This document shows, one piece after another, positions 1-64,000 of a stretch of DNA of 64,000 nucleotides. The notes beneath the pieces were generated by a model. The model saw only the letters and a list, made by a program, of their open reading frames with translations. It was not told where the DNA came from and made no database searches. Position numbers and translations under genes: made by a program. Each line of letters begins with the position of its first letter. Position 1 is the first letter of the stretch. The DNA is from a virus (Duplodnaviria > Heunggongvirae > Uroviricota > Caudoviricetes). The stretch lies in IMG/VR virus record IMGVR_UViG_3300028840_008153, positions 35,143 to 99,142 of that record, one strand, 5' to 3'.

Positions 1-1
1 C

Positions 2-328
2 GGGAATCTTCTTCTTCTCGCAGTACGCCTTGATGGCGCGCTCGCCCTCACGCGCGTACATGTCGTGGAGCACCTGGTATTTGCCGGTGGTGTCCATGTT
101 GTAGTAGCCGCTGCCTGGGTGGCCATAAAGGCGCTCCTGCATTTCGGCCGGTACGATTTCGAGGCGCTTGTCGCAGTCCGGGTTGGACCCTTCGGTGCCC
201 ACGTGAATGACGTGATGGCCTCTGCTCTTCATCATGCGGCAGAGGTTCCACACTTTCATCGTGTAGGCGCAGGTCGTGAACTCGGTCGTGGTTTTGGTGT
301 GGGGAATTCCCATAACGAAAATGTGCAT
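2..328 (-). CDS. Partial (runs off left edge) putative GT-B/GT4-like glycosyltransferase, N-terminal 109 aa
   Basis: Not in the ORF track; translated by hand from ATG 328 (GGAGA RBS) with no stop to the edge: MHIFVMGIPHTKTTTEFTTCAYTMKVWNLCRMMKSRGHHVIHVGTEGSNPDC. First beta-strand plus the helix-GHxV strand resemble GT4 N-terminal domains. The catalytic C-domain is outside the window. Confidence 0.55.
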   Translation of the reverse strand, partial: MHIFVMGIPHTKTTTEFTTCAYTMKVWNLCRMMKSRGHHVIHVGTEGSNPDCDKRLEIVPAEMQERLYGHPGSGYYNMDTTGKYQVLHDMYAREGERAIKAYCEKKKIP

Positions 329-352
329 GTGGTTTCTCCAGAGTTCTGCACA

Positions 353-381
353 ACTATATTAGTGGGATCGATGCGTGTCAA
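353..381 (-). promoter_or_regulatory. sigma70-type promoter TTGACA-N17-TATAGT for the glycosyltransferase-like gene
   Basis: Minus strand: -35 TTGACA at 381-376, 17-nt spacer, -10 TATAGT at 358-353, in the gap upstream of ATG 328. Confidence 0.75.
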
Positions 382-385
382 GAAA

Positions 386-2089
386 CTAGCGCGCAGAAGA
401 GCTACTTCCACCAACACGAGGATGTTCCTGATAAGGATCGCAGGAGGAGCTGGAGGAGCCGATCTCATCAAAATACAGCTTAAGACACGAACGCTCAAGT
501 CCGCTCGTTCTGAAGCTCGGTGAGACCGGGGAAAGGTCATAAGCCATGCCGTCCCATGCAACTTCGAACGTCCCGTCCCCCGAAAGCTCGCCATTAAGGC
601 CGTACCAAGCGGCATACCATTCAGCTTCAGACCAATCGTTGTAGCCTGCAGGCAGGGGCGAAACCCCCGCCGGCCACACGCCATTCCAATCGTTCTCGAC
701 AAGGAAACTGAGCATTACGTCTTCGCAGGACCAGAAATACTCAGGCCCGTCCAGTGTGACCTCAACGAAGGCGCGCGTTCCTTGCGGAATGACGCTCGTG
801 GAGAACTCCCCAATCTTTGTGCTGTTTTCCCTGCCTTCCTGCCACGATTTGGCCACGGCGTACAGCGGGTAATCCCCTACCGCATAGAAGGGCGGGAAGG
901 TTACCCGACGATCAGTTACCAGGTGCGCTGCGCGAACCGCGTACGCGGGATGCCGTGCTACGATAATGTTGCCAGAGGGCGTGCCGGTCGTATTTGCATC
1001 GCCGAAAAAGGCGTTTGCGCCCTCAATAAGGTATTTGTCGTGCGAGTAAAGAATCTTGGCTACGGCAGCCGATGGGATTCCCGGCAGACAAGGAAGCTGA
1101 AAACCGACCTGCGCTCTGTAGGCGGATGCTTCATAGTTGTTTGCCGCCACGCCGGGAGACGGCGAGAGCGTTCGTACCTTTTGCCCAATGTAGCGCCCAA
1201 AGCTCCCCGGTAAATGCATTCCTTCATTACCGCCAGGCCGCCATGGGTCTCTGAGAATCCAGGGCGGAGGAGGATGCGGCGCGGGGTAGGTTCCGGCCTG
1301 ATACACAGACTTCCCGTAATTGGCGCTGTTCCACCCGTACGAGATAGAGTCCTGCTGCCAGCAGTATAGGCGCACGTGGTCTGTTGCCAGCGCCTTGCGC
1401 ATCTCGAAGTATTCCTGCTCCAAGTTCAGGTCGTCCGCTGAGGTGCCCGTCAGCACCGGGTAAGTTGGTGCCGCCCCCCGAACAGGGCGCGTAAAAGCAA
1501 AATGGGGGCGGATTCCTTCCGTTGCCTCAATCTGCCAGATCTCCTCCTTCAAGGCGTTTATTAGGCTGGCAACCACCGCACGCGCGTCGGAGCGCTCCAG
1601 CCAGTTTCCGCCCTCTGTGGAGACTTTGTAAGCCAATCCGCCTATCGCTTCCCAATCCACATGTAGCGGAGAACCGCCCCCTGCCGGCCCCAAGCCACGA
1701 CGAAAGGTGCTGCCCCCTGAAGGCAGTATCCAGCGCTCGGGCGCATACGCGTGCGAAAGCGCCTCAATCCATTCTCCGTTTGTCCGGCGTTGTTGGGGGT
1801 CATCGCCCAAAGATCCAATGGATACCCAAATCTGCAAGCGTCTGTTGATCTCAGAGATGATCTGATTAAGGCCCCAATTGTTGTTTACATCGATGACGCA
1901 GGGCCGGATAGCGGGCGGGTCGATGCCGTCAGCCGAAACGCCTTGTCTTAGGTCCTCTCCGGCCAATAGGGGGTAGCGCGGGTTCCAGCGATACCGATCA
2001 TCGCCCGCGTCCCCCACACGCGGGTTCCACGTGATGATTTCAACGCCATAAGGCCCCGAACTCGAACTTGAACTTGAACTCGAACTCAT
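386..2089 (-). CDS. Putative tail fibre/receptor-binding structural protein with poly-Ser termini
   Basis: ATG 2089 has an AGGAG RBS (track start 2128 overlaps the upstream gene). Last gene of the fibre cluster; Trp/Pro/Gly-rich; starts MSSSSSSSSSSG and ends GGSSSSAR. Confidence 0.55.
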   Translation of the reverse strand: MSSSSSSSSSSGPYGVEIITWNPRVGDAGDDRYRWNPRYPLLAGEDLRQGVSADGIDPPAIRPCVIDVNNNWGLNQIISEINRRLQIWVSIGSLGDDPQQRRTNGEWIEALSHAYAPERWILPSGGSTFRRGLGPAGGGSPLHVDWEAIGGLAYKVSTEGGNWLERSDARAVVASLINALKEEIWQIEATEGIRPHFAFTRPVRGAAPTYPVLTGTSADDLNLEQEYFEMRKALATDHVRLYCWQQDSISYGWNSANYGKSVYQAGTYPAPHPPPPWILRDPWRPGGNEGMHLPGSFGRYIGQKVRTLSPSPGVAANNYEASAYRAQVGFQLPCLPGIPSAAVAKILYSHDKYLIEGANAFFGDANTTGTPSGNIIVARHPAYAVRAAHLVTDRRVTFPPFYAVGDYPLYAVAKSWQEGRENSTKIGEFSTSVIPQGTRAFVEVTLDGPEYFWSCEDVMLSFLVENDWNGVWPAGVSPLPAGYNDWSEAEWYAAWYGLNGELSGDGTFEVAWDGMAYDLSPVSPSFRTSGLERSCLKLYFDEIGSSSSSCDPYQEHPRVGGSSSSAR

Positions 2090-2097
2090 TTTGGCTC

Positions 2098-3921
2098 CTA
2101 CAGAACGAAGGTACCCATGCCGTTCCAAGTGGTCAGGTCGCTCTCGACCATCCAGAACGTGCGCCCGTTTATGGTTCCGTTCAGGACGGCAGCAAGGATT
2201 TGGGCGCCCGCCGGAGCGAGCTTCGTCCAGGCTCCCGGCTTCACCTCATAGATGCCATTCTCGCTGGCCGTCGACTGTTCCTTGACCAAAACGATGTCCC
2301 CGTTGGTGCAGCTGATGCCGTCGAGCGTGCGCGCGCCAGACAAGGTCGTGTTGGTCGTGGAGGCGGCCTTTACCGTATAAAACGCCTGCGCTCCCGTGAT
2401 CTGCACGAAGGTGAGATTCGTCGAGCCCACCGTGATGGGCTCGGAAGTCGTGAGAACCCAGACCGTTCCCGACAATGTCCCGCCTGAGCGCACGGAAACC
2501 AACATGCCCTCCACGATCCCCCATTCGGCCTCAGCTCTCTCCCAGCTACCAGAGCGCATGACGTAGATGCCGTTCTCGGAGGCCGATGATTGCCCGGTCA
2601 ACAAGATCCTGTCGCCGTCAGAGCCCGCAACACCGTCGATCGTTTGCAGCCCGCTAAGAGTGACATTGGACCCGCTGGACAGTCTGACCGTGGCGTTTCC
2701 AGGCGCTCTGAGCTTCTCGAACGACAGGTTCGTTGTGTCCACAACGATTGGGTCATTTGTCTTGAGCACCCACGTCGTCAGTTCGTTTGCCTGGCCCTCC
2801 CGAACGGACACGGTCATGCCTGACGCGATTTCACAGGTTCGCTCCCACGCCCCGCTCTTGACGAAGTAAGGCCCATTCTCGGAGGCCGTGGCCTGATTCT
2901 TGACCAGACAGATCTCATCGGCCGACAGCGAGATGCCGTCGATCGTTTGTGTGCCGCTGAGCGTAATGTCGTCCGTCGTAGCCGCGCGCGCGTAGCAGCA
3001 GCACGCCGCCCCGCTGATCAGCTCGAAATCCAGAGGCGTGGTGTTGACGATGATCGGGTCGTTGGTGGTCAGCATCCACGCCGTTGCGCCGTTCTCGTCG
3101 CCTTCCCGCACCGTGACGATGATCCCGCCTCGCATCTCACAGGTCCGCTCCCAGAAGCCCGAACGCATGATGTAGGCCCCATTGGTGCGCGGTACGGTCT
3201 GATCCTTGAGCAGAACAACATCGCCATCAGCGCCTGCCACGCCGTCGATGGTTTGAATGCCGTTGCGCGCGAGGTTTCCCGTTGACGCCATTCGGGCCTG
3301 ACAGACGTCGTCCTCGCCAAACTCGGGCAACCGCAGATCCAGCGTGAAGTCCGTAACACAAACGCCCGAACCGGTGGAACTTGTTACATTCCATTCAGGA
3401 TCGACGAGTGACGGAACGATGGAGACCAGCGCACTCACGTTGACCGTGTTGCAGGGCAGCCGGAACTCAAAGTCAAAGATCGAGGCACACGGTGAATTGG
3501 GGTCCCGTCCGCCGGAGACAGACATCTCGGGCGTCGAGATGTTCTGGCTCATCGACACCTGGCCGCCCAGTGAGATGGCCGCACAGGGCGGGATGTTCAC
3601 CTTGAAATCGAAGACCGGCTGGCAGACGCCCGTCTCTGAGGAGCTTGGGTAGCGAATGAAGGCTTCGAAGTATGGGTCGATCGAACTGGACGAGATCGGG
3701 CTGCCGCTGGAGTCCGCGTTCAGGCTCGTCTGCGCCGAGATGCCATAGCACCCAAACGTCGAAGCCGGCGGGTTGGGCATGGGTAATTCAAACGCCGGGA
3801 ATTGGTAGGCGGGCGGCGGCGGATCGCTGACCTCCTGCGAAATGTTGACCAGCTCCCCCTCGATCGCAGAGATATCGGGGATATCCGGGCACTCTGGTCT
3901 TGGCGGAAACGCCCTTGCCAC
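2098..3921 (-). CDS. Tail fibre/virion protein with four ~102-aa xTxDG repeats
   Basis: GTG start with GAGG RBS. Four copies of A-T-T-x-N-I-T-L-S-G-x-Q-T-I-D-G...NG-x-Y...G-x-W (cores at 3241-3255, 2935-2949, 2632-2646, 2317-2331), a module common in phage fibre/decoration proteins. Confidence 0.7.
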   Translation of the reverse strand: MARAFPPRPECPDIPDISAIEGELVNISQEVSDPPPPAYQFPAFELPMPNPPASTFGCYGISAQTSLNADSSGSPISSSSIDPYFEAFIRYPSSSETGVCQPVFDFKVNIPPCAAISLGGQVSMSQNISTPEMSVSGGRDPNSPCASIFDFEFRLPCNTVNVSALVSIVPSLVDPEWNVTSSTGSGVCVTDFTLDLRLPEFGEDDVCQARMASTGNLARNGIQTIDGVAGADGDVVLLKDQTVPRTNGAYIMRSGFWERTCEMRGGIIVTVREGDENGATAWMLTTNDPIIVNTTPLDFELISGAACCCYARAATTDDITLSGTQTIDGISLSADEICLVKNQATASENGPYFVKSGAWERTCEIASGMTVSVREGQANELTTWVLKTNDPIVVDTTNLSFEKLRAPGNATVRLSSGSNVTLSGLQTIDGVAGSDGDRILLTGQSSASENGIYVMRSGSWERAEAEWGIVEGMLVSVRSGGTLSGTVWVLTTSEPITVGSTNLTFVQITGAQAFYTVKAASTTNTTLSGARTLDGISCTNGDIVLVKEQSTASENGIYEVKPGAWTKLAPAGAQILAAVLNGTINGRTFWMVESDLTTWNGMGTFVL

Positions 3922-3929
3922 AGTTCACC

Positions 3930-4838
3930 TCATGCTGATGAAGACGACGACGAAGCCTGCTCCAGACAGTGGCGGTTCGTTTCCAAGGTCACCGTGACCC
4001 GGTTGTTGGCCGGGTCGTTTTCCACGGTTACGCCCGGGCCACCCACCACGAGCAGCTTGCCGTCTGCGATCTCCCGTCCGTTGACCGACCGTATGTAGTC
4101 ATCACAGGGCGTACACTCCTCGTCGATGTGCATGCCACCCTCGTCAATGATGATGTCCTCACAGGTCCGGCCGGCTCCAGCGCCAAGTACGGCCCCCATC
4201 TCGATGGTGTCGCCGTCGACCAGTATACGCGTGTTGTACCCCTCTTTGAATTCCAAGATGCCCGAAAGGTTCTGGATCACGGCGAATGTGGTTGGCGCCG
4301 AGGGGGACGGCGGGTCCTCGTCGCAAATGGGCGGACAGCGCCGCGCCTGATTGGCAACGTTGAAGGAGCGCGTGAAGGTGTTCACCAGCGACTGCAGAAG
4401 GGCGGGCTCGACAGCCGGCGGGTCGGAAAGCTGGTGTACGCCGCCGCCGAGAGCCACCAATTCGGACAGATCCCCGATAACCAGAAAGCCACTACCGCGC
4501 CCGCTGTCTGCGCTTCCCGACGGCACCGGCGTGGCGTCCACCTCAATAATGCAGCCACTCTCGGCGCTTATGGGCGTCTCGAAGAGCCACCGATACCCTG
4601 ATAGCCCCGGCGCGTCGGATCGAAAGTCGAAGAACAGGGTGGACCCGGAGCGTGTCACGGAGTACAGCGTCACGTTATGGGTTGCTGGTACAAACTGGCT
4701 GTCCAGGCCCAACATGAAGCCGGCATCCACCATCCCACGCTTGGGCAGCACGCCGCCGCCCGACAGGGACAGATCCCCATCCGTCACCAGCGGATAGGCA
4801 ATGTTGTCATTATGGTCGTAGAAGCCGTACTCAGGCAT
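3930..4838 (-). CDS. Baseplate/fibre-attachment protein, paralog family member 5
   Basis: N-terminal FYDHNDNIAYP motif; IRSVNG fibre-like motif; C-terminal Ser6. Confidence 0.55.
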   Translation of the reverse strand: MPEYGFYDHNDNIAYPLVTDGDLSLSGGGVLPKRGMVDAGFMLGLDSQFVPATHNVTLYSVTRSGSTLFFDFRSDAPGLSGYRWLFETPISAESGCIIEVDATPVPSGSADSGRGSGFLVIGDLSELVALGGGVHQLSDPPAVEPALLQSLVNTFTRSFNVANQARRCPPICDEDPPSPSAPTTFAVIQNLSGILEFKEGYNTRILVDGDTIEMGAVLGAGAGRTCEDIIIDEGGMHIDEECTPCDDYIRSVNGREIADGKLLVVGGPGVTVENDPANNRVTVTLETNRHCLEQASSSSSSA

Positions 4839-5607
4839 CCTGGTCTATACCGCCTTTCATCCCGACCATCTCAACGCGGACCCCGTTCGTAATCGGAACA
4901 ACCCGCACCACGGGGTCCTCTGCAAGGTTGCCGCCCGTTCTGAGCGTGAAATCACCTATGTCGTTCGGTGTGATCTGGTTGATGCTCTTCAGGCCGCAGA
5001 ACTGCGGCAGGGGCGATCCTTCCTCTTCGCAATCCTTTTCCTGTACGTATGGGTCGCCAATCACGTCCATCCGTATGGCGCCATCCTCCATGCGAAGCAC
5101 CACGCCGTCCTCGCCGACCAACCAGATGTCGCCACTAACAATGTTGCCGTCATCCAGCAGCAGGCCACGCACGCCCGGATCAGGCAGCGGTATGGCCACG
5201 GAGGCAACAAACTCCGTCTGCTCCTGCTCGAACTCCACACTGCCTTCACCGTAAATCCCGTTGAGCGCGCCAAGACGGTTGGCGTCGCTGACAAGGATTC
5301 CCGCCGGGCGGCTGTACGCGTCGTAGAGCGCCACCTCCGAAGGCGGCGAGCCAAAGTCGAAGGCTCCGGTGGCCACCTCCCCGAGCGACGGGTCGTAGAT
5401 GTGAAAGGTCAGCTCCGTCCCCTCCACGCTGATCTTTCCCAAATAGAGGCCGCCCGTCCCCCCGATCGGGTAGATGCGCGCGTCGTCAAACAGGTCTTGG
5501 TCCACGGCGGCACCACTGCTGTTGACCAACGTGGCGTAATCAGCGAAGGGGTAATTGACCCTTTCGTTGTTGTTGCGCCATTCGGTGTTAAGCAGCGGAC
5601 CAGACAT
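4831..5607 (-). CDS. Baseplate/fibre-attachment protein, paralog family member 4
   Basis: WRNNNERVNYP and LKSINQITPNDIGDFTL motifs shared with neighbours. Confidence 0.55.
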   Translation of the reverse strand: MSGPLLNTEWRNNNERVNYPFADYATLVNSSGAAVDQDLFDDARIYPIGGTGGLYLGKISVEGTELTFHIYDPSLGEVATGAFDFGSPPSEVALYDAYSRPAGILVSDANRLGALNGIYGEGSVEFEQEQTEFVASVAIPLPDPGVRGLLLDDGNIVSGDIWLVGEDGVVLRMEDGAIRMDVIGDPYVQEKDCEEEGSPLPQFCGLKSINQITPNDIGDFTLRTGGNLAEDPVVRVVPITNGVRVEMVGMKGGIDQDA

Positions 5608-5624
5608 TTCGGAATCGATTCCTA

Positions 5625-7226
5625 TTATGGGCCCGAAGACGAAGACGAAGACGAGCTGGACGGGAACAACGGACAGTTGATCCCGAAGTCGTCGAACTCC
5701 GTCTCTGATCCTACAACTCCAAGTCCTGCAAAGCCATCTGGTATGGTCGTAGCGTGTACGAAAACGTCACTGACCGATCCGCCGTCCCACTCAACCAGAA
5801 GCTCAGTGAAGTAAAATCCGCCAACCTTGAAAGGGCGGACCGTGAACTCGTAATCCGTGATTTCAAGGGCGACGCCCGGATCGTAGCTGATGTCAAAGAC
5901 GTAGCCCAGCCCCAGGCCGCTTGGCCACGCCCCGCCTCCCGCAGTCTTTCTCCCGATGAAGATCCTCCCGTTCGGGTACGCCGACGAGGGGCGCAGCGTC
6001 ACGCCTGCGAAGTAAAAGGCGTCCTCGTTCTGGAAGCCGTAAATCACGTGCCCCTCGCCCAACGAGGCCGAAAGAGGCCGTACTATGAGATTGAATGTGG
6101 GCGCATCGTCCACGAGCAGGCTTCGGAAGCGGTCAATCGAGAACTGGTCGAACAGGTCTCCGGCGTTGCTCAGATACCGCTTGGTTCTGTCTGTGTCCTC
6201 AATGGAGAAGGCTCCCTTCTCCACGGTCAGCTCCTCAGCCTGCCCATCCTCAAAGTCCTCACAGTAATAATCCGGCAGGCCAGAAGCCGACGAGGTGGAC
6301 GACGAGGAGAGCGACGACGAAGAGCTGGGTGTGGGCGAGGCGCTCGACGAGGACTCCGGGCCGAAGATGTCTCTGGGGACGTGAGGGAAATTGAGCGTGT
6401 CGCACACCTCGGAGAGCGAAGTGTTGTGATCAACAACCATTCCATCACCAATGTCGCCGACCACGGCGTTCTCGATGACCAGCTCGATGTCGCCGTCAGA
6501 GTCAGGGAACACGTCGTTGACCTGCGTGATCACGCGTTTCTTGCAGGTGCCCACATGCGGGCGCCCACCACAAGCGCCGGCAAAAGACTGGAGTTGCTCA
6601 ACGCCTTGTGTGGCCCGGTCAAGCGCAATGACGGCTACTTCCCTTTCCACCCCGTCGATGGTGCGCGTAGCCTTGTACGTCTTGGTCACTCCGGCCAGTC
6701 CCCGTAAAACTATCAGGCCCGTCACTCCGGGCATGCCCTCCTTGCTCAACGAGTCCACACCCGCGTCCTCGTACGCGCGCACGGAGCGCGGGCCCAGCTG
6801 AGAGGCTTCGGGACCGTCGAAGCGTTGAAAGAGTTCATCCGTTTCAAGCGCTCCACCACCCAAAGCAACCCATCCGCCCACGCCGGGATAGAGCGCCTCG
6901 ATGGCGTAGTTCTTGAAACGGGTGATCGGCCGCGTGATGTTCAGCACTGCCAGCGGCGTGAAGCTCGCTCCCGATGAAGACGAAGGATTCGGGCAGAACG
7001 GCGAGAACTCGGAAGCCAGCAGCGTCAGTGAAAACAGTCCCGCAGTCCGGCCCACAGAGGAGACATAGACATAGCGCCCCGCCGAACGCGGCACCCAGAT
7101 ACTGGCATCCACGATCAGATCGTTGGGCAACAAGCTCCCGTCCTTGGCCTGGCGAGAGGCTGAATCATGGACGGGGTAGCTGCGTGACTCGTTTCCATTG
7201 AGCCACTCGGTAAAAACGATCGCCAT
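5625..7226 (-). CDS. Baseplate/fibre protein, paralog member 3, with C-terminal beta-sandwich-like domain
   Basis: WLNGNESRSYP and ITQVNDVFPDSDGDIEL motifs; Ser-rich linker followed by a beta-strand-rich domain; ends SSSSSSSSSGP. Confidence 0.55.
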   Translation of the reverse strand: MAIVFTEWLNGNESRSYPVHDSASRQAKDGSLLPNDLIVDASIWVPRSAGRYVYVSSVGRTAGLFSLTLLASEFSPFCPNPSSSSGASFTPLAVLNITRPITRFKNYAIEALYPGVGGWVALGGGALETDELFQRFDGPEASQLGPRSVRAYEDAGVDSLSKEGMPGVTGLIVLRGLAGVTKTYKATRTIDGVEREVAVIALDRATQGVEQLQSFAGACGGRPHVGTCKKRVITQVNDVFPDSDGDIELVIENAVVGDIGDGMVVDHNTSLSEVCDTLNFPHVPRDIFGPESSSSASPTPSSSSSLSSSSTSSASGLPDYYCEDFEDGQAEELTVEKGAFSIEDTDRTKRYLSNAGDLFDQFSIDRFRSLLVDDAPTFNLIVRPLSASLGEGHVIYGFQNEDAFYFAGVTLRPSSAYPNGRIFIGRKTAGGGAWPSGLGLGYVFDISYDPGVALEITDYEFTVRPFKVGGFYFTELLVEWDGGSVSDVFVHATTIPDGFAGLGVVGSETEFDDFGINCPLFPSSSSSSSSSGP

Positions 7227-8633
7227 CTATGCCTTTCTCAGTGGGGGCACCAGGCCCGAAGACTGCACATCCGTGTCCGTGAGTGCTCCTGCCGTCATCG
7301 TTCCTTCCAGCCGGATCACCTTGTTGCGGCGATTTGGCACGCTGGCGCCGAAGCGAACCATGAATATGGCCGTGGCGTACTGGGCCCGCTTCAACGGGAA
7401 GAACGTGTACGAATACTTGTTGCCGTCAATAGAAGGGTCCAACTGCTGCATGCGAAGGGTTTCCATGTCGATGTGGCCGGACTTCTCCACGTAAACCCCG
7501 CCGTCCTCCGAAAATTCGACCTCCACGTCGATCGGGTCGGTCATGTCCTCGCCGGTGTTGTTGTAAACCAGGACCATGACGCTGATGCTGAAATCGGCTC
7601 CAGCCAGCGGACGCAGCTTCAAGTGGATGCCGTCCTCTTTGGCGTCCCGAATGAGATTCCACAGCTGAACCAGCGCGTTGTACTCGTTCCGCAGCCTCTC
7701 GATTGTACTAGCGAGAGCGACGGCCTGCTCCCAGAGACGCTTCAACTCGTTGTACACCCGCCCGTAGTCAGCGCAGGCGCAGCATTCCGTACAGTTGCCG
7801 TGGACCTGCATCAGGTTGTCGATGACCGTTGTCAGGTAGTCCGTGTTCGGGTGGATGGGCGGCTGCGTCGCTCCCGGCGTCAGACGCCGCTCGGTCCACG
7901 TGCAATCCTCCCCGTCAAAGGAGAAATCACCGTTGTCGTCCACGCCCACGCCGGCAATCCGCCGAATGGCGGATTCAAGTGAGCCGCAGGTCTGAAAGGC
8001 CCCGGTGCCCTCCCCGCCAACGGCGTCGAAGACGATGCGTTTGGGCGCGCGAACCTCTGTCCCCTCATCCAGCGAGAAGCCGATGTCCGTGTCCTCAGAA
8101 AGCGTCATGGCGATGTTGTTGCCCGCTTCGAGCACGATGGCCTTGTCGGTGATCCCGCCGCCCGTGCAGCACGGCAGCCCCGGAAGGGCCGTGGCGAAGC
8201 GTCGCACCCTGCTGACACGGGGATTCACCAGAGAGGACAGCAGGTAGGAGGTAGTGGAGAGATGTGGAAAGCTGAACTGCGCCAACTTCTCGGTGTGTAC
8301 GGTGAGACGAAAGATGATATCCTCACCCGTGAATCCCGCCCCGATTGTAGTCGACCTTCTCCATTCGTATATGGTGTAACTTCCAAAAACGGACGAAGAA
8401 AAGTTGTCTGCACCTGTGAGTGAGGCCAAAAGGGTATCATCGTCGAAGCGAAGCTCGGCAGTGCCAGCCGGATCGAACGAAGCCAGCCGCACGCGCGCGT
8501 CCTTGTCCCTGTCCTTGGTGTGAATGAGGTAGGCGTCGACAAACAGCTCATGCAGGCCATCCGACTGCCGCTCGCTGAACGGGTAGTCGATATGGGTGTT
8601 CGAAGTCAGCCATTCAAAAACGGCTCCGCTCAT
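7227..8633 (-). CDS. Baseplate/fibre protein, paralog member 2, with coiled coil
   Basis: Likely start ATG 8633 (ATGA overlap with the upstream stop; track start 8849 is too long). WLTSNTHIDYP, IRRIAGVGVDDNGDFSF and CTECCAC motifs, then heptad helix. Confidence 0.55.
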   Translation of the reverse strand: MSGAVFEWLTSNTHIDYPFSERQSDGLHELFVDAYLIHTKDRDKDARVRLASFDPAGTAELRFDDDTLLASLTGADNFSSSVFGSYTIYEWRRSTTIGAGFTGEDIIFRLTVHTEKLAQFSFPHLSTTSYLLSSLVNPRVSRVRRFATALPGLPCCTGGGITDKAIVLEAGNNIAMTLSEDTDIGFSLDEGTEVRAPKRIVFDAVGGEGTGAFQTCGSLESAIRRIAGVGVDDNGDFSFDGEDCTWTERRLTPGATQPPIHPNTDYLTTVIDNLMQVHGNCTECCACADYGRVYNELKRLWEQAVALASTIERLRNEYNALVQLWNLIRDAKEDGIHLKLRPLAGADFSISVMVLVYNNTGEDMTDPIDVEVEFSEDGGVYVEKSGHIDMETLRMQQLDPSIDGNKYSYTFFPLKRAQYATAIFMVRFGASVPNRRNKVIRLEGTMTAGALTDTDVQSSGLVPPLRKA

Positions 8634-9562
8634 GGCAGTGTCGTACCCATTTTGGAGGCGTTGATCTGCGTTTCCAGCGCGTTCACCTTGGCGTCGATCC
8701 GACCCGCCAGGGTCCTCAGCGAATTGATCTGGTCCTGAACCATGGCCGTCGTGTCCAAAATCACCTGAAGCTCGTCGCAGCCGCAGCAGGGCTTGGAGCA
8801 CTCGTCCCGAACCTGAAGGCCGTTGGCGATGGCGTCCAGTTTGATGCAATCGTCCTCAAGCAGCTCGAAGTCGCCGTTGGAGTCCGGGCCGATCCCCCCG
8901 ATGGTCTTGATACACGGGCGCGACGCCGCTTCTCCGCACTCGCAGTCCTCGTTGAGCCCCGCGCCCTCAATGGCGCTGAGCACGATCCGGTCCGGCTCGT
9001 CGACGGCCCCTGCCACGAAGTTGATCAGGAAGTTCCGGCCGGCCTGCAGGACCACGTCGCCCTGGACGGCCTCGGAGGTCTCGTCGCCGTTGCGCACGTA
9101 AATGGCATTGACGCCCCGAAGATCCGGTTTGATGGTGGTCGGCTCCAGACGGGCATTCGCCACATCGAACTGGAACGAACCCGCCGAGTTGAGGATCGTA
9201 TCGAGTTTCCCGATGACGATCTTGCCGACCGTATCGTAGAACTGGCCCGTTCCGATGATCTGATAAGCCGAGTTGGTCGTGAAGGACGCGGCGTCAATGG
9301 AGACGGAACCGATGGTGTCGCCGTTGTAGCCGAGCGCGATGGTCACGCCCGCGCCGAAGATGCCAATGGCCTTGATGTGGAACAGCGACTGATCGACCGT
9401 GTCGTCAATGTGGACCGGCCAGATCAGATCCACGATCAGATCATTGGGGATCTCGAAGGAGCCGGTTTCGTCCTTTAGGCCGGCCTCCTCGAAGATGGGG
9501 TATTTCCGTTGGCTGTTGGCATTCAGCCAATCGATGTTCCAAAGCGGGCCTGCGGGAGGCAT
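8630..9562 (-). CDS. Baseplate/fibre protein, paralog member 1, with coiled coil
   Basis: WLNANSQRKYP, IKTIGGIGPDSNGDFEL and CSKPCCGC motifs, then heptad helix. Confidence 0.55.
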   Translation of the reverse strand: MPPAGPLWNIDWLNANSQRKYPIFEEAGLKDETGSFEIPNDLIVDLIWPVHIDDTVDQSLFHIKAIGIFGAGVTIALGYNGDTIGSVSIDAASFTTNSAYQIIGTGQFYDTVGKIVIGKLDTILNSAGSFQFDVANARLEPTTIKPDLRGVNAIYVRNGDETSEAVQGDVVLQAGRNFLINFVAGAVDEPDRIVLSAIEGAGLNEDCECGEAASRPCIKTIGGIGPDSNGDFELLEDDCIKLDAIANGLQVRDECSKPCCGCDELQVILDTTAMVQDQINSLRTLAGRIDAKVNALETQINASKMGTTLP

Positions 9563-9571
9563 GCTCCCTCC

Positions 9572-11455
9572 TTACGATGTTGGTGCGAAGATCCGATAGC
9601 CCATTCGCAGGATTCCGACCGAACCGGCAAAGGAGTCGGTCGACAGCCGACCGATCGAGAACCAAACGGACTCGCCGTCGGCAACGACGAAGGAGTCCGA
9701 CACGACCTCCACGTACTGCCCGGCGTCCAGGCTTCCGCACGCGCCCGGATCGAGGTCCGTCAGACTCGTATCGGTATCAGGCAAGTCTTCCTCGGCACAC
9801 CCGTTGGGCGGTGACAGGCGGCGGTACGAAAGGGGAAGCGCCGGTAGTACCCCGCTGGCCCTGGCCAAGACCCAGAAGCGCAGCTCCATTTGGGGATTTT
9901 CGATGAGTCCGGCGCTTGGAAGCTCAATGCGCGCGCGAAGATTCGAGTTCCGTCCCGTGGGGAACGCCAGAAAGAACGTGTCGTCCACCTGCTCCTCGCG
10001 CGCGTTGTTCAACGCCACGAGGGTGATGCGCCCTTCTTCCTGCTCTGAACCCGGCAATATGGCATTGACAGTTGCTTCGCCCCGCACCGTACCGTCCGCT
10101 TCCACGGACGACATGCCCGTGACAGGGGTCAGCGTGATGTTGGAGCCGGCCTTCAGGCCGCTGATGACCGGACCTCTCTTGAAGTTCAGACCCTCCACGT
10201 CCTTGAAGACCTGGTAGCCCGCCTGACCCTCTTCGGTGGTCAGCGAGAGGTCGATCCCGATTTGGAGCGCGCCCGTCTCGGCGGGCGTCACGCCGTCACA
10301 TCCCACGATCGTGATGGGGCTGCCCTCAGCAGGAGTCAGCCGGGTCACGACACTGGTGTCCGTCTTGATCACCATCTTGGTGAAGTAAAGCCGCATGGCC
10401 TTGGCGAACGGGTCGTTGCGCACGAAGCCCATCTGTTCGAGCGTAGGGCCGGACTCGCAGGCATGGGAAGAGCCGGGAAACTCTGGCGTACCCGACACGC
10501 CCGAACTGGAAGAAGACGATGAAGAGCTGGAAGAGGACACGTCACCATCGCACGGGCGGGGCTCCGTAGGCCACGGGGCACGATTATAACAGCCGTCAAA
10601 CCACCACAAACCGTGTTGGTCTATCTGGAAGCGGGACGAGGGCACGCCCACCCCGTCGGCTTCGAGGTATGCCGCTTCGATGGGCAGCGGCGGCCACAGG
10701 CGCTGCAACTCCTCATGCTGCGAGAGGTTGTATCCATACACAGCGCCGGAAGGGGCCATACTGTTGAAGATGGGGTCGTCAGCCGGAAGCCATCCGGGCT
10801 GATCGCTATCCGTACTGGTGAAAACATACTGGGTGTATTGCTGCGGACACTGGACCAGCCCGGCGGGTTGCGCGTAGAGGTCGAAGGCGTAGTGGATGTG
10901 CTCATCCAGCATCTCACGTGGCGAGGGCTGGATGTGTGCCGATCCGTCGCCACGCAGGAACATCAGGTAAATGCCTACGGGCGGCTGTTGCTTCGTGGCC
11001 ATCCCGGGGATCGAGGCAGAAAGGTAGTACGCGCCCGCGTCGTCCAGCGAGCTGCCCGTGGCTCCGATCGTGTTGGTGAAGTCGAAGTCCCGCAGGAAGC
11101 CGAACTGGAGCAAATCACCCATCGTGGCCGAAGACTTGGAGATCACAATGCCCGTGGCAAAGGACGATTCCTTGACCAGATACCCGCCCAGCGTGGTGTC
11201 GAATTCAACGGCTGCCAGCGCCGACTTGTAAGCGAGCGTGGTCGAGTCGAAGTAGACGTAGTGGCCCACCTTCACGGACGAGTCCATCGGAACGCCGCGC
11301 AGATAGAGCGCCTCGCTGTCCTGCAGTGCGTCCAGGCGGTCCTTGAGGTGCTGGGTCCGATCGACGTTCTGGCCGGGCATCCGATTGGCTATGGCCGCAC
11401 GGACTTCCTCACCATTCTGGATGGGGCGCGTCTGCTGAATCCAAGGGGTAACCAT
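9572..11455 (-). CDS. Putative baseplate/tail structural protein with Ser12 tract
   Basis: 627-aa ORF in the baseplate block; beta-rich; Ser12 at 10502-10537. Confidence 0.5.
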   Translation of the reverse strand: MVTPWIQQTRPIQNGEEVRAAIANRMPGQNVDRTQHLKDRLDALQDSEALYLRGVPMDSSVKVGHYVYFDSTTLAYKSALAAVEFDTTLGGYLVKESSFATGIVISKSSATMGDLLQFGFLRDFDFTNTIGATGSSLDDAGAYYLSASIPGMATKQQPPVGIYLMFLRGDGSAHIQPSPREMLDEHIHYAFDLYAQPAGLVQCPQQYTQYVFTSTDSDQPGWLPADDPIFNSMAPSGAVYGYNLSQHEELQRLWPPLPIEAAYLEADGVGVPSSRFQIDQHGLWWFDGCYNRAPWPTEPRPCDGDVSSSSSSSSSSSSGVSGTPEFPGSSHACESGPTLEQMGFVRNDPFAKAMRLYFTKMVIKTDTSVVTRLTPAEGSPITIVGCDGVTPAETGALQIGIDLSLTTEEGQAGYQVFKDVEGLNFKRGPVISGLKAGSNITLTPVTGMSSVEADGTVRGEATVNAILPGSEQEEGRITLVALNNAREEQVDDTFFLAFPTGRNSNLRARIELPSAGLIENPQMELRFWVLARASGVLPALPLSYRRLSPPNGCAEEDLPDTDTSLTDLDPGACGSLDAGQYVEVVSDSFVVADGESVWFSIGRLSTDSFAGSVGILRMGYRIFAPTS

Positions 11456-11480
11456 AATTTGTCCTCTTATGACTCGCTGG

Positions 11481-11828
11481 TTATTTAGCCAGACGCGGAG
11501 GAGTTCCTAAGTTCATCCCCGTTCGCAGAAACTCCCTTGCGGCGCGGATGGTCGGGTCAATCGCTGCGTCTTCTCGATGAAGCCGCATGATGTCTATCGC
11601 CGTGCGCCGCGCGTCTCGTTTGAGCAATTGTTGCAGTCCGCCGGCGCCGGCGCCAAGCCCCGCGCCTGCTCCTGCTCCAATCAGGGCTCTCAACAAAGCG
11701 TTATCGTCATCATCGGCAGACATGTAACCTCCTACCGCTCCGGGAACCGCCCCAATCAAACTGCCCCGCAGCGCCGCCGACGGCACGGAGATCAGTGCTT
11801 CTTTGATCAAAAAGACGTGTGGGCTCAT
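11481..11828 (-). CDS. Small glycine-zipper protein with FLIKEA N-terminal motif
   Basis: MSPHVFLIKEA followed by two GxxxG-rich hydrophobic segments. Confidence 0.6.
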   Translation of the reverse strand: MSPHVFLIKEALISVPSAALRGSLIGAVPGAVGGYMSADDDDNALLRALIGAGAGAGLGAGAGGLQQLLKRDARRTAIDIMRLHREDAAIDPTIRAAREFLRTGMNLGTPPRLAK

Positions 11829-11838
11829 CAGCTGACTC

Positions 11839-12438
11839 CTAGTTGAACCGAATCGTCCAGGTAATCCCGATCTGGTGCCCGGCCACCTTGAGCACCTTAT
11901 CTATCCCTGAGTATATCCGAGAAAAGACCATGTCCTGACTTTGATCGGTCAAGTCGGGCGCGGCCACAAGAGCAGCCCCAAACACGGCGCTGTTGGCCGT
12001 ATCAAGAAACGACTTGCCGTGGAAGCCGACGGTCCCCTCGCTGACGCCGAAGAAGACGACCTGATTGCCCGCGTAGACGGCGTCCGAGCTTTCGATTGTG
12101 GGATTGACCGTCAGCGGGATGCGCAGGAAGTCCGTGTCCGGGCTGGACGAAAGGCCGTTGTAATAGCTGATCCCACCTTCCCTATCAAAGGCTGGCGGCG
12201 TGATGGAGTCGGCAGGATCAGCCAGGTTCTTGAACTCCATGTACATCGCGTTGACCGGCGTGTTCTGGCCGGCCAGAAGGCTGGCCAGGACATCCGCGCC
12301 GCTGTAGAGAATCAGGTTTCTCTTCTCCAACAGGCGGTACACAATCCCCGTCTTGGGATCGAAGGAGAAGATCTTCACGTCGCCGCGCGCCTGACGGGCG
12401 AGATCGAAGACCCCACGAGCGTGTCGCTGTATGATCAT
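11839..12438 (-). CDS. Putative baseplate wedge/tail-collar-type protein
   Basis: ATG 12438 with GGAG RBS and TGATG overlap; RNLILYSG...ITWTIRF pattern resembles beta-sandwich baseplate proteins; position. Confidence 0.4.
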   Translation of the reverse strand: MIIQRHARGVFDLARQARGDVKIFSFDPKTGIVYRLLEKRNLILYSGADVLASLLAGQNTPVNAMYMEFKNLADPADSITPPAFDREGGISYYNGLSSSPDTDFLRIPLTVNPTIESSDAVYAGNQVVFFGVSEGTVGFHGKSFLDTANSAVFGAALVAAPDLTDQSQDMVFSRIYSGIDKVLKVAGHQIGITWTIRFN

Positions 12439-14060
12439 CACTGGCACTCCATCGATACCTGACGCGCCGTGACGGAGGCATCCCCGTAACTGGCCACCGA
12501 TGCAGGCGGGGCGTCTGATGTCTCGAAAAGCTCCTCGAACACTGGATTTGCGGCGTCGAACACTTCGACGTCGTCATCCTCTGCCCCGGGTTCATCTTCT
12601 CCGCCCGGGACACTTAAGTCAACGGTCTCCGTCGGTACAACCTGTTCAACGAAGACGATGTATGTGGTGTGTGGCGGGATGATGTCCCGCAGGTACTTGA
12701 ACATCCCGAGCCCGGGAGCGTCCTCGTCGAAGGACCCCACACGTGCCCTGATCACGAAGAGATTGTTCCTCAGAAGGTTTTCCATGACGAACTGGAGTGG
12801 GTTGATTGTCGCCGGCAAGTTCGACGGAACCGGCTCAGTCTGGGGATCTTCTCGCAGATCCAGCAGATTGGCGAGCGTCTGTCCGTCTGCCACTCCTCGT
12901 GCGTGGACCTGCTCCCAGAACAGTTCCACGTCTGCCGGGAAGCCTCCCACCTCGAAACGGACCACTGCCTTGTTGTTTTCGTCCAGACCGAGGTACTCCA
13001 AGGCAACATTATGGTTGCGAAAGGACAGCTCCGCAAAATAGCCGCCAGAAAGGAAGTTGTCCGACATCGCCATCGCCGGAACCAGGCTGTAATCCGGGTC
13101 ATTGGTTGCCAGCTCCACGATCTCAAAAGCATCGGTCAAGGAGTCGCCCAGGAAGACGGTGTCGCCCACAGCGACAGTCGCCGTCGCCCCCAAGGGCGCT
13201 CGATACACGTTAAGGTCGGTCACGATCAGCTGGGAGGTTTCCTCCGTGCGGACGACCTCCACGGTTTCCTGCGGGCTCAGGCACACGGGCGCGCCCGAGA
13301 GGGCCGCCAGGAAGCTGGTCAGCGTCGCCTCCGTGAGACCGCCGATGACGCGCGAATCCCAGATTGCGTTGATCAGTCCCCTGTAGAATTCACTGGATTG
13401 GAGATGAAGCCCCAGCACGTATCCGAAATGTATCCACAGGTAATCCAGGTCCATGTTGCCCTTATAGACCCAAAGGCCAATCTCGGTGTCGACGACCGTG
13501 CCGTTGGAATCGACGACATCGGCCTTGGCCACGAGCGGGTCTTCAAAGGGGTCCTCCCGAAATCGGATCAGATTCCTATTTTTGTCGATGTCGTAGTCGG
13601 CGCCGGCCACCCAGGTCTTGCTGGGGTGGACCACTAGGTTTTGGAGTACGAAGGGGCAGTCCACGAGCGAATCGGGGAGCCGGATCTGCCGCAGGTTGGG
13701 ATTGTCCGTGCCGCCGTAGGTCTGCACGAAGCCCGCCTCGCGCCCGGGCACGGAGCCCGTCTGGTTGCCGTAGACCAGATCCCCGGCCTGATAGATCGAC
13801 GGGATGCTGTCCGACTCACTGCGCTTGGCGACCAGCAGATACCAGTCCTCCGTGTGAAAGACCGGGACACTGAAGCGGGAAAGGGACGCGATTGTCTCCA
13901 GATAGTTCAGGTAGGTCTGGGACGCCTCATAGCCCGACGAACGGTAGTGGACCTGGAGCTTGTGCCACTCCTCGAAGATGTTGAACCAGAACGATCCCAA
14001 CTGGGCCAGCAGCTGCGAGCCCTGATTGAAATCGTCGGCTGGATACGTTGGCAGTGTCAT
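12438..14060 (-). CDS. Putative baseplate wedge protein (gp7/tail protein I-like)
   Basis: 540 aa; LWIHFGYVLGL...YRGLINAIW...LAALSGAP and LRDIIPPHT segments typical of wedge proteins; adjacent to the J-like gene. Confidence 0.45.
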   Translation of the reverse strand: MTLPTYPADDFNQGSQLLAQLGSFWFNIFEEWHKLQVHYRSSGYEASQTYLNYLETIASLSRFSVPVFHTEDWYLLVAKRSESDSIPSIYQAGDLVYGNQTGSVPGREAGFVQTYGGTDNPNLRQIRLPDSLVDCPFVLQNLVVHPSKTWVAGADYDIDKNRNLIRFREDPFEDPLVAKADVVDSNGTVVDTEIGLWVYKGNMDLDYLWIHFGYVLGLHLQSSEFYRGLINAIWDSRVIGGLTEATLTSFLAALSGAPVCLSPQETVEVVRTEETSQLIVTDLNVYRAPLGATATVAVGDTVFLGDSLTDAFEIVELATNDPDYSLVPAMAMSDNFLSGGYFAELSFRNHNVALEYLGLDENNKAVVRFEVGGFPADVELFWEQVHARGVADGQTLANLLDLREDPQTEPVPSNLPATINPLQFVMENLLRNNLFVIRARVGSFDEDAPGLGMFKYLRDIIPPHTTYIVFVEQVVPTETVDLSVPGGEDEPGAEDDDVEVFDAANPVFEELFETSDAPPASVASYGDASVTARQVSMECQ

Positions 14061-14344
14061 GCCGTTCCCTTAATGAACTTGTGGTAGCGGCTTATCGCAC
14101 CCTTCAGCGTGGGCCGAACATTGTAAGCCCTGTGCGTGTGCGTCTCGTACCACGTCTTCCCGTCAACGACCGCCTTGCCCACTGCCGGCGTTGCCTCGCC
14201 GTTGGGCCCATGGTGCCAGACAGCCTTGGCATCCATGACCTGCTTGCGCTCTTCGGGCGTGAGCTTGACCTTGTTCTTTTTGAGGGTCTCCCACTTAGGA
14301 CCCTTCGTAGCCTCTTTGATCAGAAACAGGTGACAATCCATCAT
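14057..14344 (-). CDS. Small basic hypothetical protein with FLIKEA motif
   Basis: MMDCHLFLIKEA...; coupled to both neighbours by overlapping start/stop codons. Confidence 0.65.
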   Translation of the reverse strand: MMDCHLFLIKEATKGPKWETLKKNKVKLTPEERKQVMDAKAVWHHGPNGEATPAVGKAVVDGKTWYETHTHRAYNVRPTLKGAISRYHKFIKGTA

Positions 14345-15603
14345 CCCACCAATCCTGTCGGTTTCATCAGCAACAGATTTTTCAGCTGCCTGACGGCGCG
14401 CACGGGCAGGTGTATGACCCGCCTGTTGGGCAGCACCAGGTCCTCGGGCATGTCCTCATTGGCCAGGAACTGCTTGTCCGGGTACTTCGTGCGCCACTCG
14501 GCCAGCTCTTCCTTTGGCACGACATAGATGGCGCTCTTCATGCCCGTGTTCCGAGGCGAGACAACCTCCCCGGGCACCAAATTGAAGTAGGCCGAAGGCG
14601 TCTTGGACCGGGAGTATCGGATCAGGCCGTATTGTCCGTAGTCCTTACCTGCAGGCATGATGCCGCCTTCGGTGCCAAACAGCTCCTTGCGCAGCTGCTT
14701 GTGCTTCTCGGGATCGAACTTCGCCCGGCCCCGGAAGCCCTTGGTTTCCTCGACGGATTTGAGCAGCCCCTTGCGCGCAGCCTGCTCGGCCGTCAGTTGC
14801 TGGCCGGATTCGAGCAGCGGCGCCAGGTTGGTCGTTCGGTGTGCGAAACCCGATTGGCGGGAGAGCATTTCCCGAACGCGCTTTTGAAGGCGCGCCGTCT
14901 CCTCGCCGTTGGGCATCTCCGGCTTCTCCGGCGCCTCGGTCTCTGCCGGAGCAAGCGCGGCCTTGTCCAAAGGCTCACTGGTCACGCGCGCCTGCGCGAT
15001 GCCCAACTCCTCGTCCAGCTTCCGCTTGTACTTGCGGTAGCGGCTCTGGCGCAGGAACCAAGCCTTTTGAAGCGCCTCCTTCTCCTTGCGGATCTGCTCC
15101 TGCCGCTCGGGCGTCAGCTTCGCCCTCGCAGCCCGAACGGCGGCCTTGTACTTCTGCGCCTTGTCGCCGTACATCAATGCGACATCAATGGGCAGCTTGC
15201 CCTTCCGGTGCCACGTGAAGATCTGGTAGTCCCCGGACTCGGGGTGATAGGGCGACGCCTTGAACTCTTCATGCCGCCGCAAGCGCTCGGCCATCGTCAG
15301 CATCTTGGCTTTGGACTTCAGCGGGACCGTGTAGTCCAGATCCACGGAGCCGGGCACGTGTGTGCCCATGGCCATCGAGCCCGTCAGGAAAGGCGTCACG
15401 TTCAGCCGTCTGGCCAGAGCCTTGCGCCCTTCTTCAATCGCCAACTGCTCCTCTTCTGGAGAGAGTGGCGGCCCTTCAGGATCGGGCGTTCCGATCGTGA
15501 CCAGATCGCTTTTGCCTTCTGGCCCCCACGGGTTGGGAATGCTCAGGATGACCTTTGCATCCTTCTGCATGGCACAGTCCATGAGGTATTTGGCGTGATC
15601 CAT
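14341..15603 (-). CDS. Pol-beta superfamily nucleotidyltransferase fused to a possible ADP-ribosyltransferase-fold domain
   Basis: hGS (15381-15376), DLD (15342-15334) and third Asp in PIDVA (15186) form an NTase triad. C-domain starts FAHRTTNLAPLLESGQQL (His at 14841), like the HxT..NL..IL..G..L start of ART-fold proteins. Confidence 0.6.
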   Translation of the reverse strand: MDHAKYLMDCAMQKDAKVILSIPNPWGPEGKSDLVTIGTPDPEGPPLSPEEEQLAIEEGRKALARRLNVTPFLTGSMAMGTHVPGSVDLDYTVPLKSKAKMLTMAERLRRHEEFKASPYHPESGDYQIFTWHRKGKLPIDVALMYGDKAQKYKAAVRAARAKLTPERQEQIRKEKEALQKAWFLRQSRYRKYKRKLDEELGIAQARVTSEPLDKAALAPAETEAPEKPEMPNGEETARLQKRVREMLSRQSGFAHRTTNLAPLLESGQQLTAEQAARKGLLKSVEETKGFRGRAKFDPEKHKQLRKELFGTEGGIMPAGKDYGQYGLIRYSRSKTPSAYFNLVPGEVVSPRNTGMKSAIYVVPKEELAEWRTKYPDKQFLANEDMPEDLVLPNRRVIHLPVRAVRQLKNLLLMKPTGLVG

Positions 15604-15611
15604 CACTCACC

Positions 15612-17267
15612 TCACACGGGCAAGGCCGGGACGGGCTCAAGGGCAACGTCGATGTCTTCCACTTCCAAAAAGAAAATCGTGGTCCGGTTCGTGACGCCAA
15701 GCTCGGGCTCGTCGGGCACCGTGATGCCGTCAGGGTCGCGCAGCGTGACCACCGTGCCGTCCGGGCGTCGGATCTGGCAGAAGAAGTCCAGCGGCGAGAC
15801 GGCAATGATATTCGCGCCAGCGGCGTTGTGTGCGGCGTCATGAACGATCGAGGCCGGAAGCCGGCCCGTATCAAACCCCCTTCCGTTGACGCGGTCGGCG
15901 ATGGCCTGCTTGATGGCCGAGGCGTCGGGCGCTTCGCCGGAGGACTGGTACTGCACCTTCAAGCTGAGCGCCACGAACGCGGGCACGGGCGCGCGCACGA
16001 GGTAGTCGGCCTGCGGGTTGCGCGTGTCCCGGTCCACGGCCCTCTCCTGCAAGGTCTTGATGTCAGGCAGGTAAAGCACGTTGACGTTGAATGTTTCCTT
16101 GGAGACGTTCTCGGTCATGCCGGTGACGTCCACGTCGGGAGCCTTGAACTGCACGATCGAGGTCTGGTAGCGGGAGTAGGCGCCCTCGATGATGTTGGCC
16201 ACCGTGGGCACGAACTCGTTGGAGTCCTGGCTGAGATCCAGCGACCGCGTCTCGGCCGTGATCTCAAGGGAGCCGTAATCCTCGGGCGCGTCCGTGGGGA
16301 AGACGCCCTCCACGAGGTAGAAGCCCGGGGCCACGTCCCGCCCGATGCTGAACTGGAAAACCTTCAGGTCGGCGTCGACCAGCGTGGCTTCGACCTCAAT
16401 TGAGATCGATTCGGGAAGGGTCCGGGTCTTCGCCCATACGTCTGCCTTGCCGCCGTAAGCGATCTCGAAGAGGTTGTGTCGGTCCCGCAGCATCTCCGCG
16501 TCACCGAAGCCGGTTGTGGAGACGGCTATGGTCTCGGTGACCGTGTCCTTGATGAGCGCTTCGATCTGGGCCCGGCCGGAGAAGACCGAAGGCGTCACGC
16601 CGTCGGCCAGCTTGGCAACCAGCTCCTGGTTGGTCTCGGTGTCGATGCCCTCGGTGAAGTCCTCGGCAGCCACGGCGTCAATCAGATTGCCCGGCGCGGG
16701 CGACATGGTGAAGCGCGTGTTGCGCCGGGCCTGGTAGGCGCTGCCGGTCTCCTCGGCCTCCACCGGAATCGTGAAGGCGTAGGTCCCGTCGGAGCGAAGC
16801 TCAATCAGCCGCTGCTGGTCGGAGACGACGGCCTCCTGCTCCGTCACGCCGATGTAGGTCTGCGTGTTCGTGTAGTTGAGCCCGTTGGCCGTGAAGAGCG
16901 TACCCTGCTGAATGGAGGTGGTCAGGTTCGCGCTGATGATGATCGTGATCTGGCCCGTGGACTTCGTGCCCGTCGAGCGCGTGATCAGGAAGTTCGACAG
17001 CACCTCGTCGACGATGTCGTCGTCAGCGAGCGTGGGGTCCGCGTTGATGGCCTGAAGCGAGTGTGAGCGCCGCTCCAGATCCAGGTTGGCGTTGTTGAGC
17101 GTATGGAAGATCCCGGCCACCCGGATCACCAGATCACGGAAGACCCGGCCCTCCGTGAGATCCATCGACGGGTACTCTTCGGCCAGGAAGGTCTTCAGGA
17201 ATTCTTCGGCCTGCGCAATCGCGTCCGAATCCAAATCATTTATGGATGTGATCGAGGGTGCGGCCAT
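15612..17267 (-). CDS. Baseplate wedge protein (baseplate J/gp6-like)
   Basis: 551 aa; MDLTEGRVFRDLVIR, IPVEAEETGSAYQ and FTEGIDTETNQEL motifs of J-like proteins; downstream of the gp25-like gene. Confidence 0.75.
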   Translation of the reverse strand: MAAPSITSINDLDSDAIAQAEEFLKTFLAEEYPSMDLTEGRVFRDLVIRVAGIFHTLNNANLDLERRSHSLQAINADPTLADDDIVDEVLSNFLITRSTGTKSTGQITIIISANLTTSIQQGTLFTANGLNYTNTQTYIGVTEQEAVVSDQQRLIELRSDGTYAFTIPVEAEETGSAYQARRNTRFTMSPAPGNLIDAVAAEDFTEGIDTETNQELVAKLADGVTPSVFSGRAQIEALIKDTVTETIAVSTTGFGDAEMLRDRHNLFEIAYGGKADVWAKTRTLPESISIEVEATLVDADLKVFQFSIGRDVAPGFYLVEGVFPTDAPEDYGSLEITAETRSLDLSQDSNEFVPTVANIIEGAYSRYQTSIVQFKAPDVDVTGMTENVSKETFNVNVLYLPDIKTLQERAVDRDTRNPQADYLVRAPVPAFVALSLKVQYQSSGEAPDASAIKQAIADRVNGRGFDTGRLPASIVHDAAHNAAGANIIAVSPLDFFCQIRRPDGTVVTLRDPDGITVPDEPELGVTNRTTIFFLEVEDIDVALEPVPALPV

Positions 17268-17285
17268 CGCAAGCTCCTGATAGCT

Positions 17286-17314
17286 AAGAAGAAGCGCCAG
17301 TCCTGCGGCGCCTC
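17286..17314 (-). terminator. Possible intrinsic terminator after the small membrane gene
   Basis: GAGGCGCC-gcaggact-GGCGCTTC stem (8 bp, one G-U) followed by TTCTT; weak U-tract. Confidence 0.3.
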
Positions 17315-17335
17315 TTCACATTGTACAGCCTTGGC

Positions 17336-17626
17336 TCACGGCACGCTATATGCCTGTTTGCCGTCAATCAGCCGTACACGTTCCTCCAGATGCTCGATCT
17401 TCTTCAACAGGTAATCGTCCCGTTGCAGCAACAACTCCGGGCTTACCTGCGACTTCGACTGCGCCTGCGCCTGCGCCGGAGGCCGCATCATGTGAGGCGG
17501 CAGTTCCGGTTTGCTGCGCGGCCAGAAAAACACGACCGCAAATGCAATCGCCGCCAGGGCGATGTAGTGGTTGCGCCGTTTGATCTCGGGGCGCTCCCAC
17601 TTGGGTATTTCTTCGTTGTTACTCAT
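17336..17626 (-). CDS. Small single-pass membrane protein with C-terminal coiled coil
   Basis: AGGAGG RBS; TM segment YIALAAIAFAVVFFW; Pro/Gln linker; LLKKIEHLEERVRLI heptads. Confidence 0.7.
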   Translation of the reverse strand: MSNNEEIPKWERPEIKRRNHYIALAAIAFAVVFFWPRSKPELPPHMMRPPAQAQAQSKSQVSPELLLQRDDYLLKKIEHLEERVRLIDGKQAYSVP

Positions 17627-17669
17627 GCCTTCCTCCTGTAGGAGCCGTAAAAGAGTGCTTCACCACTTC

Positions 17670-17678
17670 ATGGTAACA
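17670..17678 (-). promoter_or_regulatory. Possible extended -10 promoter TGT-TACCAT
   Basis: Matches TGn-TAnnAT in the AT-richer gap upstream of 17626; no clear -35. Confidence 0.3.
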
Positions 17679-17689
17679 CTTTGTAGCAC

Positions 17690-18160
17690 TCATTTTATGG
17701 CCAGAGAAACCGGCATGATCACCTCTCGTGACTCTCCCGCAGCCGAAGTCAACCGCACGATCAGCGTGATTTTCGACGCGCCCTGATCCATGTTGAAACT
17801 GCTGAGTTCGGCCGACGCGAAGATCTCATCGTCCGGCGGAGGGTTCGCCGCGTCTATGCCCAGCGCCAATTGCTGCCGCACGCTTTCGACGGCCAGCGCG
17901 AATTCGTTCTTGAGGTCCGATTCGTCCTGAAGCCGGCCCTGCCGCATGGCTTCCACAAACGTCGTCCCCACCGTGGGATCATGGTGAATCGAACCCACGT
18001 CCGTCAGAAAGATCGACGTGAAGCTCTGCGCGAGCTTCTGGATGCCCGTCACGACCTCGCCCGCGTCACCGATGGCGAGCGTGACCTGTGCCTCCCCGGC
18101 GGGCTGCAGCCCCTGGAAGATCAGTAGGTCCACTGAGCGTCCCGTGTAGTCGGTGCTCAT
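17690..18160 (-). CDS. Baseplate wedge subunit, gp25/lysozyme-like
   Basis: 156 aa; VTGIQKLAQSFTSIFLTDVGS...PTVGTTF signature; upstream of the J-like gene. Confidence 0.7.
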   Translation of the reverse strand: MSTDYTGRSVDLLIFQGLQPAGEAQVTLAIGDAGEVVTGIQKLAQSFTSIFLTDVGSIHHDPTVGTTFVEAMRQGRLQDESDLKNEFALAVESVRQQLALGIDAANPPPDDEIFASAELSSFNMDQGASKITLIVRLTSAAGESREVIMPVSLAIK

Positions 18161-18594
18161 GAAGCAGGCTCCTTCTGCTTCTTGTCCTCGCCCAGCACGC
18201 GCGTCACGTAACCGATCGAGTTGCGCTTGAGCGGCCCGTTGGGCAGCCCGTGCCCTGCGTTACGCGAGGCCCCGTGCACGAACATCCGCACGCGCGTGCG
18301 CGTGCGCATGCGATGGTCCCTCTCAAAAGCCGCCAGGATGTCCGCGCAGTGCTTGAGTGCCTGAACCTCCTTGGCCAGCCCGTCGTTAACAAAAAGCGCT
18401 TCGTAGCGGGCGTTGGCTGCCTCACGGCTGAACACCTGAGCCATGCCTTCGAAATTGAACCGGTCAACGTCGAAGACCTCAAAGAAGTCCTGCCACGGAC
18501 GGGGGCCTCCGGCGGCCATGGCCTCCCCAACGAGCTTCTGGTTCTGAACCAGATACTCGATCACCTTCTGGGTTTGTTCGTCCAGTTCGGCCAT
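18157..18594 (-). CDS. Hypothetical baseplate-region protein
   Basis: 145-aa ORF translationally coupled on both sides. Confidence 0.55.
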   Translation of the reverse strand: MAELDEQTQKVIEYLVQNQKLVGEAMAAGGPRPWQDFFEVFDVDRFNFEGMAQVFSREAANARYEALFVNDGLAKEVQALKHCADILAAFERDHRMRTRTRVRMFVHGASRNAGHGLPNGPLKRNSIGYVTRVLGEDKKQKEPAS

Positions 18595-18980
18595 TACTCT
18601 TCCTTCTTTTCAGGCTCTTTCTTCTCGGGCTCTTTGGGCTTCTCCTCCGAGGGCTTTTCCTGCGCGCGCTCTTCGGGCGTCTTCTTCCGCCCGCGCTTAA
18701 GCTCCCAGTTGGCCAGCTGCTTCTCCTTCATGCGCCGCATTTCAGGCGACATCGGCTGCTTGTACGACGCAGAGATGTAAGGGCCTGACAGCCCGAGCCC
18801 CGGAGCCACACGCCAACCCGGCTCGTCGGGGTTGCGTCTAAGATCGTAATCGACCCCAATCAGATGTGGAAATCCGAGGCTCATCCCCAGGCGCCTGTGG
18901 GGAATGACTGTCTGCAAAGCCTCCGGGCGCACGCCCACGCCAATGACAGCCTGCTTCAAAAGGTATAGATGCGGGTTCAT
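18594..18980 (-). CDS. Hypothetical protein with YLLKQA N-terminal motif
   Basis: MNPHLYLLKQA...; Lys/Glu/Pro-rich tail. Confidence 0.55.
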   Translation of the reverse strand: MNPHLYLLKQAVIGVGVRPEALQTVIPHRRLGMSLGFPHLIGVDYDLRRNPDEPGWRVAPGLGLSGPYISASYKQPMSPEMRRMKEKQLANWELKRGRKKTPEERAQEKPSEEKPKEPEKKEPEKKEE

Positions 18981-18989
18981 GATGCCCTC

Positions 18990-19757
18990 CTATCTGACCG
19001 CTTCCATCCCGGCGGCCAACCGCTTGGAAATCTTCGCCGCGCGCTGGGAGACGGCACCTGCCGACAGCCCCAGCTTCTTGGCGATCTCATTGTTGGACAG
19101 TTTGGGTTTTCCGTAAAGACCGGTTCGCCACTCAAGGATCTTCTGATCGATCGGATCGAGATCGTGATGGATGAACTCGATGTAGATCTGCTCCGAGTCC
19201 ATCTCTTCCATCCCGGGCAGAAACTGCTCCTCGCCCTCATCGCCCAGCTGGGTTAGCGCCGACTCAGGCAACCCCGTGTTGCGGAAGGTCCGTACGTGGG
19301 CGATCCGCTTTATGGACAGTCCCGTCAGATCGGCCAGTTCCTTCTCGGAAGGCTCCCGGCCGTGCTCGTCGAAAAAGCGCTGGTGGCCCTCCTCAACCTG
19401 ATAGAGGTCCGCCTGCGCGCGCTCGGGGATGTGAACGGGCTGGGAATACTGGCGGGCGCTGCGAATCAGCGGTTGCATCTGATTCATCATGTGGGTGCGC
19501 AGCTTCGTTCCCTTCTGGGGATCGTAATTCTGAATGGCCTTGGCCGCCAGAATGCGTGCGCGTCCCTTCAACGCCTGGTTGCCCTTGCCGTAGGAACGAA
19601 GCGCCGAGTTGATGACGGGGCTGGCCGCAGTGAGCGCAAGCCCCATGTTCTGCGGGCTGGGATCGGTCTTCCACGAGTCGTAGGCCGTATCCAGACTGGA
19701 AGACGGCTCGGGCTCCGTCTGCTTGGGCTTGACGCCCGTCTTGTGGTTCCAGGGCAT
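18990..19757 (-). CDS. Phage sigma70-family sigma factor (regions 2, 3, 4; FliA/SigF-size)
   Basis: Region 2 AKAIQNYDPQKGTKLRTH; region 3 HGREPSEKELADLTGLS; region 4 HTH LSNNEIAKKLGLSAGAVSQ. Confidence 0.85.
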   Translation of the reverse strand: MPWNHKTGVKPKQTEPEPSSSLDTAYDSWKTDPSPQNMGLALTAASPVINSALRSYGKGNQALKGRARILAAKAIQNYDPQKGTKLRTHMMNQMQPLIRSARQYSQPVHIPERAQADLYQVEEGHQRFFDEHGREPSEKELADLTGLSIKRIAHVRTFRNTGLPESALTQLGDEGEEQFLPGMEEMDSEQIYIEFIHHDLDPIDQKILEWRTGLYGKPKLSNNEIAKKLGLSAGAVSQRAAKISKRLAAGMEAVR

Positions 19758-21346
19758 TACACAAGCCTCCCGCCTCGCCAGGCTTCCAGATAAAGCGGAT
19801 GATACGCGGTCGTCACGGTCTCATGTTCTTTCTCCGACCGTATGCCAACAACGCTCAACGTCGTTCCGGCCGCTCCTCCGGCGCCGTCCCCCGCCGTCAC
19901 TTGAATGGTAACGGCGCTGACCATTCCATAGAATACGTCCTTCTTGCCCGAAAAACGCTCCCCGGGCGAGTTTATCTTTATAAGGCTTCCCGGGGCAATG
20001 TCCATGCGGAGCCTCCCCGAGATCGGCATGCTCCCCCGATGGGCAAACAGCTTCTCGTGGAGGTCCGTAGCTGCCACGTTATTGCCCAGCGAGGATTCCA
20101 GAAATCTGTTCATCGCATCGCCGTAGGCCACTTGCTGGGCCTCGACGTCCGGGTTGGAGGCGTCCGGCACGGGGCCACCCAGCCCCACGGAGTGGCGCGC
20201 CTGAGCGCCCGGCGGGATGAGCCAGGGAGGCGCCTGGATGAGCTGTATCCTCCCGCCCTGCCCCGACAGCCTCTCCGCAATCGATGCCACGCCCAGTTTT
20301 GTTGCCACGGCGCTCGTGGGGTCCCACTGCGGCGTGCGAAACGTACGTGCATAGATTCCCACGGTGGCCCGGTACGCATAGTCGCGCGCGGAGAAAAGCG
20401 GGGCCGCGCCGCTCTGGTTGTATTCGTTGGGATCGATCGTGCGCCACGGCTCCCCTCCCAAATTGGGCGTCAGGGGCGCCAACACGTCCTCGTTGACGGC
20501 CGGCACGAAGTGAAACAGGAACAGGTTCTTCATGACCATGAGCGCGTCCCACATGTCGCCCTGGCCGTTGGCCGAAGCCCACGCGTCGTAGAAGTGGTTG
20601 CCCATGGCTCTGGCAATCGCCCCGCGCAAAAGCTCCAGGGGAGCGCCATACCCGGACAGCTTCAACGGGATGACCTGAAGCAGCTCACCCTTGTTGATCC
20701 GGTCGAGCGCGGCCTGCGCCTTGTCGTTGGCAAGTGTCTCGGTCCACGACGGAAGAGAGGCGAGCGCGTCCACCATGAGGGGCCGGATGCCGATCTCCCA
20801 AAGGTCGTCCTCGATTGGCTGCTGAGCCAGTGCAGCAAAAACGTCTCTGGCCACGGTCGCGCCGCCGCCCAGCTTGATCGAGATCTGGCTGTTGGAGCTG
20901 GCCAGTTCGGCAAAAGTCACGTTGTTGACCAACATGGTCGACCCGGCCAATCCGGCTGATATGCCAAACAGCGAGATCTCAAGCGAAGCGGTCTTTACGC
21001 CGCGTATGACCTTGGGCGAGGCCACGAACCCGTCAAAAACGAGTGTTTCCTCGTCGGGGAAGCCTGGATCTTTGTTGGGGGGCGCCGCCCTGCCGTCGGC
21101 TGGAACCGCCGAAGCGTATATGCGACAGCGTGTTCGGGCTTCAATGTTCGTGACCGCTCCCAGCGCCGTGGAGACCGTTCCCGTGACCGGGTCACGGCCG
21201 AGCGGAACGCGAATGACGGCGGTGGGGATCTCGTCCAGCCGGTAGTTCAGCCGGAAGGAAAGGATGGGCATCTCGATGGCCGGCTCGTCGAACTCGGCAC
21301 GGGCCCTGATGTCCAGACGGTAATAGTCGGCAACCGGATCAGCCAT
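19757..21346 (-). CDS. Baseplate hub protein (gp27/gpD-like)
   Basis: 529 aa; N-terminal beta strands, VFDGFV, GRLRMDIAPGSLIKI...FYGMVSAVTIQV typical of hub proteins; position. Confidence 0.55.
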   Translation of the reverse strand: MADPVADYYRLDIRARAEFDEPAIEMPILSFRLNYRLDEIPTAVIRVPLGRDPVTGTVSTALGAVTNIEARTRCRIYASAVPADGRAAPPNKDPGFPDEETLVFDGFVASPKVIRGVKTASLEISLFGISAGLAGSTMLVNNVTFAELASSNSQISIKLGGGATVARDVFAALAQQPIEDDLWEIGIRPLMVDALASLPSWTETLANDKAQAALDRINKGELLQVIPLKLSGYGAPLELLRGAIARAMGNHFYDAWASANGQGDMWDALMVMKNLFLFHFVPAVNEDVLAPLTPNLGGEPWRTIDPNEYNQSGAAPLFSARDYAYRATVGIYARTFRTPQWDPTSAVATKLGVASIAERLSGQGGRIQLIQAPPWLIPPGAQARHSVGLGGPVPDASNPDVEAQQVAYGDAMNRFLESSLGNNVAATDLHEKLFAHRGSMPISGRLRMDIAPGSLIKINSPGERFSGKKDVFYGMVSAVTIQVTAGDGAGGAAGTTLSVVGIRSEKEHETVTTAYHPLYLEAWRGGRLV

Positions 21347-22130
21347 CGCCCGCTCTCACTTCCTCCGCCCTGTAGGCAAAAGCCAGCAGAACCCCGCTCA
21401 AGCGGTAACTCAGAAGTGCGTGCTTGTTCCATAACTCGCCGAAGGTCTTGTAGGGATCAGAAGTTCCGAAGAGCCGTTCCACGGAGGCTTCGGCCGCTTC
21501 CAGGTCCGCAATGAGCTGCGTCAGATCCGCGTCAGGGAACGTCAACCGCGTGATCCGCCACTTCGCGCCCACCGGGAGGCTCAGTGTGGCAGCAATGCGC
21601 ACGCCGTAGTTGGCCTGCCCGGCCATGGGAATGATGTTGGTCAGCCCGTCCGTGATCACGACCGTGGTGTCCTGTTGCCGCCCGGACTGTTCGTTGGTGG
21701 ACCTTACATACAGGGCCGCCAACACTTCGAGCTGCCATGAGGGCAACATCTGGGGAACAGTGGCGTCGGCCTCCACGTCGCCAATTTCAAACAAGTTGCC
21801 TACGGCCAGCGCGTTGAGCGGCTCGATCAGCGCCGACTGGGAAGAGTCAATCACGCTGCGGTCATTGAGATATGTGAACCGCGCGTCCAGGTCCGTGACA
21901 TACTGCGCGAACTCGGTGGAGTGGAGCACGCGCATGAACTGCCACGCCCGGAAGTTCCGAAAGGCATTGTCGGGCTCTCGACCAAACAGGAGGCCATGAA
22001 GGTCCTGCATGTAGGCTGGCAACTCCAACGCCACGAAATCGGGCGGGATGTACTCTTCAAGGAAGAACGTGGCGGCCGGCCGTGCGGCGCCGTTAACGTT
22101 CATCAGGAGCGTTCGTGCGTGATTGATCAC
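21339..22130 (-). CDS. Hypothetical tail/baseplate protein
   Basis: GTG start; 263 aa; coupled to the hub gene. Confidence 0.55.
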   Translation of the reverse strand: MINHARTLLMNVNGAARPAATFFLEEYIPPDFVALELPAYMQDLHGLLFGREPDNAFRNFRAWQFMRVLHSTEFAQYVTDLDARFTYLNDRSVIDSSQSALIEPLNALAVGNLFEIGDVEADATVPQMLPSWQLEVLAALYVRSTNEQSGRQQDTTVVITDGLTNIIPMAGQANYGVRIAATLSLPVGAKWRITRLTFPDADLTQLIADLEAAEASVERLFGTSDPYKTFGELWNKHALLSYRLSGVLLAFAYRAEEVRAGDG

Positions 22131-22151
22131 CTTTGGTTAGCTCCCTGAAAC

Positions 22152-22169
22152 CTGTGAAACTTTTCACAG
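22152..22169. promoter_or_regulatory. 18-bp intergenic palindrome CTGTGAAA-CT-TTTCACAG (operator-like)
   Basis: Perfect 8-bp arms with a 2-nt centre in a 67-bp intergenic gap. Confidence 0.4.
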
Positions 22170-22197
22170 CTTTCTTGGCCTAGTGTGGGGCCTTTAC

Positions 22198-22656
22198 TCA
22201 ATCTGTCTTCGGCAGCGTGTTGATGATCATGCTGTACCGCTGGATCAACGCGATCGGGTCCGAGGCGGCACCCACGCCTGCGATCCCAAGCCCTGTAAGA
22301 AAGCCTGAGATCACCTCATCGCCAATGCTAACTTCAACCAGTGCCTGGCTTTTTGAGGCCCTATTCTGGGCATAGAAATCCAGCACTTCCTTCATCCCGG
22401 TCGATTGACCCGTGCACAGGATCGGCAGAATCATGCCCTTGACGGCCACATCGCCCATCTCGTCGCCAAAGACGTAGATGTAAACCGACCCGTCCAGCGC
22501 GTACTGGAACTGCTGATTGGTGCGCTGGTTGTAGTTGACACTCTCGATCAGCGCGGCCGTGGGATCGAAACCGCTGATCTTGACACGGCCCGGAATGACG
22601 GCCTGTCCGGGCACCACGGCCACGTATCCGGTTCGAGAATTGAAGACATCAGCCAT
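22198..22656 (-). CDS. Tail tube-like baseplate/initiator protein
   Basis: 152 aa; QFQYALDGSVYIYVFGDEMGDVAVKG tube-fold-like strands; follows the tape-measure candidate. Confidence 0.5.
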   Translation of the reverse strand: MADVFNSRTGYVAVVPGQAVIPGRVKISGFDPTAALIESVNYNQRTNQQFQYALDGSVYIYVFGDEMGDVAVKGMILPILCTGQSTGMKEVLDFYAQNRASKSQALVEVSIGDEVISGFLTGLGIAGVGAASDPIALIQRYSMIINTLPKTD

Positions 22657-24110
22657 CAGCTCATGATCTCGCCATCTTCGAGTTCTACGATTCCCAGTAC
22701 CTGGTTGTTATGGCCACGAAGTTTGAAGGTGCCTGTAACCTTCTGTTCTCGCTGAACTTCCCTGTTTTTGTCCTCATTAGCCCCGACCGCCTGCGCGCGC
22801 GGCTGGGGTTTGGGTGCGTCGATGAAGGATGCGATGGGTGAGCGCGTGGCACTGGCGCCTATTGGCGAATACGACGCCCCATGCTGTCTGGGGGAAAATT
22901 CGGACTTGGGCGGCGCCTCACCGCTGGTCTGCAAGCCATTCTGCAACCTTTCACGCTCATGCATGGCCACCTCGTTGAGATGAGGCGCCTCGTTGACCGT
23001 GATCATTTCCTGTAAGTTGGTCTCCACCCCCGACCCAGTGGGTGGGTTGGGATGCGCCACAGTGGAACCGGGCCCCATGTGTGACGCGGCACTGACAAGG
23101 GCCGGGGATGGAGGCGTGAACTTAGGCGCACGAGGGTCCTGCCCGGCGCGCACACGGCCCGCAAGCATGTGCGTTGATGCGCCAGCGGAGCCTACTCGTG
23201 CGCGCTGAGGATCGAGGACGCGAAGGTCCCTTTGCAGCGATTCTAAGGCGATCTGGTGGCGCGTAATAAGCCGATGTGTGATCGGATCATTTAGCAGCTG
23301 TTTGGCCCGTGTAGGCCCTCCCAGCGCGGAGGAGAGGGCATTCTGAACGACTTCCGGGTTCAGGTCCGCCACTTCGCGCCGCCGGCCCTCACGAATTGCC
23401 TGCGCAAGTGCGAAGACCGTCCCGTTGGGCTGGGCTTCGCCGGATCTGATCAGGGACTCGGTTCGGAGGATCTGCGCCAGCCGGGCTGCCGACGGCATAT
23501 GGTGCACCGACCCGGTGTATTCGCCGTCGAGTACCTGTTGCTGGGCCTCCCGATCGGCTCCAAGTGTCCTGGTGTGGTACTGCTGTCGGGCGAGCGGGCG
23601 CTGGTATGCGCGCACTCCGCTAGGCATCTGCGGAGAGGGAGTGCGGGGAGGGGACTTAAGCCTTGCTGGGATCGGCGCTTCCCGCATCGGGCCTGGCGTG
23701 GGGGTGAATCGAACGAGGGGTTTTCCCCTGGTTATTGTTGGAAGCGTGACACCTTTGCCCCTTAATATCGGAATCCGTTCCGAAGAATTCGGAGTCCTTT
23801 CTGACAAATTTGAAACTTTTTTTAACGAAGTTGTGAAAGGCGCCATTAAAGATGACATAGGACTAGTAGAGGGCTGCAGCTTCGAGAGCCCCTTCAGCGC
23901 CGACACCCCATTCTGAAAATCCTGAAGCAGTTTGCGGAACATGGCCAGCGGACGCTCGCCACTGCGGACCTGACGCGTCTGACCGGGTTTGGGCAGCCGT
24001 TTGGGCATCCTGCCCTTTGAGACGGGAAGATCGGGCCGCTTGCGCAGCGGCGCCTTCGCCCGCGCGGGGGCTCTTCGCTCCGAAGGTCTGTTCTTTGCAA
24101 AGTCAGGCAT
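22656..24110 (-). CDS. Pro/Arg-rich protein at the tape-measure position
   Basis: ATG 24110 with GAGGAGG RBS; 484 aa; low-complexity N-half, short helical middle, beta-rich C-end. Confidence 0.4.
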   Translation of the reverse strand: MPDFAKNRPSERRAPARAKAPLRKRPDLPVSKGRMPKRLPKPGQTRQVRSGERPLAMFRKLLQDFQNGVSALKGLSKLQPSTSPMSSLMAPFTTSLKKVSNLSERTPNSSERIPILRGKGVTLPTITRGKPLVRFTPTPGPMREAPIPARLKSPPRTPSPQMPSGVRAYQRPLARQQYHTRTLGADREAQQQVLDGEYTGSVHHMPSAARLAQILRTESLIRSGEAQPNGTVFALAQAIREGRRREVADLNPEVVQNALSSALGGPTRAKQLLNDPITHRLITRHQIALESLQRDLRVLDPQRARVGSAGASTHMLAGRVRAGQDPRAPKFTPPSPALVSAASHMGPGSTVAHPNPPTGSGVETNLQEMITVNEAPHLNEVAMHERERLQNGLQTSGEAPPKSEFSPRQHGASYSPIGASATRSPIASFIDAPKPQPRAQAVGANEDKNREVQREQKVTGTFKLRGHNNQVLGIVELEDGEIMS

Positions 24111-24351
24111 TCGGCGCCTCCTCTGCGTACCCGGTCCCGTCCTGACCGACGTACTCACCTTCTGCAGGGATCATCAGTTCAGTGATGGTTGTGGCCGGAC
24201 ACTGCGGGGACTGCATGGAGTGATCAATCAAAAGCGGCCCCTTCAACGAGTCCACCCATGCCACGACGTCTCGTTCCGGGTCGCGCGGATTCACTTCGAG
24301 TTCGCGCTTGTTGATGCCGCACAGCGCACAGGAGTATTTGATCTTAACCAT
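24103..24351 (-). CDS. Small putative Zn-binding protein
   Basis: 82 aa; CALCG...DH...SPQC; TAATG coupling with the upstream frame. Confidence 0.55.
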   Translation of the reverse strand: MVKIKYSCALCGINKRELEVNPRDPERDVVAWVDSLKGPLLIDHSMQSPQCPATTITELMIPAEGEYVGQDGTGYAEEAPNA

Positions 24352-24866
24352 TAACGCCGCCTCCCACGCGCCTGTGCTTTCCGCCTCCGCCGGTGAAGTT
24401 CAGAATATGCCGCGCGCGCGTGTTCTGCTGCCGCAGCCTCGGCATCGGCGCTGTCGCTCTTCTGGCGAAGCTCGGAGCGAATCTTGTCGAGCTTGGCCTT
24501 GTACACCGGGTCCTTCTCACGCTCCTTGAACTCTTTCCACAGCTGCGCGATCGGCTTTTCCGACCCGGTTTCCCATTGCTTATACCATGGGAGAAGGCTT
24601 TTTCCCACGGCGTTGAATGTCTTGCGGGCCTCCCTGCGATGGAACTCGAAGCGTTCCTCATGTTCATCCCACTCCACGAGCTGGGCTGCCGCGCAGTGCC
24701 AGTCGTGGGCCATGACGTTGAGACGGCTGACGAAATCCTCTTCGATGTCGCCAAGCACCCAATTGCGTTTGATCCTCCAGTAGGCGTCCTTGCGATTCGC
24801 CTTACTGAAGTCGAGACTGCCGATGGTGTGAGCGTGAACACACAGCCTTACCCATCGGCCGCCCAA
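24351..24866 (-). CDS. -1 frame extension (T part) of the tail assembly chaperone; G-T fusion about 378 aa
   Basis: Open frame with no credible independent start; entered from the 24848..25486 frame at G GAT TTT T (24872-24865). Confidence 0.6.
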   Translation of the reverse strand: MGGRWVRLCVHAHTIGSLDFSKANRKDAYWRIKRNWVLGDIEEDFVSRLNVMAHDWHCAAAQLVEWDEHEERFEFHRREARKTFNAVGKSLLPWYKQWETGSEKPIAQLWKEFKEREKDPVYKAKLDKIRSELRQKSDSADAEAAAAEHARAAYSELHRRRRKAQARGRRR

Positions 24867-25486
24867 AAATCCGGATCGTCGGCCTTTCCGACCAGGAAGT
24901 TGACCTCCTCTTCGAACTTGCGCGACGCCGCCATGAGCGCGCGGTACACGGGCGTGGGAAGCGTCATCAGGCGTGTCAACCGCTCCTGAAACGAGCCGCC
25001 CATGTCGAAGGCGCCCTTGGAGCCGGCAAGCACGAAGGACTGCAATCCGGCAGCCATCTGGTAGCGCTCCAGAGCAACCTGCCACTGCTCGTCGGACTTG
25101 ATCGCGCCCTTCTCGTAGTCCTCGTCGAGCTGCTTGTAGACCGCCTCCGAGTCCTCGACCGTGCGGTCCTGAAAGGTCGCGTCGACCTTGTCGCCGAAGA
25201 GCTTGTAGCTTTTGGCGTAGGGCTTCTCACCCAGAATGGACTCCACGAAAGCCAACTTGTCCTCAGGGCTGATCTCAGGCTCGGTGGGCTTGGGGGTCAG
25301 CGGATCGACAGGCTTCGGCTGGGTGTCATCGTGCGTCGGCGCGACCGGATCGCCGGCTTCAGCCTCCTTGGCAGCCTCGAAAAGGTCCTTGTACTCATCC
25401 TTCTTGTCCGACGGTGCCTGATCAAGCGGCACGACCGGAGGAATGTTGGGCTTGCGCCCCAGTTGGGGCTGACTGAGTTCAGGCAT
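24848..25486 (-). CDS. Tail assembly chaperone (G-like)
   Basis: 212 aa, acidic, ends DDPDFWAADG over a slippery site; lies between tube/spike and the tape-measure position. Confidence 0.6.
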   Translation of the reverse strand: MPELSQPQLGRKPNIPPVVPLDQAPSDKKDEYKDLFEAAKEAEAGDPVAPTHDDTQPKPVDPLTPKPTEPEISPEDKLAFVESILGEKPYAKSYKLFGDKVDATFQDRTVEDSEAVYKQLDEDYEKGAIKSDEQWQVALERYQMAAGLQSFVLAGSKGAFDMGGSFQERLTRLMTLPTPVYRALMAASRKFEEEVNFLVGKADDPDFWAADG

Positions 25487-25487
25487 G

Positions 25488-28157
25488 TTAGCCTCCCGCT
25501 GCTGATGGAACGGTTACCTTGTAACCCTTCTCCAATGTAGCCTTGTCGGGCGGATTGCCTTCCTTGCCGCCCTCAGCTATCGTCGCTCGATTCTTTGAGC
25601 GACCCTCTGACATGTCGAAGTTCTTCAGTTCGACGGTTGCGTATGCCTCATCGGTGGCCCAGCCCTTCTGCCCCGGATGCGGGCGCGTGGGCTGGCCGTT
25701 GGGGCTTTCCACTTCAGGCTCCAACCAGGGATTGCCGACGCCACTCACGCGAAACAGCTGCTGCCAGCGGCTCTCATAGATTACGAAGCTGGAGTCGAGA
25801 AACAGGTCCTGCTCGGTGTCCCGGAACGAAAAGCCGATCTTCCCCGGGAAGTTGAAATTGCCCGGCCGGCCGTCCGCCGTAACGACTTCCAAGGTCCGTG
25901 ACAGCGCGGAGAGCAGATCCGATTCGGACTTCTTGAGGTTCTCCTCCATCTTGTCGGCGGAGGGGTCGAACTCCAGGTCCTCTTCCAGCTCGCCCACGAA
26001 GTTGCCGCCAATGCGCTGGGCCAGCGATCCGTTGGTAACCACGGACTCCTTGAAGCGCCCGGTGCCGTGAACCACGAGCGAGCCGCCCACGAACAGGAAC
26101 CCGGCCGCCAGATCGCCCGGCGCGATTTCCAGGTACTCACCCACAACCAGCGGGCCGGAGAGCATGCTGCCGTTGGTTGTCAGCGCAAAGGACTGTGCGT
26201 CAGGCGCCGTGTCGGACGGCTTGATGGTGGTTGAGGCCACCGCCCGGGCGCGCTGCCGAATACCGGCTCCAAGCAGGACCATCTCGCCCAGCCCGGCGTC
26301 GAACGTCATGCGGCCTACAATCCCCGGCGCCATGCCGAGATGCGTTTCCCTGGCAAAGCTGTGAACCGAAGAACCAAGCGCCTTGAACGTGATGCCGTGC
26401 CCCTGCACGCGCGCGCCGTCGTTGGTGTAGTCTGCCGTGCGTGAGAGCCCCTCAGCCTTGCACTCGAACAGCATGCCGCCCGTGCCCGAGTTGCCGCAGA
26501 GCACCTGCATGTTCCGGTCGGCCTTGAGGCGGACATCACCCGCCGCCGCGCTGATGTCGGCGCAGTTGCCGGCCCGCAAGATGGCGTCGAAAGGCGCCCA
26601 GCACACGAACGAACGGCCGGGCTGCGCCCACACGTCACCGGGCGCCGTCACGAACACGGAACTGTTCAGATGGATCTGGGAACCATAACCACTCTCGATC
26701 GTGACCGAACCGTCGTCATGCATCTTGAACATGGAGCGGGAGCGGTAGTACCGGACCGTGTGTTCCTTGCGGGTATCAATGGTGAGATTGCCCACAGCGG
26801 GGAAGTCGGCAATGAATTTGTGGCCGATATTGATGACGGCAGGATCGATGATTCCCCGCTTCATGAAGTCGCTGAGTGTGCCAAGATCTTCCTCATTCGG
26901 GAGATACCAGTCCTTCTCGTGGGCATTGAGCCCTTCGATGATGTACTTGTTGAAGAGCCATGAGTGGGCGTCGAAAATCTGTGCGGGGTAGATGCCTGCG
27001 TTCTCGGGCGGTGCCTCTTCCCCGCCCTCACCCGCCTCACCGCCAAAGACGAACTCCGGCATCGAGTAGTCGTCGATCCCGGCGGGAATGTATCCGCTGA
27101 CCTGTCCTTCCTCGTCCCGGGCCGTGCGGTCCCCCTGCGTGTCGTCCGGGCGGCGCATCAGCTTCGGGACCGGGATCAGGATGGTCTTCTCGAACAGCAC
27201 CTCTTTGGCGCTACGCAGGGCGTAGGAACCGTTCAAGTCCTTGTGGATGTCCAGCACGCCCATGTGAACGGTCGCGTTTTCCTGGCGCTCTCGCCCGTTG
27301 GGCAGCTTGGGATTGGGCACCGAGAGAATCTCCCGGTCCACGTCGCCGAGGTAGCCGCGCAGCCGTGTGACGCGCGGGATGATGTCCTGGTCCCGATCCC
27401 ACGGCTCGTGGCGGGCAATGACGGATTTGGCCTTCAGCTCGCCGCCTACGAGTTCACCCCAGGCGCTTTGCGGGACGGCAATGCCCATGGCTTCCCAGGT
27501 AAACGGGGAATAGCGTTCGACATCCACGTACTCGCCGCCGTCGCTGAACTGGAAGCGGTCGGAGCCAGAGGTGAAGGTTTCGAGGTTGTAGCCCACCAGC
27601 CGCAGCAGGTCGTCGCCCCAGAAGGCTTCAATCTTCGCCGCGTCACTGGCACGCAAGCACGCCATGGCCTTGGAGATCCAAACGGCCACGCCCAACTCAT
27701 TCATCCAGCCGCTGTCGCCGGGCAGCGTGTCGGAAGGACGACCGGCCGAGAAGTTCCCTGCCACGGTCTTGCCGCCCGAGAGCGCCGAATAGTGAAGCGC
27801 GTCTTCGAATTGGCCCACGCAGCTTCGCATGACCATCGAGTCGGGAAGAATGAGTGACGAATCGGAGAGGGACTGAGGCACCGTGCCGAGCACGTAAGCG
27901 TGTTCGTCCTCGGGCCAATACATGATCAGCACATCGCTTTTGGGCTGGTATCCGCCAAGGGGGCGGGCGCCAAGCGGCGTGCCTGGGAGCAGATTGAAGA
28001 CGTCGCGCGCGGGCCGGGGAGCACTGCCGGGAGGACGGACCAGATAGGCCCCCGTGTGCGCATAGGCGTCCAGAAGCTGGACGACAGCGAAGGTGGGCGC
28101 GCCCTTGGGCTGAAACGGGCTTTCCTGGTCGCGCCCGTTTCCATTACCGTTGGACAC
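25488..28157 (-). CDS. Baseplate central spike protein (gp5/VgrG-like OB fold plus beta-helix-like repeats)
   Basis: GTG start with GAGG RBS; N-terminal OB-like DVLIMYWPEDEHAYVLG; beta-repeat segment FKMHDDGSVTIESGYGSQIHLNSSVFVTAPGDVW. Confidence 0.55.
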   Translation of the reverse strand: MSNGNGNGRDQESPFQPKGAPTFAVVQLLDAYAHTGAYLVRPPGSAPRPARDVFNLLPGTPLGARPLGGYQPKSDVLIMYWPEDEHAYVLGTVPQSLSDSSLILPDSMVMRSCVGQFEDALHYSALSGGKTVAGNFSAGRPSDTLPGDSGWMNELGVAVWISKAMACLRASDAAKIEAFWGDDLLRLVGYNLETFTSGSDRFQFSDGGEYVDVERYSPFTWEAMGIAVPQSAWGELVGGELKAKSVIARHEPWDRDQDIIPRVTRLRGYLGDVDREILSVPNPKLPNGRERQENATVHMGVLDIHKDLNGSYALRSAKEVLFEKTILIPVPKLMRRPDDTQGDRTARDEEGQVSGYIPAGIDDYSMPEFVFGGEAGEGGEEAPPENAGIYPAQIFDAHSWLFNKYIIEGLNAHEKDWYLPNEEDLGTLSDFMKRGIIDPAVINIGHKFIADFPAVGNLTIDTRKEHTVRYYRSRSMFKMHDDGSVTIESGYGSQIHLNSSVFVTAPGDVWAQPGRSFVCWAPFDAILRAGNCADISAAAGDVRLKADRNMQVLCGNSGTGGMLFECKAEGLSRTADYTNDGARVQGHGITFKALGSSVHSFARETHLGMAPGIVGRMTFDAGLGEMVLLGAGIRQRARAVASTTIKPSDTAPDAQSFALTTNGSMLSGPLVVGEYLEIAPGDLAAGFLFVGGSLVVHGTGRFKESVVTNGSLAQRIGGNFVGELEEDLEFDPSADKMEENLKKSESDLLSALSRTLEVVTADGRPGNFNFPGKIGFSFRDTEQDLFLDSSFVIYESRWQQLFRVSGVGNPWLEPEVESPNGQPTRPHPGQKGWATDEAYATVELKNFDMSEGRSKNRATIAEGGKEGNPPDKATLEKGYKVTVPSAAGG

Positions 28158-28208
28158 GGGGCTACCTCATCTGCTGCTCAATGACGACTTACGCCGCCGA
28201 ATGCCCGC

Positions 28209-28658
28209 TTAGAGTTCCAAGCGGGCGAAAAGGGCCGTCAGCTGCTCATTGACGATCATGTCGCTGGCTGCCACCGAGTAGGCAATCGATTCGATGACCA
28301 CGCCGGAGGCGGTGATCTTCCCAACCTGCGACCCGTCTTCGCAGCCTGCCTCGAAGGTGAAGGCCAAAATGTTGTTGGCCATGTTACAGACATCGCCGTA
28401 CTTCTGGATGAACTCCGTCGAGACACCACGGCCGCCCACAACGCGAGCGATCGTGATCGAGCCGCGCGTGCGGCCCGCAATGAAGATGGTCTTGGAAGAG
28501 CCGACTTCCCAGAGCCGGTTGATGTTCTGTGCATAGGTCAACTGCACGTTCTGGACCAACAGGTCCTCGTTCGAGACGCCGGAAAACAGCAGACGAGTGG
28601 CGTCCGCCGCAAGGGGCTGACCCAAATCAACTTCTCGATTGAAAACGTCACGAGCCAT
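28209..28658 (-). CDS. Tail tube protein
   Basis: 149 aa, beta-rich (LVQNVQLTYAQNINRLWEVGS...GSITIARV), downstream of the sheath. Confidence 0.75.
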   Translation of the reverse strand: MARDVFNREVDLGQPLAADATRLLFSGVSNEDLLVQNVQLTYAQNINRLWEVGSSKTIFIAGRTRGSITIARVVGGRGVSTEFIQKYGDVCNMANNILAFTFEAGCEDGSQVGKITASGVVIESIAYSVAASDMIVNEQLTALFARLEL

Positions 28659-28672
28659 CGCTCATCTCCTGT

Positions 28673-29161
28673 CTACCGTGTCAAACGACGAACCAGCTTT
28701 CGAACACGTGGTGACGCGGGCCACTCTTCTTCCAGAGCTTCCTCCTCGCCAAAAAGCGATTCTGGCCGAGGCGTTTCTGGAGCAACCATGATGGGCGCCC
28801 CCGCAGCAACTTCTTCAAGGTACTGGCGATGCGAGGCCGGCGCCGTTGCTGTCAATGCGCCCAAACCGAGACCGCCCAGTACGCCTCCAGCGAGTGCGGG
28901 CCATCTGCCCTTCGTGCCGGCGAGACGAGCAAGTCCCAGCCCCGCGCCCGCGCCAACTCCAGCACCAACGCCGCCACCAACGAGTCCCCGCAAAAGAGGG
29001 TCGCCCTGACTGGTCTCGTAGGAGGACAAGATGTCCTCCAACTGTTGGGCCTCGATCTCGGCCCGACGCTGCCGCTCCAAAGCCTTGCGGCGCATGGCCT
29101 CCATCTGGATGTCAGCCGTGGCAATGGCCTGTTTGATCAGGAAGGCTCCCGCTTTGTCCAT
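28673..29161 (-). CDS. Glycine-zipper protein with FLIKQA motif
   Basis: MDKAGAFLIKQA; two GxxxG hydrophobic stretches. Confidence 0.6.
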   Translation of the reverse strand: MDKAGAFLIKQAIATADIQMEAMRRKALERQRRAEIEAQQLEDILSSYETSQGDPLLRGLVGGGVGAGVGAGAGLGLARLAGTKGRWPALAGGVLGGLGLGALTATAPASHRQYLEEVAAGAPIMVAPETPRPESLFGEEEALEEEWPASPRVRKLVRRLTR

Positions 29162-29700
29162 TACTGCATCCCCATGGTTGTCCGGTATCCCTTCAGCTGA
29201 GCCTCCAGTTTGCGCTTCTGCTGCTCCAGCTTCATCAGTTCCAGGCTGGGTCCTTGCGCCTGGAGCGTCTGAATCTGAGCCTGAACATCCGCCAGCTGTT
29301 TCTGTGGCGACGCCGCTGTTGCTGCCGTTGCCGCCGGTGCTCTCGTTGACACTGCCGGCGCTGGCGCCGCTTGTGCTGTCGGCTGTGCCGTCCCAAGGTT
29401 GGACGTCACAGAGGGCCTTTTGGCTATGGACTTGGGCCCCAGCCCGAAGAAGCTCTTCATCGCGCGGCCCAGGCCCGTGACGCCTGCAACAAGACCTCGA
29501 ACATCCCCGGAACGACGACCAGCCGCCTGCTTGTAACCGACGGCGAAGCCCAGCTCAAAAGCGCCCTTCTTCTCGCGCTTCTTCTTGCCCACGCGCTTCG
29601 GCAGCTTCTTGCCTTTGGGCGTGTGCTTCTGCCAACGCTTGGCAATCTCGGGATGCCGAGCGTACATGTACTTGCGCTGGGACTCGCTCTTAAAAGGCAT
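29161..29700 (-). CDS. Basic hypothetical protein with MPFKSxxQR N-terminal peptide
   Basis: MPFKSESQRKYMYARHPEIAKRW; then KKGAFELG...KQAAG; C-terminal coiled coil. Confidence 0.65.
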   Translation of the reverse strand: MPFKSESQRKYMYARHPEIAKRWQKHTPKGKKLPKRVGKKKREKKGAFELGFAVGYKQAAGRRSGDVRGLVAGVTGLGRAMKSFFGLGPKSIAKRPSVTSNLGTAQPTAQAAPAPAVSTRAPAATAATAASPQKQLADVQAQIQTLQAQGPSLELMKLEQQKRKLEAQLKGYRTTMGMQ

Positions 29701-29711
29701 TTCTGCCTCCG

Positions 29712-32528
29712 TTAGACGATCAGGTGCAGCTCCAGGTTGTTGAACGGCTCCGGCACGTCCAGACTGATGCGAGCCACGATGCGGTCGGCCAGCGTCGGGT
29801 GAACCGAGATCTCAAGGATCTCGGCGCCAATCAGCTGTGGTCCCAGCCGGTCCACCACGATGGTGTTCTTGTACTCCTCGATCTTACCCACAATCTCACC
29901 CCGAAGGATGTTGAGCATGGTGGGCGTCACGTTGCCCCGCCCGATGAAGGGCTTCAGGGTCAGCAGGAACCCACGGCTCATGCTGTCCACGTTCGTGGTG
30001 ATGTTCTGTTCCTTCTCGTTGATGTTGCTCTGGTCGCCCGTCGAGAGCTGATGGCGGGTGAAGACCGTCCCGTCGTTGGGGTCCTGGGTCACGATCCAGT
30101 AACCGGACGCCGCCATGGTGTCCAGCTGGCTGGAACTCATGTACTCCGTGGTCCGGGACAGGTCGTCGAAGCCGAGCAGCTCGACGTTGGTCAGCCCCTG
30201 ATGGGGCAGCACGCTCGACCGCAGTCCCGCAAGACCCGCGCACAGGTAGTACCCGGCAAAGGTTTCACCGGCGTTCCCCACCTCGTCCGGCCAGACCAGA
30301 TAGATGCGCCGGCTGGAGAAGATCCCGGGGTTGGTGGCCAGATCCTGCGCCAACTCGGTGCGAGTCAGCGTTCTGTGGATCTCGATCTTGCTAGGGACCG
30401 TGACGGCCGCGCTCGGACCGGAGGCCAAACGAAGGGTTTCCTCGTTGATCACCGCGTCGATCACGAACTCGGTGTAGGTCTCGTTCCCGAACCCGTCACC
30501 CGTGTAAAGCGCCCGGCAGGTGTCGCCCGCGCGCACGCCCCCGGTCACAAACTGCTCGCCGATGGCCTCGACCAGCGTGTACTGCGTGCCGCTGGTGTCG
30601 GGATCATCCTCGATGGTGGCCAGAACCGGGGTGCCCGGAAGGGCTCCCGAAGCCTGCGAGGTGGTGTAGATCGCCGCAACGGGCTCGGCGGCCATGTTGA
30701 ACCAGCCAATCCGCCAGCGCCCCACGTCCGCCGCCGACTGGGCCTCGATGTGGGTCTGGCACGCCTGAAGCACTTCCTGGTCCTGCGTCATCGGAACGAG
30801 CGAGTAAACGTCCTCGCGCCCGCCCAGGATCTCCAGTGCCTCCAGCCAATCTTCCAGCGTCAGCGGGGAACTGGAACAGACGCCCAGGTAGTAGACATCG
30901 CTGCCGCTGGCATTCTGCAACGCCTTGTAGACGCCGAAAGCCAACGGGTTGTCCGGGTCAATGGTGCCCAGCGTATCGGCCACGTCGCCCACGTCGGAGA
31001 TCGAGCCGACCGCCGAGCAGTTGTCCGTAAGCCTGTCCCTGTGCTGCACGTAGATGATGCCGTCCTCGACGGGCAGCGCCACCATCGTGCCGCCGGACTG
31101 CCACTCGGCGTCGTAAGCCACGATTCCGGGTTTGATGCAGATTTCCGTCTCGGACTGCTCCCAGTTGACCAGCGGGGCAAAGCCCGTGCGGTTCTCCTCG
31201 ACCTCGATGTCCTTCTTGATGTACAGCGTGACTTCGAGATCCGGCCCCACAGCCGCGCTGGAGCTGGAGCTTGAGGAGCTTCCGCTGCAGATGCCTCGAA
31301 GGCCCTCGGGCAGGTTGTTGGCCAACACCAGCGTGCGGACCGGGCCTGCCGTCGAAGCCGTCACCTCGATGAAGTAGCGGTCGTCCTTGCACAGCCCCGC
31401 GCCCGTGAAGGAGACGGTCACGCCCTGCGTGCCAACCACGACCGCCGTGCCGCTGGCGTTCACGTCCGTGGGACCGGAAAGGTCCACGCCCGTGGTCGTG
31501 CTGACCGTGATCTGGGGCTTGGTGGAGCTGGTGAACTTGCCGCCGCGCGAGACGGTGACCACGTAGGTCGTGTCCGACGCGCCGCCGTAGGTGCCGCCGC
31601 TTGCGGGCACCGGCGGGGTGAAATCCTGCTGAACCGTGACGACCCAGCGCTGCCCCGGAATGAAGTCATCGGGGTCAACGGGCGTGCCGCCCGAGCTGGA
31701 CGAACCGGTCGTGTTGATGAAGGTTGCAGTGAGCCCGCGCGAGCCGATGGGCGTCGCCACGCCAAAGGCCGAAGGCGTCACCTCGCCGACGTCGTCGTTG
31801 CCCGACGCGCTGGTCACGCGCAGCAGCGCCGTGGTGGCGTCGCCGCCCACGGAGCCGTTGATGACGTCGATCGTGTACGTCTCTGAGGGGTTCCCGTCGT
31901 CCAGACCGTCGTAGGTGCTGCCATCTTCGGAACTGATTCCGACATCATTGACGGAGCCGGCCGTCTGGGAGCTGGAGGTTCCAGCCACCAGCGCCGCCTG
32001 GTTGGCGGCCTCGGCGGTTGCCGCGTCAACGACGGCTGCGAGCGTGTCGGCGATGAGGCCGACGATCGTGCTCCACAGCGTGATGGGGGAACCGCAGGCG
32101 GAACTGCGGATGCGGATGGCGTCGCCGATCTTCACATCCCGCAAGAGTTCCGTGGAGCGGGAGAAGCCGTTGGCCGTCTGGAAGATCTTGCTCTCCGCGC
32201 GAATCCGGTTGCGAGCCGGGGGCACGTGCCGAATGATGCTGGCGTCGCCCGCCGGGTCGTTGAAGTAGCGCAGCAGCGCGTCTTCGAAGTAGACCTTGGT
32301 GTAGGTCTGATCGACGACAGCGCCGGGCTGGCGGTTGGGCCAGAGGAAGCATTCCTCTGACAGCGGGTCGTAACTGTCGGAGACCCGGATGTTTGCTTTC
32401 TCATCAGGATAGCGCAGCAGATCGAACTGCTCGCCCACGATGACCGCGCTCTGCGGCTCAGCGATGGCCGCCGGCTGCTGCGTGAATTCCTGGTAAACAA
32501 GAACTTGGGGAAGCACGTAAGACGGCAT
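29712..32528 (-). CDS. Contractile tail sheath protein (938 aa, with inserted domains)
   Basis: N-terminal PQVLVYQEF; C-terminal LAGLRSSVLPHQGLTN, LKPFIGRGNVT and ARISLDVPEPFNNLELHL sheath signatures. Confidence 0.88.
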   Translation of the reverse strand: MPSYVLPQVLVYQEFTQQPAAIAEPQSAVIVGEQFDLLRYPDEKANIRVSDSYDPLSEECFLWPNRQPGAVVDQTYTKVYFEDALLRYFNDPAGDASIIRHVPPARNRIRAESKIFQTANGFSRSTELLRDVKIGDAIRIRSSACGSPITLWSTIVGLIADTLAAVVDAATAEAANQAALVAGTSSSQTAGSVNDVGISSEDGSTYDGLDDGNPSETYTIDVINGSVGGDATTALLRVTSASGNDDVGEVTPSAFGVATPIGSRGLTATFINTTGSSSSGGTPVDPDDFIPGQRWVVTVQQDFTPPVPASGGTYGGASDTTYVVTVSRGGKFTSSTKPQITVSTTTGVDLSGPTDVNASGTAVVVGTQGVTVSFTGAGLCKDDRYFIEVTASTAGPVRTLVLANNLPEGLRGICSGSSSSSSSSAAVGPDLEVTLYIKKDIEVEENRTGFAPLVNWEQSETEICIKPGIVAYDAEWQSGGTMVALPVEDGIIYVQHRDRLTDNCSAVGSISDVGDVADTLGTIDPDNPLAFGVYKALQNASGSDVYYLGVCSSSPLTLEDWLEALEILGGREDVYSLVPMTQDQEVLQACQTHIEAQSAADVGRWRIGWFNMAAEPVAAIYTTSQASGALPGTPVLATIEDDPDTSGTQYTLVEAIGEQFVTGGVRAGDTCRALYTGDGFGNETYTEFVIDAVINEETLRLASGPSAAVTVPSKIEIHRTLTRTELAQDLATNPGIFSSRRIYLVWPDEVGNAGETFAGYYLCAGLAGLRSSVLPHQGLTNVELLGFDDLSRTTEYMSSSQLDTMAASGYWIVTQDPNDGTVFTRHQLSTGDQSNINEKEQNITTNVDSMSRGFLLTLKPFIGRGNVTPTMLNILRGEIVGKIEEYKNTIVVDRLGPQLIGAEILEISVHPTLADRIVARISLDVPEPFNNLELHLIV

Positions 32529-32540
32529 CGGGCTTTCTCC

Positions 32541-33287
32541 TTAACGATTGTCTGCGCGCAGATCCAGCTCCAGCGTCTTGAGTACCGGAGCCACGACGTC
32601 GATTCGCCAGGTCTGCATGACGATGTATCCTGCCACCACGGGCACCACGAACCGACTGTCCGATTCCTCGAAGTGTGAAACCTCTCCCACCTCGGTCACT
32701 TCGAAACGGTGCAGCTTCAAGTCCTGCCGCATCGTCGGTCCGAACATGCTGAGATGGTTGGACACCTCAGATCCCAGCAACTCTGCTTCTGCACCGGAGC
32801 CGCCAACACAAAAAACCGTAAGGCTCCCCAAGATGGCCTTGCTGTGATAGTCACCCGGGACCTTGATGACCTCTCCCGTGCGACGATCCCTGCGAGGCCC
32901 GGACGTCAACCCGTCATTGATGCCCAGGCGTTGGAACGTGTAGCGGTTGCGCTTCACGTAGAGCGCCGGGCGCTTCTGCGGGTCTTTCGCATTATAAGCC
33001 CAGGACGGCATTATTTGAATAGGGGATTCGACGGAGCCATCCCCATTCTCATCCGGTATCCACTGGTATGCTGACAGCTGGATACGCCCTGGTGCGTTCT
33101 GCCCTCCAAACTCAAGGTTGTTGATGTCGCTGAAATGCTCCTGCAGGACCCTTAAAATCATGCCGGTCAAGACGGTCGACGGATGTCCGGTCGAACACAG
33201 GCTGCTGACGGTGTCCAGCCCCACGAACGTCCTGGGCGGCCCTTCCGCCGGACTGCTGCTGCTCGACGAAACTGGAGGACAGGCCAT
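32541..33287 (-). CDS. Tail terminator/completion protein
   Basis: Directly upstream of the sheath; RPALYVKRN...GAEAELLGSEV pattern; N-terminal Ser6. Confidence 0.6.
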   Translation of the reverse strand: MACPPVSSSSSSPAEGPPRTFVGLDTVSSLCSTGHPSTVLTGMILRVLQEHFSDINNLEFGGQNAPGRIQLSAYQWIPDENGDGSVESPIQIMPSWAYNAKDPQKRPALYVKRNRYTFQRLGINDGLTSGPRRDRRTGEVIKVPGDYHSKAILGSLTVFCVGGSGAEAELLGSEVSNHLSMFGPTMRQDLKLHRFEVTEVGEVSHFEESDSRFVVPVVAGYIVMQTWRIDVVAPVLKTLELDLRADNR

Positions 33288-33389
33288 CAATCACATCCTC
33301 AATGTCGGGCTCCCAGTCCATGCCGATGCGCGGGAGGAACGTGCGCTCCTGCGTCCGGTCTGGAATCTTCGCACCCATGACGCCCTCCG

Positions 33390-34115
33390 TTATTCGGAGA
33401 GCTGCTCAGCCTGCGCGCCCAGGAAAGCCGCCGTCCGAACGGCCAGCTCTTCCTCCGGCACATCACAAGCCTTGGCCAGCGCCTCCTTGGAGATGCCGTT
33501 GGCCTCACAGAAGACCTCCATGCCGAGGTCGAAGGCCATAAGCCGCTCGGCATCCGTTTCGGCGGCCTTCTCGCTCTCGTTGCCTTCCTTGAGCGCCTTC
33601 TTGATGAACTCGGCGTTCTTCTGCGCGCCCTCCAGCCCCTTGGGCCACTGAGTGGCAATCTCTGCGGACATCAGAGTATTCTCCTTGTCTTTGTTCTCGT
33701 GGGAAGCCTGAACCTGCATTCCCTCGGGCCAACCGGGAGGCGACGCCTCTGCTCGTTCCCGGTCTTCCTCCATCTCCCTTCGCAGGCGCTGCCGTTTTGC
33801 CTCTTCCCGCTCTTCACGCAGTTCCTCGGCCCGAAGTGGGCTGAGCTTGCGCCGCGCGGCCCAACCGACCGGAACAGCGGCAAGCGCGCTGGCTGCGAGA
33901 GGAAGCTCACGGAGAGCGCTGACACCAAGCCCCGCACCTCCGCCCAAAAGCGCGCCCTGCAGAATACCACGCGGAGTCGCACCCTCTTCAGAGAAAAGGC
34001 CGCCCGCCGCGCCGCCTGTCAAAGCGCCCAGCGTCGTACCCGTGGCTTTGGGATGAACAGAAGGAGCCTTCTGCAGGAAGTCAAGCAGCTTTTTGGCAAC
34101 GGAAACGTCAGGCAT
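33390..34115 (-). CDS. Glycine-zipper/coiled-coil hypothetical protein
   Basis: GxxxG segments, charged helix, AFDLGMEVFC motif. Confidence 0.6.
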   Translation of the reverse strand: MPDVSVAKKLLDFLQKAPSVHPKATGTTLGALTGGAAGGLFSEEGATPRGILQGALLGGGAGLGVSALRELPLAASALAAVPVGWAARRKLSPLRAEELREEREEAKRQRLRREMEEDRERAEASPPGWPEGMQVQASHENKDKENTLMSAEIATQWPKGLEGAQKNAEFIKKALKEGNESEKAAETDAERLMAFDLGMEVFCEANGISKEALAKACDVPEEELAVRTAAFLGAQAEQLSE

Positions 34116-34127
34116 GACAATCGCTCC

Positions 34128-35093
34128 CTACCAGGCGAACTCCTCGTTGAGCCCCGCCGCGTAGTTACACGGGGCAGGAGAAGAACTGGAACTGTCTGAT
34201 TCCCCAGAACCGTTGCCCCCACCGCCAGACAGCGGTATTTCATAAATCATATCCGTGACAGGAGCAAGACGCAATTCCAGCATATATATCAAAGGAATGC
34301 CGCCCACCTCGACGAGCGTTTTGACGTTTTGGACAACGTAGCGCTCTCCGTTGTCCCTTCTCACGAAAACGTCTCTCGTTTCGATGTGCGGGTAGGCAAC
34401 ACCTCGCCCGGCCCGAACGATGTTGTACTGGGTGCCGGCCTTGTCGTTGAACTTTCGGACGCGGTCCCACGGGGCGTCCATGGTGACACGGTAATCAACG
34501 GCCGGCCGATATCCCCGGAGAATGCCGGTTCCGTAGCATTCCAGGCATCGGCTGGCCTCGACTTCACCCGTGTCCCAGGTGGAACAACGTGTGCATTTCT
34601 CACCGAATTTCCGCCGCTTCAGGATTTGCCCCTGCGCCGTGATATTGGTGCGTTTGTTCTGCTGGAGATATTCCTTTCGGACGATCTCTCGCGCCGTCAG
34701 CCAGTCCCGCTTGGACCATAACCCGTTGGCCTGATGGGGCTGCGAGGCATAAACCTTGCAATCCTCATTGGGCAGCACGAGCCGCACCCGATAGTAGAAA
34801 TCGGCGAGCGTGTCGAAATAGCGCTGTTCGGGGTCTAGAAACGTGCATTCGTCCACGATCGGGTCGCAGTTCAGCGTCTCCCAATCGCCGTCCACGGTGC
34901 CCGCCCTGCCAAAGTCCACGTAGAAGTGAAAGGGTTCCTTGGCCGTGAAGCCGGGCTTCAAACCCCAAGAGATCAGCGTGCCCCCGCGCGGCTGCGTGAC
35001 GATCTGCAGCCGATCAAAAGCCGTGCAGTCGAGCGTCGTCTGATCGCTCGGATCATAGATGGGAATCGTGGTTTTGGGCAGCTGAACGCTCAA
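34128..35093 (-). CDS. Neck/head-closure protein with CxxC...CxxCxGTG Zn finger
   Basis: TTG start overlapping the upstream TGA; CTRC...CLECYGTGILRGY; C-terminal RDVFVRRDNGERYVV closure-like strands. Confidence 0.55.
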   Translation of the reverse strand: MSVQLPKTTIPIYDPSDQTTLDCTAFDRLQIVTQPRGGTLISWGLKPGFTAKEPFHFYVDFGRAGTVDGDWETLNCDPIVDECTFLDPEQRYFDTLADFYYRVRLVLPNEDCKVYASQPHQANGLWSKRDWLTAREIVRKEYLQQNKRTNITAQGQILKRRKFGEKCTRCSTWDTGEVEASRCLECYGTGILRGYRPAVDYRVTMDAPWDRVRKFNDKAGTQYNIVRAGRGVAYPHIETRDVFVRRDNGERYVVQNVKTLVEVGGIPLIYMLELRLAPVTDMIYEIPLSGGGGNGSGESDSSSSSPAPCNYAAGLNEEFAW

Positions 35094-35713
35094 CTGTATC
35101 CCACCCTGTTTCTGCGAGTCTTCATGATGCCGGTCAAACTCTTTTCATCCCGGTCCACCTTGTTTTCGAGGCCGGGGCGCTGTTTTCGGCGTTGGCCCGC
35201 GCGGGCCTTCGCATTTCGGAGATGCTGCCGCATCCGGTCCAAATTCTGCTCCACGCGCGCGGGCGGCGCGGGCAGAGGCTCCGGCGGGGGCGGATGCTGT
35301 TGTTTGAAACCGGCCAGCGGGGGCGGAGGCATCGGAGGTCCGCCCGCGCCCGGGGTTCCGCCGGGCATCCCGCCCGGAGGCATCGGCCCCTGCGCGGTCT
35401 TCTTCAGCTTCGTGCCGATGGCCTGTTCGGCCTCCCGCATGAATGGCGAGTCCATGGCGAAGTCTGGGCGCACGCCGTACATCTCGCTGAGGCGGCGCTG
35501 CATGTGAAGGCGCTTGATGTACTCCTCCTTGAACTTGCGCTTCTTACGCAGGTGATGTCCAAGGAAAGGCGCCGCAACGAGCCCGGCGGATACCGGATAC
35601 ATCCACTTGGGGACATCGCCCCAAATGAAACTGCGCGCGGGCTGCGTGGCCTTCCACGCCCCTTTGAGGCCCTGCCAAGCCCTGCCAATGATGGCCTTCT
35701 TTTCCATGTCCAT
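35090..35713 (-). CDS. Basic Pro/Gly-rich hypothetical protein with one hydrophobic segment
   Basis: MDMEKKAIIG; hydrophobic WMYPVSAGLVAAPFLG; KKTAQG followed by a Pro/Gly tract. Confidence 0.55.
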   Translation of the reverse strand: MDMEKKAIIGRAWQGLKGAWKATQPARSFIWGDVPKWMYPVSAGLVAAPFLGHHLRKKRKFKEEYIKRLHMQRRLSEMYGVRPDFAMDSPFMREAEQAIGTKLKKTAQGPMPPGGMPGGTPGAGGPPMPPPPLAGFKQQHPPPPEPLPAPPARVEQNLDRMRQHLRNAKARAGQRRKQRPGLENKVDRDEKSLTGIMKTRRNRVGYS

Positions 35714-36598
35714 TTAGCGCACCGGGTTGTGTCGCCAGCCTCCAATCCTCTGGAAGCCGCCCTCGATGTTGATCTCGATCTTCTTCTGCCGCACGAATTC
35801 CTTGTACTCGTTGAGCCGGTCCATGCCCATCTTCATGTAGTCGGGCCACTTCTTCGTGTCAGCCACCGTCAGCCCGGCCGCCGAGTAGTCGAGGTCGTTG
35901 CGGCGCATCCACGTGGCCACCATGCGCATGACCTCGCCAACGACCGCCTCCATCCAGTGATACCGGAACGGGAAGTCCTCCATCGAGTAGATGCGCACGG
36001 GCGGAGGAACCTCGTTCCAGTATTCGATGGGCCGGCGGATCGCCCACATCAGCTCGATGTCGTCGTACTCCTTGGCATCGAGCAGGAAGTTCATCTCCGG
36101 GCACGTGTCCCGCAGGGCCAACCGGATCTCGGGCAGCGTGATCGTGCCACCCGGGTTGATGACCTCCAGGTTGGGAATGACCTCGTAGTAAAATGGGAAT
36201 AGCTTCCGAATTACGCCGTTCTGCCAGATCACGGCCATCGCCGTCCAAATGCCAACCCGCTGTGACTCGGTGGCCGTCACGGCCAGCGTCACCTTTCCGA
36301 TTTGTGCGTCGGCGGTGGAAGGCGTCTCGCACATCTTCTGAAACCAGTAGTTGACGTCCTCGGGTCGGGCCTTGGTCGTGATCTGTACGCCGTGAGTGGG
36401 GCTGTCGGAAGACGAGGACGAAGAGCTTGAGGACGAATCCTCCCCAATTCCATACTGGGTCAGATCGATGACCTCGCCCGTGCGGGGGTCCTTCAACTCC
36501 AACGTCACGTCCCCTTCGGCGCACTGGCCGATGGACGTGAAGGGGATCTTGTTCGGACAGACCCCTACGGATTCCAGACAGTCATTGGCAAAAGGCAT
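35714..36598 (-). CDS. Head-tail adaptor/neck protein
   Basis: C-terminal helical adaptor-like domain (EIRLALRD...YWNEVPP...RRNDLDYSAAGLTVAD); N-terminal beta domain; Ser10. Confidence 0.6.
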   Translation of the reverse strand: MPFANDCLESVGVCPNKIPFTSIGQCAEGDVTLELKDPRTGEVIDLTQYGIGEDSSSSSSSSSSDSPTHGVQITTKARPEDVNYWFQKMCETPSTADAQIGKVTLAVTATESQRVGIWTAMAVIWQNGVIRKLFPFYYEVIPNLEVINPGGTITLPEIRLALRDTCPEMNFLLDAKEYDDIELMWAIRRPIEYWNEVPPPVRIYSMEDFPFRYHWMEAVVGEVMRMVATWMRRNDLDYSAAGLTVADTKKWPDYMKMGMDRLNEYKEFVRQKKIEINIEGGFQRIGGWRHNPVR

Positions 36599-36609
36599 CG
36601 GTTCTTCCT

Positions 36610-36643
36610 AAGAAAACGCCCGGCCAGAAGCGGCCGGGCGTTT
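36610..36643 (-). terminator. Intrinsic terminator after the capsid module
   Basis: Perfect 12-bp stem AAACGCCCGGCC/GGCCGGGCGTTT (36614-36625/36632-36643), 6-nt loop, running into TTTTCTT on the minus strand. Confidence 0.75.
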
Positions 36644-36692
36644 GCCTGCGTCTCGTTCGGCCAAATCACCTGGCCTAACCTGATTGTCTCGC

Positions 36693-36941
36693 CTAGCTGG
36701 AGCTGGAGGACGCGGCCGGTTCCGGCAGTTCCTCCACGGTGATGTCACCGTTCTCCTGCATTTCGGAGAAGGCCGACATTTCCGTCGGTCGACCATAGCG
36801 ACCACGGCCTCCTGCCAGAATCGTGCGCAGGTCGCCGTTCATGGTGTACGACGCCCCATCAGCGATCTCGACGCCATGTGGCGGAATGAAGCCGAACATC
36901 CGGCTCGCGCCCATGTTGTTGGTGATTTTCGTTCGGGCCAT
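36693..36941 (-). CDS. Small virion protein ending in Ser5
   Basis: ATG 36941 with AGGAG RBS (track start 37094 is too long); 82 aa. Confidence 0.6.
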   Translation of the reverse strand: MARTKITNNMGASRMFGFIPPHGVEIADGASYTMNGDLRTILAGGRGRYGRPTEMSAFSEMQENGDITVEELPEPAASSSSS

Positions 36942-36952
36942 CGTAGCCTCTC

Positions 36953-46235: not shown

Positions 46236-48485
46236 TTATCCCAGAACGTCGGTCAGTTCGGCTTCAGGCTCCTCGGCCATCTCCGGCTCGATCGTCTTCT
46301 GCTTCAGGAACAGGGCCAGCTCGCCCAGATTCTTGAAGACGTTGCGCAGGTTGTCCTCAAGCTCGGTCATGTCCTGCTGGCCGTAGCGCTCCTTGAACTG
46401 GTCATAGTGCCAGTAGTACATGAACAGGATGCGGCCCACGCGGTCCAGTCCCAGCAGCAGGTCGCTGATGTACTTGTCGACGGCGTCGTCGACGTCCATC
46501 GTGTTGACCAGTCCCGAGATCACGGCCGTATCGAGCACTTCCTTCTGGCCGGTCTGCGCGGCGTCCTGCGCGTATTGCTTGACGGCCGCATCCATCTCCC
46601 GGTCGTCCCGATAGTGCTCACGGTTGTGACCCATGGAGTCGTTGAGGTTCTGCAGCTCCACGTGGGGATACTGGATCGGCGCCGGAATGCCGTACTCGTA
46701 CCCCTGAGGCGGCTCGGGGAAGTACCCGCTGATGGGCTGGTTCTGCGCCTGCTTCACGTAGAACGTCTCGGCCTTGCGCGGGCGCGCCTGCTTGATCAGG
46801 AACTCCGCGTCCTCCTGGCCGAAGTTCTGCTGCACGATCAGGTGCTTCAGACAGGCCAGCTTGGACATGGGTTTGCAGATGTGACCGTTGATCACGGGCA
46901 CGTAGTTGATGCCGTCGGTGCGAAGCTGAAGGCGGTAAACGCCTGATTTGCCCTCCTGCGCGGTCTTGTAGAGCTGCAGCACGCACTCGGACAGGGAGCC
47001 CAGATCATTGGTGCCGTTCATGCCGCCCTTCCACGTGTTGGGCAGCTGAATGCCTTTCCACGTGTTGGGAATGAACAGCGTGCTGCCGATCTGCGTGGCC
47101 CGTTCGCCGTCCTTGCCCGTGAGCACGATGGACTTCACGTGCGCGTCGCCCCCGTCATCCTCAGCGAGAACGGGCACCGGCCGGGAGCGCTTGTTGCGCC
47201 ACGAGCTGCTGCCGGAACTCTCGGAGATGCAGGTCTGACCATAAACGGCCATTTCGGTCTGGCCTTCGCCGTTGGTCCGCTTCTTCGTGACCTCGAAGAC
47301 CATCGTGCCATTGCTGCCGTCGGGCGAGACCAGCATCGCATACTGATCGACCTTGAGCTGCTTCGGGTTGATGAAATCCCGTTTGAAGCACTCCTGCCAC
47401 TCGCCGTTGTCCAGCCGCTTGCAGATGAACACGTCGTTGGAGAAGTAGTTGCCGAAGCGCTTGCCCTTGGGCGAGACCACCACGGCCGTGCCGGGCCTCG
47501 GATCATAGCCCACCTTGTCGGGCGCGGTCAGCACCAACACCTGCTCGGCGTTGCCGTTGGCCGTCAGGATCTCATAGAAACCGTTCTCACTGGGATTCTG
47601 CAGCTGCCGTGAGATCTGCGACTTGTACATCCTGGCCTTGCTGTCGTCGGAGCGCTCGTCCTTGACCACGTACTGATCGCGCATGAGCTTCTTCTTGTCG
47701 GCTTCGGAGAGGCCGTGCGCGTCGGCAGTGTTGTCGTCGCCGCGCGTGACCACGACCACGTCGGGCGCCGTGTCCTCGATCTTCTTGTCGCCCGTGTCCG
47801 CGCGCTTCTGGTAGTTGACGTTGACCAGGTCCTTGATGTCGTAGTAACGGAGCACCGCATTGGCGAACTTGACGTCATCACGCATCGACTTGATGAGCGT
47901 GTAGACGCTGTCGCGCCCCGCCGTCTTCAGGAAGTTGGGCAGGTGGCAACGGTCCGTCACCTCCGCGTACTTCTCTGCGTTGGGCCAGTTCTGCGGGAGG
48001 AAGACGTCCATGAACGGCTTGTAGTCGTCGTCCAGCCCCTTGTAGATGCTCTGGAGGGTCCGGCGCTCGGCGGCGTACTTCGAGCCCATGTGCGGCGTGC
48101 GGGCAAAGATGTCGAAGTCCGGCTGGTTGAGCGCAAGGTCCTTCTTGGGCGTCGGTTCCGGCGAACCCAGCACCGGCGGGCGCCGGTTGAGAAGGTAGTT
48201 GACCCAGGACTCGATCAACGGAACGAAGGCGTCCTGGGACTTGATGTACATCAGCTCATGTCCCTTCAGCTCCCCGTTGATGAAGAACACTGGGGCGTAC
48301 ACCCACTCGCTGGCCACCTTGAAGCCGAAGACACCGACGGCGTGCGTCTCGTCGTCGTTCTTGTCTATCAGCTGGAAGCCGATGAGATCGTCGAGCAGGC
48401 TGGGCGCCTTATCACGCAATCTGGCATACGCCAAATCGGCGAACGTGCGCTCAAAGTTGGCATCCGTAGAGGTTGGCCCCGGCAT
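46236..48485 (-). CDS. Large hypothetical head-associated protein, 749 aa
   Basis: Folded N-domain, then segments delimited by KYA, KTA, KRA, KTA and KQA; no portal signature recognised. Confidence 0.6.
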   Translation of the reverse strand: MPGPTSTDANFERTFADLAYARLRDKAPSLLDDLIGFQLIDKNDDETHAVGVFGFKVASEWVYAPVFFINGELKGHELMYIKSQDAFVPLIESWVNYLLNRRPPVLGSPEPTPKKDLALNQPDFDIFARTPHMGSKYAAERRTLQSIYKGLDDDYKPFMDVFLPQNWPNAEKYAEVTDRCHLPNFLKTAGRDSVYTLIKSMRDDVKFANAVLRYYDIKDLVNVNYQKRADTGDKKIEDTAPDVVVVTRGDDNTADAHGLSEADKKKLMRDQYVVKDERSDDSKARMYKSQISRQLQNPSENGFYEILTANGNAEQVLVLTAPDKVGYDPRPGTAVVVSPKGKRFGNYFSNDVFICKRLDNGEWQECFKRDFINPKQLKVDQYAMLVSPDGSNGTMVFEVTKKRTNGEGQTEMAVYGQTCISESSGSSSWRNKRSRPVPVLAEDDGGDAHVKSIVLTGKDGERATQIGSTLFIPNTWKGIQLPNTWKGGMNGTNDLGSLSECVLQLYKTAQEGKSGVYRLQLRTDGINYVPVINGHICKPMSKLACLKHLIVQQNFGQEDAEFLIKQARPRKAETFYVKQAQNQPISGYFPEPPQGYEYGIPAPIQYPHVELQNLNDSMGHNREHYRDDREMDAAVKQYAQDAAQTGQKEVLDTAVISGLVNTMDVDDAVDKYISDLLLGLDRVGRILFMYYWHYDQFKERYGQQDMTELEDNLRNVFKNLGELALFLKQKTIEPEMAEEPEAELTDVLG

Positions 48486-48522
48486 TTGCCACTCTCCTTC
48501 TCGAAAGGGAACGCTTCACGTC

Positions 48523-48936
48523 TTAGTACATCGGGCCCGGCCGGAACATCCGGTCGATCATCCGACTCTGCGCACCAAGCGCCCGCATCTGGGCTCCGTA
48601 GCCCATGACGTCAGACATCGCTCTGGGGTCCAGACCCCCAATGTTTGACATGTTGGGAAGGCCCCGGCCATACGGCCCGAAGCGCTGATCATAGGGCGAC
48701 GAAAGAAGGCGTCGACCAAAGCGAAGGGCCTCGGGAGCAGCCACGAGCCCGCCCGCCAAAAGGGCGAGCGGCCACCCGGCCGTTTTCTCCATGGCCTTCT
48801 TGTTGAAGACCGCAGCCAGCAGGCCCGGGTCCAGTTTCAACTTTGCGGCCATCTTCTTGAAGAACTGCGGCTGGGGCGTAACGTCCTTGAGGTAGCCGTA
48901 ATCGGAGCCGAGTTCAAAAGCGGCGGACTTCTTCAT
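48523..48936 (-). CDS. Small hypothetical protein with hydrophobic segment
   Basis: MKKSAAFELG...EKTAGWPLALLAGGLVAA; Gly/Met-rich tail. Confidence 0.6.
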   Translation of the reverse strand: MKKSAAFELGSDYGYLKDVTPQPQFFKKMAAKLKLDPGLLAAVFNKKAMEKTAGWPLALLAGGLVAAPEALRFGRRLLSSPYDQRFGPYGRGLPNMSNIGGLDPRAMSDVMGYGAQMRALGAQSRMIDRMFRPGPMY

Positions 48937-48947
48937 GTTTCTTCTCC

Positions 48948-50786
48948 CTAGTACCCCTTGCCCTTGGGAACCCTTCCAAACTCCACGCCCTTGGCCAGTG
49001 ATGGAATGTAGGAGGTGCCGTGCTCATCAGAGGACTGGGTGCGGTGAACCGCCTTGGTCAGTCCCGATCTGAGGTGGAATCCTCCCATCCGAACCATCCA
49101 ATCCGAACTGTGTGAAAGCGTCTCCATCGCGCGCGTCATCTCGGGCGTGAAGGAGGGCGCGTCTGCGTGTGCCTTAACAGCCTTTACGCCGTATTCCCCC
49201 AACTCCTTGGCGACCCTCGGCGTAATCTTCGTCCCGATCGAATAATGCAATGCCGGGGATTCAAGGTATAACCCAATGCCCCGCTTCGGCGCAACCGTTT
49301 TGAATCCAAACCGTGGCCGATAACCACGCGTCATCGAGTCAAATTCTACCACGTCATCGGGCACCGTATCCTCGGGGCCGTCCAGGTCGGAGATGCGCAC
49401 GTGATTGATGAGTCCCCGTGAAAGCAGCTCCACGTTGCGACGGTTGGCGGAGAAGTTACTGTCGTTCATGGCCTTCAGGAACTGCTGCGTGTAGTAACGC
49501 CGCCCCTCCCCAACACCCTTGTACTTCACGATCTCTGCGGGGTTGGGAAGCCCGCTCGACAGTACATCGCCGGCTTCCACACGATCGCCCTTCTTGGCTT
49601 TCAACTCCTGGTGCGGAGGAACCCAAGTGCGTGTTCCGGCAATAGTTACGTACTGCCCGCCCTGTGGGGCTTCCTCTATTGCATCCACTCTGCCATCGAG
49701 CGTCGCCAGTGCCGCGCCGCCCTGAAACGTCTTGGGCACCGAGACCAACTGCTCGATCAGATCCATGCCGGTCTTCTGCGAACTGGCATCGGCCTGCCCG
49801 CCCGTATGCTTGGCGGAAAGCTGCCCCTGGCCGATGGGTTCGGCGATGGCTTGCGCCGCAGCAATGCCGATATTGTCTCCCAAAGGCGGGAAACCGCCAC
49901 GCTCACGCACGCCCGCGCAGTGCTGACAAACGCCGTCCTGGGCCTGACAAGTAATGGGCGAACGCACAATGATTTTCTTGTCGCCCAGCTTGCGAAGATC
50001 CTTCGGATGGAGCACCGATCCGGCCGACATGCCGCCTGCTTTTTGGGCCAGAACCGTGCCCTCGTTGTCGGGATCGGAGGCGTCCACAGGAACCCCGTTG
50101 GCCGTGCCGCAGTCCTTCTCCGTGACGATCAGGCGATGCGCGGCCATTGCCAATTGCTTGGCCAGGAAGCCGGAACGGGGCGTGGCGAACTTGACGCTCA
50201 CGTAGCCTTTTCGCGCCCCGTAAGCCCCCGCCCAATACTGCACGGGATCGAGCCCCTCGGAGTAGGAATTGAGCAGTGGAATCGGTATGGGCCTGTCCTT
50301 GTGATCGACTACGAGCATGTCGCCCGCGTTGAGCGCCCTGAGCTGCCCGGCGTTCCCGCGTGCGCCCGACACAACCTGCAACGCCAAGGGGTTGTTGCTC
50401 TTCTTGGCCTCCGCAAAGGTCTGGTCGGTTGTCTCGTCAAGACGATCGGCGATCAGCTTGATGATCTTCCTGTTCTTGGTTTCCTCGTCAGCGCCGGACT
50501 GCGCGACGGCGTTGATGCTGCGCGCCAGGTTGCGGCGGGAGACCTCCACGCTCTTGGGCGTGCGCAACGACTCCAGCGAGAGGCTGGTCACGCCGCCGTA
50601 CGTGGTAGCCGCGTCCTGGGCCAAATTGTGCAGCTTGTGATTGAAGTCGGCATACTTGTCGGGGTAGCGATCGGCCATCTCCTGAAAGAGCGTCTTGAGC
50701 GTCTTCTTGTCAATGACGCGCTTGTAGTCCCGAAGGTCTTCGGGAAGGTTCTCATTCAGAAGAAGTTGTCCGACCGTCGTCTGCAT
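48948..50786 (-). CDS. rpoC: DNA-directed RNA polymerase beta' subunit, C-terminal half
   Basis: TTVGQ, SGARGN, SYSEGL...GARKG (bridge helix), EKDCGT, VRSPITC...GVCQHC (Zn site), AAQAIAEP...KHTGG (trigger loop His). Confidence 0.93.
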   Translation of the reverse strand: MQTTVGQLLLNENLPEDLRDYKRVIDKKTLKTLFQEMADRYPDKYADFNHKLHNLAQDAATTYGGVTSLSLESLRTPKSVEVSRRNLARSINAVAQSGADEETKNRKIIKLIADRLDETTDQTFAEAKKSNNPLALQVVSGARGNAGQLRALNAGDMLVVDHKDRPIPIPLLNSYSEGLDPVQYWAGAYGARKGYVSVKFATPRSGFLAKQLAMAAHRLIVTEKDCGTANGVPVDASDPDNEGTVLAQKAGGMSAGSVLHPKDLRKLGDKKIIVRSPITCQAQDGVCQHCAGVRERGGFPPLGDNIGIAAAQAIAEPIGQGQLSAKHTGGQADASSQKTGMDLIEQLVSVPKTFQGGAALATLDGRVDAIEEAPQGGQYVTIAGTRTWVPPHQELKAKKGDRVEAGDVLSSGLPNPAEIVKYKGVGEGRRYYTQQFLKAMNDSNFSANRRNVELLSRGLINHVRISDLDGPEDTVPDDVVEFDSMTRGYRPRFGFKTVAPKRGIGLYLESPALHYSIGTKITPRVAKELGEYGVKAVKAHADAPSFTPEMTRAMETLSHSSDWMVRMGGFHLRSGLTKAVHRTQSSDEHGTSYIPSLAKGVEFGRVPKGKGY

Positions 50787-50787
50787 A

Positions 50788-52668
50788 TCAGGTGCCTATG
50801 GCCAATGGGCGTTCCTTGGGCTTGGGTTTGCTGGCAAGTGCCGGGTTTGGCTTTTCTGGCAGCGCCGGGAAAAGACTTGCCGTTCCCTTGCCATACCGGG
50901 CACGATCGACGGCTGCTGCCGTTCCGGGGGCCGGAAGATCAGAAGGTTCGGGTGTTTCGGGGAAGTTGGCCGGGTTTGGTTCCTGCCGTTTGGCCATGAA
51001 CTGCTCGAAGCTCCCCTGAAAAGATGGCGGCGTCTGCCCGCCCGTAAAGCCCGCGCGCTCGGCCAGTCCGACGGTGCTCGGCTGCGCGCCTGGAGCCTCG
51101 CCCCTGAGACGGAAGAAGGCGTTGGTGCCCATGCGTCGCTGAAGATCCCTGCGTGCCGTGTCGCTCGAAGGGATTCCGGCCGTGTCGGAACGAACGGCCC
51201 AGCCGCCCGGCACCTGCGTTGCTCCCTCGGGAGCCTGCGGAATGCCGGCCCCCTGAACGCCGGGGCTGGGAGCGCTGCGAGGCGCTCGCGTGCCGCCGGA
51301 AGGATCGTAGCGCGTGCCACCGGTCTGTGTGGCGCGCGGTCCGGCCGGCCCGCCGATCCCGTAATGCTTCTCCAGCGCGGAGCGAAGTCCGTAGTTGCCC
51401 CGCGCGGCGTAGCGGATGGCCCGTGCCTGATCTCGTGGGTCTGTCAGCCCTCTCATGTTGATCTGATTGATGGCTTCCTGCATCCGTCCCTTCGCGCCAA
51501 CCTGCCCCATCTCCTCGAACTTGGACGCCTGTCCTTGGCGCTTCGCCAGGGCCGCGCGCGTGGAGGCCAGCATCTCATCAACGCTCTTGGGCTGCTGCTG
51601 CCCTGCCGTGCCGCCCGGAGTAACCTTTCCGCTTTGCAGCTGGTTCCAATACGCGCGTCCTTGGTGGCCCCAACGCCCCGCGCCGGGCGTTGTTCCGCCC
51701 GTAAACGGATTTACACTCCCGCTTTGAAAGGCCGGTGACGCTCTGGGGGGCACGCCTCCAGCGGGCGCCGCCGGAGCCGCTGTCGGGGCCGCTGCCGGGG
51801 CTCCCTGCATTTGCTTGAACTCGTTCTTTGAAAGCGGCTGCTTGCCGCGCGGCAGATTGCGAAGGTACGTCTGGTACGACGCCTCCTCCTGCGCGCCAAA
51901 ACCACTGAGATCGATCCCCGTGCTGCTGTGAAGCTGCTTAAGCCCGCGCCCTGTTGCACGCGCCCATTCTTGGCTCCACGGGTTCAGCCAGTTCCAATTG
52001 GAGCGTCTTTGTGCGTCTGCCTGCGCCAAATCCGAAGCGTAGTCGCTGGTCTTGAGAAGCACGTGCATCGCTGCCTGGTCTTCCTCGTCGAAGCCCGCCT
52101 GCTTGCAAAACAGGTCCACGCCGTGATCGAAGGCAAGCTGCTGCTCCCCATCACGCTCGGCGCTGCCCCAATGCATGAATGGCTGTTGACTGTACATGGG
52201 TCGCGCTCCCATCCGATACCGAGGCGTCCTCGTGACGCTTTCCATTCCGTGGCTGCTGAAGGGGGTATATCCTTGCGCCCTCGGATAACCTTGGCTGCCC
52301 GGATACCCCTGCGCTCCCGGGTATCCACCCTCTCCAGGCATTCGGGGCTGTTGCTGCTGGCCTCCGCCAAGCAGCTCTCCGGCCATGGGGACGAACGAAC
52401 CCACCATGGCGAGACTGCCAAGACGGTTGAGCCATGTGTCGAAACCGCCGCCGGCTGCAGGCGCTGCCGCGCCAGTGGCCTTCGCTGCCGTACCTGCGGT
52501 TCGTGCCGTATTGGCCGCTGTACCTGCGGTTCGCGCCATGTTGGCGGCCGTACCGGCTGCACGCGCGCCGCGCGCGGCACGCCACGCGCCCCACGCACCA
52601 CGTAACGCGCCCCAGAAAGCCCGCTTCTGGAGCGCTTGTTTGATTAGGAAACTCTCAGCGTCTCGCAT
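50788..52668 (-). CDS. Low-complexity Ala/Gly/Pro/Gln-rich protein with FLIKQA motif
   Basis: MRDAESFLIKQALQKRAFW; internal repeats; AFDHGVDLFCKQAG motif. Confidence 0.6.
   Translation of the reverse strand: MRDAESFLIKQALQKRAFWGALRGAWGAWRAARGARAAGTAANMARTAGTAANTARTAGTAAKATGAAAPAAGGGFDTWLNRLGSLAMVGSFVPMAGELLGGGQQQQPRMPGEGGYPGAQGYPGSQGYPRAQGYTPFSSHGMESVTRTPRYRMGARPMYSQQPFMHWGSAERDGEQQLAFDHGVDLFCKQAGFDEEDQAAMHVLLKTSDYASDLAQADAQRRSNWNWLNPWSQEWARATGRGLKQLHSSTGIDLSGFGAQEEASYQTYLRNLPRGKQPLSKNEFKQMQGAPAAAPTAAPAAPAGGVPPRASPAFQSGSVNPFTGGTTPGAGRWGHQGRAYWNQLQSGKVTPGGTAGQQQPKSVDEMLASTRAALAKRQGQASKFEEMGQVGAKGRMQEAINQINMRGLTDPRDQARAIRYAARGNYGLRSALEKHYGIGGPAGPRATQTGGTRYDPSGGTRAPRSAPSPGVQGAGIPQAPEGATQVPGGWAVRSDTAGIPSSDTARRDLQRRMGTNAFFRLRGEAPGAQPSTVGLAERAGFTGGQTPPSFQGSFEQFMAKRQEPNPANFPETPEPSDLPAPGTAAAVDRARYGKGTASLFPALPEKPNPALASKPKPKERPLAIGT
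52265..52330 (-). repeat. 18-nt coding repeat GYP(G/R)xQ, three to four copies
   Basis: GGYPGAQGYPGSQGYPRAQGY. Confidence 0.6.
52480..52570 (-). repeat. 30-nt coding tandem repeat (ARTAGTAANx, three copies)
   Basis: GTACCTGCGGTTCG recurs at 52490 and 52520. Confidence 0.7.
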
Positions 52669-52871
52669 TTTGCATTGAGCCCTATGCCAAGTGAATCCAA
52701 GAACCGCTTGAACTCGGCGCCCTCGTGAATGCCGGACGAGAGTATCTGCCCCGTCTCCAGCTTCTTGACTACGAGGATGGGATTGTCGAAGTCATCATAG
52801 ACGACGATCGATCGCACATCCTCCACTACCGTGGCCGCTTCGAGCCCTGCGGGTTGGGCCCTTACGCGCAT
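52644..52871 (-). CDS. Small hypothetical protein
   Basis: 75 aa; fills the gap between coupled genes; protein-like beta composition. Confidence 0.5.
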   Translation of the reverse strand: MRVRAQPAGLEAATVVEDVRSIVVYDDFDNPILVVKKLETGQILSSGIHEGAEFKRFLDSLGIGLNAKCETLRVS

Positions 52872-52872
52872 G

Positions 52873-53793
52873 TCATTTCCCTCGGTTGAGGTTCTGAATC
52901 ATCCTGTGGATGCGGAGTGCATGCTGCTTGTCAGCAGCTTTCTTCGGCTCCGATTTCGGAACCGGTTCCGGTTTTGGTTGCGGAGCAGCCGCCTGCTTGG
53001 GCTGTGGTGCGGGGGTCGGCTCAGGCTCCGGTGTGGCGTCCTTGAGCGTCTCCTTCACACGACTCTCCACGCTCGCCTGCGCGACCATGCCACTCATGGG
53101 AGCGACCGGCCCGGGCGGGGCGCCTTCGGGAATCACGCCGCCTGGAACTTCAGGCGGTGGAAGGGGTTCGCCTGCCGGAATACCGGCCGGACCGCCCATG
53201 GGCATGGCTTCAGGGGGCATCGCGCCTCCGGCCCCGGGCGGAACCTCAGCGCCTGCGACAGCGCCGCCCAGAAGCTCAATGAGCTGATCGAGCTTACCGG
53301 ACAACTCGTCGATCGCATCAGCCGTGTTGCGCCCGCCTTCAGGCGCTTTCTCCTCGTTGGGAGCGGGCGCCTCTTCAACCGGGGGCTCTTCGCCGCCAGG
53401 CGCGCCTCCCTCCTGGATCATGGCGAACAGCTGCATGAGATCGTCCAGACTCACCATGACGGGCTGTCCGGGCGGAGGTGCGCCGCCGGCTGCGGGGTCC
53501 ATTGGAGGAGCCCCGCCGGCTGCGGGGTCCATCGGAGGTGGAGCACCGCCCATTGCCGGGTCCATTGGAGGTGGAGCGCCGCCCATTGCCGGGTCCATGG
53601 GCATGCCGCCCGCCGCAGGCGGCGGAGCGCCCGCAGCCATGGGGTCCATGGGCGGCGGTGCGGTCGCGCCCTGCGGGCCCATGGGCACGAACCCTTCCTT
53701 CTTGAGTTCGGCGGCCTCCCTCTTGGAGAGGGCTCTGGCCACGTTCTGCTTGGCCAGCTTCAACATCACCGAATTTACGCGGGGCAATTCCAT
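52873..53793 (-). CDS. Pro/Gly/Met-rich disordered protein
   Basis: KKEG followed by PPPMDPA(M/A)GGA repeats; two short helices. Confidence 0.6.
   Translation of the reverse strand: MELPRVNSVMLKLAKQNVARALSKREAAELKKEGFVPMGPQGATAPPPMDPMAAGAPPPAAGGMPMDPAMGGAPPPMDPAMGGAPPPMDPAAGGAPPMDPAAGGAPPPGQPVMVSLDDLMQLFAMIQEGGAPGGEEPPVEEAPAPNEEKAPEGGRNTADAIDELSGKLDQLIELLGGAVAGAEVPPGAGGAMPPEAMPMGGPAGIPAGEPLPPPEVPGGVIPEGAPPGPVAPMSGMVAQASVESRVKETLKDATPEPEPTPAPQPKQAAAPQPKPEPVPKSEPKKAADKQHALRIHRMIQNLNRGK
53466..53650 (-). repeat. Imperfect 30-33-nt coding tandem repeat (MDPAxGGAPP)
   Basis: CCGCCGGCTGCGGGGTCCAT at 53483 and 53513; at least four units. Confidence 0.75.
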
Positions 53794-53796
53794 GTC

Positions 53797-54516
53797 TTAA
53801 CCCTTTGCTTTGAGGACGCAGGCGACCTTTGCGAGCCGCGCGAACAGTCGGGCGGCTTTCTGTTTGTCTTCCGAGTTCTTGACCACTTCGCGCATCAGAC
53901 GCGGGTTGGCGAGCTTCTCTATCACTGAACTCTTCTTGAGGATCTTGGCCTTCACCTGCACGGGCTTCTTGCTCGTGACAGTCACCGAAGGCGACTTGCC
54001 CTTGGCGGCGAACCGGACCTTTTCCTGCTTCGTCAGCGGACAGCTTTTGCCCGCAGCCGCCTTTTCGCGCGCCTTCTTCAGAAGCGCCCTGCGGAACTTC
54101 GCCGCCTTGACCGTGGCGGTCACGCCCCTGAGCGTCTTTGCCGCATGCTTCTCGATCAGCTTTTCCACGAGCTGCACGGAGCAGTTCTTGGGCAAGTGCT
54201 CGGCGTGCTTGGCGATGATGCCGATGATCTCCTTGCGCCGTTCGGGGCTGAGCTGCGCGGTCTTGTGAGGCGTCAGCCCCTCAAGGCCGGTCTTTGCCGC
54301 GCCCGTGGACTGTGGGCTGGTCGTGGGCGTCGAAGCGCCCTGCGACGGGGCGGGCTGCCCGGCTGCCAAACCCGGATTCATGGCTGTGCCCGGAGCGGGC
54401 GCACCGGCCGCCGAAGCGGGAGCAGGCTGCGCCGTGTTCAGCTGCGAGGTGCGAACCTGCGGCGACACCACCTGCGGCGTGTTGACGGGGGCTTGATCGG
54501 GACTGAGCGTGGGCAT
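53797..54516 (-). CDS. Lys-rich basic protein, possible DNA-binding core protein
   Basis: AGGAG RBS; Pro/Ala/Gln N-half, Lys-rich C-half with many K-x-A motifs. Confidence 0.6.
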   Translation of the reverse strand: MPTLSPDQAPVNTPQVVSPQVRTSQLNTAQPAPASAAGAPAPGTAMNPGLAAGQPAPSQGASTPTTSPQSTGAAKTGLEGLTPHKTAQLSPERRKEIIGIIAKHAEHLPKNCSVQLVEKLIEKHAAKTLRGVTATVKAAKFRRALLKKAREKAAAGKSCPLTKQEKVRFAAKGKSPSVTVTSKKPVQVKAKILKKSSVIEKLANPRLMREVVKNSEDKQKAARLFARLAKVACVLKAKG

Positions 54517-54539
54517 GGCAATCTCCTATCTTTCAAAGC

Positions 54540-54567
54540 ATTATAGTACACCGGGCGCTTTTGTCAC
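54540..54567 (-). promoter_or_regulatory. sigma70-like promoter GTGACA-N16-TATAAT
   Basis: Perfect -10 at 54545-54540 and -35 at 54567-54562, in the gap after the RNAP gene. Confidence 0.6.
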
Positions 54568-54572
54568 GATGG

Positions 54573-57500
54573 CTACTTGACGATCACCCGATCGCCCAGC
54601 GAAATGTCGCCCTTCTTGTACGCCTTGATCACATCCGCCTTGCTGGCGAACACGCGCGGGGGCGTGTCCTTCTTCGCCGTGCTGGCGAGGTAAAGACCCA
54701 TCAGGAACTCCTGCTTCGGCAGGTAGTGAACCTTGAAATTGGACGATGACTTGAGGTTCTTGGACGGCAGCATCTTCTCAACCGCATCGGTCACGGCCTC
54801 GTCGGTGACAGGCACGTGGTAGTTCATCGCGTCGCCATCGAAGTCGGCATTGAAGCCCGGTGTCACCACGGGAGAGATCTGCAACGTCTCGCCCTTCGTG
54901 AGCACGGGCCACGCGGCCATGAAGCCGTAACGGTGAAGCGTGGGCGCGCGGTTGATCAGCACCGGGCGCTTCTGTGTCTCGGACACCAGCGCCTTTCTGG
55001 CAATCGGCGTCTGGTTGGCCACGGCCTCGGCTGCGGCCATCGCAGGCATGCCCTCGCGCACGAGCCTGCGCATGATGAACGGGCGATAGATGGTCCACGC
55101 CTTGGGCTCGGGCAGACCCACCTGATCCATGTTCAGATCCGGGTTGGGCGTGATGGTGGCCCGTCCCACGATGTCCACCGGAGCGCCAAGAACCCTGCGC
55201 TGGAACATGCCCAGCTTCGGGCTGGTGCCGAAAACGTGCTTCAGCAACCCCTTGACCTTCTTCTCCTTGGTCTTGGCCTGAACCGGATCGCCCAGCCCGG
55301 TGACGGCCTTGAAGGCGTTGTAGACCTGCAGCCGCTCGTCTGCGGACGAGTCCACGTCCACGACTTCCCGAATCTCCTTGAGCGTGTCGTTGGAGTTGAT
55401 CAGATCCTGGTAGAGCAGGTTCGCGTCAGCCACCAGCGGCACGTCCCTGTACTTGCCGATGGGACGGAAGGACGGCGGGATGACAGGCACCTTCGTCATC
55501 ACCCAGTCCTCGGGTCTGAGCTTGTTCTTCTGCATGTTCTTGAGGTAGCCCAGAACCTTCACGGCCTTGTCACGCTTGGAGCGCGGGCCCTCACGAATGA
55601 GCTGCTCGTTGGTGGCGATTGCATCATCCAAGTTGATGTCTGACAGCGCCTTATGAATGGCCTCGCCGCCATACTTGCCCTTGTACGGGACCTTGCCGCC
55701 GATCCACTGCTCGTACTGGTTCTGCGTGAGGTTCAGCAGCCGTCGAATGGGCTCCTCCATGACCGGATTGGGAATGGGTTCGCTCAGTTCGATATGGGAC
55801 CAACGCGCTCCCCCGTGCCCTCCGGTCAGCCCACGATCGAAGAGGCCGCCGCCAATCTCGTCCAGCGAGTCGCCCGCCACGGTCTTGGGGCTGGTCAGCC
55901 CGCCCGACGAGAGCTTGGTCACGTCCTTGTCGGTCATGGCGAACAGCTGCATCCGCTCGCCGTCCTTCTTGACGTTGATGCCGGCGCCCTGCAGGTGCGT
56001 GAGGAACTTGTCGTAGACCATCGGCACCTTCGGCGAAGGCGGCGTCAGGCCCAGACGGAAAGCCCGCCAGAAATCATCGTTGCGTTGCCCACGAATAACC
56101 TGCGCATCCCTGAGCACCTCGGTCGCGCCGTGAGAAAGGAGCGCGTTGATCTCCATGTTGGAGATGCGCTTGGCGCCGAACTCCCCGCCCTTGGCCGGTA
56201 GCCCCTCGCTGGTGTACGCGCCCACGTCACGCCCCCGCCCCTTGGATTCGGCGGTGTGGTGCAGTTTGTAGATGAAACGCTCGCCCGTGAGAATGTTTTT
56301 GACCTTGCGGCCCGTGGTGGGATCGAAGACGTCGTCGGTGTCCTTCATCCCGGCGTCCTGCAGTTCCTTCTTCACGAAGTCGACCATCGACTCTTCGCTG
56401 AAGCCTGGAACCTTGTATGCCTTGCCGCGCTTGCGGGCGATCTTGCCCAGCAGCGCCTCGTGGACCTGGGAGGGGTTGCCGCGCGAGATGATGCCCAACG
56501 GGTTGAGCAGGATGTGGTACGGATTCCCGTCCTTGTCGTGGACCATCTGGTCGTCGGGAATGATCTTGGCGATCACGCCCTTGTCGCCGTAGCGGCCGGC
56601 CAGCTTGTCCCCCTCGCGCGCGGGCATGTACGCCTTGACGGTGACGTTGTAGCCGCCGCCCTTGGTCTTGTCGATGTCGGTGACGACGCCCTCGGCCTCA
56701 TGGTTCCACGTGACGGCATTGTCGGAGAACATCGTTTTGTGGCCACGGTGGACGGCCGTGGGCTTGGCCTTGTTGAGCGAGAGAATCAGCGGGTCGCCGT
56801 ACTTCACCACGGTGCCGGGCTTGACCACACCCTTGCTGTCGATCGTGCCCAGCTGCTCCTTGTTGAACTGGCTCGGGTAGATGGAGACGTATTCCTTCCT
56901 GCCGGTCAGGATCGTGGGATCGCCCTCGACCTCGTGCTGGTACATGTGCTCCGAGGACATCATCTTGGCCGCGCTCTCGGAGACCACCACCGCGTCCTCG
57001 TAGTTGAGCCCCTTGTACGGCATGTAGGCCACCCGCAGGTTGTTGCCCATGGCCACGGCGCCCTTGTCATCCGTGTAGTTACTCTTGGCCAAAAGCTGGT
57101 TGGGCTTGATCTGGTCGCCGATCTGGACCACGGGCGTGTTGTGCAGGAAGGTCTTCCGATTGAACGGGAAGTTCTGGTAAAGCTCGTGGTTCTCCTTGGT
57201 TCCGTCGGCGTAGCGGACCTGCACGTAGTCCTTGCCAACGTCGGTAACCACGCCCCGGTCGCGTGCGCGCACCGCACCCACGCGCGTGCCCAGACGCTCA
57301 TCGAAGGACTCATCGCCCTCATCACCCACGAGGTTCTGGACCAGCGGCGCCTCGGGGTTCTTCAGCGGCAGCGACTGGATCACGTACTTGGCGCCCATCA
57401 GCAGGCGCCCGCCCTTGATGCCGCTGACCATCGGCGTCATGTTCGAGCTTGCCGTGAACATCTGCGAGGTCTTGGGCAGCTCGAAGTCCACCTGATCCCG

Positions 57501-60029
57501 GTCCACGAACTGGACCTGGCGGGAGCGGACCATGGCCCTGACCTTGGGCGTGTCCTTCGCCATTTCTCCGGGGAAGGCCACCACGGAAGCGGCGGCCTGC
57601 GCGGCCGAAACCATCTCGGGCTGACCCGTCTTGGGGTTGCGCATGGACGTGTAGAAGTGCCCATCGCTTCCGCGCACCACGCCTTCGGCAACCCTGGAGT
57701 CAACTCCGATCTTGGAGGACTCGGGAGCCCGGATCGGGTCGATGAACCCGAACTGGCTGGGCTGCACGTTCCTGGCTTCATCGGGCACCGCGTCAAGGCT
57801 GGGAATGCCGCCTTCGCCAAGGCGCAGGATGCGCAGGTTCTGGTCGTACAGCTCCATCGGGTTGACTTCTTCGACCGGCATGCCCATGCCGCTTTTCAGC
57901 AGCACGCTGTAAAGCTGGGGCGTGAGGGCGCCAGTCGGAATATGCTGGACGTTCCCCCGCAAGGTGGAACGCCACAGCATCTTCCGTCCCAGTTGCCCGG
58001 CATCCTTGCGGATGCGTTCGGCGAAGAAGTCCTCTGGCGAATGCAGCGTCTGGAAGGCCAGCGAATCACGATCGTCGATCTCTTCCTTCTTGTTGAAGAT
58101 GTTGAGCAGCTTCTGCGACGTGCGAAGCAGTGCCGAAGGCCCGGCGTGACGGTGACGTTCGCCCAGCGTGATGTCCGTCGTGTCCTCGTCCAGTTCCATC
58201 TTGTTGAAGACGTTCAGCAGCCCCTCGCCCTGTTCGTTCGGAGCGCCCAACGTGAAGCCGCCGCCAACGCCGGCCGCCGCACGCTTGCAGCCGAAGATCT
58301 CCTCGGCGCGCTTGATGGGCGTGTTGGGCTTGTGCACGGCGAACGTGATGTGGAAGCGGTACTCGTGCCCGTTGTCCTCGCCCTTCGGCAGCGGGGTCAG
58401 CCCCAGGCTCTTGCGGTAGTTCTTCAGGTCCGGGCTGTCACACTCGATGAACCAGACCCGGTCGACATCCTTCCATCCCGCAGGCGACAGGCTCACAAGA
58501 CGCTTCAGAGCGAAACGCGCGGGCGTGCCGTCCCGGGCAAAGCCTTTCCACTTCATGGGGCCGTGCTTCTTGTAAATCTTCTTGGCCTCGTCCGCTCGCA
58601 CCAGTGTGATGTGGGGAGAATTGGGGGTGCGTTCACACTCAACGCCCTCTCCCTTGAGAGAGGACAGCGCCGCATCCACCAGTCCCTTGTGGACATCCAG
58701 GTAGACCCACGGCTCACCCTTCTTGCCGATCTCCGCGCGAATGGTGCCACGGAACCAGAGGCGCTGCCATTTGCGGTCCGACTCGCGTGCGCCGATCTTG
58801 GCTTCCTTCTGCCACGAAGCCTTCTTCAGCACCATCTTGCCGATGACCTGCTTCTGTATCTTGTCCCAGGACGGAAGCGCGCTGATGCCACGATCATCCA
58901 CGTAGACGTCGGCCGTGACCTTGCCCGAACTGTACGGAGGCTGATCCGGGTTCTCGTTGATGTAATCGTAGGGAAGATCGTGCTTATGCAGGTAGTCCCC
59001 GATCAGCTTCTTGTCGCCACGGACCGTGAAGATGATGATCCGGTAGCCAAGGCGCTGGAACTCCTTCAGAGCCTTCTGCACGCCCGGGCGGGGCTTCGGA
59101 ATGCTCTTGGCATCGAACTTCTTGTACATCGTGGCGATCGTGCCGTCGAGGTCAATGGCCACGGTCGGAGGGCGTGTTCTGTCGGCAGCCGCCTTGGACT
59201 GCTGTTGCTGCAGCTTTTCCTTGTCGAGCTGCAGTATCTCCCTGTTGGCCTTCTGCTCGGACTGCGCGTCCTCCTGCAGGTCACGGCGGTTGACCAGCGA
59301 CGTGAAGGCACGGCCGACGGCGCCAGGGTCATCGGCCTGCGCGTTGGCCTGCAGCAGTTCGTTGCCCCAGTATTGGCGGATGTCCCTGTCCTGCACGCCC
59401 ATGGCCTTCAGGATCGGGTAGAGCTTCAGCGTCGATTGGCCCACACGCAGGCGGAAAAGCCCGGTCTGCGGCTCCATGTAGACGCGAAAGGACGGCCCCG
59501 TGCCCGGCTTGACATTAACATGCGCTTCCAGGGTTCCGTTGTCCTTGACTCGCGTGTAAACGCCGGGCCGAAGCCGCATCTGGTTGGCCACCGTGTACTC
59601 GTTGCCACGGTAGATGAATGTCCCACGATCGGTGGCGTAGGGCACGTGCGCGATGGTGCCGGCCTTGCGGTCCATCAACTTGTTGGTGGCCTTGTCGAAC
59701 AGGTGCCACTCGCCCGTGATCTTCCGCTCCAGCGACTTGCCCTGCATGATGGCCTTCTTCTGGTCGGCCAGCGAGAAGCGGTCCTTCTTGTCGAGGGCGA
59801 CGTTGCGAAGCTCAAGCCTGTAGCGGCTGTTCTCAAGCGGGTAGGCGGTGGACAGCGTGTCCATGACGTTGTTGAAGATGCCGTCACGCATCGTCTTGTT
59901 GTCGCCGAACCCACGGTAGGAGACGGGTTCGACGGGACGCAGCGGCAGCGGCTCCGGCGGCTTCACGGCTGGAGCGACCGGGGGCGCTGCCTCCTTAACG
60001 ATGCACAGCACGTCATCAAGTATCGCCAT
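54573..60029 (-). CDS. rpoBC: RNA polymerase beta::beta'(N-half) fusion with inserted HAD and 2H domains
   Basis: beta motifs GNNLRVAYMPYKGLNYED, GDKLAGRYGDKGV, LNPLGIISR and KLHH; beta' motifs HIEL, VPVIPPSFRP, NRAPTLH and catalytic NADFDGD (54851-54831). Confidence 0.95.
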   Translation of the reverse strand: MAILDDVLCIVKEAAPPVAPAVKPPEPLPLRPVEPVSYRGFGDNKTMRDGIFNNVMDTLSTAYPLENSRYRLELRNVALDKKDRFSLADQKKAIMQGKSLERKITGEWHLFDKATNKLMDRKAGTIAHVPYATDRGTFIYRGNEYTVANQMRLRPGVYTRVKDNGTLEAHVNVKPGTGPSFRVYMEPQTGLFRLRVGQSTLKLYPILKAMGVQDRDIRQYWGNELLQANAQADDPGAVGRAFTSLVNRRDLQEDAQSEQKANREILQLDKEKLQQQQSKAAADRTRPPTVAIDLDGTIATMYKKFDAKSIPKPRPGVQKALKEFQRLGYRIIIFTVRGDKKLIGDYLHKHDLPYDYINENPDQPPYSSGKVTADVYVDDRGISALPSWDKIQKQVIGKMVLKKASWQKEAKIGARESDRKWQRLWFRGTIRAEIGKKGEPWVYLDVHKGLVDAALSSLKGEGVECERTPNSPHITLVRADEAKKIYKKHGPMKWKGFARDGTPARFALKRLVSLSPAGWKDVDRVWFIECDSPDLKNYRKSLGLTPLPKGEDNGHEYRFHITFAVHKPNTPIKRAEEIFGCKRAAAGVGGGFTLGAPNEQGEGLLNVFNKMELDEDTTDITLGERHRHAGPSALLRTSQKLLNIFNKKEEIDDRDSLAFQTLHSPEDFFAERIRKDAGQLGRKMLWRSTLRGNVQHIPTGALTPQLYSVLLKSGMGMPVEEVNPMELYDQNLRILRLGEGGIPSLDAVPDEARNVQPSQFGFIDPIRAPESSKIGVDSRVAEGVVRGSDGHFYTSMRNPKTGQPEMVSAAQAAASVVAFPGEMAKDTPKVRAMVRSRQVQFVDRDQVDFELPKTSQMFTASSNMTPMVSGIKGGRLLMGAKYVIQSLPLKNPEAPLVQNLVGDEGDESFDERLGTRVGAVRARDRGVVTDVGKDYVQVRYADGTKENHELYQNFPFNRKTFLHNTPVVQIGDQIKPNQLLAKSNYTDDKGAVAMGNNLRVAYMPYKGLNYEDAVVVSESAAKMMSSEHMYQHEVEGDPTILTGRKEYVSIYPSQFNKEQLGTIDSKGVVKPGTVVKYGDPLILSLNKAKPTAVHRGHKTMFSDNAVTWNHEAEGVVTDIDKTKGGGYNVTVKAYMPAREGDKLAGRYGDKGVIAKIIPDDQMVHDKDGNPYHILLNPLGIISRGNPSQVHEALLGKIARKRGKAYKVPGFSEESMVDFVKKELQDAGMKDTDDVFDPTTGRKVKNILTGERFIYKLHHTAESKGRGRDVGAYTSEGLPAKGGEFGAKRISNMEINALLSHGATEVLRDAQVIRGQRNDDFWRAFRLGLTPPSPKVPMVYDKFLTHLQGAGINVKKDGERMQLFAMTDKDVTKLSSGGLTSPKTVAGDSLDEIGGGLFDRGLTGGHGGARWSHIELSEPIPNPVMEEPIRRLLNLTQNQYEQWIGGKVPYKGKYGGEAIHKALSDINLDDAIATNEQLIREGPRSKRDKAVKVLGYLKNMQKNKLRPEDWVMTKVPVIPPSFRPIGKYRDVPLVADANLLYQDLINSNDTLKEIREVVDVDSSADERLQVYNAFKAVTGLGDPVQAKTKEKKVKGLLKHVFGTSPKLGMFQRRVLGAPVDIVGRATITPNPDLNMDQVGLPEPKAWTIYRPFIMRRLVREGMPAMAAAEAVANQTPIARKALVSETQKRPVLINRAPTLHRYGFMAAWPVLTKGETLQISPVVTPGFNADFDGDAMNYHVPVTDEAVTDAVEKMLPSKNLKSSSNFKVHYLPKQEFLMGLYLASTAKKDTPPRVFASKADVIKAYKKGDISLGDRVIVK
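58290..58780 (-). other. 2H phosphoesterase domain inserted in RNAP beta
   Basis: Two HxT motifs 87 aa apart: PHITLV (58613-58605) and FHITFA (58352-58344). Confidence 0.8.
58830..59175 (-). other. HAD-superfamily phosphatase domain inserted in RNAP beta
   Basis: Motif I VAIDLDGT (59153-59139), motif II IIIFTVR, motif IV VYVDDR (58898). Confidence 0.85.
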
Positions 60030-60031
60030 GT

Positions 60032-61228
60032 TCAGGTCCGAAGGTTGGCTTCAGTATCGACGGGCTCCGGCACCTCGACCAGGATCGGGGCCGGCTGCCG
60101 CATGCGCTTCTTGCGCAGCTCCTCCTTGACGGCTTTGTACTTCTGCTGGCGCGGATCACGTGACTTGACCCAGCTTTCCGAAGCCGTGTGCGCGCCGTAG
60201 CCCAGCAGGGACGCCAACGCCAGGTAGGCGCCCAGTGCCTGATTGATCTCGCCCTGCGCGCTTTTCACGTGCGCCTGGGCCAGCCCGTCGATCAGCTCCC
60301 CGGCCGTTTTTGCCGTCTTGCGCGCCGCGTACTCCGCAGCCAACGCCTTCTCATACTCCTTCTGAGCCTTGGCGATGGCCTTCTCCGTCTCTTCGGCCCG
60401 CAGGATGTCGGCGTCCTCGTCGGCCTGGGAAAAACCCTCATGGAAGGCTTTGGGCACCGTGGTGGCAAGTCTCGGGTAGTACGAGACCAGCGTGCTGGGA
60501 TCGTCCGTCACGCGGCGTGCCTCACGCGTCTTCTCGGAGATGGTGCGGGCAGCCTCGGCCAGAGCGCTCTCGGCGGCCATGCCCACGGGCGCGAACATCT
60601 CGCCCAGCACGCCGCCTTCCTTCTCGCGCAGCTCCTCAGCCTCTTCCCTCGTCTCCTCGGCCTCGCCTTCCATCGCATCCAGCCGATTGTAGTAATCGGG
60701 AATCTCTTCGAGATGATCCTTGGCGATCTCCTTGGAGCGTTCGGGATCGCTGGTGTGTTCCATCTCGACCCTTACGCCCCTTGAAAGCTCACGAAGGTCG
60801 TACCGGGTGTCAGGCTTCCTGTCGGCCAGACCGCCCGCCAGAAGATCAGCCTGCTTCGAGCGCAAACGGGGCTCATACCAGCCCTGCTTGATGGCCGGCA
60901 GGTCCACGACCACCTCGCGTCCCGGCATGCCTCTGCCCACGTCACGAAGAAGAGGCTCTTCCTCCTCGCGCTTGCGTGCGCGCATGCTGTAGCCCATGCT
61001 GCGAGCACGTTCCTGCAGGTCCTCGATGTTGGCCTGGGCTTTCTGCTCGGCTTCTTCCTCGCTGGGCAGAATGAACGGGCGCAGCCGTGCCTTCTGCTTC
61101 TCCAGATCGGTCTTCCACTCGGGCGTGTCTCCCCTTTGAGCCAGCAGGGAATTGAGCATCCCCTTCCAGTCGATACCGCCGCTTTCGGCCAGCATCATCT
61201 CATTGGCCCGCTTTGCGAATTCACCCAT
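60032..61228 (-). CDS. Inner-head-type protein with a DUF5661-like module
   Basis: ATG 61228 overlaps the upstream stop; GVRVEMEHT...IAKDHLEEIPDYY at about 60856-60670; hydrophobic helix near the C-end. Confidence 0.6.
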   Translation of the reverse strand: MGEFAKRANEMMLAESGGIDWKGMLNSLLAQRGDTPEWKTDLEKQKARLRPFILPSEEEAEQKAQANIEDLQERARSMGYSMRARKREEEEPLLRDVGRGMPGREVVVDLPAIKQGWYEPRLRSKQADLLAGGLADRKPDTRYDLRELSRGVRVEMEHTSDPERSKEIAKDHLEEIPDYYNRLDAMEGEAEETREEAEELREKEGGVLGEMFAPVGMAAESALAEAARTISEKTREARRVTDDPSTLVSYYPRLATTVPKAFHEGFSQADEDADILRAEETEKAIAKAQKEYEKALAAEYAARKTAKTAGELIDGLAQAHVKSAQGEINQALGAYLALASLLGYGAHTASESWVKSRDPRQQKYKAVKEELRKKRMRQPAPILVEVPEPVDTEANLRT

Positions 61229-61709
61229 CGGTCTTGGCCCCCGGCGTCTCAACCATGTAACCGTAATAGAGAATCCAGCGTATGAAGACACGCCAGCTCT
61301 TGATCGCGTTGTCGTACTTGCGTTCCTCGACGGAGATCTGCGCGAACCCGTTGCCCACCAGCTGGAGGATCTGCTGGTAATACCGCATGTCCTCTTCGTT
61401 GGAGAGATCCAGCACGTTTGCGAAGATCTGCTGCCCCACCTGCGGGCGGAACTTGTCGGGGTCGGCCTCCTTCAGATCCGGGATCGAATCGCCCCGGAAC
61501 GGCAGCCCTTCCAGTCCCGGCAACACCATCGGCTGCGTGAAAACCCCAGCCGGGTCAATGAGCTTGTCAGGCAGCTTGGCCCGCCCCCGCTTGTCCATCG
61601 AGATCTTCAGCGACGGGGCGGCCGGAGCGGCGGGAGCAGGTGTCCCCGCCGTCACCTCCTTGGCTTCCTTGGCTTCCTTGGCCTTGTCACCATTCTTGGG
61701 CAGGATCAC
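61221..61709 (-). CDS. Hypothetical protein
   Basis: GTGA overlap start; 162 aa; folded C-domain. Confidence 0.6.
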   Translation of the reverse strand: MILPKNGDKAKEAKEAKEVTAGTPAPAAPAAPSLKISMDKRGRAKLPDKLIDPAGVFTQPMVLPGLEGLPFRGDSIPDLKEADPDKFRPQVGQQIFANVLDLSNEEDMRYYQQILQLVGNGFAQISVEERKYDNAIKSWRVFIRWILYYGYMVETPGAKTDG

Positions 61710-62086
61710 TTGTACTGGCCTTTCTCATGAAGGGCCCGACGCAGCTTGACCTCTTTGGTCAGCCGCTTGATCAACTCCAGTTTTTCCTTTTGGTGGAGGG
61801 CTTCGATGTCTTCGGACGAAGGGGCGTCGGCCAGCCCGCTCATCGCGCCCGTGGCCGTGCCTACGGCCAGCGGGGCGAGAACTGCCCCTTCGAGCCCCAG
61901 CTTGCCGGCCTGGCCGGCAAGCGATGCACCCGAGCCCATGGCGCCCGTAGCCAGATTGGCCAGCGCCAACGCGGAAAGCCCGGCAGCCTCCTTGAAGAAC
62001 TCACCGGGCAGCACGCCCAACTCGGCCAGCTTCTTGAGAAAGCCGACCTTGTAGGCGTTTGCTCGTTCTCGATCGACAGCCGTCAT
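61706..62086 (-). CDS. Small Gly/Ala-rich hydrophobic protein
   Basis: AGGAGG RBS; AYKVGFLKKLAE...FFKEAAG followed by hydrophobic Gly/Ala segments. Confidence 0.65.
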   Translation of the reverse strand: MTAVDRERANAYKVGFLKKLAELGVLPGEFFKEAAGLSALALANLATGAMGSGASLAGQAGKLGLEGAVLAPLAVGTATGAMSGLADAPSSEDIEALHQKEKLELIKRLTKEVKLRRALHEKGQYK

Positions 62087-62122
62087 GATCACCTCCTATG
62101 CATTTCGGAACGGGTTCCGAAA

Positions 62123-63169
62123 TCAGGCCGTGACCAAGCGATCAATCAGCCCCTTGCATTCCTCGCCAACCGGGCCCTCAACCTGAGCGCCCTTCTCCAG
62201 CAGATCGGCGACCTGCTCGCCGTCGAGGTTGTTTTCCAGGCAATACTGGATGATGCCGTCGGTGAAGGGCGTGCCGAGATTGGCTTCCTTCTTCTCCGGC
62301 TCTTCCTTCTTCTCCGGCTCTTCCTTCTTGGCCGTGCTCTCTTCCTTCTGAGGGGCTTCCTTCTTGGGTGCCTGGGCAACAGGCTGTTCGCCCTCACCGC
62401 CGCCGCCTGAGAGTGCCTTGTAGCCGCCGTAGCCCGCGCCAAGCGTACCAAGAGCGCCGGCTCCGGCCGTCGCGCCGCCCAGGCCCGTAAGACGGCTTTC
62501 CAGACCCTTTTCGGCCACACCCTTCATGCGCCCGGGCATCTCCTGCACGCGGGTGCGCGCGATGGGCGTGCCAAAACGCTCCACCCCCTTGGTTCCCTGC
62601 CCGATCAGATCCAGCCCCCCTTCGATGGGCTTCGCCGCGCCATAACCCAAACGCAGCAGGAGTTCCCGTGCCCTGTCGAGCAGTGGTCCTGCCCGTTTCT
62701 CCGCTGAAGTCTTCACACCTTCCTCCTCTCCACCAATCAGGCTTCGGAGGCCACGATAGCCGCCGTAAAGACCAAGACCGCCCGTACCGATCGTTCCAAG
62801 ACCAAGCGCCTGCATGAGCTTGCGGTCACCGCGCAAAAGAGCGTCCACAGCCTCCGGTGCAAACTGGCGCTTTCCTCGCCCTTCCATGAAACCAAACAAC
62901 GTCTCTGCTTTCGCAGCTGTTGGGTCCGTAAAGCGTTCGGCGGCTCGCCCAACACGCCGGCCCGCTCCGGTTGCACCAACTCCTTTTAGCCCCTTGGAAA
63001 CCAACGGAGCCGCAGCAGCGCCAAGCTCGCCCACGCCCTGGGAAGCTAACGCAGCAAGCCCTCGGAGCCCAAGCGCTTGCTTGACGTAGGGAGCAAGCAC
63101 CTCGGCCTTCTTCATCTTCTTCTTGGCTTTCTTCTTGGACTTCGAGCCGTGAGTGGTTCCGCAGGGCAT
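62123..63169 (-). CDS. Glycine-zipper protein with basic N-terminus
   Basis: GGAGG RBS; YVKQALG; two repeated units each ending in G-rich YGGY hydrophobic segments. Confidence 0.6.
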   Translation of the reverse strand: MPCGTTHGSKSKKKAKKKMKKAEVLAPYVKQALGLRGLAALASQGVGELGAAAAPLVSKGLKGVGATGAGRRVGRAAERFTDPTAAKAETLFGFMEGRGKRQFAPEAVDALLRGDRKLMQALGLGTIGTGGLGLYGGYRGLRSLIGGEEEGVKTSAEKRAGPLLDRARELLLRLGYGAAKPIEGGLDLIGQGTKGVERFGTPIARTRVQEMPGRMKGVAEKGLESRLTGLGGATAGAGALGTLGAGYGGYKALSGGGGEGEQPVAQAPKKEAPQKEESTAKKEEPEKKEEPEKKEANLGTPFTDGIIQYCLENNLDGEQVADLLEKGAQVEGPVGEECKGLIDRLVTA

Positions 63170-63171
63170 GG

Positions 63172-63876
63172 CTACCTCCCTAGATATTTGTCCAAATCCC
63201 GCTCGGCCTGCATCGACAGTTCCTCAGCCGACGGGCCATGCATGGACTTGTAGAGTTCCTTTGCCGTGAACGCCGTTCCCGTGAGCGGGTTGAACGCGTG
63301 CTGCAGCGCCTGAACAGGTATGCCCGCCGCACCGTAATGCTTCATCGTCTCTTCACCCGCACGGGCGAAACGCTCCGTACGGCCTTTCGCCGCTTCCGCC
63401 AGCGAGCCAAAGTACCCTCTTTCACCACGCTGGTAAAGAGGATCGCTGAGAGGAGCTATCGCTGTCAGGCCCGCCTCGAACACACCACTGAACGGAAGAG
63501 AGGCGGCGCCCATGCCAAGGTTCGCCGCGTGTCGCCACGTCATGGGCGATCCAAACAGCCTTCCCAGCCACTTCGTGGGTGCCGTGGTGAGCGCTGCGGA
63601 CGCCGCCGCGCCGGGGTACGTCTCGGGCGCGTGAACCCATGCGCCCTGCCTGAATGCCTGTCGTTCGAGGTGATCCTGGTGTGCCTTCTGATTCGCCCGA
63701 ATGCGATTGAAGTGCGCCATGGCTTCAGGGCGTGGAATGCGTCCGGCTTTGACTTCCGCAAGGAGCTGTTGGGCGACGTACTCGTCGAGCATCGGGCCGA
63801 TGCGGGCGGCGGGAAGCTGGCCCTGTTCGACGGCGTCATAAAACTCCTGGGGAATACGAGAAAAGTCAGCTGGCAT
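63172..63876 (-). CDS. Hypothetical protein with hydrophobic Ala/Gly segments
   Basis: 234 aa; coupled to the next gene. Confidence 0.6.
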   Translation of the reverse strand: MPADFSRIPQEFYDAVEQGQLPAARIGPMLDEYVAQQLLAEVKAGRIPRPEAMAHFNRIRANQKAHQDHLERQAFRQGAWVHAPETYPGAAASAALTTAPTKWLGRLFGSPMTWRHAANLGMGAASLPFSGVFEAGLTAIAPLSDPLYQRGERGYFGSLAEAAKGRTERFARAGEETMKHYGAAGIPVQALQHAFNPLTGTAFTAKELYKSMHGPSAEELSMQAERDLDKYLGR

Positions 63877-63906
63877 GAGCAGCCCCCGAGCACACGATCC
63901 CCCTTC

Positions 63907-63934
63907 ACTTTACTCGGACGACCGGGCAATTCAA
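63907..63934 (-). promoter_or_regulatory. Possible sigma70-like promoter TTGAAT-N16-TAAAGT
   Basis: In the 62-bp gap upstream of 63876. Confidence 0.4.
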
Positions 63935-63938
63935 GACG

Positions 63939-64000
63939 CTACTCCTGCCAGAAGTTGGTAGCCTTCCCGGCGTACTGTTTGGCCACCTCCTGGCCCAAAA
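63939..64000 (-). CDS. C-terminal fragment of a gene entering from the right edge
   Basis: ...LGQEVAKQYAGKATNFWQE-TAG. Confidence 0.5.
   Translation of the reverse strand, partial: LGQEVAKQYAGKATNFWQE

Follow-up and report, generated by a model that had tools for sequence, protein, structure and literature searches.

Introduction

The described ADP-ribosyltransferases (ARTs) closest to the protein reported here are the DarT toxins and Tpt1. DarT2 uses an H-Y-E set of residues and a catalytic Arg, to which DarT1 adds an Asp (PMC11543638), and Tpt1 is defined by an H-H-h motif, an R-H-R-R tetrad and a second lobe, an N-terminal winged helix (PMC8120803). The phage T4 proteins Alt, ModA and ModB carry an R-S-E set, with an Arg in strand 1, an S-T-S motif and a Glu. 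A further described class is that of the polyvalent proteins, in which a single polypeptide, from a phage or a conjugative element, holds at least two unrelated enzymatic domains, and which are described as packaged into virions and delivered along with the DNA (Iyer et al. 2017, PMC5512222).

Here, we describe a gene from a 64,000-nucleotide stretch of phage DNA (hereafter, the window), whose product joins a nucleotidyltransferase (NTase) and an ART in 420 aa, and which is thus polyvalent in its domain composition. As in polyvalent proteins, its relatives include fusions of further unrelated enzymes (SNF2, InPase and C39). It differs from polyvalent proteins in having only two domains and an ART of the H-[F/Y]-E type, whereas the polyvalent “ART-PolyVal” domain is H-Y-D; a fixed NTase-ART pair in both orders was not found described in the polyvalent-protein literature searched. 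Likewise, neither a published account of an NTase-ART fusion nor a functional study of GrpB/DUF4269 was found in the literature searched.

Location and Operon Context of the NTase-ART Gene

The source phage is uncultured and has a genome of approximately 200 kb: the record searched comprises 163 kb, which is estimated to be 78% of the whole, and the protein is found on contigs of up to 198.5 kb. Its GC content is ~61%, and the minus strand carries almost all of its genes. The NTase-ART gene occupies positions 14341–15603 (−) and encodes 420 aa, from an ATG at 15603 to a stop codon at 14341–14343, in agreement with the ORF proposed in an earlier note on this DNA. The open frame spans 14341–15606 (−) and includes a GTG at 15606; translation likely begins instead at the ATG of position 15603, which has GGTGA in front of it. 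Residues are numbered below after the database copy of the protein (P0002), also of 420 aa. The motifs listed in the earlier note were all recovered: AMQKDAKV near the N-terminus, G75-S76, D88-L-D90, D140, a PLDKAA linker and FAHRTTNLAPLLESGQQL at the opening of the C-terminal domain. As the catalytic columns are conserved across relatives, these motifs are not due to chance.

The start codon lies 8 nt past the stop codon of an upstream Baseplate_J (gp6-like) gene (15612–17267 (−); Pfam PF04865, E 9.1e-11), and the stop codon overlaps the ATG of a following 95-aa ORF (14057–14344 (−)) in an ATGA sequence, which links the gene by translation to its neighbours in the late operon. Further upstream, beyond Baseplate_J, there are a gp25-like wedge gene (17690–18160, a weak match) and a sigma factor gene. 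The claim that the gene sits between baseplate genes was thus borne out on the upstream side only, as the genes downstream showed no family matches. A consensus scan revealed no sigma-70-like promoter in the region of the gene, and no terminator-like site was found on the coding strand within or beside it. Its setting recalls that of Alt-family ARTs, whose genes have also been noted among baseplate genes (PMC5512222). The gene order around NTase-ART is preserved in the relative L010, whose protein is 74% identical.

The N-Terminal Domain: A Minimal Nucleotidyltransferase

Residues ~45–205 (14989–15471 (−)) correspond to a minimal Pol-beta-type nucleotidyltransferase domain with a helical tail. 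The hG[GS] motif, the DxD motif and the third carboxylate of the Pol-beta superfamily are all present, as G75-S76, D88-x-D90 and D140, and among the relatives covering each column they are kept in 103/103 (G75), 101/103 (S76), 104/106 (D88), 105/106 (D90) and 107/111 (D140). The triad is thus not degenerate in the homologs, each catalytic residue being kept in at least 96% of those relatives. The basic tail is conserved too (R188 in 97/111, Y189 in 100/111 and K193 in 108/111).

By sequence, the Pfam family NTP_transf_2 matched the window protein with 13 bits (E 0.14), below the cut-off of 21, and GrpB (PF04229) was not matched by it. Among 70 relatives, matches at E ≤0.01 were obtained to DUF4269 in 16 and to NTP_transf_2 in 14, and Polbeta was matched by 4 of the 70. 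In the AF2 model, in which this domain has a pLDDT of 70–84, a helical region comes after the alpha/beta core. When each half of the protein was used for structure searches, the N-terminal half retrieved NTase-fold neighbours and the C-terminal half ART-fold ones. The best 50 VIA rows for the NTase domain were all NTase folds or close fold relatives, such as RelA/SpoT-type synthetases, and the best match, GrpB, aligned along its whole length. The GS...DxD...D catalytic set is common to the NTase domain and GrpB/DUF4269; the domain described here differs from these families in its own conserved basic R-Y-K-x-Y-K-R tail and in the lack of a Pfam GrpB match. We know of no substrate for GrpB or DUF4269. 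From its conserved residues and its model, the N-terminal domain has the fold of a compact, GrpB/DUF4269-like minimal Pol-beta nucleotidyltransferase and is probably active.

The relationship to cGAS, DncV and OAS raised in the earlier note is unlikely, as the whole domain comprises ~160 aa and lacks the large C-terminal helical domain that provides the second nucleotide pocket in CD-NTases (~300 aa in total). This bears on a possible interference with host signalling, in which the NTase would make or cap a second messenger in a CD-NTase/OAS-like way and the ART-fold domain would consume or modify the NAD+/ADPR-derived signals of defences such as Thoeris or CBASS. Weak PADLOC matches to “oligonucleotide cyclase”, obtained for 7 relatives out of 40 with E values down to 2e-5, and the presence of NADases among ART-fold proteins (PMC9503650) speak for it. 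We nevertheless regard such interference as very improbable, because of the small size of the domain and its missing C-terminal part, its whole-length alignment with GrpB, and the Glu and Arg conserved in the ART, which favour transfer to an acceptor; it would also leave the association with SNF2 proteins (see below) without explanation.

The C-Terminal Domain: A Predicted DarT-Like ART of a New Family

A low-complexity linker (PLDKAALAPAETEAPEKPEMP..., 14908–14988 (−)), of low pLDDT and variable in length and sequence among close homologs, connects the NTase to an ART-fold domain at residues ~233–412 (14368–14907 (−)), with H255-x-T257, E285, R291/R293, F309, Y322-G323 and P344-x-E346 as its main residues. 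In a full-length model built from 6 sequences, the C-terminal half had a pLDDT of <50, and the mutual orientation of the domains was not defined. Folded alone with a 70-sequence alignment, the domain reached a pLDDT of 91.1 and a pTM of 0.82, and its model shows the split beta-sheet of the ART fold. DarT, yeast Tpt1, DarT1, M. tuberculosis DarT, OspC3, TreX and cholera toxin A1 appeared among its best Foldseek rows, with E values of at least 0.025, and the best 50 structural neighbours were almost all ART folds. The ART-like character of the domain, which had been proposed from a single motif, is therefore strengthened.

Sequence searches gave no counterpart to this result. No library match to the C-terminal domain was obtained with the window protein or 70 relatives (Pfam, PHROGs and PADLOC were among the libraries searched), the PHROGs search with the window protein yielding zero matches; a profile search against PDB sequences returned chance matches only (MAEA, a fucosyltransferase and Cas9), and the ESM Atlas search gave no usable match.

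The conservation of the domain is concentrated in a few positions. In the relatives covering each column, H255 and T257 are each kept in 78/79, Y322 in 92/93, also as the pair Y322-G323, and E346 in 93/95, whereas position 309 is Phe in 77/90 and Tyr in 7 more. In the loop between, E285 is kept in 76/81 and R293 in only 56/74, the latter figure speaking against the explanation favoured below. As read from the strands of the model, H255-x-T257 lies in strand 1, F309 and Y322 map to the middle strands or right beside them, and a further strand starts with E346. Model positions and conservation together thus reproduce the H-Y-E (ARTD) pattern of a strand-1 H-x-S/T, a middle-strand Tyr and a Glu starting strand 5. 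The strand-1 His, along with the lack of a PHROG match, separates the domain from the R-S-E enzymes of T4.

DarT1 and DarT2 resemble the ART domain in being single-domain ARTs of similar size. They also have in common with it a strand-1 H-x-T, an acidic residue and an Arg in the loop before an aromatic residue, and a strand-5 Glu, which is essential in DarT (PMC11543638); E285 and R291/R293 recall the catalytic Asp and Arg of that enzyme (PMC11543638). On these modelled positions and alignments, the DarT residue pattern is the closest to that of the ART family, and the C-terminal domain is predicted to be a new H-Y-E-class ART family, DarT-like in shape. It is not a member of the DarT family by sequence or by gene context. 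The DarT family PF14487 gave no match in the protein, in 70 relatives or in the genome (the genome search was also blank in 14 control genomes), and the PADLOC DarT models gave none either. Moreover, DarT belongs to a toxin-antitoxin pair, whereas the ART of the window shares its polypeptide with an NTase and belongs to the late operon of a phage. Neither a DarG nor a NADAR gene accompanies NTase-ART, and no macrodomain was found in the 163-kb record. NADARs reverse guanine ADP-ribosylation. The only NADAR signal was a 48-aa open frame outside the window and far from NTase-ART (G000:C1:1642–1785 (−)), which aligns with the C-terminus of the family at a sub-threshold E of 1.4e-4 and looks like a remnant or a frameshifted gene.

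Two stand-alone members of the ART family from metagenomes (P0035 and P0036, 214–225 aa) have hydrophobic N-termini similar to signal peptides. Some relatives, judging from these sequences, may be secreted toxins rather than phage proteins.

Distribution of the Family and Coupling of the Two Domains

A word-indexed search found six close relatives only. The exhaustive comparison of a profile built from these six with 1.84 billion representatives yielded 121 proteins, 101 of them at E ≤1e-10. Among 50,697 deposited phage genomes, three have a member, those of Vibrio phages D69, D148 and D181 (~187 kb), where it is annotated as hypothetical (VPHD69_0021 in D69); these phages are cultured, and their proteins have the permuted ART-NTase order. 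Single-protein searches of viral contigs for related loci found nothing, and a search of 185,579 species genomes with one pattern gave no match, which, given its limited sensitivity, is not evidence of absence. Some relatives (P0014, P0045, P0048 and P0035) are on short contigs with little or no gene context.

The 126 cluster representatives comprised 41 proteins with the NTase-ART order, 41 with the ART-NTase order, 31 with the NTase only and 13 with the ART only. The NTase-only representatives are mostly metagenome sequences of 67–230 aa, probably fragments, and three of them are giant SNF2 proteins. The frequent joining of both domains, in either order, argues for a coupling of the two, which still adjoin inside proteins of 1,000–1,200 aa, and the survival of the pair after a swap of domain order points to a joint function and not to a chance fusion of separate effectors. 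The NTase and the ART are therefore probably one coupled, previously undescribed nucleic-acid-modifying unit.

This distribution does not fit the two separable effectors suggested in the earlier note. Two independent effectors on one polypeptide, directed at separate host targets in the manner of larger polyvalent proteins, would be in line with the unrelated activities that are typically joined in such proteins (PMC5512222), with the flexible and variable linker between the domains, and with the existence of solo forms. However, both domains are kept in 82 of the 126 representatives, in two orders and always adjacent even where the protein has 1,000–1,200 aa, and most of the solo NTases are the probable fragments mentioned above, so we consider independent effectors distinctly unlikely.

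Partner Domains and Neighbouring Genes

Several relatives of the NTase-ART protein carry further enzymes. SNF2 helicases are fused or adjacent to P0008/9/12/15/18/21/77/79/112, and SNF2 proteins are fused to the module, or follow it directly, in the metagenome loci L004, L026, L028, L030, L031 and L034. C39 peptidases are fused to P0008, P0012 and P0015, and an inorganic pyrophosphatase domain of the polyvalent-protein type (InPase, PF18823) to P0018 and P0024; the proteins with SNF2, C39 or InPase domains have 1,000–1,500 aa, and all three domains are hallmarks of the polyvalent proteins. Iyer et al. 2017 (PMC5512222) suggest that InPase may remove the PPi set free by NTases, and the InPase fusions support, on that basis, a turnover of the NTase.

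The phage of the window has its own SNF2 protein of 1212 aa, encoded outside the window (L036:1002–4640; G000:C1:105001–108639) and ~40% identical to the SNF2 domains of the relatives. Behind the helicase, this protein has a LigD 3′-phosphoesterase and the adenylation domain of an ATP-dependent DNA ligase in place of NTase-ART. The gene next to it (L036:100–1047) encodes a caspase-like Peptidase_C14. The association with SNF2 may be unspecific, since no other domain is as common across polyvalent proteins as a whole.

Regulation of the ART by the NTase was also considered. MNT antitoxins AMPylate HEPN toxins and, by analogy, the NTase could nucleotidylate a toxic ART domain or its NAD+ site and keep it silent until delivery. 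The high toxicity of DarT-like ARTs (PMC11543638), the strict adjacency of the two domains, and a genome without macrodomain matches and with only a remnant NADAR-like one would be compatible with such control. On the other hand, the literature searched offered no earlier case of an NTase controlling an ART, ART-only proteins occur without an NTase, and the fusions with InPase and SNF2 accord better with a turnover of substrate, which makes this regulation very improbable.

In addition, all module-bearing phage genomes and contigs whose flanking sequence was long enough also had the same giant beta-beta′ RNA polymerase (RNAP). Its gene is located immediately upstream of the module in L003 and four genes upstream of it in L006, L032 and L033; in D69, the record of L008 and the window, it is found elsewhere. 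In the latter, a fusion of beta with the N-terminal part of beta′ (1818 aa) is encoded at 54573–60029 (−), and the C-terminal part of beta′ (Rpb1_5, 612 aa) is a separate gene at 48948–50786 (−). The N-terminal extension of the RNAP includes a 2H-SAK phosphoesterase domain (residues 470–567, 29 bits) and a weak, sub-threshold match to HAD/LNS2; of the two RNAP additions reported in the earlier note, 2H is hence confirmed, and HAD has this weak match only. The RNAP homolog of L003 (L003:1978–7998), encoded beside an ART-NTase gene, shows a LAGLIDADG/homing-endonuclease insertion at residues ~1668–1735, probably an intein. The co-occurrence of the RNAP with the module may reflect only shared ancestry.

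These neighbours are at the basis of an RNA end-healing alternative, in which a Tpt1/KptA-like ART would strip a 2′-phosphate after the 2H domain has opened a 2′,3′-cyclic end, and the NTase would restore 3′ nucleotides, rebuilding for instance the CCA of tRNAs and countering host nucleases that attack the anticodon or the acceptor stem. Tpt1/KptA has nucleic acids as substrates and depends on NAD+, as is predicted for the domain described here, and such an enzyme would fit the 2H/HAD repair context of the phage. The 2H-SAK domain of RNA repair and the weak HAD match in the RNAP, the LigD phosphoesterase and ligase of the SNF2 protein, and the frequency of variable-order fusions among sequential repair enzymes are all in its favour, and both RNA-repair NTases and KptA have been described in jumbo phages (PMC7824862, PMC9503650). 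However, the H-H-h motif of Tpt1 is missing, as are its R-H-R-R tetrad and its winged-helix lobe (PMC8120803), and the family has an invariant strand-5 Glu and aromatic residues instead, so that, of the DarT/Tpt1-type folds named in the earlier note, the Tpt1 type does not hold. The best match of the NTase is, moreover, GrpB and not the CCA-adding or RlaP families, and neither RtcB nor an Rnl-type RNA ligase was found in the 163-kb record (78% complete). RNA end-healing seems unlikely to us on this evidence. As for the coupled unit, its partner links favour a nucleic-acid substrate, without proving one.

A Leader Shared with Unrelated Proteins

The NTase-ART protein begins with the leader MDHAKYLMDCAMQKDAK (15553–15603 (−)), with the motif M-x4-5-[FY]-L-[ILM]-x-x-A, which is conserved in close homologs. 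The leader was found on six otherwise unrelated ORFs of the minus strand (11481–11828, 14057–14344, NTase-ART itself, 18594–18980, 28673–29161 and 50788–52668), with versions such as FLIKEA, FLIKQA and YLLKQA. A leader-bearing gene of 626 aa is located between the two RNAP genes, directly upstream of that for Rpb1_5. Two small leader ORFs run on into stretches similar to glycine zippers. In the six frames of the 163-kb record, whose open frames total 203,880 residues, a loose version of the motif occurred only 24 times, 6 of these occurrences being located 5–6 codons past a start codon. As the codons and the upstream DNA differ between the ORFs, the signal resides at the protein level. Phage G002, which is more distant, yielded no such leader, a point against the explanation favoured below.

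Downstream of NTase-ART, the translationally coupled 95-aa ORF carries the same leader (MMDCHLFLIKEA) and occupies a variable slot, which in L010 contains an unrelated gene of 258 aa (L010:7257–8033) with the leader MNHHAFLIKEA. This L010 protein has an HTHPGE motif that recalls JAMM/MPN metalloproteases, with no Pfam match. A conserved small partner gene 3′ of NTase-ART was ruled out, since the downstream genes are unrelated across loci, except for the leader.

The internal proteins of T4 are diverse and have only a capsid targeting sequence as a common feature (PMC3012670). By analogy, the leader may be a tag for virion targeting or processing. A T4-like [LI]-x-E cleavage site within it was dropped as a candidate, because I-K-E occurs in only two of the six leaders. 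In another phage fragment (L002:47–1494), the NTase-ART protein P0014 has an N-terminal motif of a different kind in common with the product of the downstream gene that overlaps its own (LQACRQELLKL and LAACRDELEKI), so leader sharing may recur, with other sequences, in other lineages.

Discussion

We tentatively favour, with somewhat less than even confidence, a bifunctional enzyme whose two domains form one unit, combining linked chemistry on nucleic acid with delivery by the virion. The NTase would take the NMP of an NTP and attach it to a hydroxyl group, with release of pyrophosphate, and the ART, of the H-[F/Y]-E type with a DarT-like Arg, would use NAD+ to ADP-ribosylate its target, for which a nucleic acid, at a base or an end, is more probable than a protein. 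The substrate of the NTase would be that of the ART, either a 3′-OH end or the ADP-ribose adduct, and the unit could cooperate with the SNF2 translocase of the phage. Both active sites are under selection, as indicated by the retention of the NTase residues at 96% or more and of H, T, Y and E of the ART in at least 98% of the relatives covering them. A link to nucleic acids is suggested by the SNF2 fusions, by the phage's own SNF2 protein with LigD and ligase domains and by the 2H-SAK domain in its RNAP, and also by the ARTs closest in structure, DarT1/2 and Tpt1, whose substrates are all nucleic acids. It speaks against such a target that proteins are the usual substrates of H-Y-E ARTs, for example of PARPs and diphtheria-type toxins.

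Regarding delivery, the protein would be made late, together with the baseplate, and its leader is common to five other phage proteins; it would probably be taken up into the virion and brought into the next host, and it may act there at an early stage, in takeover, anti-defence or the protection of nucleic-acid ends. The operon with Baseplate_J, the synteny in L010, the shared leader and the polyvalent relatives with C39 peptidases support this reading, and early action after injection is also predicted for polyvalent and packaged ARTs.

A more specific version of this chemistry, quite unlikely in our opinion, is a composite modification that neither domain makes alone, in which ADP-ribose placed on a DNA or RNA base or end would then be nucleotidylated, or the reverse. 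If true, such a composite mark or end cap would resist the known ADP-ribose hydrolases (DarG, NADAR and macrodomains), and it would be delivered by an injected enzyme working with an SNF2 translocase.

The cultured Vibrio phages D69, D148 and D181 make the prediction directly testable. For this group of phages, the leader found on six unrelated proteins may be a portable virion-targeting tag. Finally, an ART family that none of the domain libraries searched recognises is locked to a nucleotidyltransferase in two orders, with links to SNF2 in sequences of uncultured phages and metagenomes, which points to a two-step reaction on one substrate.

What the first reader, a model, noticed from the sequence alone, without database searches (positions are those of the whole stretch)
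58260..59270. HAD phosphatase plus 2H phosphoesterase nested inside the RNA polymerase beta subunit
Seen: about 330 aa interrupt beta between ...VNRRDLQ and GLLNVFNKMELD. They comprise a Gln/Glu coil, SKAAA, a complete HAD domain (DLDGT/FT/DDR), KKASWQKEA, a complete 2H domain (two HIT motifs) and KRAEE..CKRAAA. Known: 2H enzymes open 2',3'-cyclic phosphates or degrade cyclic oligonucleotides (T4 Acb1 is a 2H anti-CBASS enzyme), and DxDGT HAD domains remove 3'-phosphates (T4 Pnkp). Inference: a virion-packaged RNAP carries an RNA end-healing or signal-destroying pair, and K-x-A cleavage may release both enzymes while splitting beta. Delivery with the DNA would place counter-defence in the cell before any phage gene is expressed.
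Basis: partly seen in the sequence, partly recalled or inferred. Interest (0 to 1): 0.9.

Follow-up and report, generated by a model that had tools for sequence, protein, structure and literature searches.

The report
Enzyme cargo inside phage RNA polymerase
A large marine phage has inserted two intact phosphate-removing enzymes into a surface lobe of its own, probably virion-packaged, RNA polymerase, flanked by what look like protease cut sites, so the polymerase may also carry early-acting helper enzymes into the host.

Summary
The gene at window 54573-60029 (-) encodes an 1818-aa RNA polymerase (RNAP) beta fused to the N-terminal half of beta'. About 345 aa (residues ~252-596) are absent from Salmonella phage Arash gp206 and from at least 16 metagenomic relatives.

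- **What the insert is.** It is a helix, a capless HAD phosphatase, a linker and a 2H phosphoesterase. All catalytic motifs are present and conserved in relatives.
- **Assembly.** It is not an assembly artefact. Contigs from two studies span both junctions.
- **A variable cargo site.** In close relatives this beta-lobe site holds 2H alone, HAD+2H, SET+HAD+2H or HAD+DUF5661+2H. In two relatives beta is split here into two genes.
- **Origin of the modules.** The HAD and 2H modules are 45-60% identical to modules of phage polyvalent proteins, including portal and Mu-F fusions.
- **K-x-A motif.** It marks module borders: 72-90% of border windows against 16-35% background. It also ends an N-terminal leader on six proteins of this phage, the RNAP included (0.2 expected).
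- **Packaging.** The Arash homologue is the most-detected protein in purified virions.

Packaging, cleavage and substrates remain untested. RNA-end healing and destruction of immune signal nucleotides cannot be told apart here.

This scan noted the same architecture earlier on another genome, with a pyrophosphatase as cargo.

The parts
54573..60029 (-). RNAP gene: beta fused to the N-terminal half of beta' (1818 aa), carrying the insert
   Evidence: Single ORF. Pfam RNA_pol_Rpb2_6 at 1.2e-48 and Rpb1_2 at 9.9e-25. Closest solved relatives are bacterial beta and beta' (E about 1e-65 and 1e-52).
59988..60029 (-). N-terminal 14-aa leader ending in V-K-E-A (candidate capsid-targeting and cleavage leader)
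   Evidence: The pattern of three hydrophobic residues then K-x-A occurs 8 times in the phage proteome. Six of these lie within the first 30 residues, against 0.2 expected. The leader is conserved in close homologues P0004, P0011 and P0007.
59283..59987 (-). beta N-terminal part (aa 15-249), up to the insertion point
   Evidence: Aligns to Arash gp206 aa 12-~226. In relatives L038 and L039 it is a separate gene.
59172..59279 (-). Gln/Glu-rich helix (aa 251-286) containing the first K-x-A site (K279-A-A281)
   Evidence: AlphaFold helix at residues 2-36 of the insert model. The motif was located.
58830..59171 (-). Capless HAD phosphatase domain (aa 287-400): DLDGT 293-297, Thr335, Lys370, Asp378-Asp379
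   Evidence: phrog_1238 at 1.6e-27. Profile match to PDB 2obb at 3.7e-12. VIA-align: 2obb Z 12.4, T4 Pnkp phosphatase Z 8.8. Motifs conserved in the aligned homologues, apart from D-N in place of D-D at motif IV in P0033.
58800..58829 (-). Inter-domain linker (aa 401-410) with two K-x-A sites (KKA and KEA)
   Evidence: The pLDDT minimum of the model falls here, with 10-residue blocks of 76 and 57. Split-gene relatives start their 2H-beta gene exactly at this motif, e.g. M-E-T-K-E-A-K-I-G-A.
58314..58799 (-). 2H phosphoesterase domain (aa 411-572): His473-x-Thr475 and His560-x-Thr562
   Evidence: Pfam 2H-SAK at 33.8 bits, above its cut-off of 27. The domain model (pLDDT 89) matches only 2H-superfamily folds in the top 21 rows: Acb1 Z 7.2, penguinpox cGAMP PDE 7.2, Usb1 6.6, LigT 6.4. 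Both His residues are at least 90% conserved in 64 sequences.
58221..58313 (-). C-terminal linker (aa 573-603) with K573-R-A and K582-R-A, leading back into beta
   Evidence: Low pLDDT, with blocks of 64 down to 36. Of 58 related 2H modules, 52 have K-x-[A/G] in this window, against a 35% background.
54576..58220 (-). Rest of beta plus the N-terminal half of beta' (aa 604-1818), with NADFDGD at aa 1727-1733
   Evidence: Aligns to Arash gp206 aa 232-1516 at 32% identity. Pfam domains.
48948..50786 (-). Separate gene for the C-terminal half of beta' (612 aa)
   Evidence: Pfam RNA_pol_Rpb1_5 at 2.2e-19 and phrog_25354 at 2.6e-44. It is 26% identical to Arash gp216.

Best explanation
**Shown.**
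- The gene encodes the large subunit of a phage RNA polymerase, with beta fused to the N-terminal half of beta'.
- Its beta lobe contains an in-frame, variable cargo bay. Here the cargo is a capless HAD phosphatase followed by a 2H phosphoesterase, both with complete catalytic motifs.
- These modules belong to the module pool of phage polyvalent proteins.

**Inferred.**
- The polymerase is packaged into the capsid, guided by its short N-terminal leader.
- The head-maturation protease cuts after K-x-A at the leader and at the module borders.
- Cutting would free a ~14-kDa HAD and a ~19-kDa 2H enzyme. It would leave a two-piece beta like the one that relatives encode as two genes.
- Polymerase and enzymes would then enter the host with the DNA.

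**Proposed chemistry.** The 2H domain opens, or makes and then opens, 2',3'-cyclic phosphates. The HAD domain removes the resulting 2'- or 3'-monophosphate.

**Most likely substrate.** I favour RNA ends left by metal-independent defence RNases, that is, end healing before ligation. Cyclic or 2'-5'-linked immune signal nucleotides are a close second.
For: **Insert and motifs.**

**A variable cargo site**.
- At least 16 relatives have no insert.
- Relatives whose flanks are 85-93% identical carry 2H alone (P0011) or HAD + unknown module + 2H (P0004).
- Others carry SET+HAD+2H, SET+2H or HAD+DUF5661+2H.
- Modules diverge faster than the flanks. In P0004 the HAD is 64% identical while the flanks are 88-93% identical.

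**Link to polyvalent proteins.** The modules are 45-60% identical to modules in proteins that also carry InPase, NUDIX, LigD_N, ART-PolyVal, portal and Mu-F domains. Forty of the 174 retrieved proteins carry both HAD and 2H.

**K-x-[A/G] at module borders**.
- 108 of 151 sites before a HAD (background 16%).
- 72 of 145 sites after a HAD (background 25%).
- 52 of 58 sites after a 2H (background 35%).
- In this protein the sites coincide with the three pLDDT minima of the model.

**Leader and head proteins.**
- Six proteins carry the leader, against 0.2 expected.
- K-x-A is over-represented in the putative protease (12 against 3.5 expected) and the putative scaffold (13 against 6.3).
- The major capsid protein has a single site, at aa 31-33.

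**Natural split of beta.** In L038 and L039 the N-terminal part of beta is a separate gene. The 2H-beta gene starts at the K-x-A motif, and in L039 leader-bearing genes lie between the two.

**Virion association.**
- The gene lies among head genes that are syntenic with Arash.
- Arash Gp206 and Gp216 are abundant in purified virions (PMC10585845).

**Precedents from the literature.**
- The beta subunit of the virion RNAP of phage 201phi2-1 is processed by its prohead protease, and T4 uses capsid-targeting leaders (PMC5694885).
- N4 virion RNAP occurs as a polyvalent protein (PMC5512222).
- 2H followed by HAD has been proposed as sequential RNA end-healing steps in jumbo phages (PMC7824862).

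**Other end-repair enzymes.** The same genome encodes a leader-bearing protein combining an SNF2 helicase, a LigD 3'-phosphoesterase and an ATP-dependent ligase.
Against: - No experiment shows packaging, cleavage or activity for this protein.
- The Arash virion proteome lists 116 proteins, so some carry-over of abundant non-structural proteins is possible.
- The protease gene is only weakly identified (phrog_18299, E 8.5e-4).
- The K-x-A counts come from homologous modules, so they are not independent events.
- K-x-A is not enriched across the whole proteome: 217 observed against 205 expected.
- No polynucleotide kinase module was seen in the cargo cassettes.
- Iyer et al. 2017 noted that polyvalent-type 2H domains do not associate with RNA ligases, and favoured an RNase or signal-degrading role.
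- The top structural matches of the 2H domain, tied with others, are cGAMP-degrading enzymes.
Confidence: 0.55

Rival explanations
1. Same cargo architecture, but the target is immune signalling. The 2H domain linearises cyclic or 2'-5'-linked nucleotide messengers (CBASS, type III CRISPR and similar), as Acb1 and the poxvirus cGAMP phosphodiesterase do. The HAD then strips the terminal phosphate.
For: - The top structural matches are Acb1 (7t27, Z 7.2) and penguinpox cGAMP PDE (Z 7.2).
- Iyer et al. 2017 proposed this role for polyvalent-type 2H domains, which do not associate with RNA ligases.
- Delivery with the DNA would be well timed against signalling defences.
Against: - The Z scores are tied within 1 unit with Usb1, LigT, ns2 and CPDase, so the fold does not discriminate.
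- Acb1-type enzymes work without a phosphatase, so the frequent HAD partner (40 of 63 proteins with 2H) is not explained.
- There is no sequence-level match to Acb1.
Confidence: 0.3
2. The insert is a permanent, uncut lineage-specific insertion of beta. It would act in cis for the polymerase, for example by trimming cyclic-phosphate or 3'-phosphate RNA ends so that cleaved transcripts or primers can be extended.
For: - Bacterial beta subunits tolerate large lineage-specific insertions in the lobe.
- The AR9-type phage beta is fused to an HD phosphohydrolase (PMC7824862).
- The beta subunit of the SPN3US virion RNAP keeps a region that a related phage cleaves off.
Against: - The same site holds unrelated modules such as SET and DUF5661, and a pyrophosphatase in another genome of this scan.
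- The site is empty in most relatives.
- Relatives split beta here.
- The modules are shared with portal and Mu-F fusions.
- By established RNAP architecture (from memory), the lobe is far from the RNA exit channel.
Confidence: 0.12
3. The 2H domain is an offensive RNase, Usb1-like, that produces cyclic-phosphate ends and attacks host RNAs early in infection. The HAD would be an unrelated nucleotidase.
For: - Usb1 is among the tied structural matches (Z 6.6).
- Iyer et al. 2017 list this as one of two options.
- BFVD matches of the HAD include proteins named 5'-nucleotidase.
Against: - It gives no reason for the recurrent pairing of HAD and 2H.
- No RNA-binding module is evident.
- An RNase tethered to the phage's own polymerase would endanger phage transcripts.
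Confidence: 0.08
4. The insert is an artefact: a chimeric assembly, an intein or another selfish element, or a decaying gene.
For: Some homologues carry inteins and LAGLIDADG domains elsewhere in the RNAP (P0010, P0015, P0024).
Against: - Contigs of 89.7 kb and 29.9 kb from two studies span the whole region with no differences.
- The same architecture occurs in independent metagenomes at 52-66% identity.
- There are no stop codons, and GC content equals that of the flanks.
- No Hint or intein domain is found in the insert.
- The catalytic motifs are conserved.
Confidence: 0.02

Closest known systems
Phage polyvalent proteins (Iyer, Burroughs, Anand, de Souza, Aravind 2017; PMC5512222), including N4-like virion RNAP fused to effector domains
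   Same: Several unrelated enzymatic modules sit in one chain encoded among late or virion genes. The HAD and 2H modules here are 45-60% identical to modules in proteins carrying InPase, ART-PolyVal, ddrB-ParB, portal and Mu-F domains. The predicted logic is also the same: deliver effectors with the DNA, possibly after proteolytic release.
   Different: The carrier here is a bacterial-type multisubunit RNAP beta-beta' chain, not the single-subunit N4 enzyme. The cargo is inserted inside a folded domain (the beta lobe) rather than appended. No MPTase domain is present. Instead the borders carry K-x-A, which looks like a prohead-protease motif.
Virion RNAPs of phiKZ-like jumbo phages (phiKZ, SPN3US, 201phi2-1)
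   Same: These are multisubunit RNAPs packaged in the head and ejected with the DNA, with beta and beta' split into pieces. In 201phi2-1 the beta subunit is trimmed by the prohead protease (PMC5694885).
   Different: This enzyme is much closer to cellular beta and beta' (E about 1e-65). It is fused rather than multiply split, it carries enzymatic cargo, and the putative cleavage motif is K-x-A rather than (S/A/G)-x-E.
Salmonella phage Arash gp206/gp216 and Vibrio phages D69, D148 and D181
   Same: They have the same beta-beta'N fusion with a separate gene for the C-terminal half of beta', set among head genes (32% identity). Arash Gp206 is the most-detected virion protein (PMC10585845).
   Different: They have no insert at this site; about 7-10 residues stand in its place.
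RNA end-healing enzymes: T4 Pnkp phosphatase domain, LigT/CPDase, and the 2H module of the 'Swiss Army Knife' protein (Pfam PF22547)
   Same: The HAD has the DxDGT nucleophile motif and a capless fold like the Pnkp phosphatase (Z 8.8). The 2H domain passes the 2H-SAK model and has both HxT motifs.
   Different: No kinase or ligase sits in the same chain. Pfam HAD_PNKP scores 18.8 bits, below its cut-off of 27.6. The closest HAD structure is an uncharacterised Bacteroides protein (2obb).
Anti-CBASS Acb1 and poxvirus cGAMP phosphodiesterase (2H fold)
   Same: Same 2H fold and His-x-Thr pairs. They are the top structural matches, although tied with others (Z 7.2).
   Different: There is no sequence-level relationship. 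The match is no better than to Usb1, LigT or ns2.
T4 internal proteins and Alt, with their capsid-targeting sequence
   Same: A short N-terminal leader shared by unrelated proteins ends at the putative protease motif (T4 facts as cited in PMC5694885).
   Different: The motif is hydrophobic-hydrophobic-hydrophobic-K-x-A rather than L/I-x-E. Here it also recurs internally between modules.

Membership tests
2H phosphoesterase superfamily (Pfam 2H-SAK, PF22547) | Two His-x-Thr/Ser motifs | tested here: met
   H473-I-T475 and H560-I-T562. Both His residues are at least 90% conserved in 64 homologous modules.
2H phosphoesterase superfamily (Pfam 2H-SAK, PF22547) | Profile score above the curated threshold, and the 2H fold | tested here: met
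   33.8 bits against a cut-off of 27. The top 21 structural matches are all 2H enzymes.
HAD phosphatase superfamily | Motifs I-IV (DxDGT, Thr/Ser, Lys, DD) on a Rossmannoid fold | tested here: met
   D293-x-D295-G-T, T335, K370 and D378-D379. They are conserved in homologues, except that one has D-N at motif IV. Fold matches: 2obb Z 12.4 and many HADs at Z 8-10.
T4 Pnkp-type polynucleotide 3'-phosphatase (Pfam HAD_PNKP, PF25109) | Profile score above threshold, and association with a 5'-kinase domain | tested here: not met
   18.8 bits against a cut-off of 27.6. No kinase domain is present in the chain. Structural similarity is present but not the best (Z 8.8).
Acb1 anti-CBASS nuclease family | Specific structural or sequence similarity beyond the general 2H fold | tested here: inconclusive
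   7t27_A scores Z 7.2 (rmsd 3.5, 106 residues aligned), tied with penguinpox PDE 7.2, Usb1 6.6, LigT 6.4 and ns2 6.4.
Acb1 anti-CBASS nuclease family | Hydrolysis of cyclic di- and trinucleotides | not testable with these tools
   Requires an enzyme assay.
Phage polyvalent proteins (Iyer et al. 2017) | Several unrelated effector-type domains in one polypeptide, drawn from the shared module pool | tested here: met
   HAD and 2H occur here, with SET, DUF5661 and others in homologues. The modules are 45-60% identical to those in proteins with InPase, ART-PolyVal, portal or Mu-F domains.
Phage polyvalent proteins (Iyer et al. 2017) | Late or virion gene context, with packaging and injection | tested here: inconclusive
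   The context is met: the gene lies between the portal and the major capsid protein, syntenic with Arash. Packaging is known only for the Arash homologue, from the literature. Injection is untested.
phiKZ-type virion RNAP | Orthology to the phiKZ/AR9 split beta and beta' families | tested here: not met
   The best solved relatives are bacterial beta and beta' (E 1e-65 and 1e-52). PHROG families of jumbo-phage RNAP subunits match far more weakly than phrog_24349 and phrog_25354.
Intein or homing element | Hint splicing domain, with or without a homing endonuclease, in the insert | tested here: not met
   No Hint, intein or LAGLIDADG hit in aa 240-610 at E up to 1.
T4-like capsid-targeting leader | Short N-terminal leader shared by unrelated head-cargo proteins and ending at the protease motif | tested here: met
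   Six of the eight proteome-wide occurrences lie within the first 30 residues, against 0.2 expected. The RNAP is one of the six. Function in targeting or cleavage is not testable here.
Lineage-specific insertion of bacterial beta (e.g. E. coli beta SI1) | Insertion in the beta lobe between conserved regions | tested here: met
   A profile of insert-free relatives aligns colinearly with M. smegmatis beta residues 94-663. The site falls at about residues 273-284 (the R-P-G-E-P-P-T loop). The content differs, being enzymes rather than a structural repeat.

The most novel reading that the evidence does not exclude
The RNAP beta gene is in effect a polyprotein. The head-maturation protease cuts after K-x-A inside the capsid and releases free HAD and 2H enzymes, or SET, pyrophosphatase and other enzymes in relatives. 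It leaves a two-piece beta polymerase. All of these are ejected with the DNA, so that a matched pair of enzymes neutralises RNA-cleaving or nucleotide-signalling defences before any phage gene is expressed. The beta-lobe site would then be an evolvable slot for swapping counter-defence cargo.
Probability: 0.35. Interest if true: 0.85.

Novelty: new variant of a known kind. Interest (0 to 1): 0.68.

Why it matters
If correct, a core transcription enzyme also serves as a delivery vehicle, with an exchangeable cargo slot marked by protease sites.

- It would extend the polyvalent-protein idea from appended domains on the N4 single-subunit polymerase to domains nested inside a cellular-type multisubunit polymerase.
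- It would define a new head-protease motif (K-x-A) and a new capsid-targeting leader.
- It would give a simple way to discover early-acting phage effectors: read what sits in this slot. Contents seen so far are HAD, 2H, SET, DUF5661, a pyrophosphatase and unknown modules.
- It shows a natural split point in beta that could be useful for engineering split RNA polymerases.

Tried and rejected
- **First alignment unusable.** The MAFFT alignment of the N-terminal 760 aa with Arash and D69 mis-aligned the insert. Pairwise BLAST was used instead.
- **Genes upstream of the split forms.** I expected the genes directly upstream of the 2H-beta genes in L038 and L039 to be the N-terminal part of beta. 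They are not. That gene lies one or two genes further upstream.
- **Unannotated neighbours.** Pfam and PHROGs gave nothing for most neighbouring genes, for the genes between the split halves, or for the extra module of P0004.
- **Other copies in the genome.** None of the HAD or 2H module was found.
- **RNA ligases.** PF09511 (Rnl1-type RNA ligase) has no match in the contig. PF09414 gives only a weak match, inside the 1212-aa SNF2-LigD-ligase protein. The contig is an estimated 78% complete, so absence proves little.
- **Fold searches.** With the two-domain model the HAD filled the result list, so the 2H domain was folded and searched alone. Foldseek on the 2H model gave no match at E <= 0.001. 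BFVD rows named 'prohead protease' had rmsd of about 20 and were ignored.
- **Sequencing runs.** No RNA holder was listed for the stretch.
- **Literature.** Searches found no paper on the Burkholderia phage BCSR5 phosphodiesterase. No paper was found describing enzymatic cargo inside a multisubunit phage RNAP beta.
- **Not run.** No complex prediction was run.

Full report
**1. What is there**

The window is part of a 163-kb viral contig (GC 0.61; estimated 78% complete). Window 54573-60029 on the minus strand is one open frame of 1818 aa. Pfam finds RNAP beta domain 6 (1.2e-48) and beta' domains 1 and 2, and the frame ends after the NADFDGD catalytic loop. It is therefore beta fused to the N-terminal half of beta'. 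The C-terminal half of beta' is a separate gene at 48948-50786.

The closest solved relatives are bacterial beta and beta' (E about 1e-65 and 1e-52), not the split jumbo-phage enzymes. The closest isolates are Salmonella phage Arash and Vibrio phages D69, D148 and D181 (about 32% identity).

**2. The insert is real**

BLASTP against Arash gp206 aligns aa 41-~250 and aa 596-1809, leaving about 345 residues unmatched.

- The 2H domain passes Pfam's 2H-SAK threshold (33.8 bits against 27).
- The HAD matches phrog_1238 at 1.6e-27. That family's label 'phosphoheptose isomerase' is probably a mis-annotation of a small HAD.
- AlphaFold with an alignment of homologous modules gives pLDDT 88 for the insert and 89 for the 2H domain alone.
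- The HAD matches PDB 2obb (Z 12.4) and many HADs at Z 8-10, including the T4 Pnkp phosphatase at 8.8.
- The 2H model matches only 2H enzymes in its top 21 rows: Acb1 7.2, penguinpox cGAMP PDE 7.2, Usb1 6.6, LigT 6.4, MHV ns2 6.4 and CPDase 6.0. These are effectively tied.
- The catalytic residues of both domains are conserved across homologues.
- The GC content of the insert equals that of the rest of the gene.
- Contigs of 89.7 kb and 29.9 kb, from a sediment run and a seawater run of different studies, span the whole stretch with no differences. Either run may be the source of this DNA. The same architecture also occurs at 52-66% identity in other metagenomes.

An assembly chimera, an intein and a decaying gene are therefore excluded, as far as contig data allow.

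**3. The site is a cargo slot and a natural split point**

*Contents of the site.* Among IMG/VR and protein-database relatives, at least 16 have no insert here. Those closer than about 57% identity carry variable contents:

| Contents of the site | Examples |
|---|---|
| 2H only | P0011 (flanks 85-88% identical), P0013, P0020 |
| HAD + 2H | this window, P0005, P0012 |
| HAD + unknown glycine-rich module + 2H | P0004 (flanks 88-93% identical) |
| HAD + DUF5661 + 2H | P0007 |
| SET + HAD + 2H | P0008, P0009, P0010/L007 |
| SET + 2H | P0014, P0015 |

The 2H module is always the last one before beta resumes. The modules are less conserved than the flanks.

*Split forms.* In two relatives (L038, a 204-kb NCBI contig, and L039) beta is encoded in two genes. 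The N-terminal part (64% identical to aa 37-249) is one gene. One or two unrelated genes follow. Then comes a gene that begins at the very motif preceding the 2H module here (M-E-T-K-E-A-K-I-G-A...) and continues through 2H, the rest of beta and the N-terminal half of beta'.

*Position on beta.* A profile of insert-free relatives aligns colinearly with M. smegmatis beta residues 94-663. It places the site at the R-P-G-E-P-P-T loop, about residues 273-284, in the lobe region. From memory, this is some 20 residues upstream of where E. coli beta SI1 is inserted.

**4. Link to polyvalent proteins**

The HAD and 2H modules are 45-60% identical to modules in long phage proteins that also carry InPase, NUDIX, LigD_N, ART-PolyVal, ddrB-ParB, portal or Mu-F domains.

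An exhaustive search found 1918 proteins at E <= 1e-3. Of the 174 proteins retrieved by the two searches, 40 carry both modules. Outside the RNAPs the 2H is N-terminal and the HAD lies downstream.

These are the polyvalent proteins of Iyer et al. 2017 (PMC5512222). That paper already lists 2H and InPase as phage-type modules, and the N4 virion RNAP as a carrier of effector domains. I found no paper that describes such cargo nested in a multisubunit RNAP beta.

**5. K-x-A and the leader**

K-x-[A/G] is enriched at module borders:
- 108 of 151 windows before a HAD (background 16%).
- 72 of 145 windows after a HAD (background 25%).
- 52 of 58 windows after a 2H (background 35%).

In this protein the sites at aa 279, 402/408 and 573/582 coincide with the three confidence minima of the model.

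Following a lead from another note on this window, I confirmed an N-terminal leader. The pattern of three hydrophobic residues followed by K-x-A occurs eight times in the proteome. Six occurrences lie within the first 30 residues, against 0.2 expected, and the RNAP is one of the six. Close homologues keep it.

K-x-A is over-represented in the putative head protease (12 against 3.5 expected), the putative scaffold (13 against 6.3) and a head protein homologous to Arash gp218 (10 against 3.5). The major capsid protein has a single site, at aa 31-33. This is the pattern expected of a prohead-protease motif with a T4-like capsid-targeting leader.

Caveats:
- The border windows come from homologous modules.
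- The proteome as a whole is not enriched (217 against 205 expected).
- The protease is only weakly identified.

**6. Virion association**

The gene lies in a head-gene block. On the same strand the order is portal, RNAP, the gene for the C-terminal half of beta', homologues of Arash gp218 and gp222, and the major capsid protein. This is syntenic with Arash.

In Arash, Gp206 gave the most spectra of any protein in gradient-purified virions (3516). Gp216, a sigma factor and two RNA ligases were also detected (PMC10585845).

**7. Mechanism**

Shown:
- Two intact, conserved enzymes.
- A variable slot at a natural split site.
- Modules shared with polyvalent proteins.
- Enrichment of the motif and of the leader.

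Inferred:
- Capsid targeting.
- Cleavage after K-x-A into the N-terminal part of beta (~30 kDa), HAD (~14 kDa), 2H (~19 kDa) and the rest of beta with the N-terminal half of beta' (~137 kDa).
- Ejection with the DNA.

Chemically the pair fits sequential action: 2H opens a 2',3'-cyclic phosphate and HAD removes the monoester. Iyer et al. 2021 propose this sequence for RNA end healing in jumbo phages.

The genome also encodes a leader-bearing protein combining an SNF2 helicase, a LigD 3'-phosphoesterase and an ATP-dependent ligase. I therefore rank healing of RNA ends cut by defence RNases slightly above destruction of cyclic or 2'-5' nucleotide signals. The second reading is supported by the Acb1 and cGAMP-PDE matches and by the argument of Iyer et al. 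2017. The data do not decide between them.

The presence of SET and DUF5661 in relatives, and of a pyrophosphatase in another genome noted by this scan, argues that the slot carries cargo rather than parts of the transcription machinery.

**8. Verdict**

I class it as a new variant of a known kind: polyvalent or ejected effector proteins, and virion RNAPs. The same architecture was reported earlier in this scan on other DNA.

Noticed in passing
window 11481-11828, 14057-14344, 28673-29161, 50788-52668 (all minus strand), and G000:C1:135122-136876: Unrelated proteins begin with a 10-17-residue leader ending in F/L-L-I/L-K-x-A. Six of the eight proteome occurrences of the motif are N-terminal, against 0.2 expected. 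This is a candidate capsid-targeting leader.
   Followed up: partly
window 41295-42755 (-), 39982-41289 (-), 46236-48485 (-), 37896-38843 (-): K-x-A is over-represented in the putative head protease (12 against 3.5 expected), the putative scaffold (13 against 6.3) and an Arash gp218-like head protein (10 against 3.5). The major capsid protein has one site, at aa 31-33, as if a short propeptide is removed.
   Followed up: partly
G000:C1:105001-108639 (-), outside the window: A 1212-aa protein combines an SNF2 helicase, a LigD 3'-phosphoesterase and an ATP-dependent ligase. It has a leader-like N-terminus and K-x-A sites between its domains. It is another polyvalent-type nucleic-acid end-repair protein.
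   Followed up: partly
L038:3222-10233 and L039:987-9363: In these relatives beta is split into two genes at the insertion site. Of the intervening genes of unknown function, those in L039 begin with similar leaders (Y-I-I-K-S-A and F-I-I-D-Q-A).
   Followed up: partly
window 60032-61291 (-): The gene immediately upstream of the RNAP (2-nt gap) contains DUF5661 (PF18905, 3.2e-11). The same module sits inside the RNAP insert of homologue P0007.
   Followed up: no
window 54573-54900 and 48948-50786: beta' is split soon after the catalytic loop. The N-terminal half matches cyanobacterial gamma subunits up to about residue 556 of about 625, so the split is near, but not at, the cyanobacterial and chloroplast rpoC1/rpoC2 split. 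No alpha subunit was looked for.
   Followed up: no
window 56256-60200 (+): A 1314-aa ORF lies antisense to the RNAP gene. It has no family match and is most likely a shadow frame of a GC-rich gene.
   Followed up: no
proteins P0010, P0015, P0024 (homologous RNAPs): Some homologues carry intein and LAGLIDADG domains (PF14890, PF14528) elsewhere in the RNAP, on top of the cargo cassette.
   Followed up: no
protein P0004, aa ~390-633: A close homologue has an extra ~250-aa module between HAD and 2H. It has glycine-zipper-like hydrophobic stretches and no Pfam match, and may be a membrane-active cargo.
   Followed up: no
window 57900-59600: The identical sequence occurs in contigs of a sediment metagenome (2018) and a seawater metagenome (2021) from different studies, which suggests a marine host.
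   Followed up: partly
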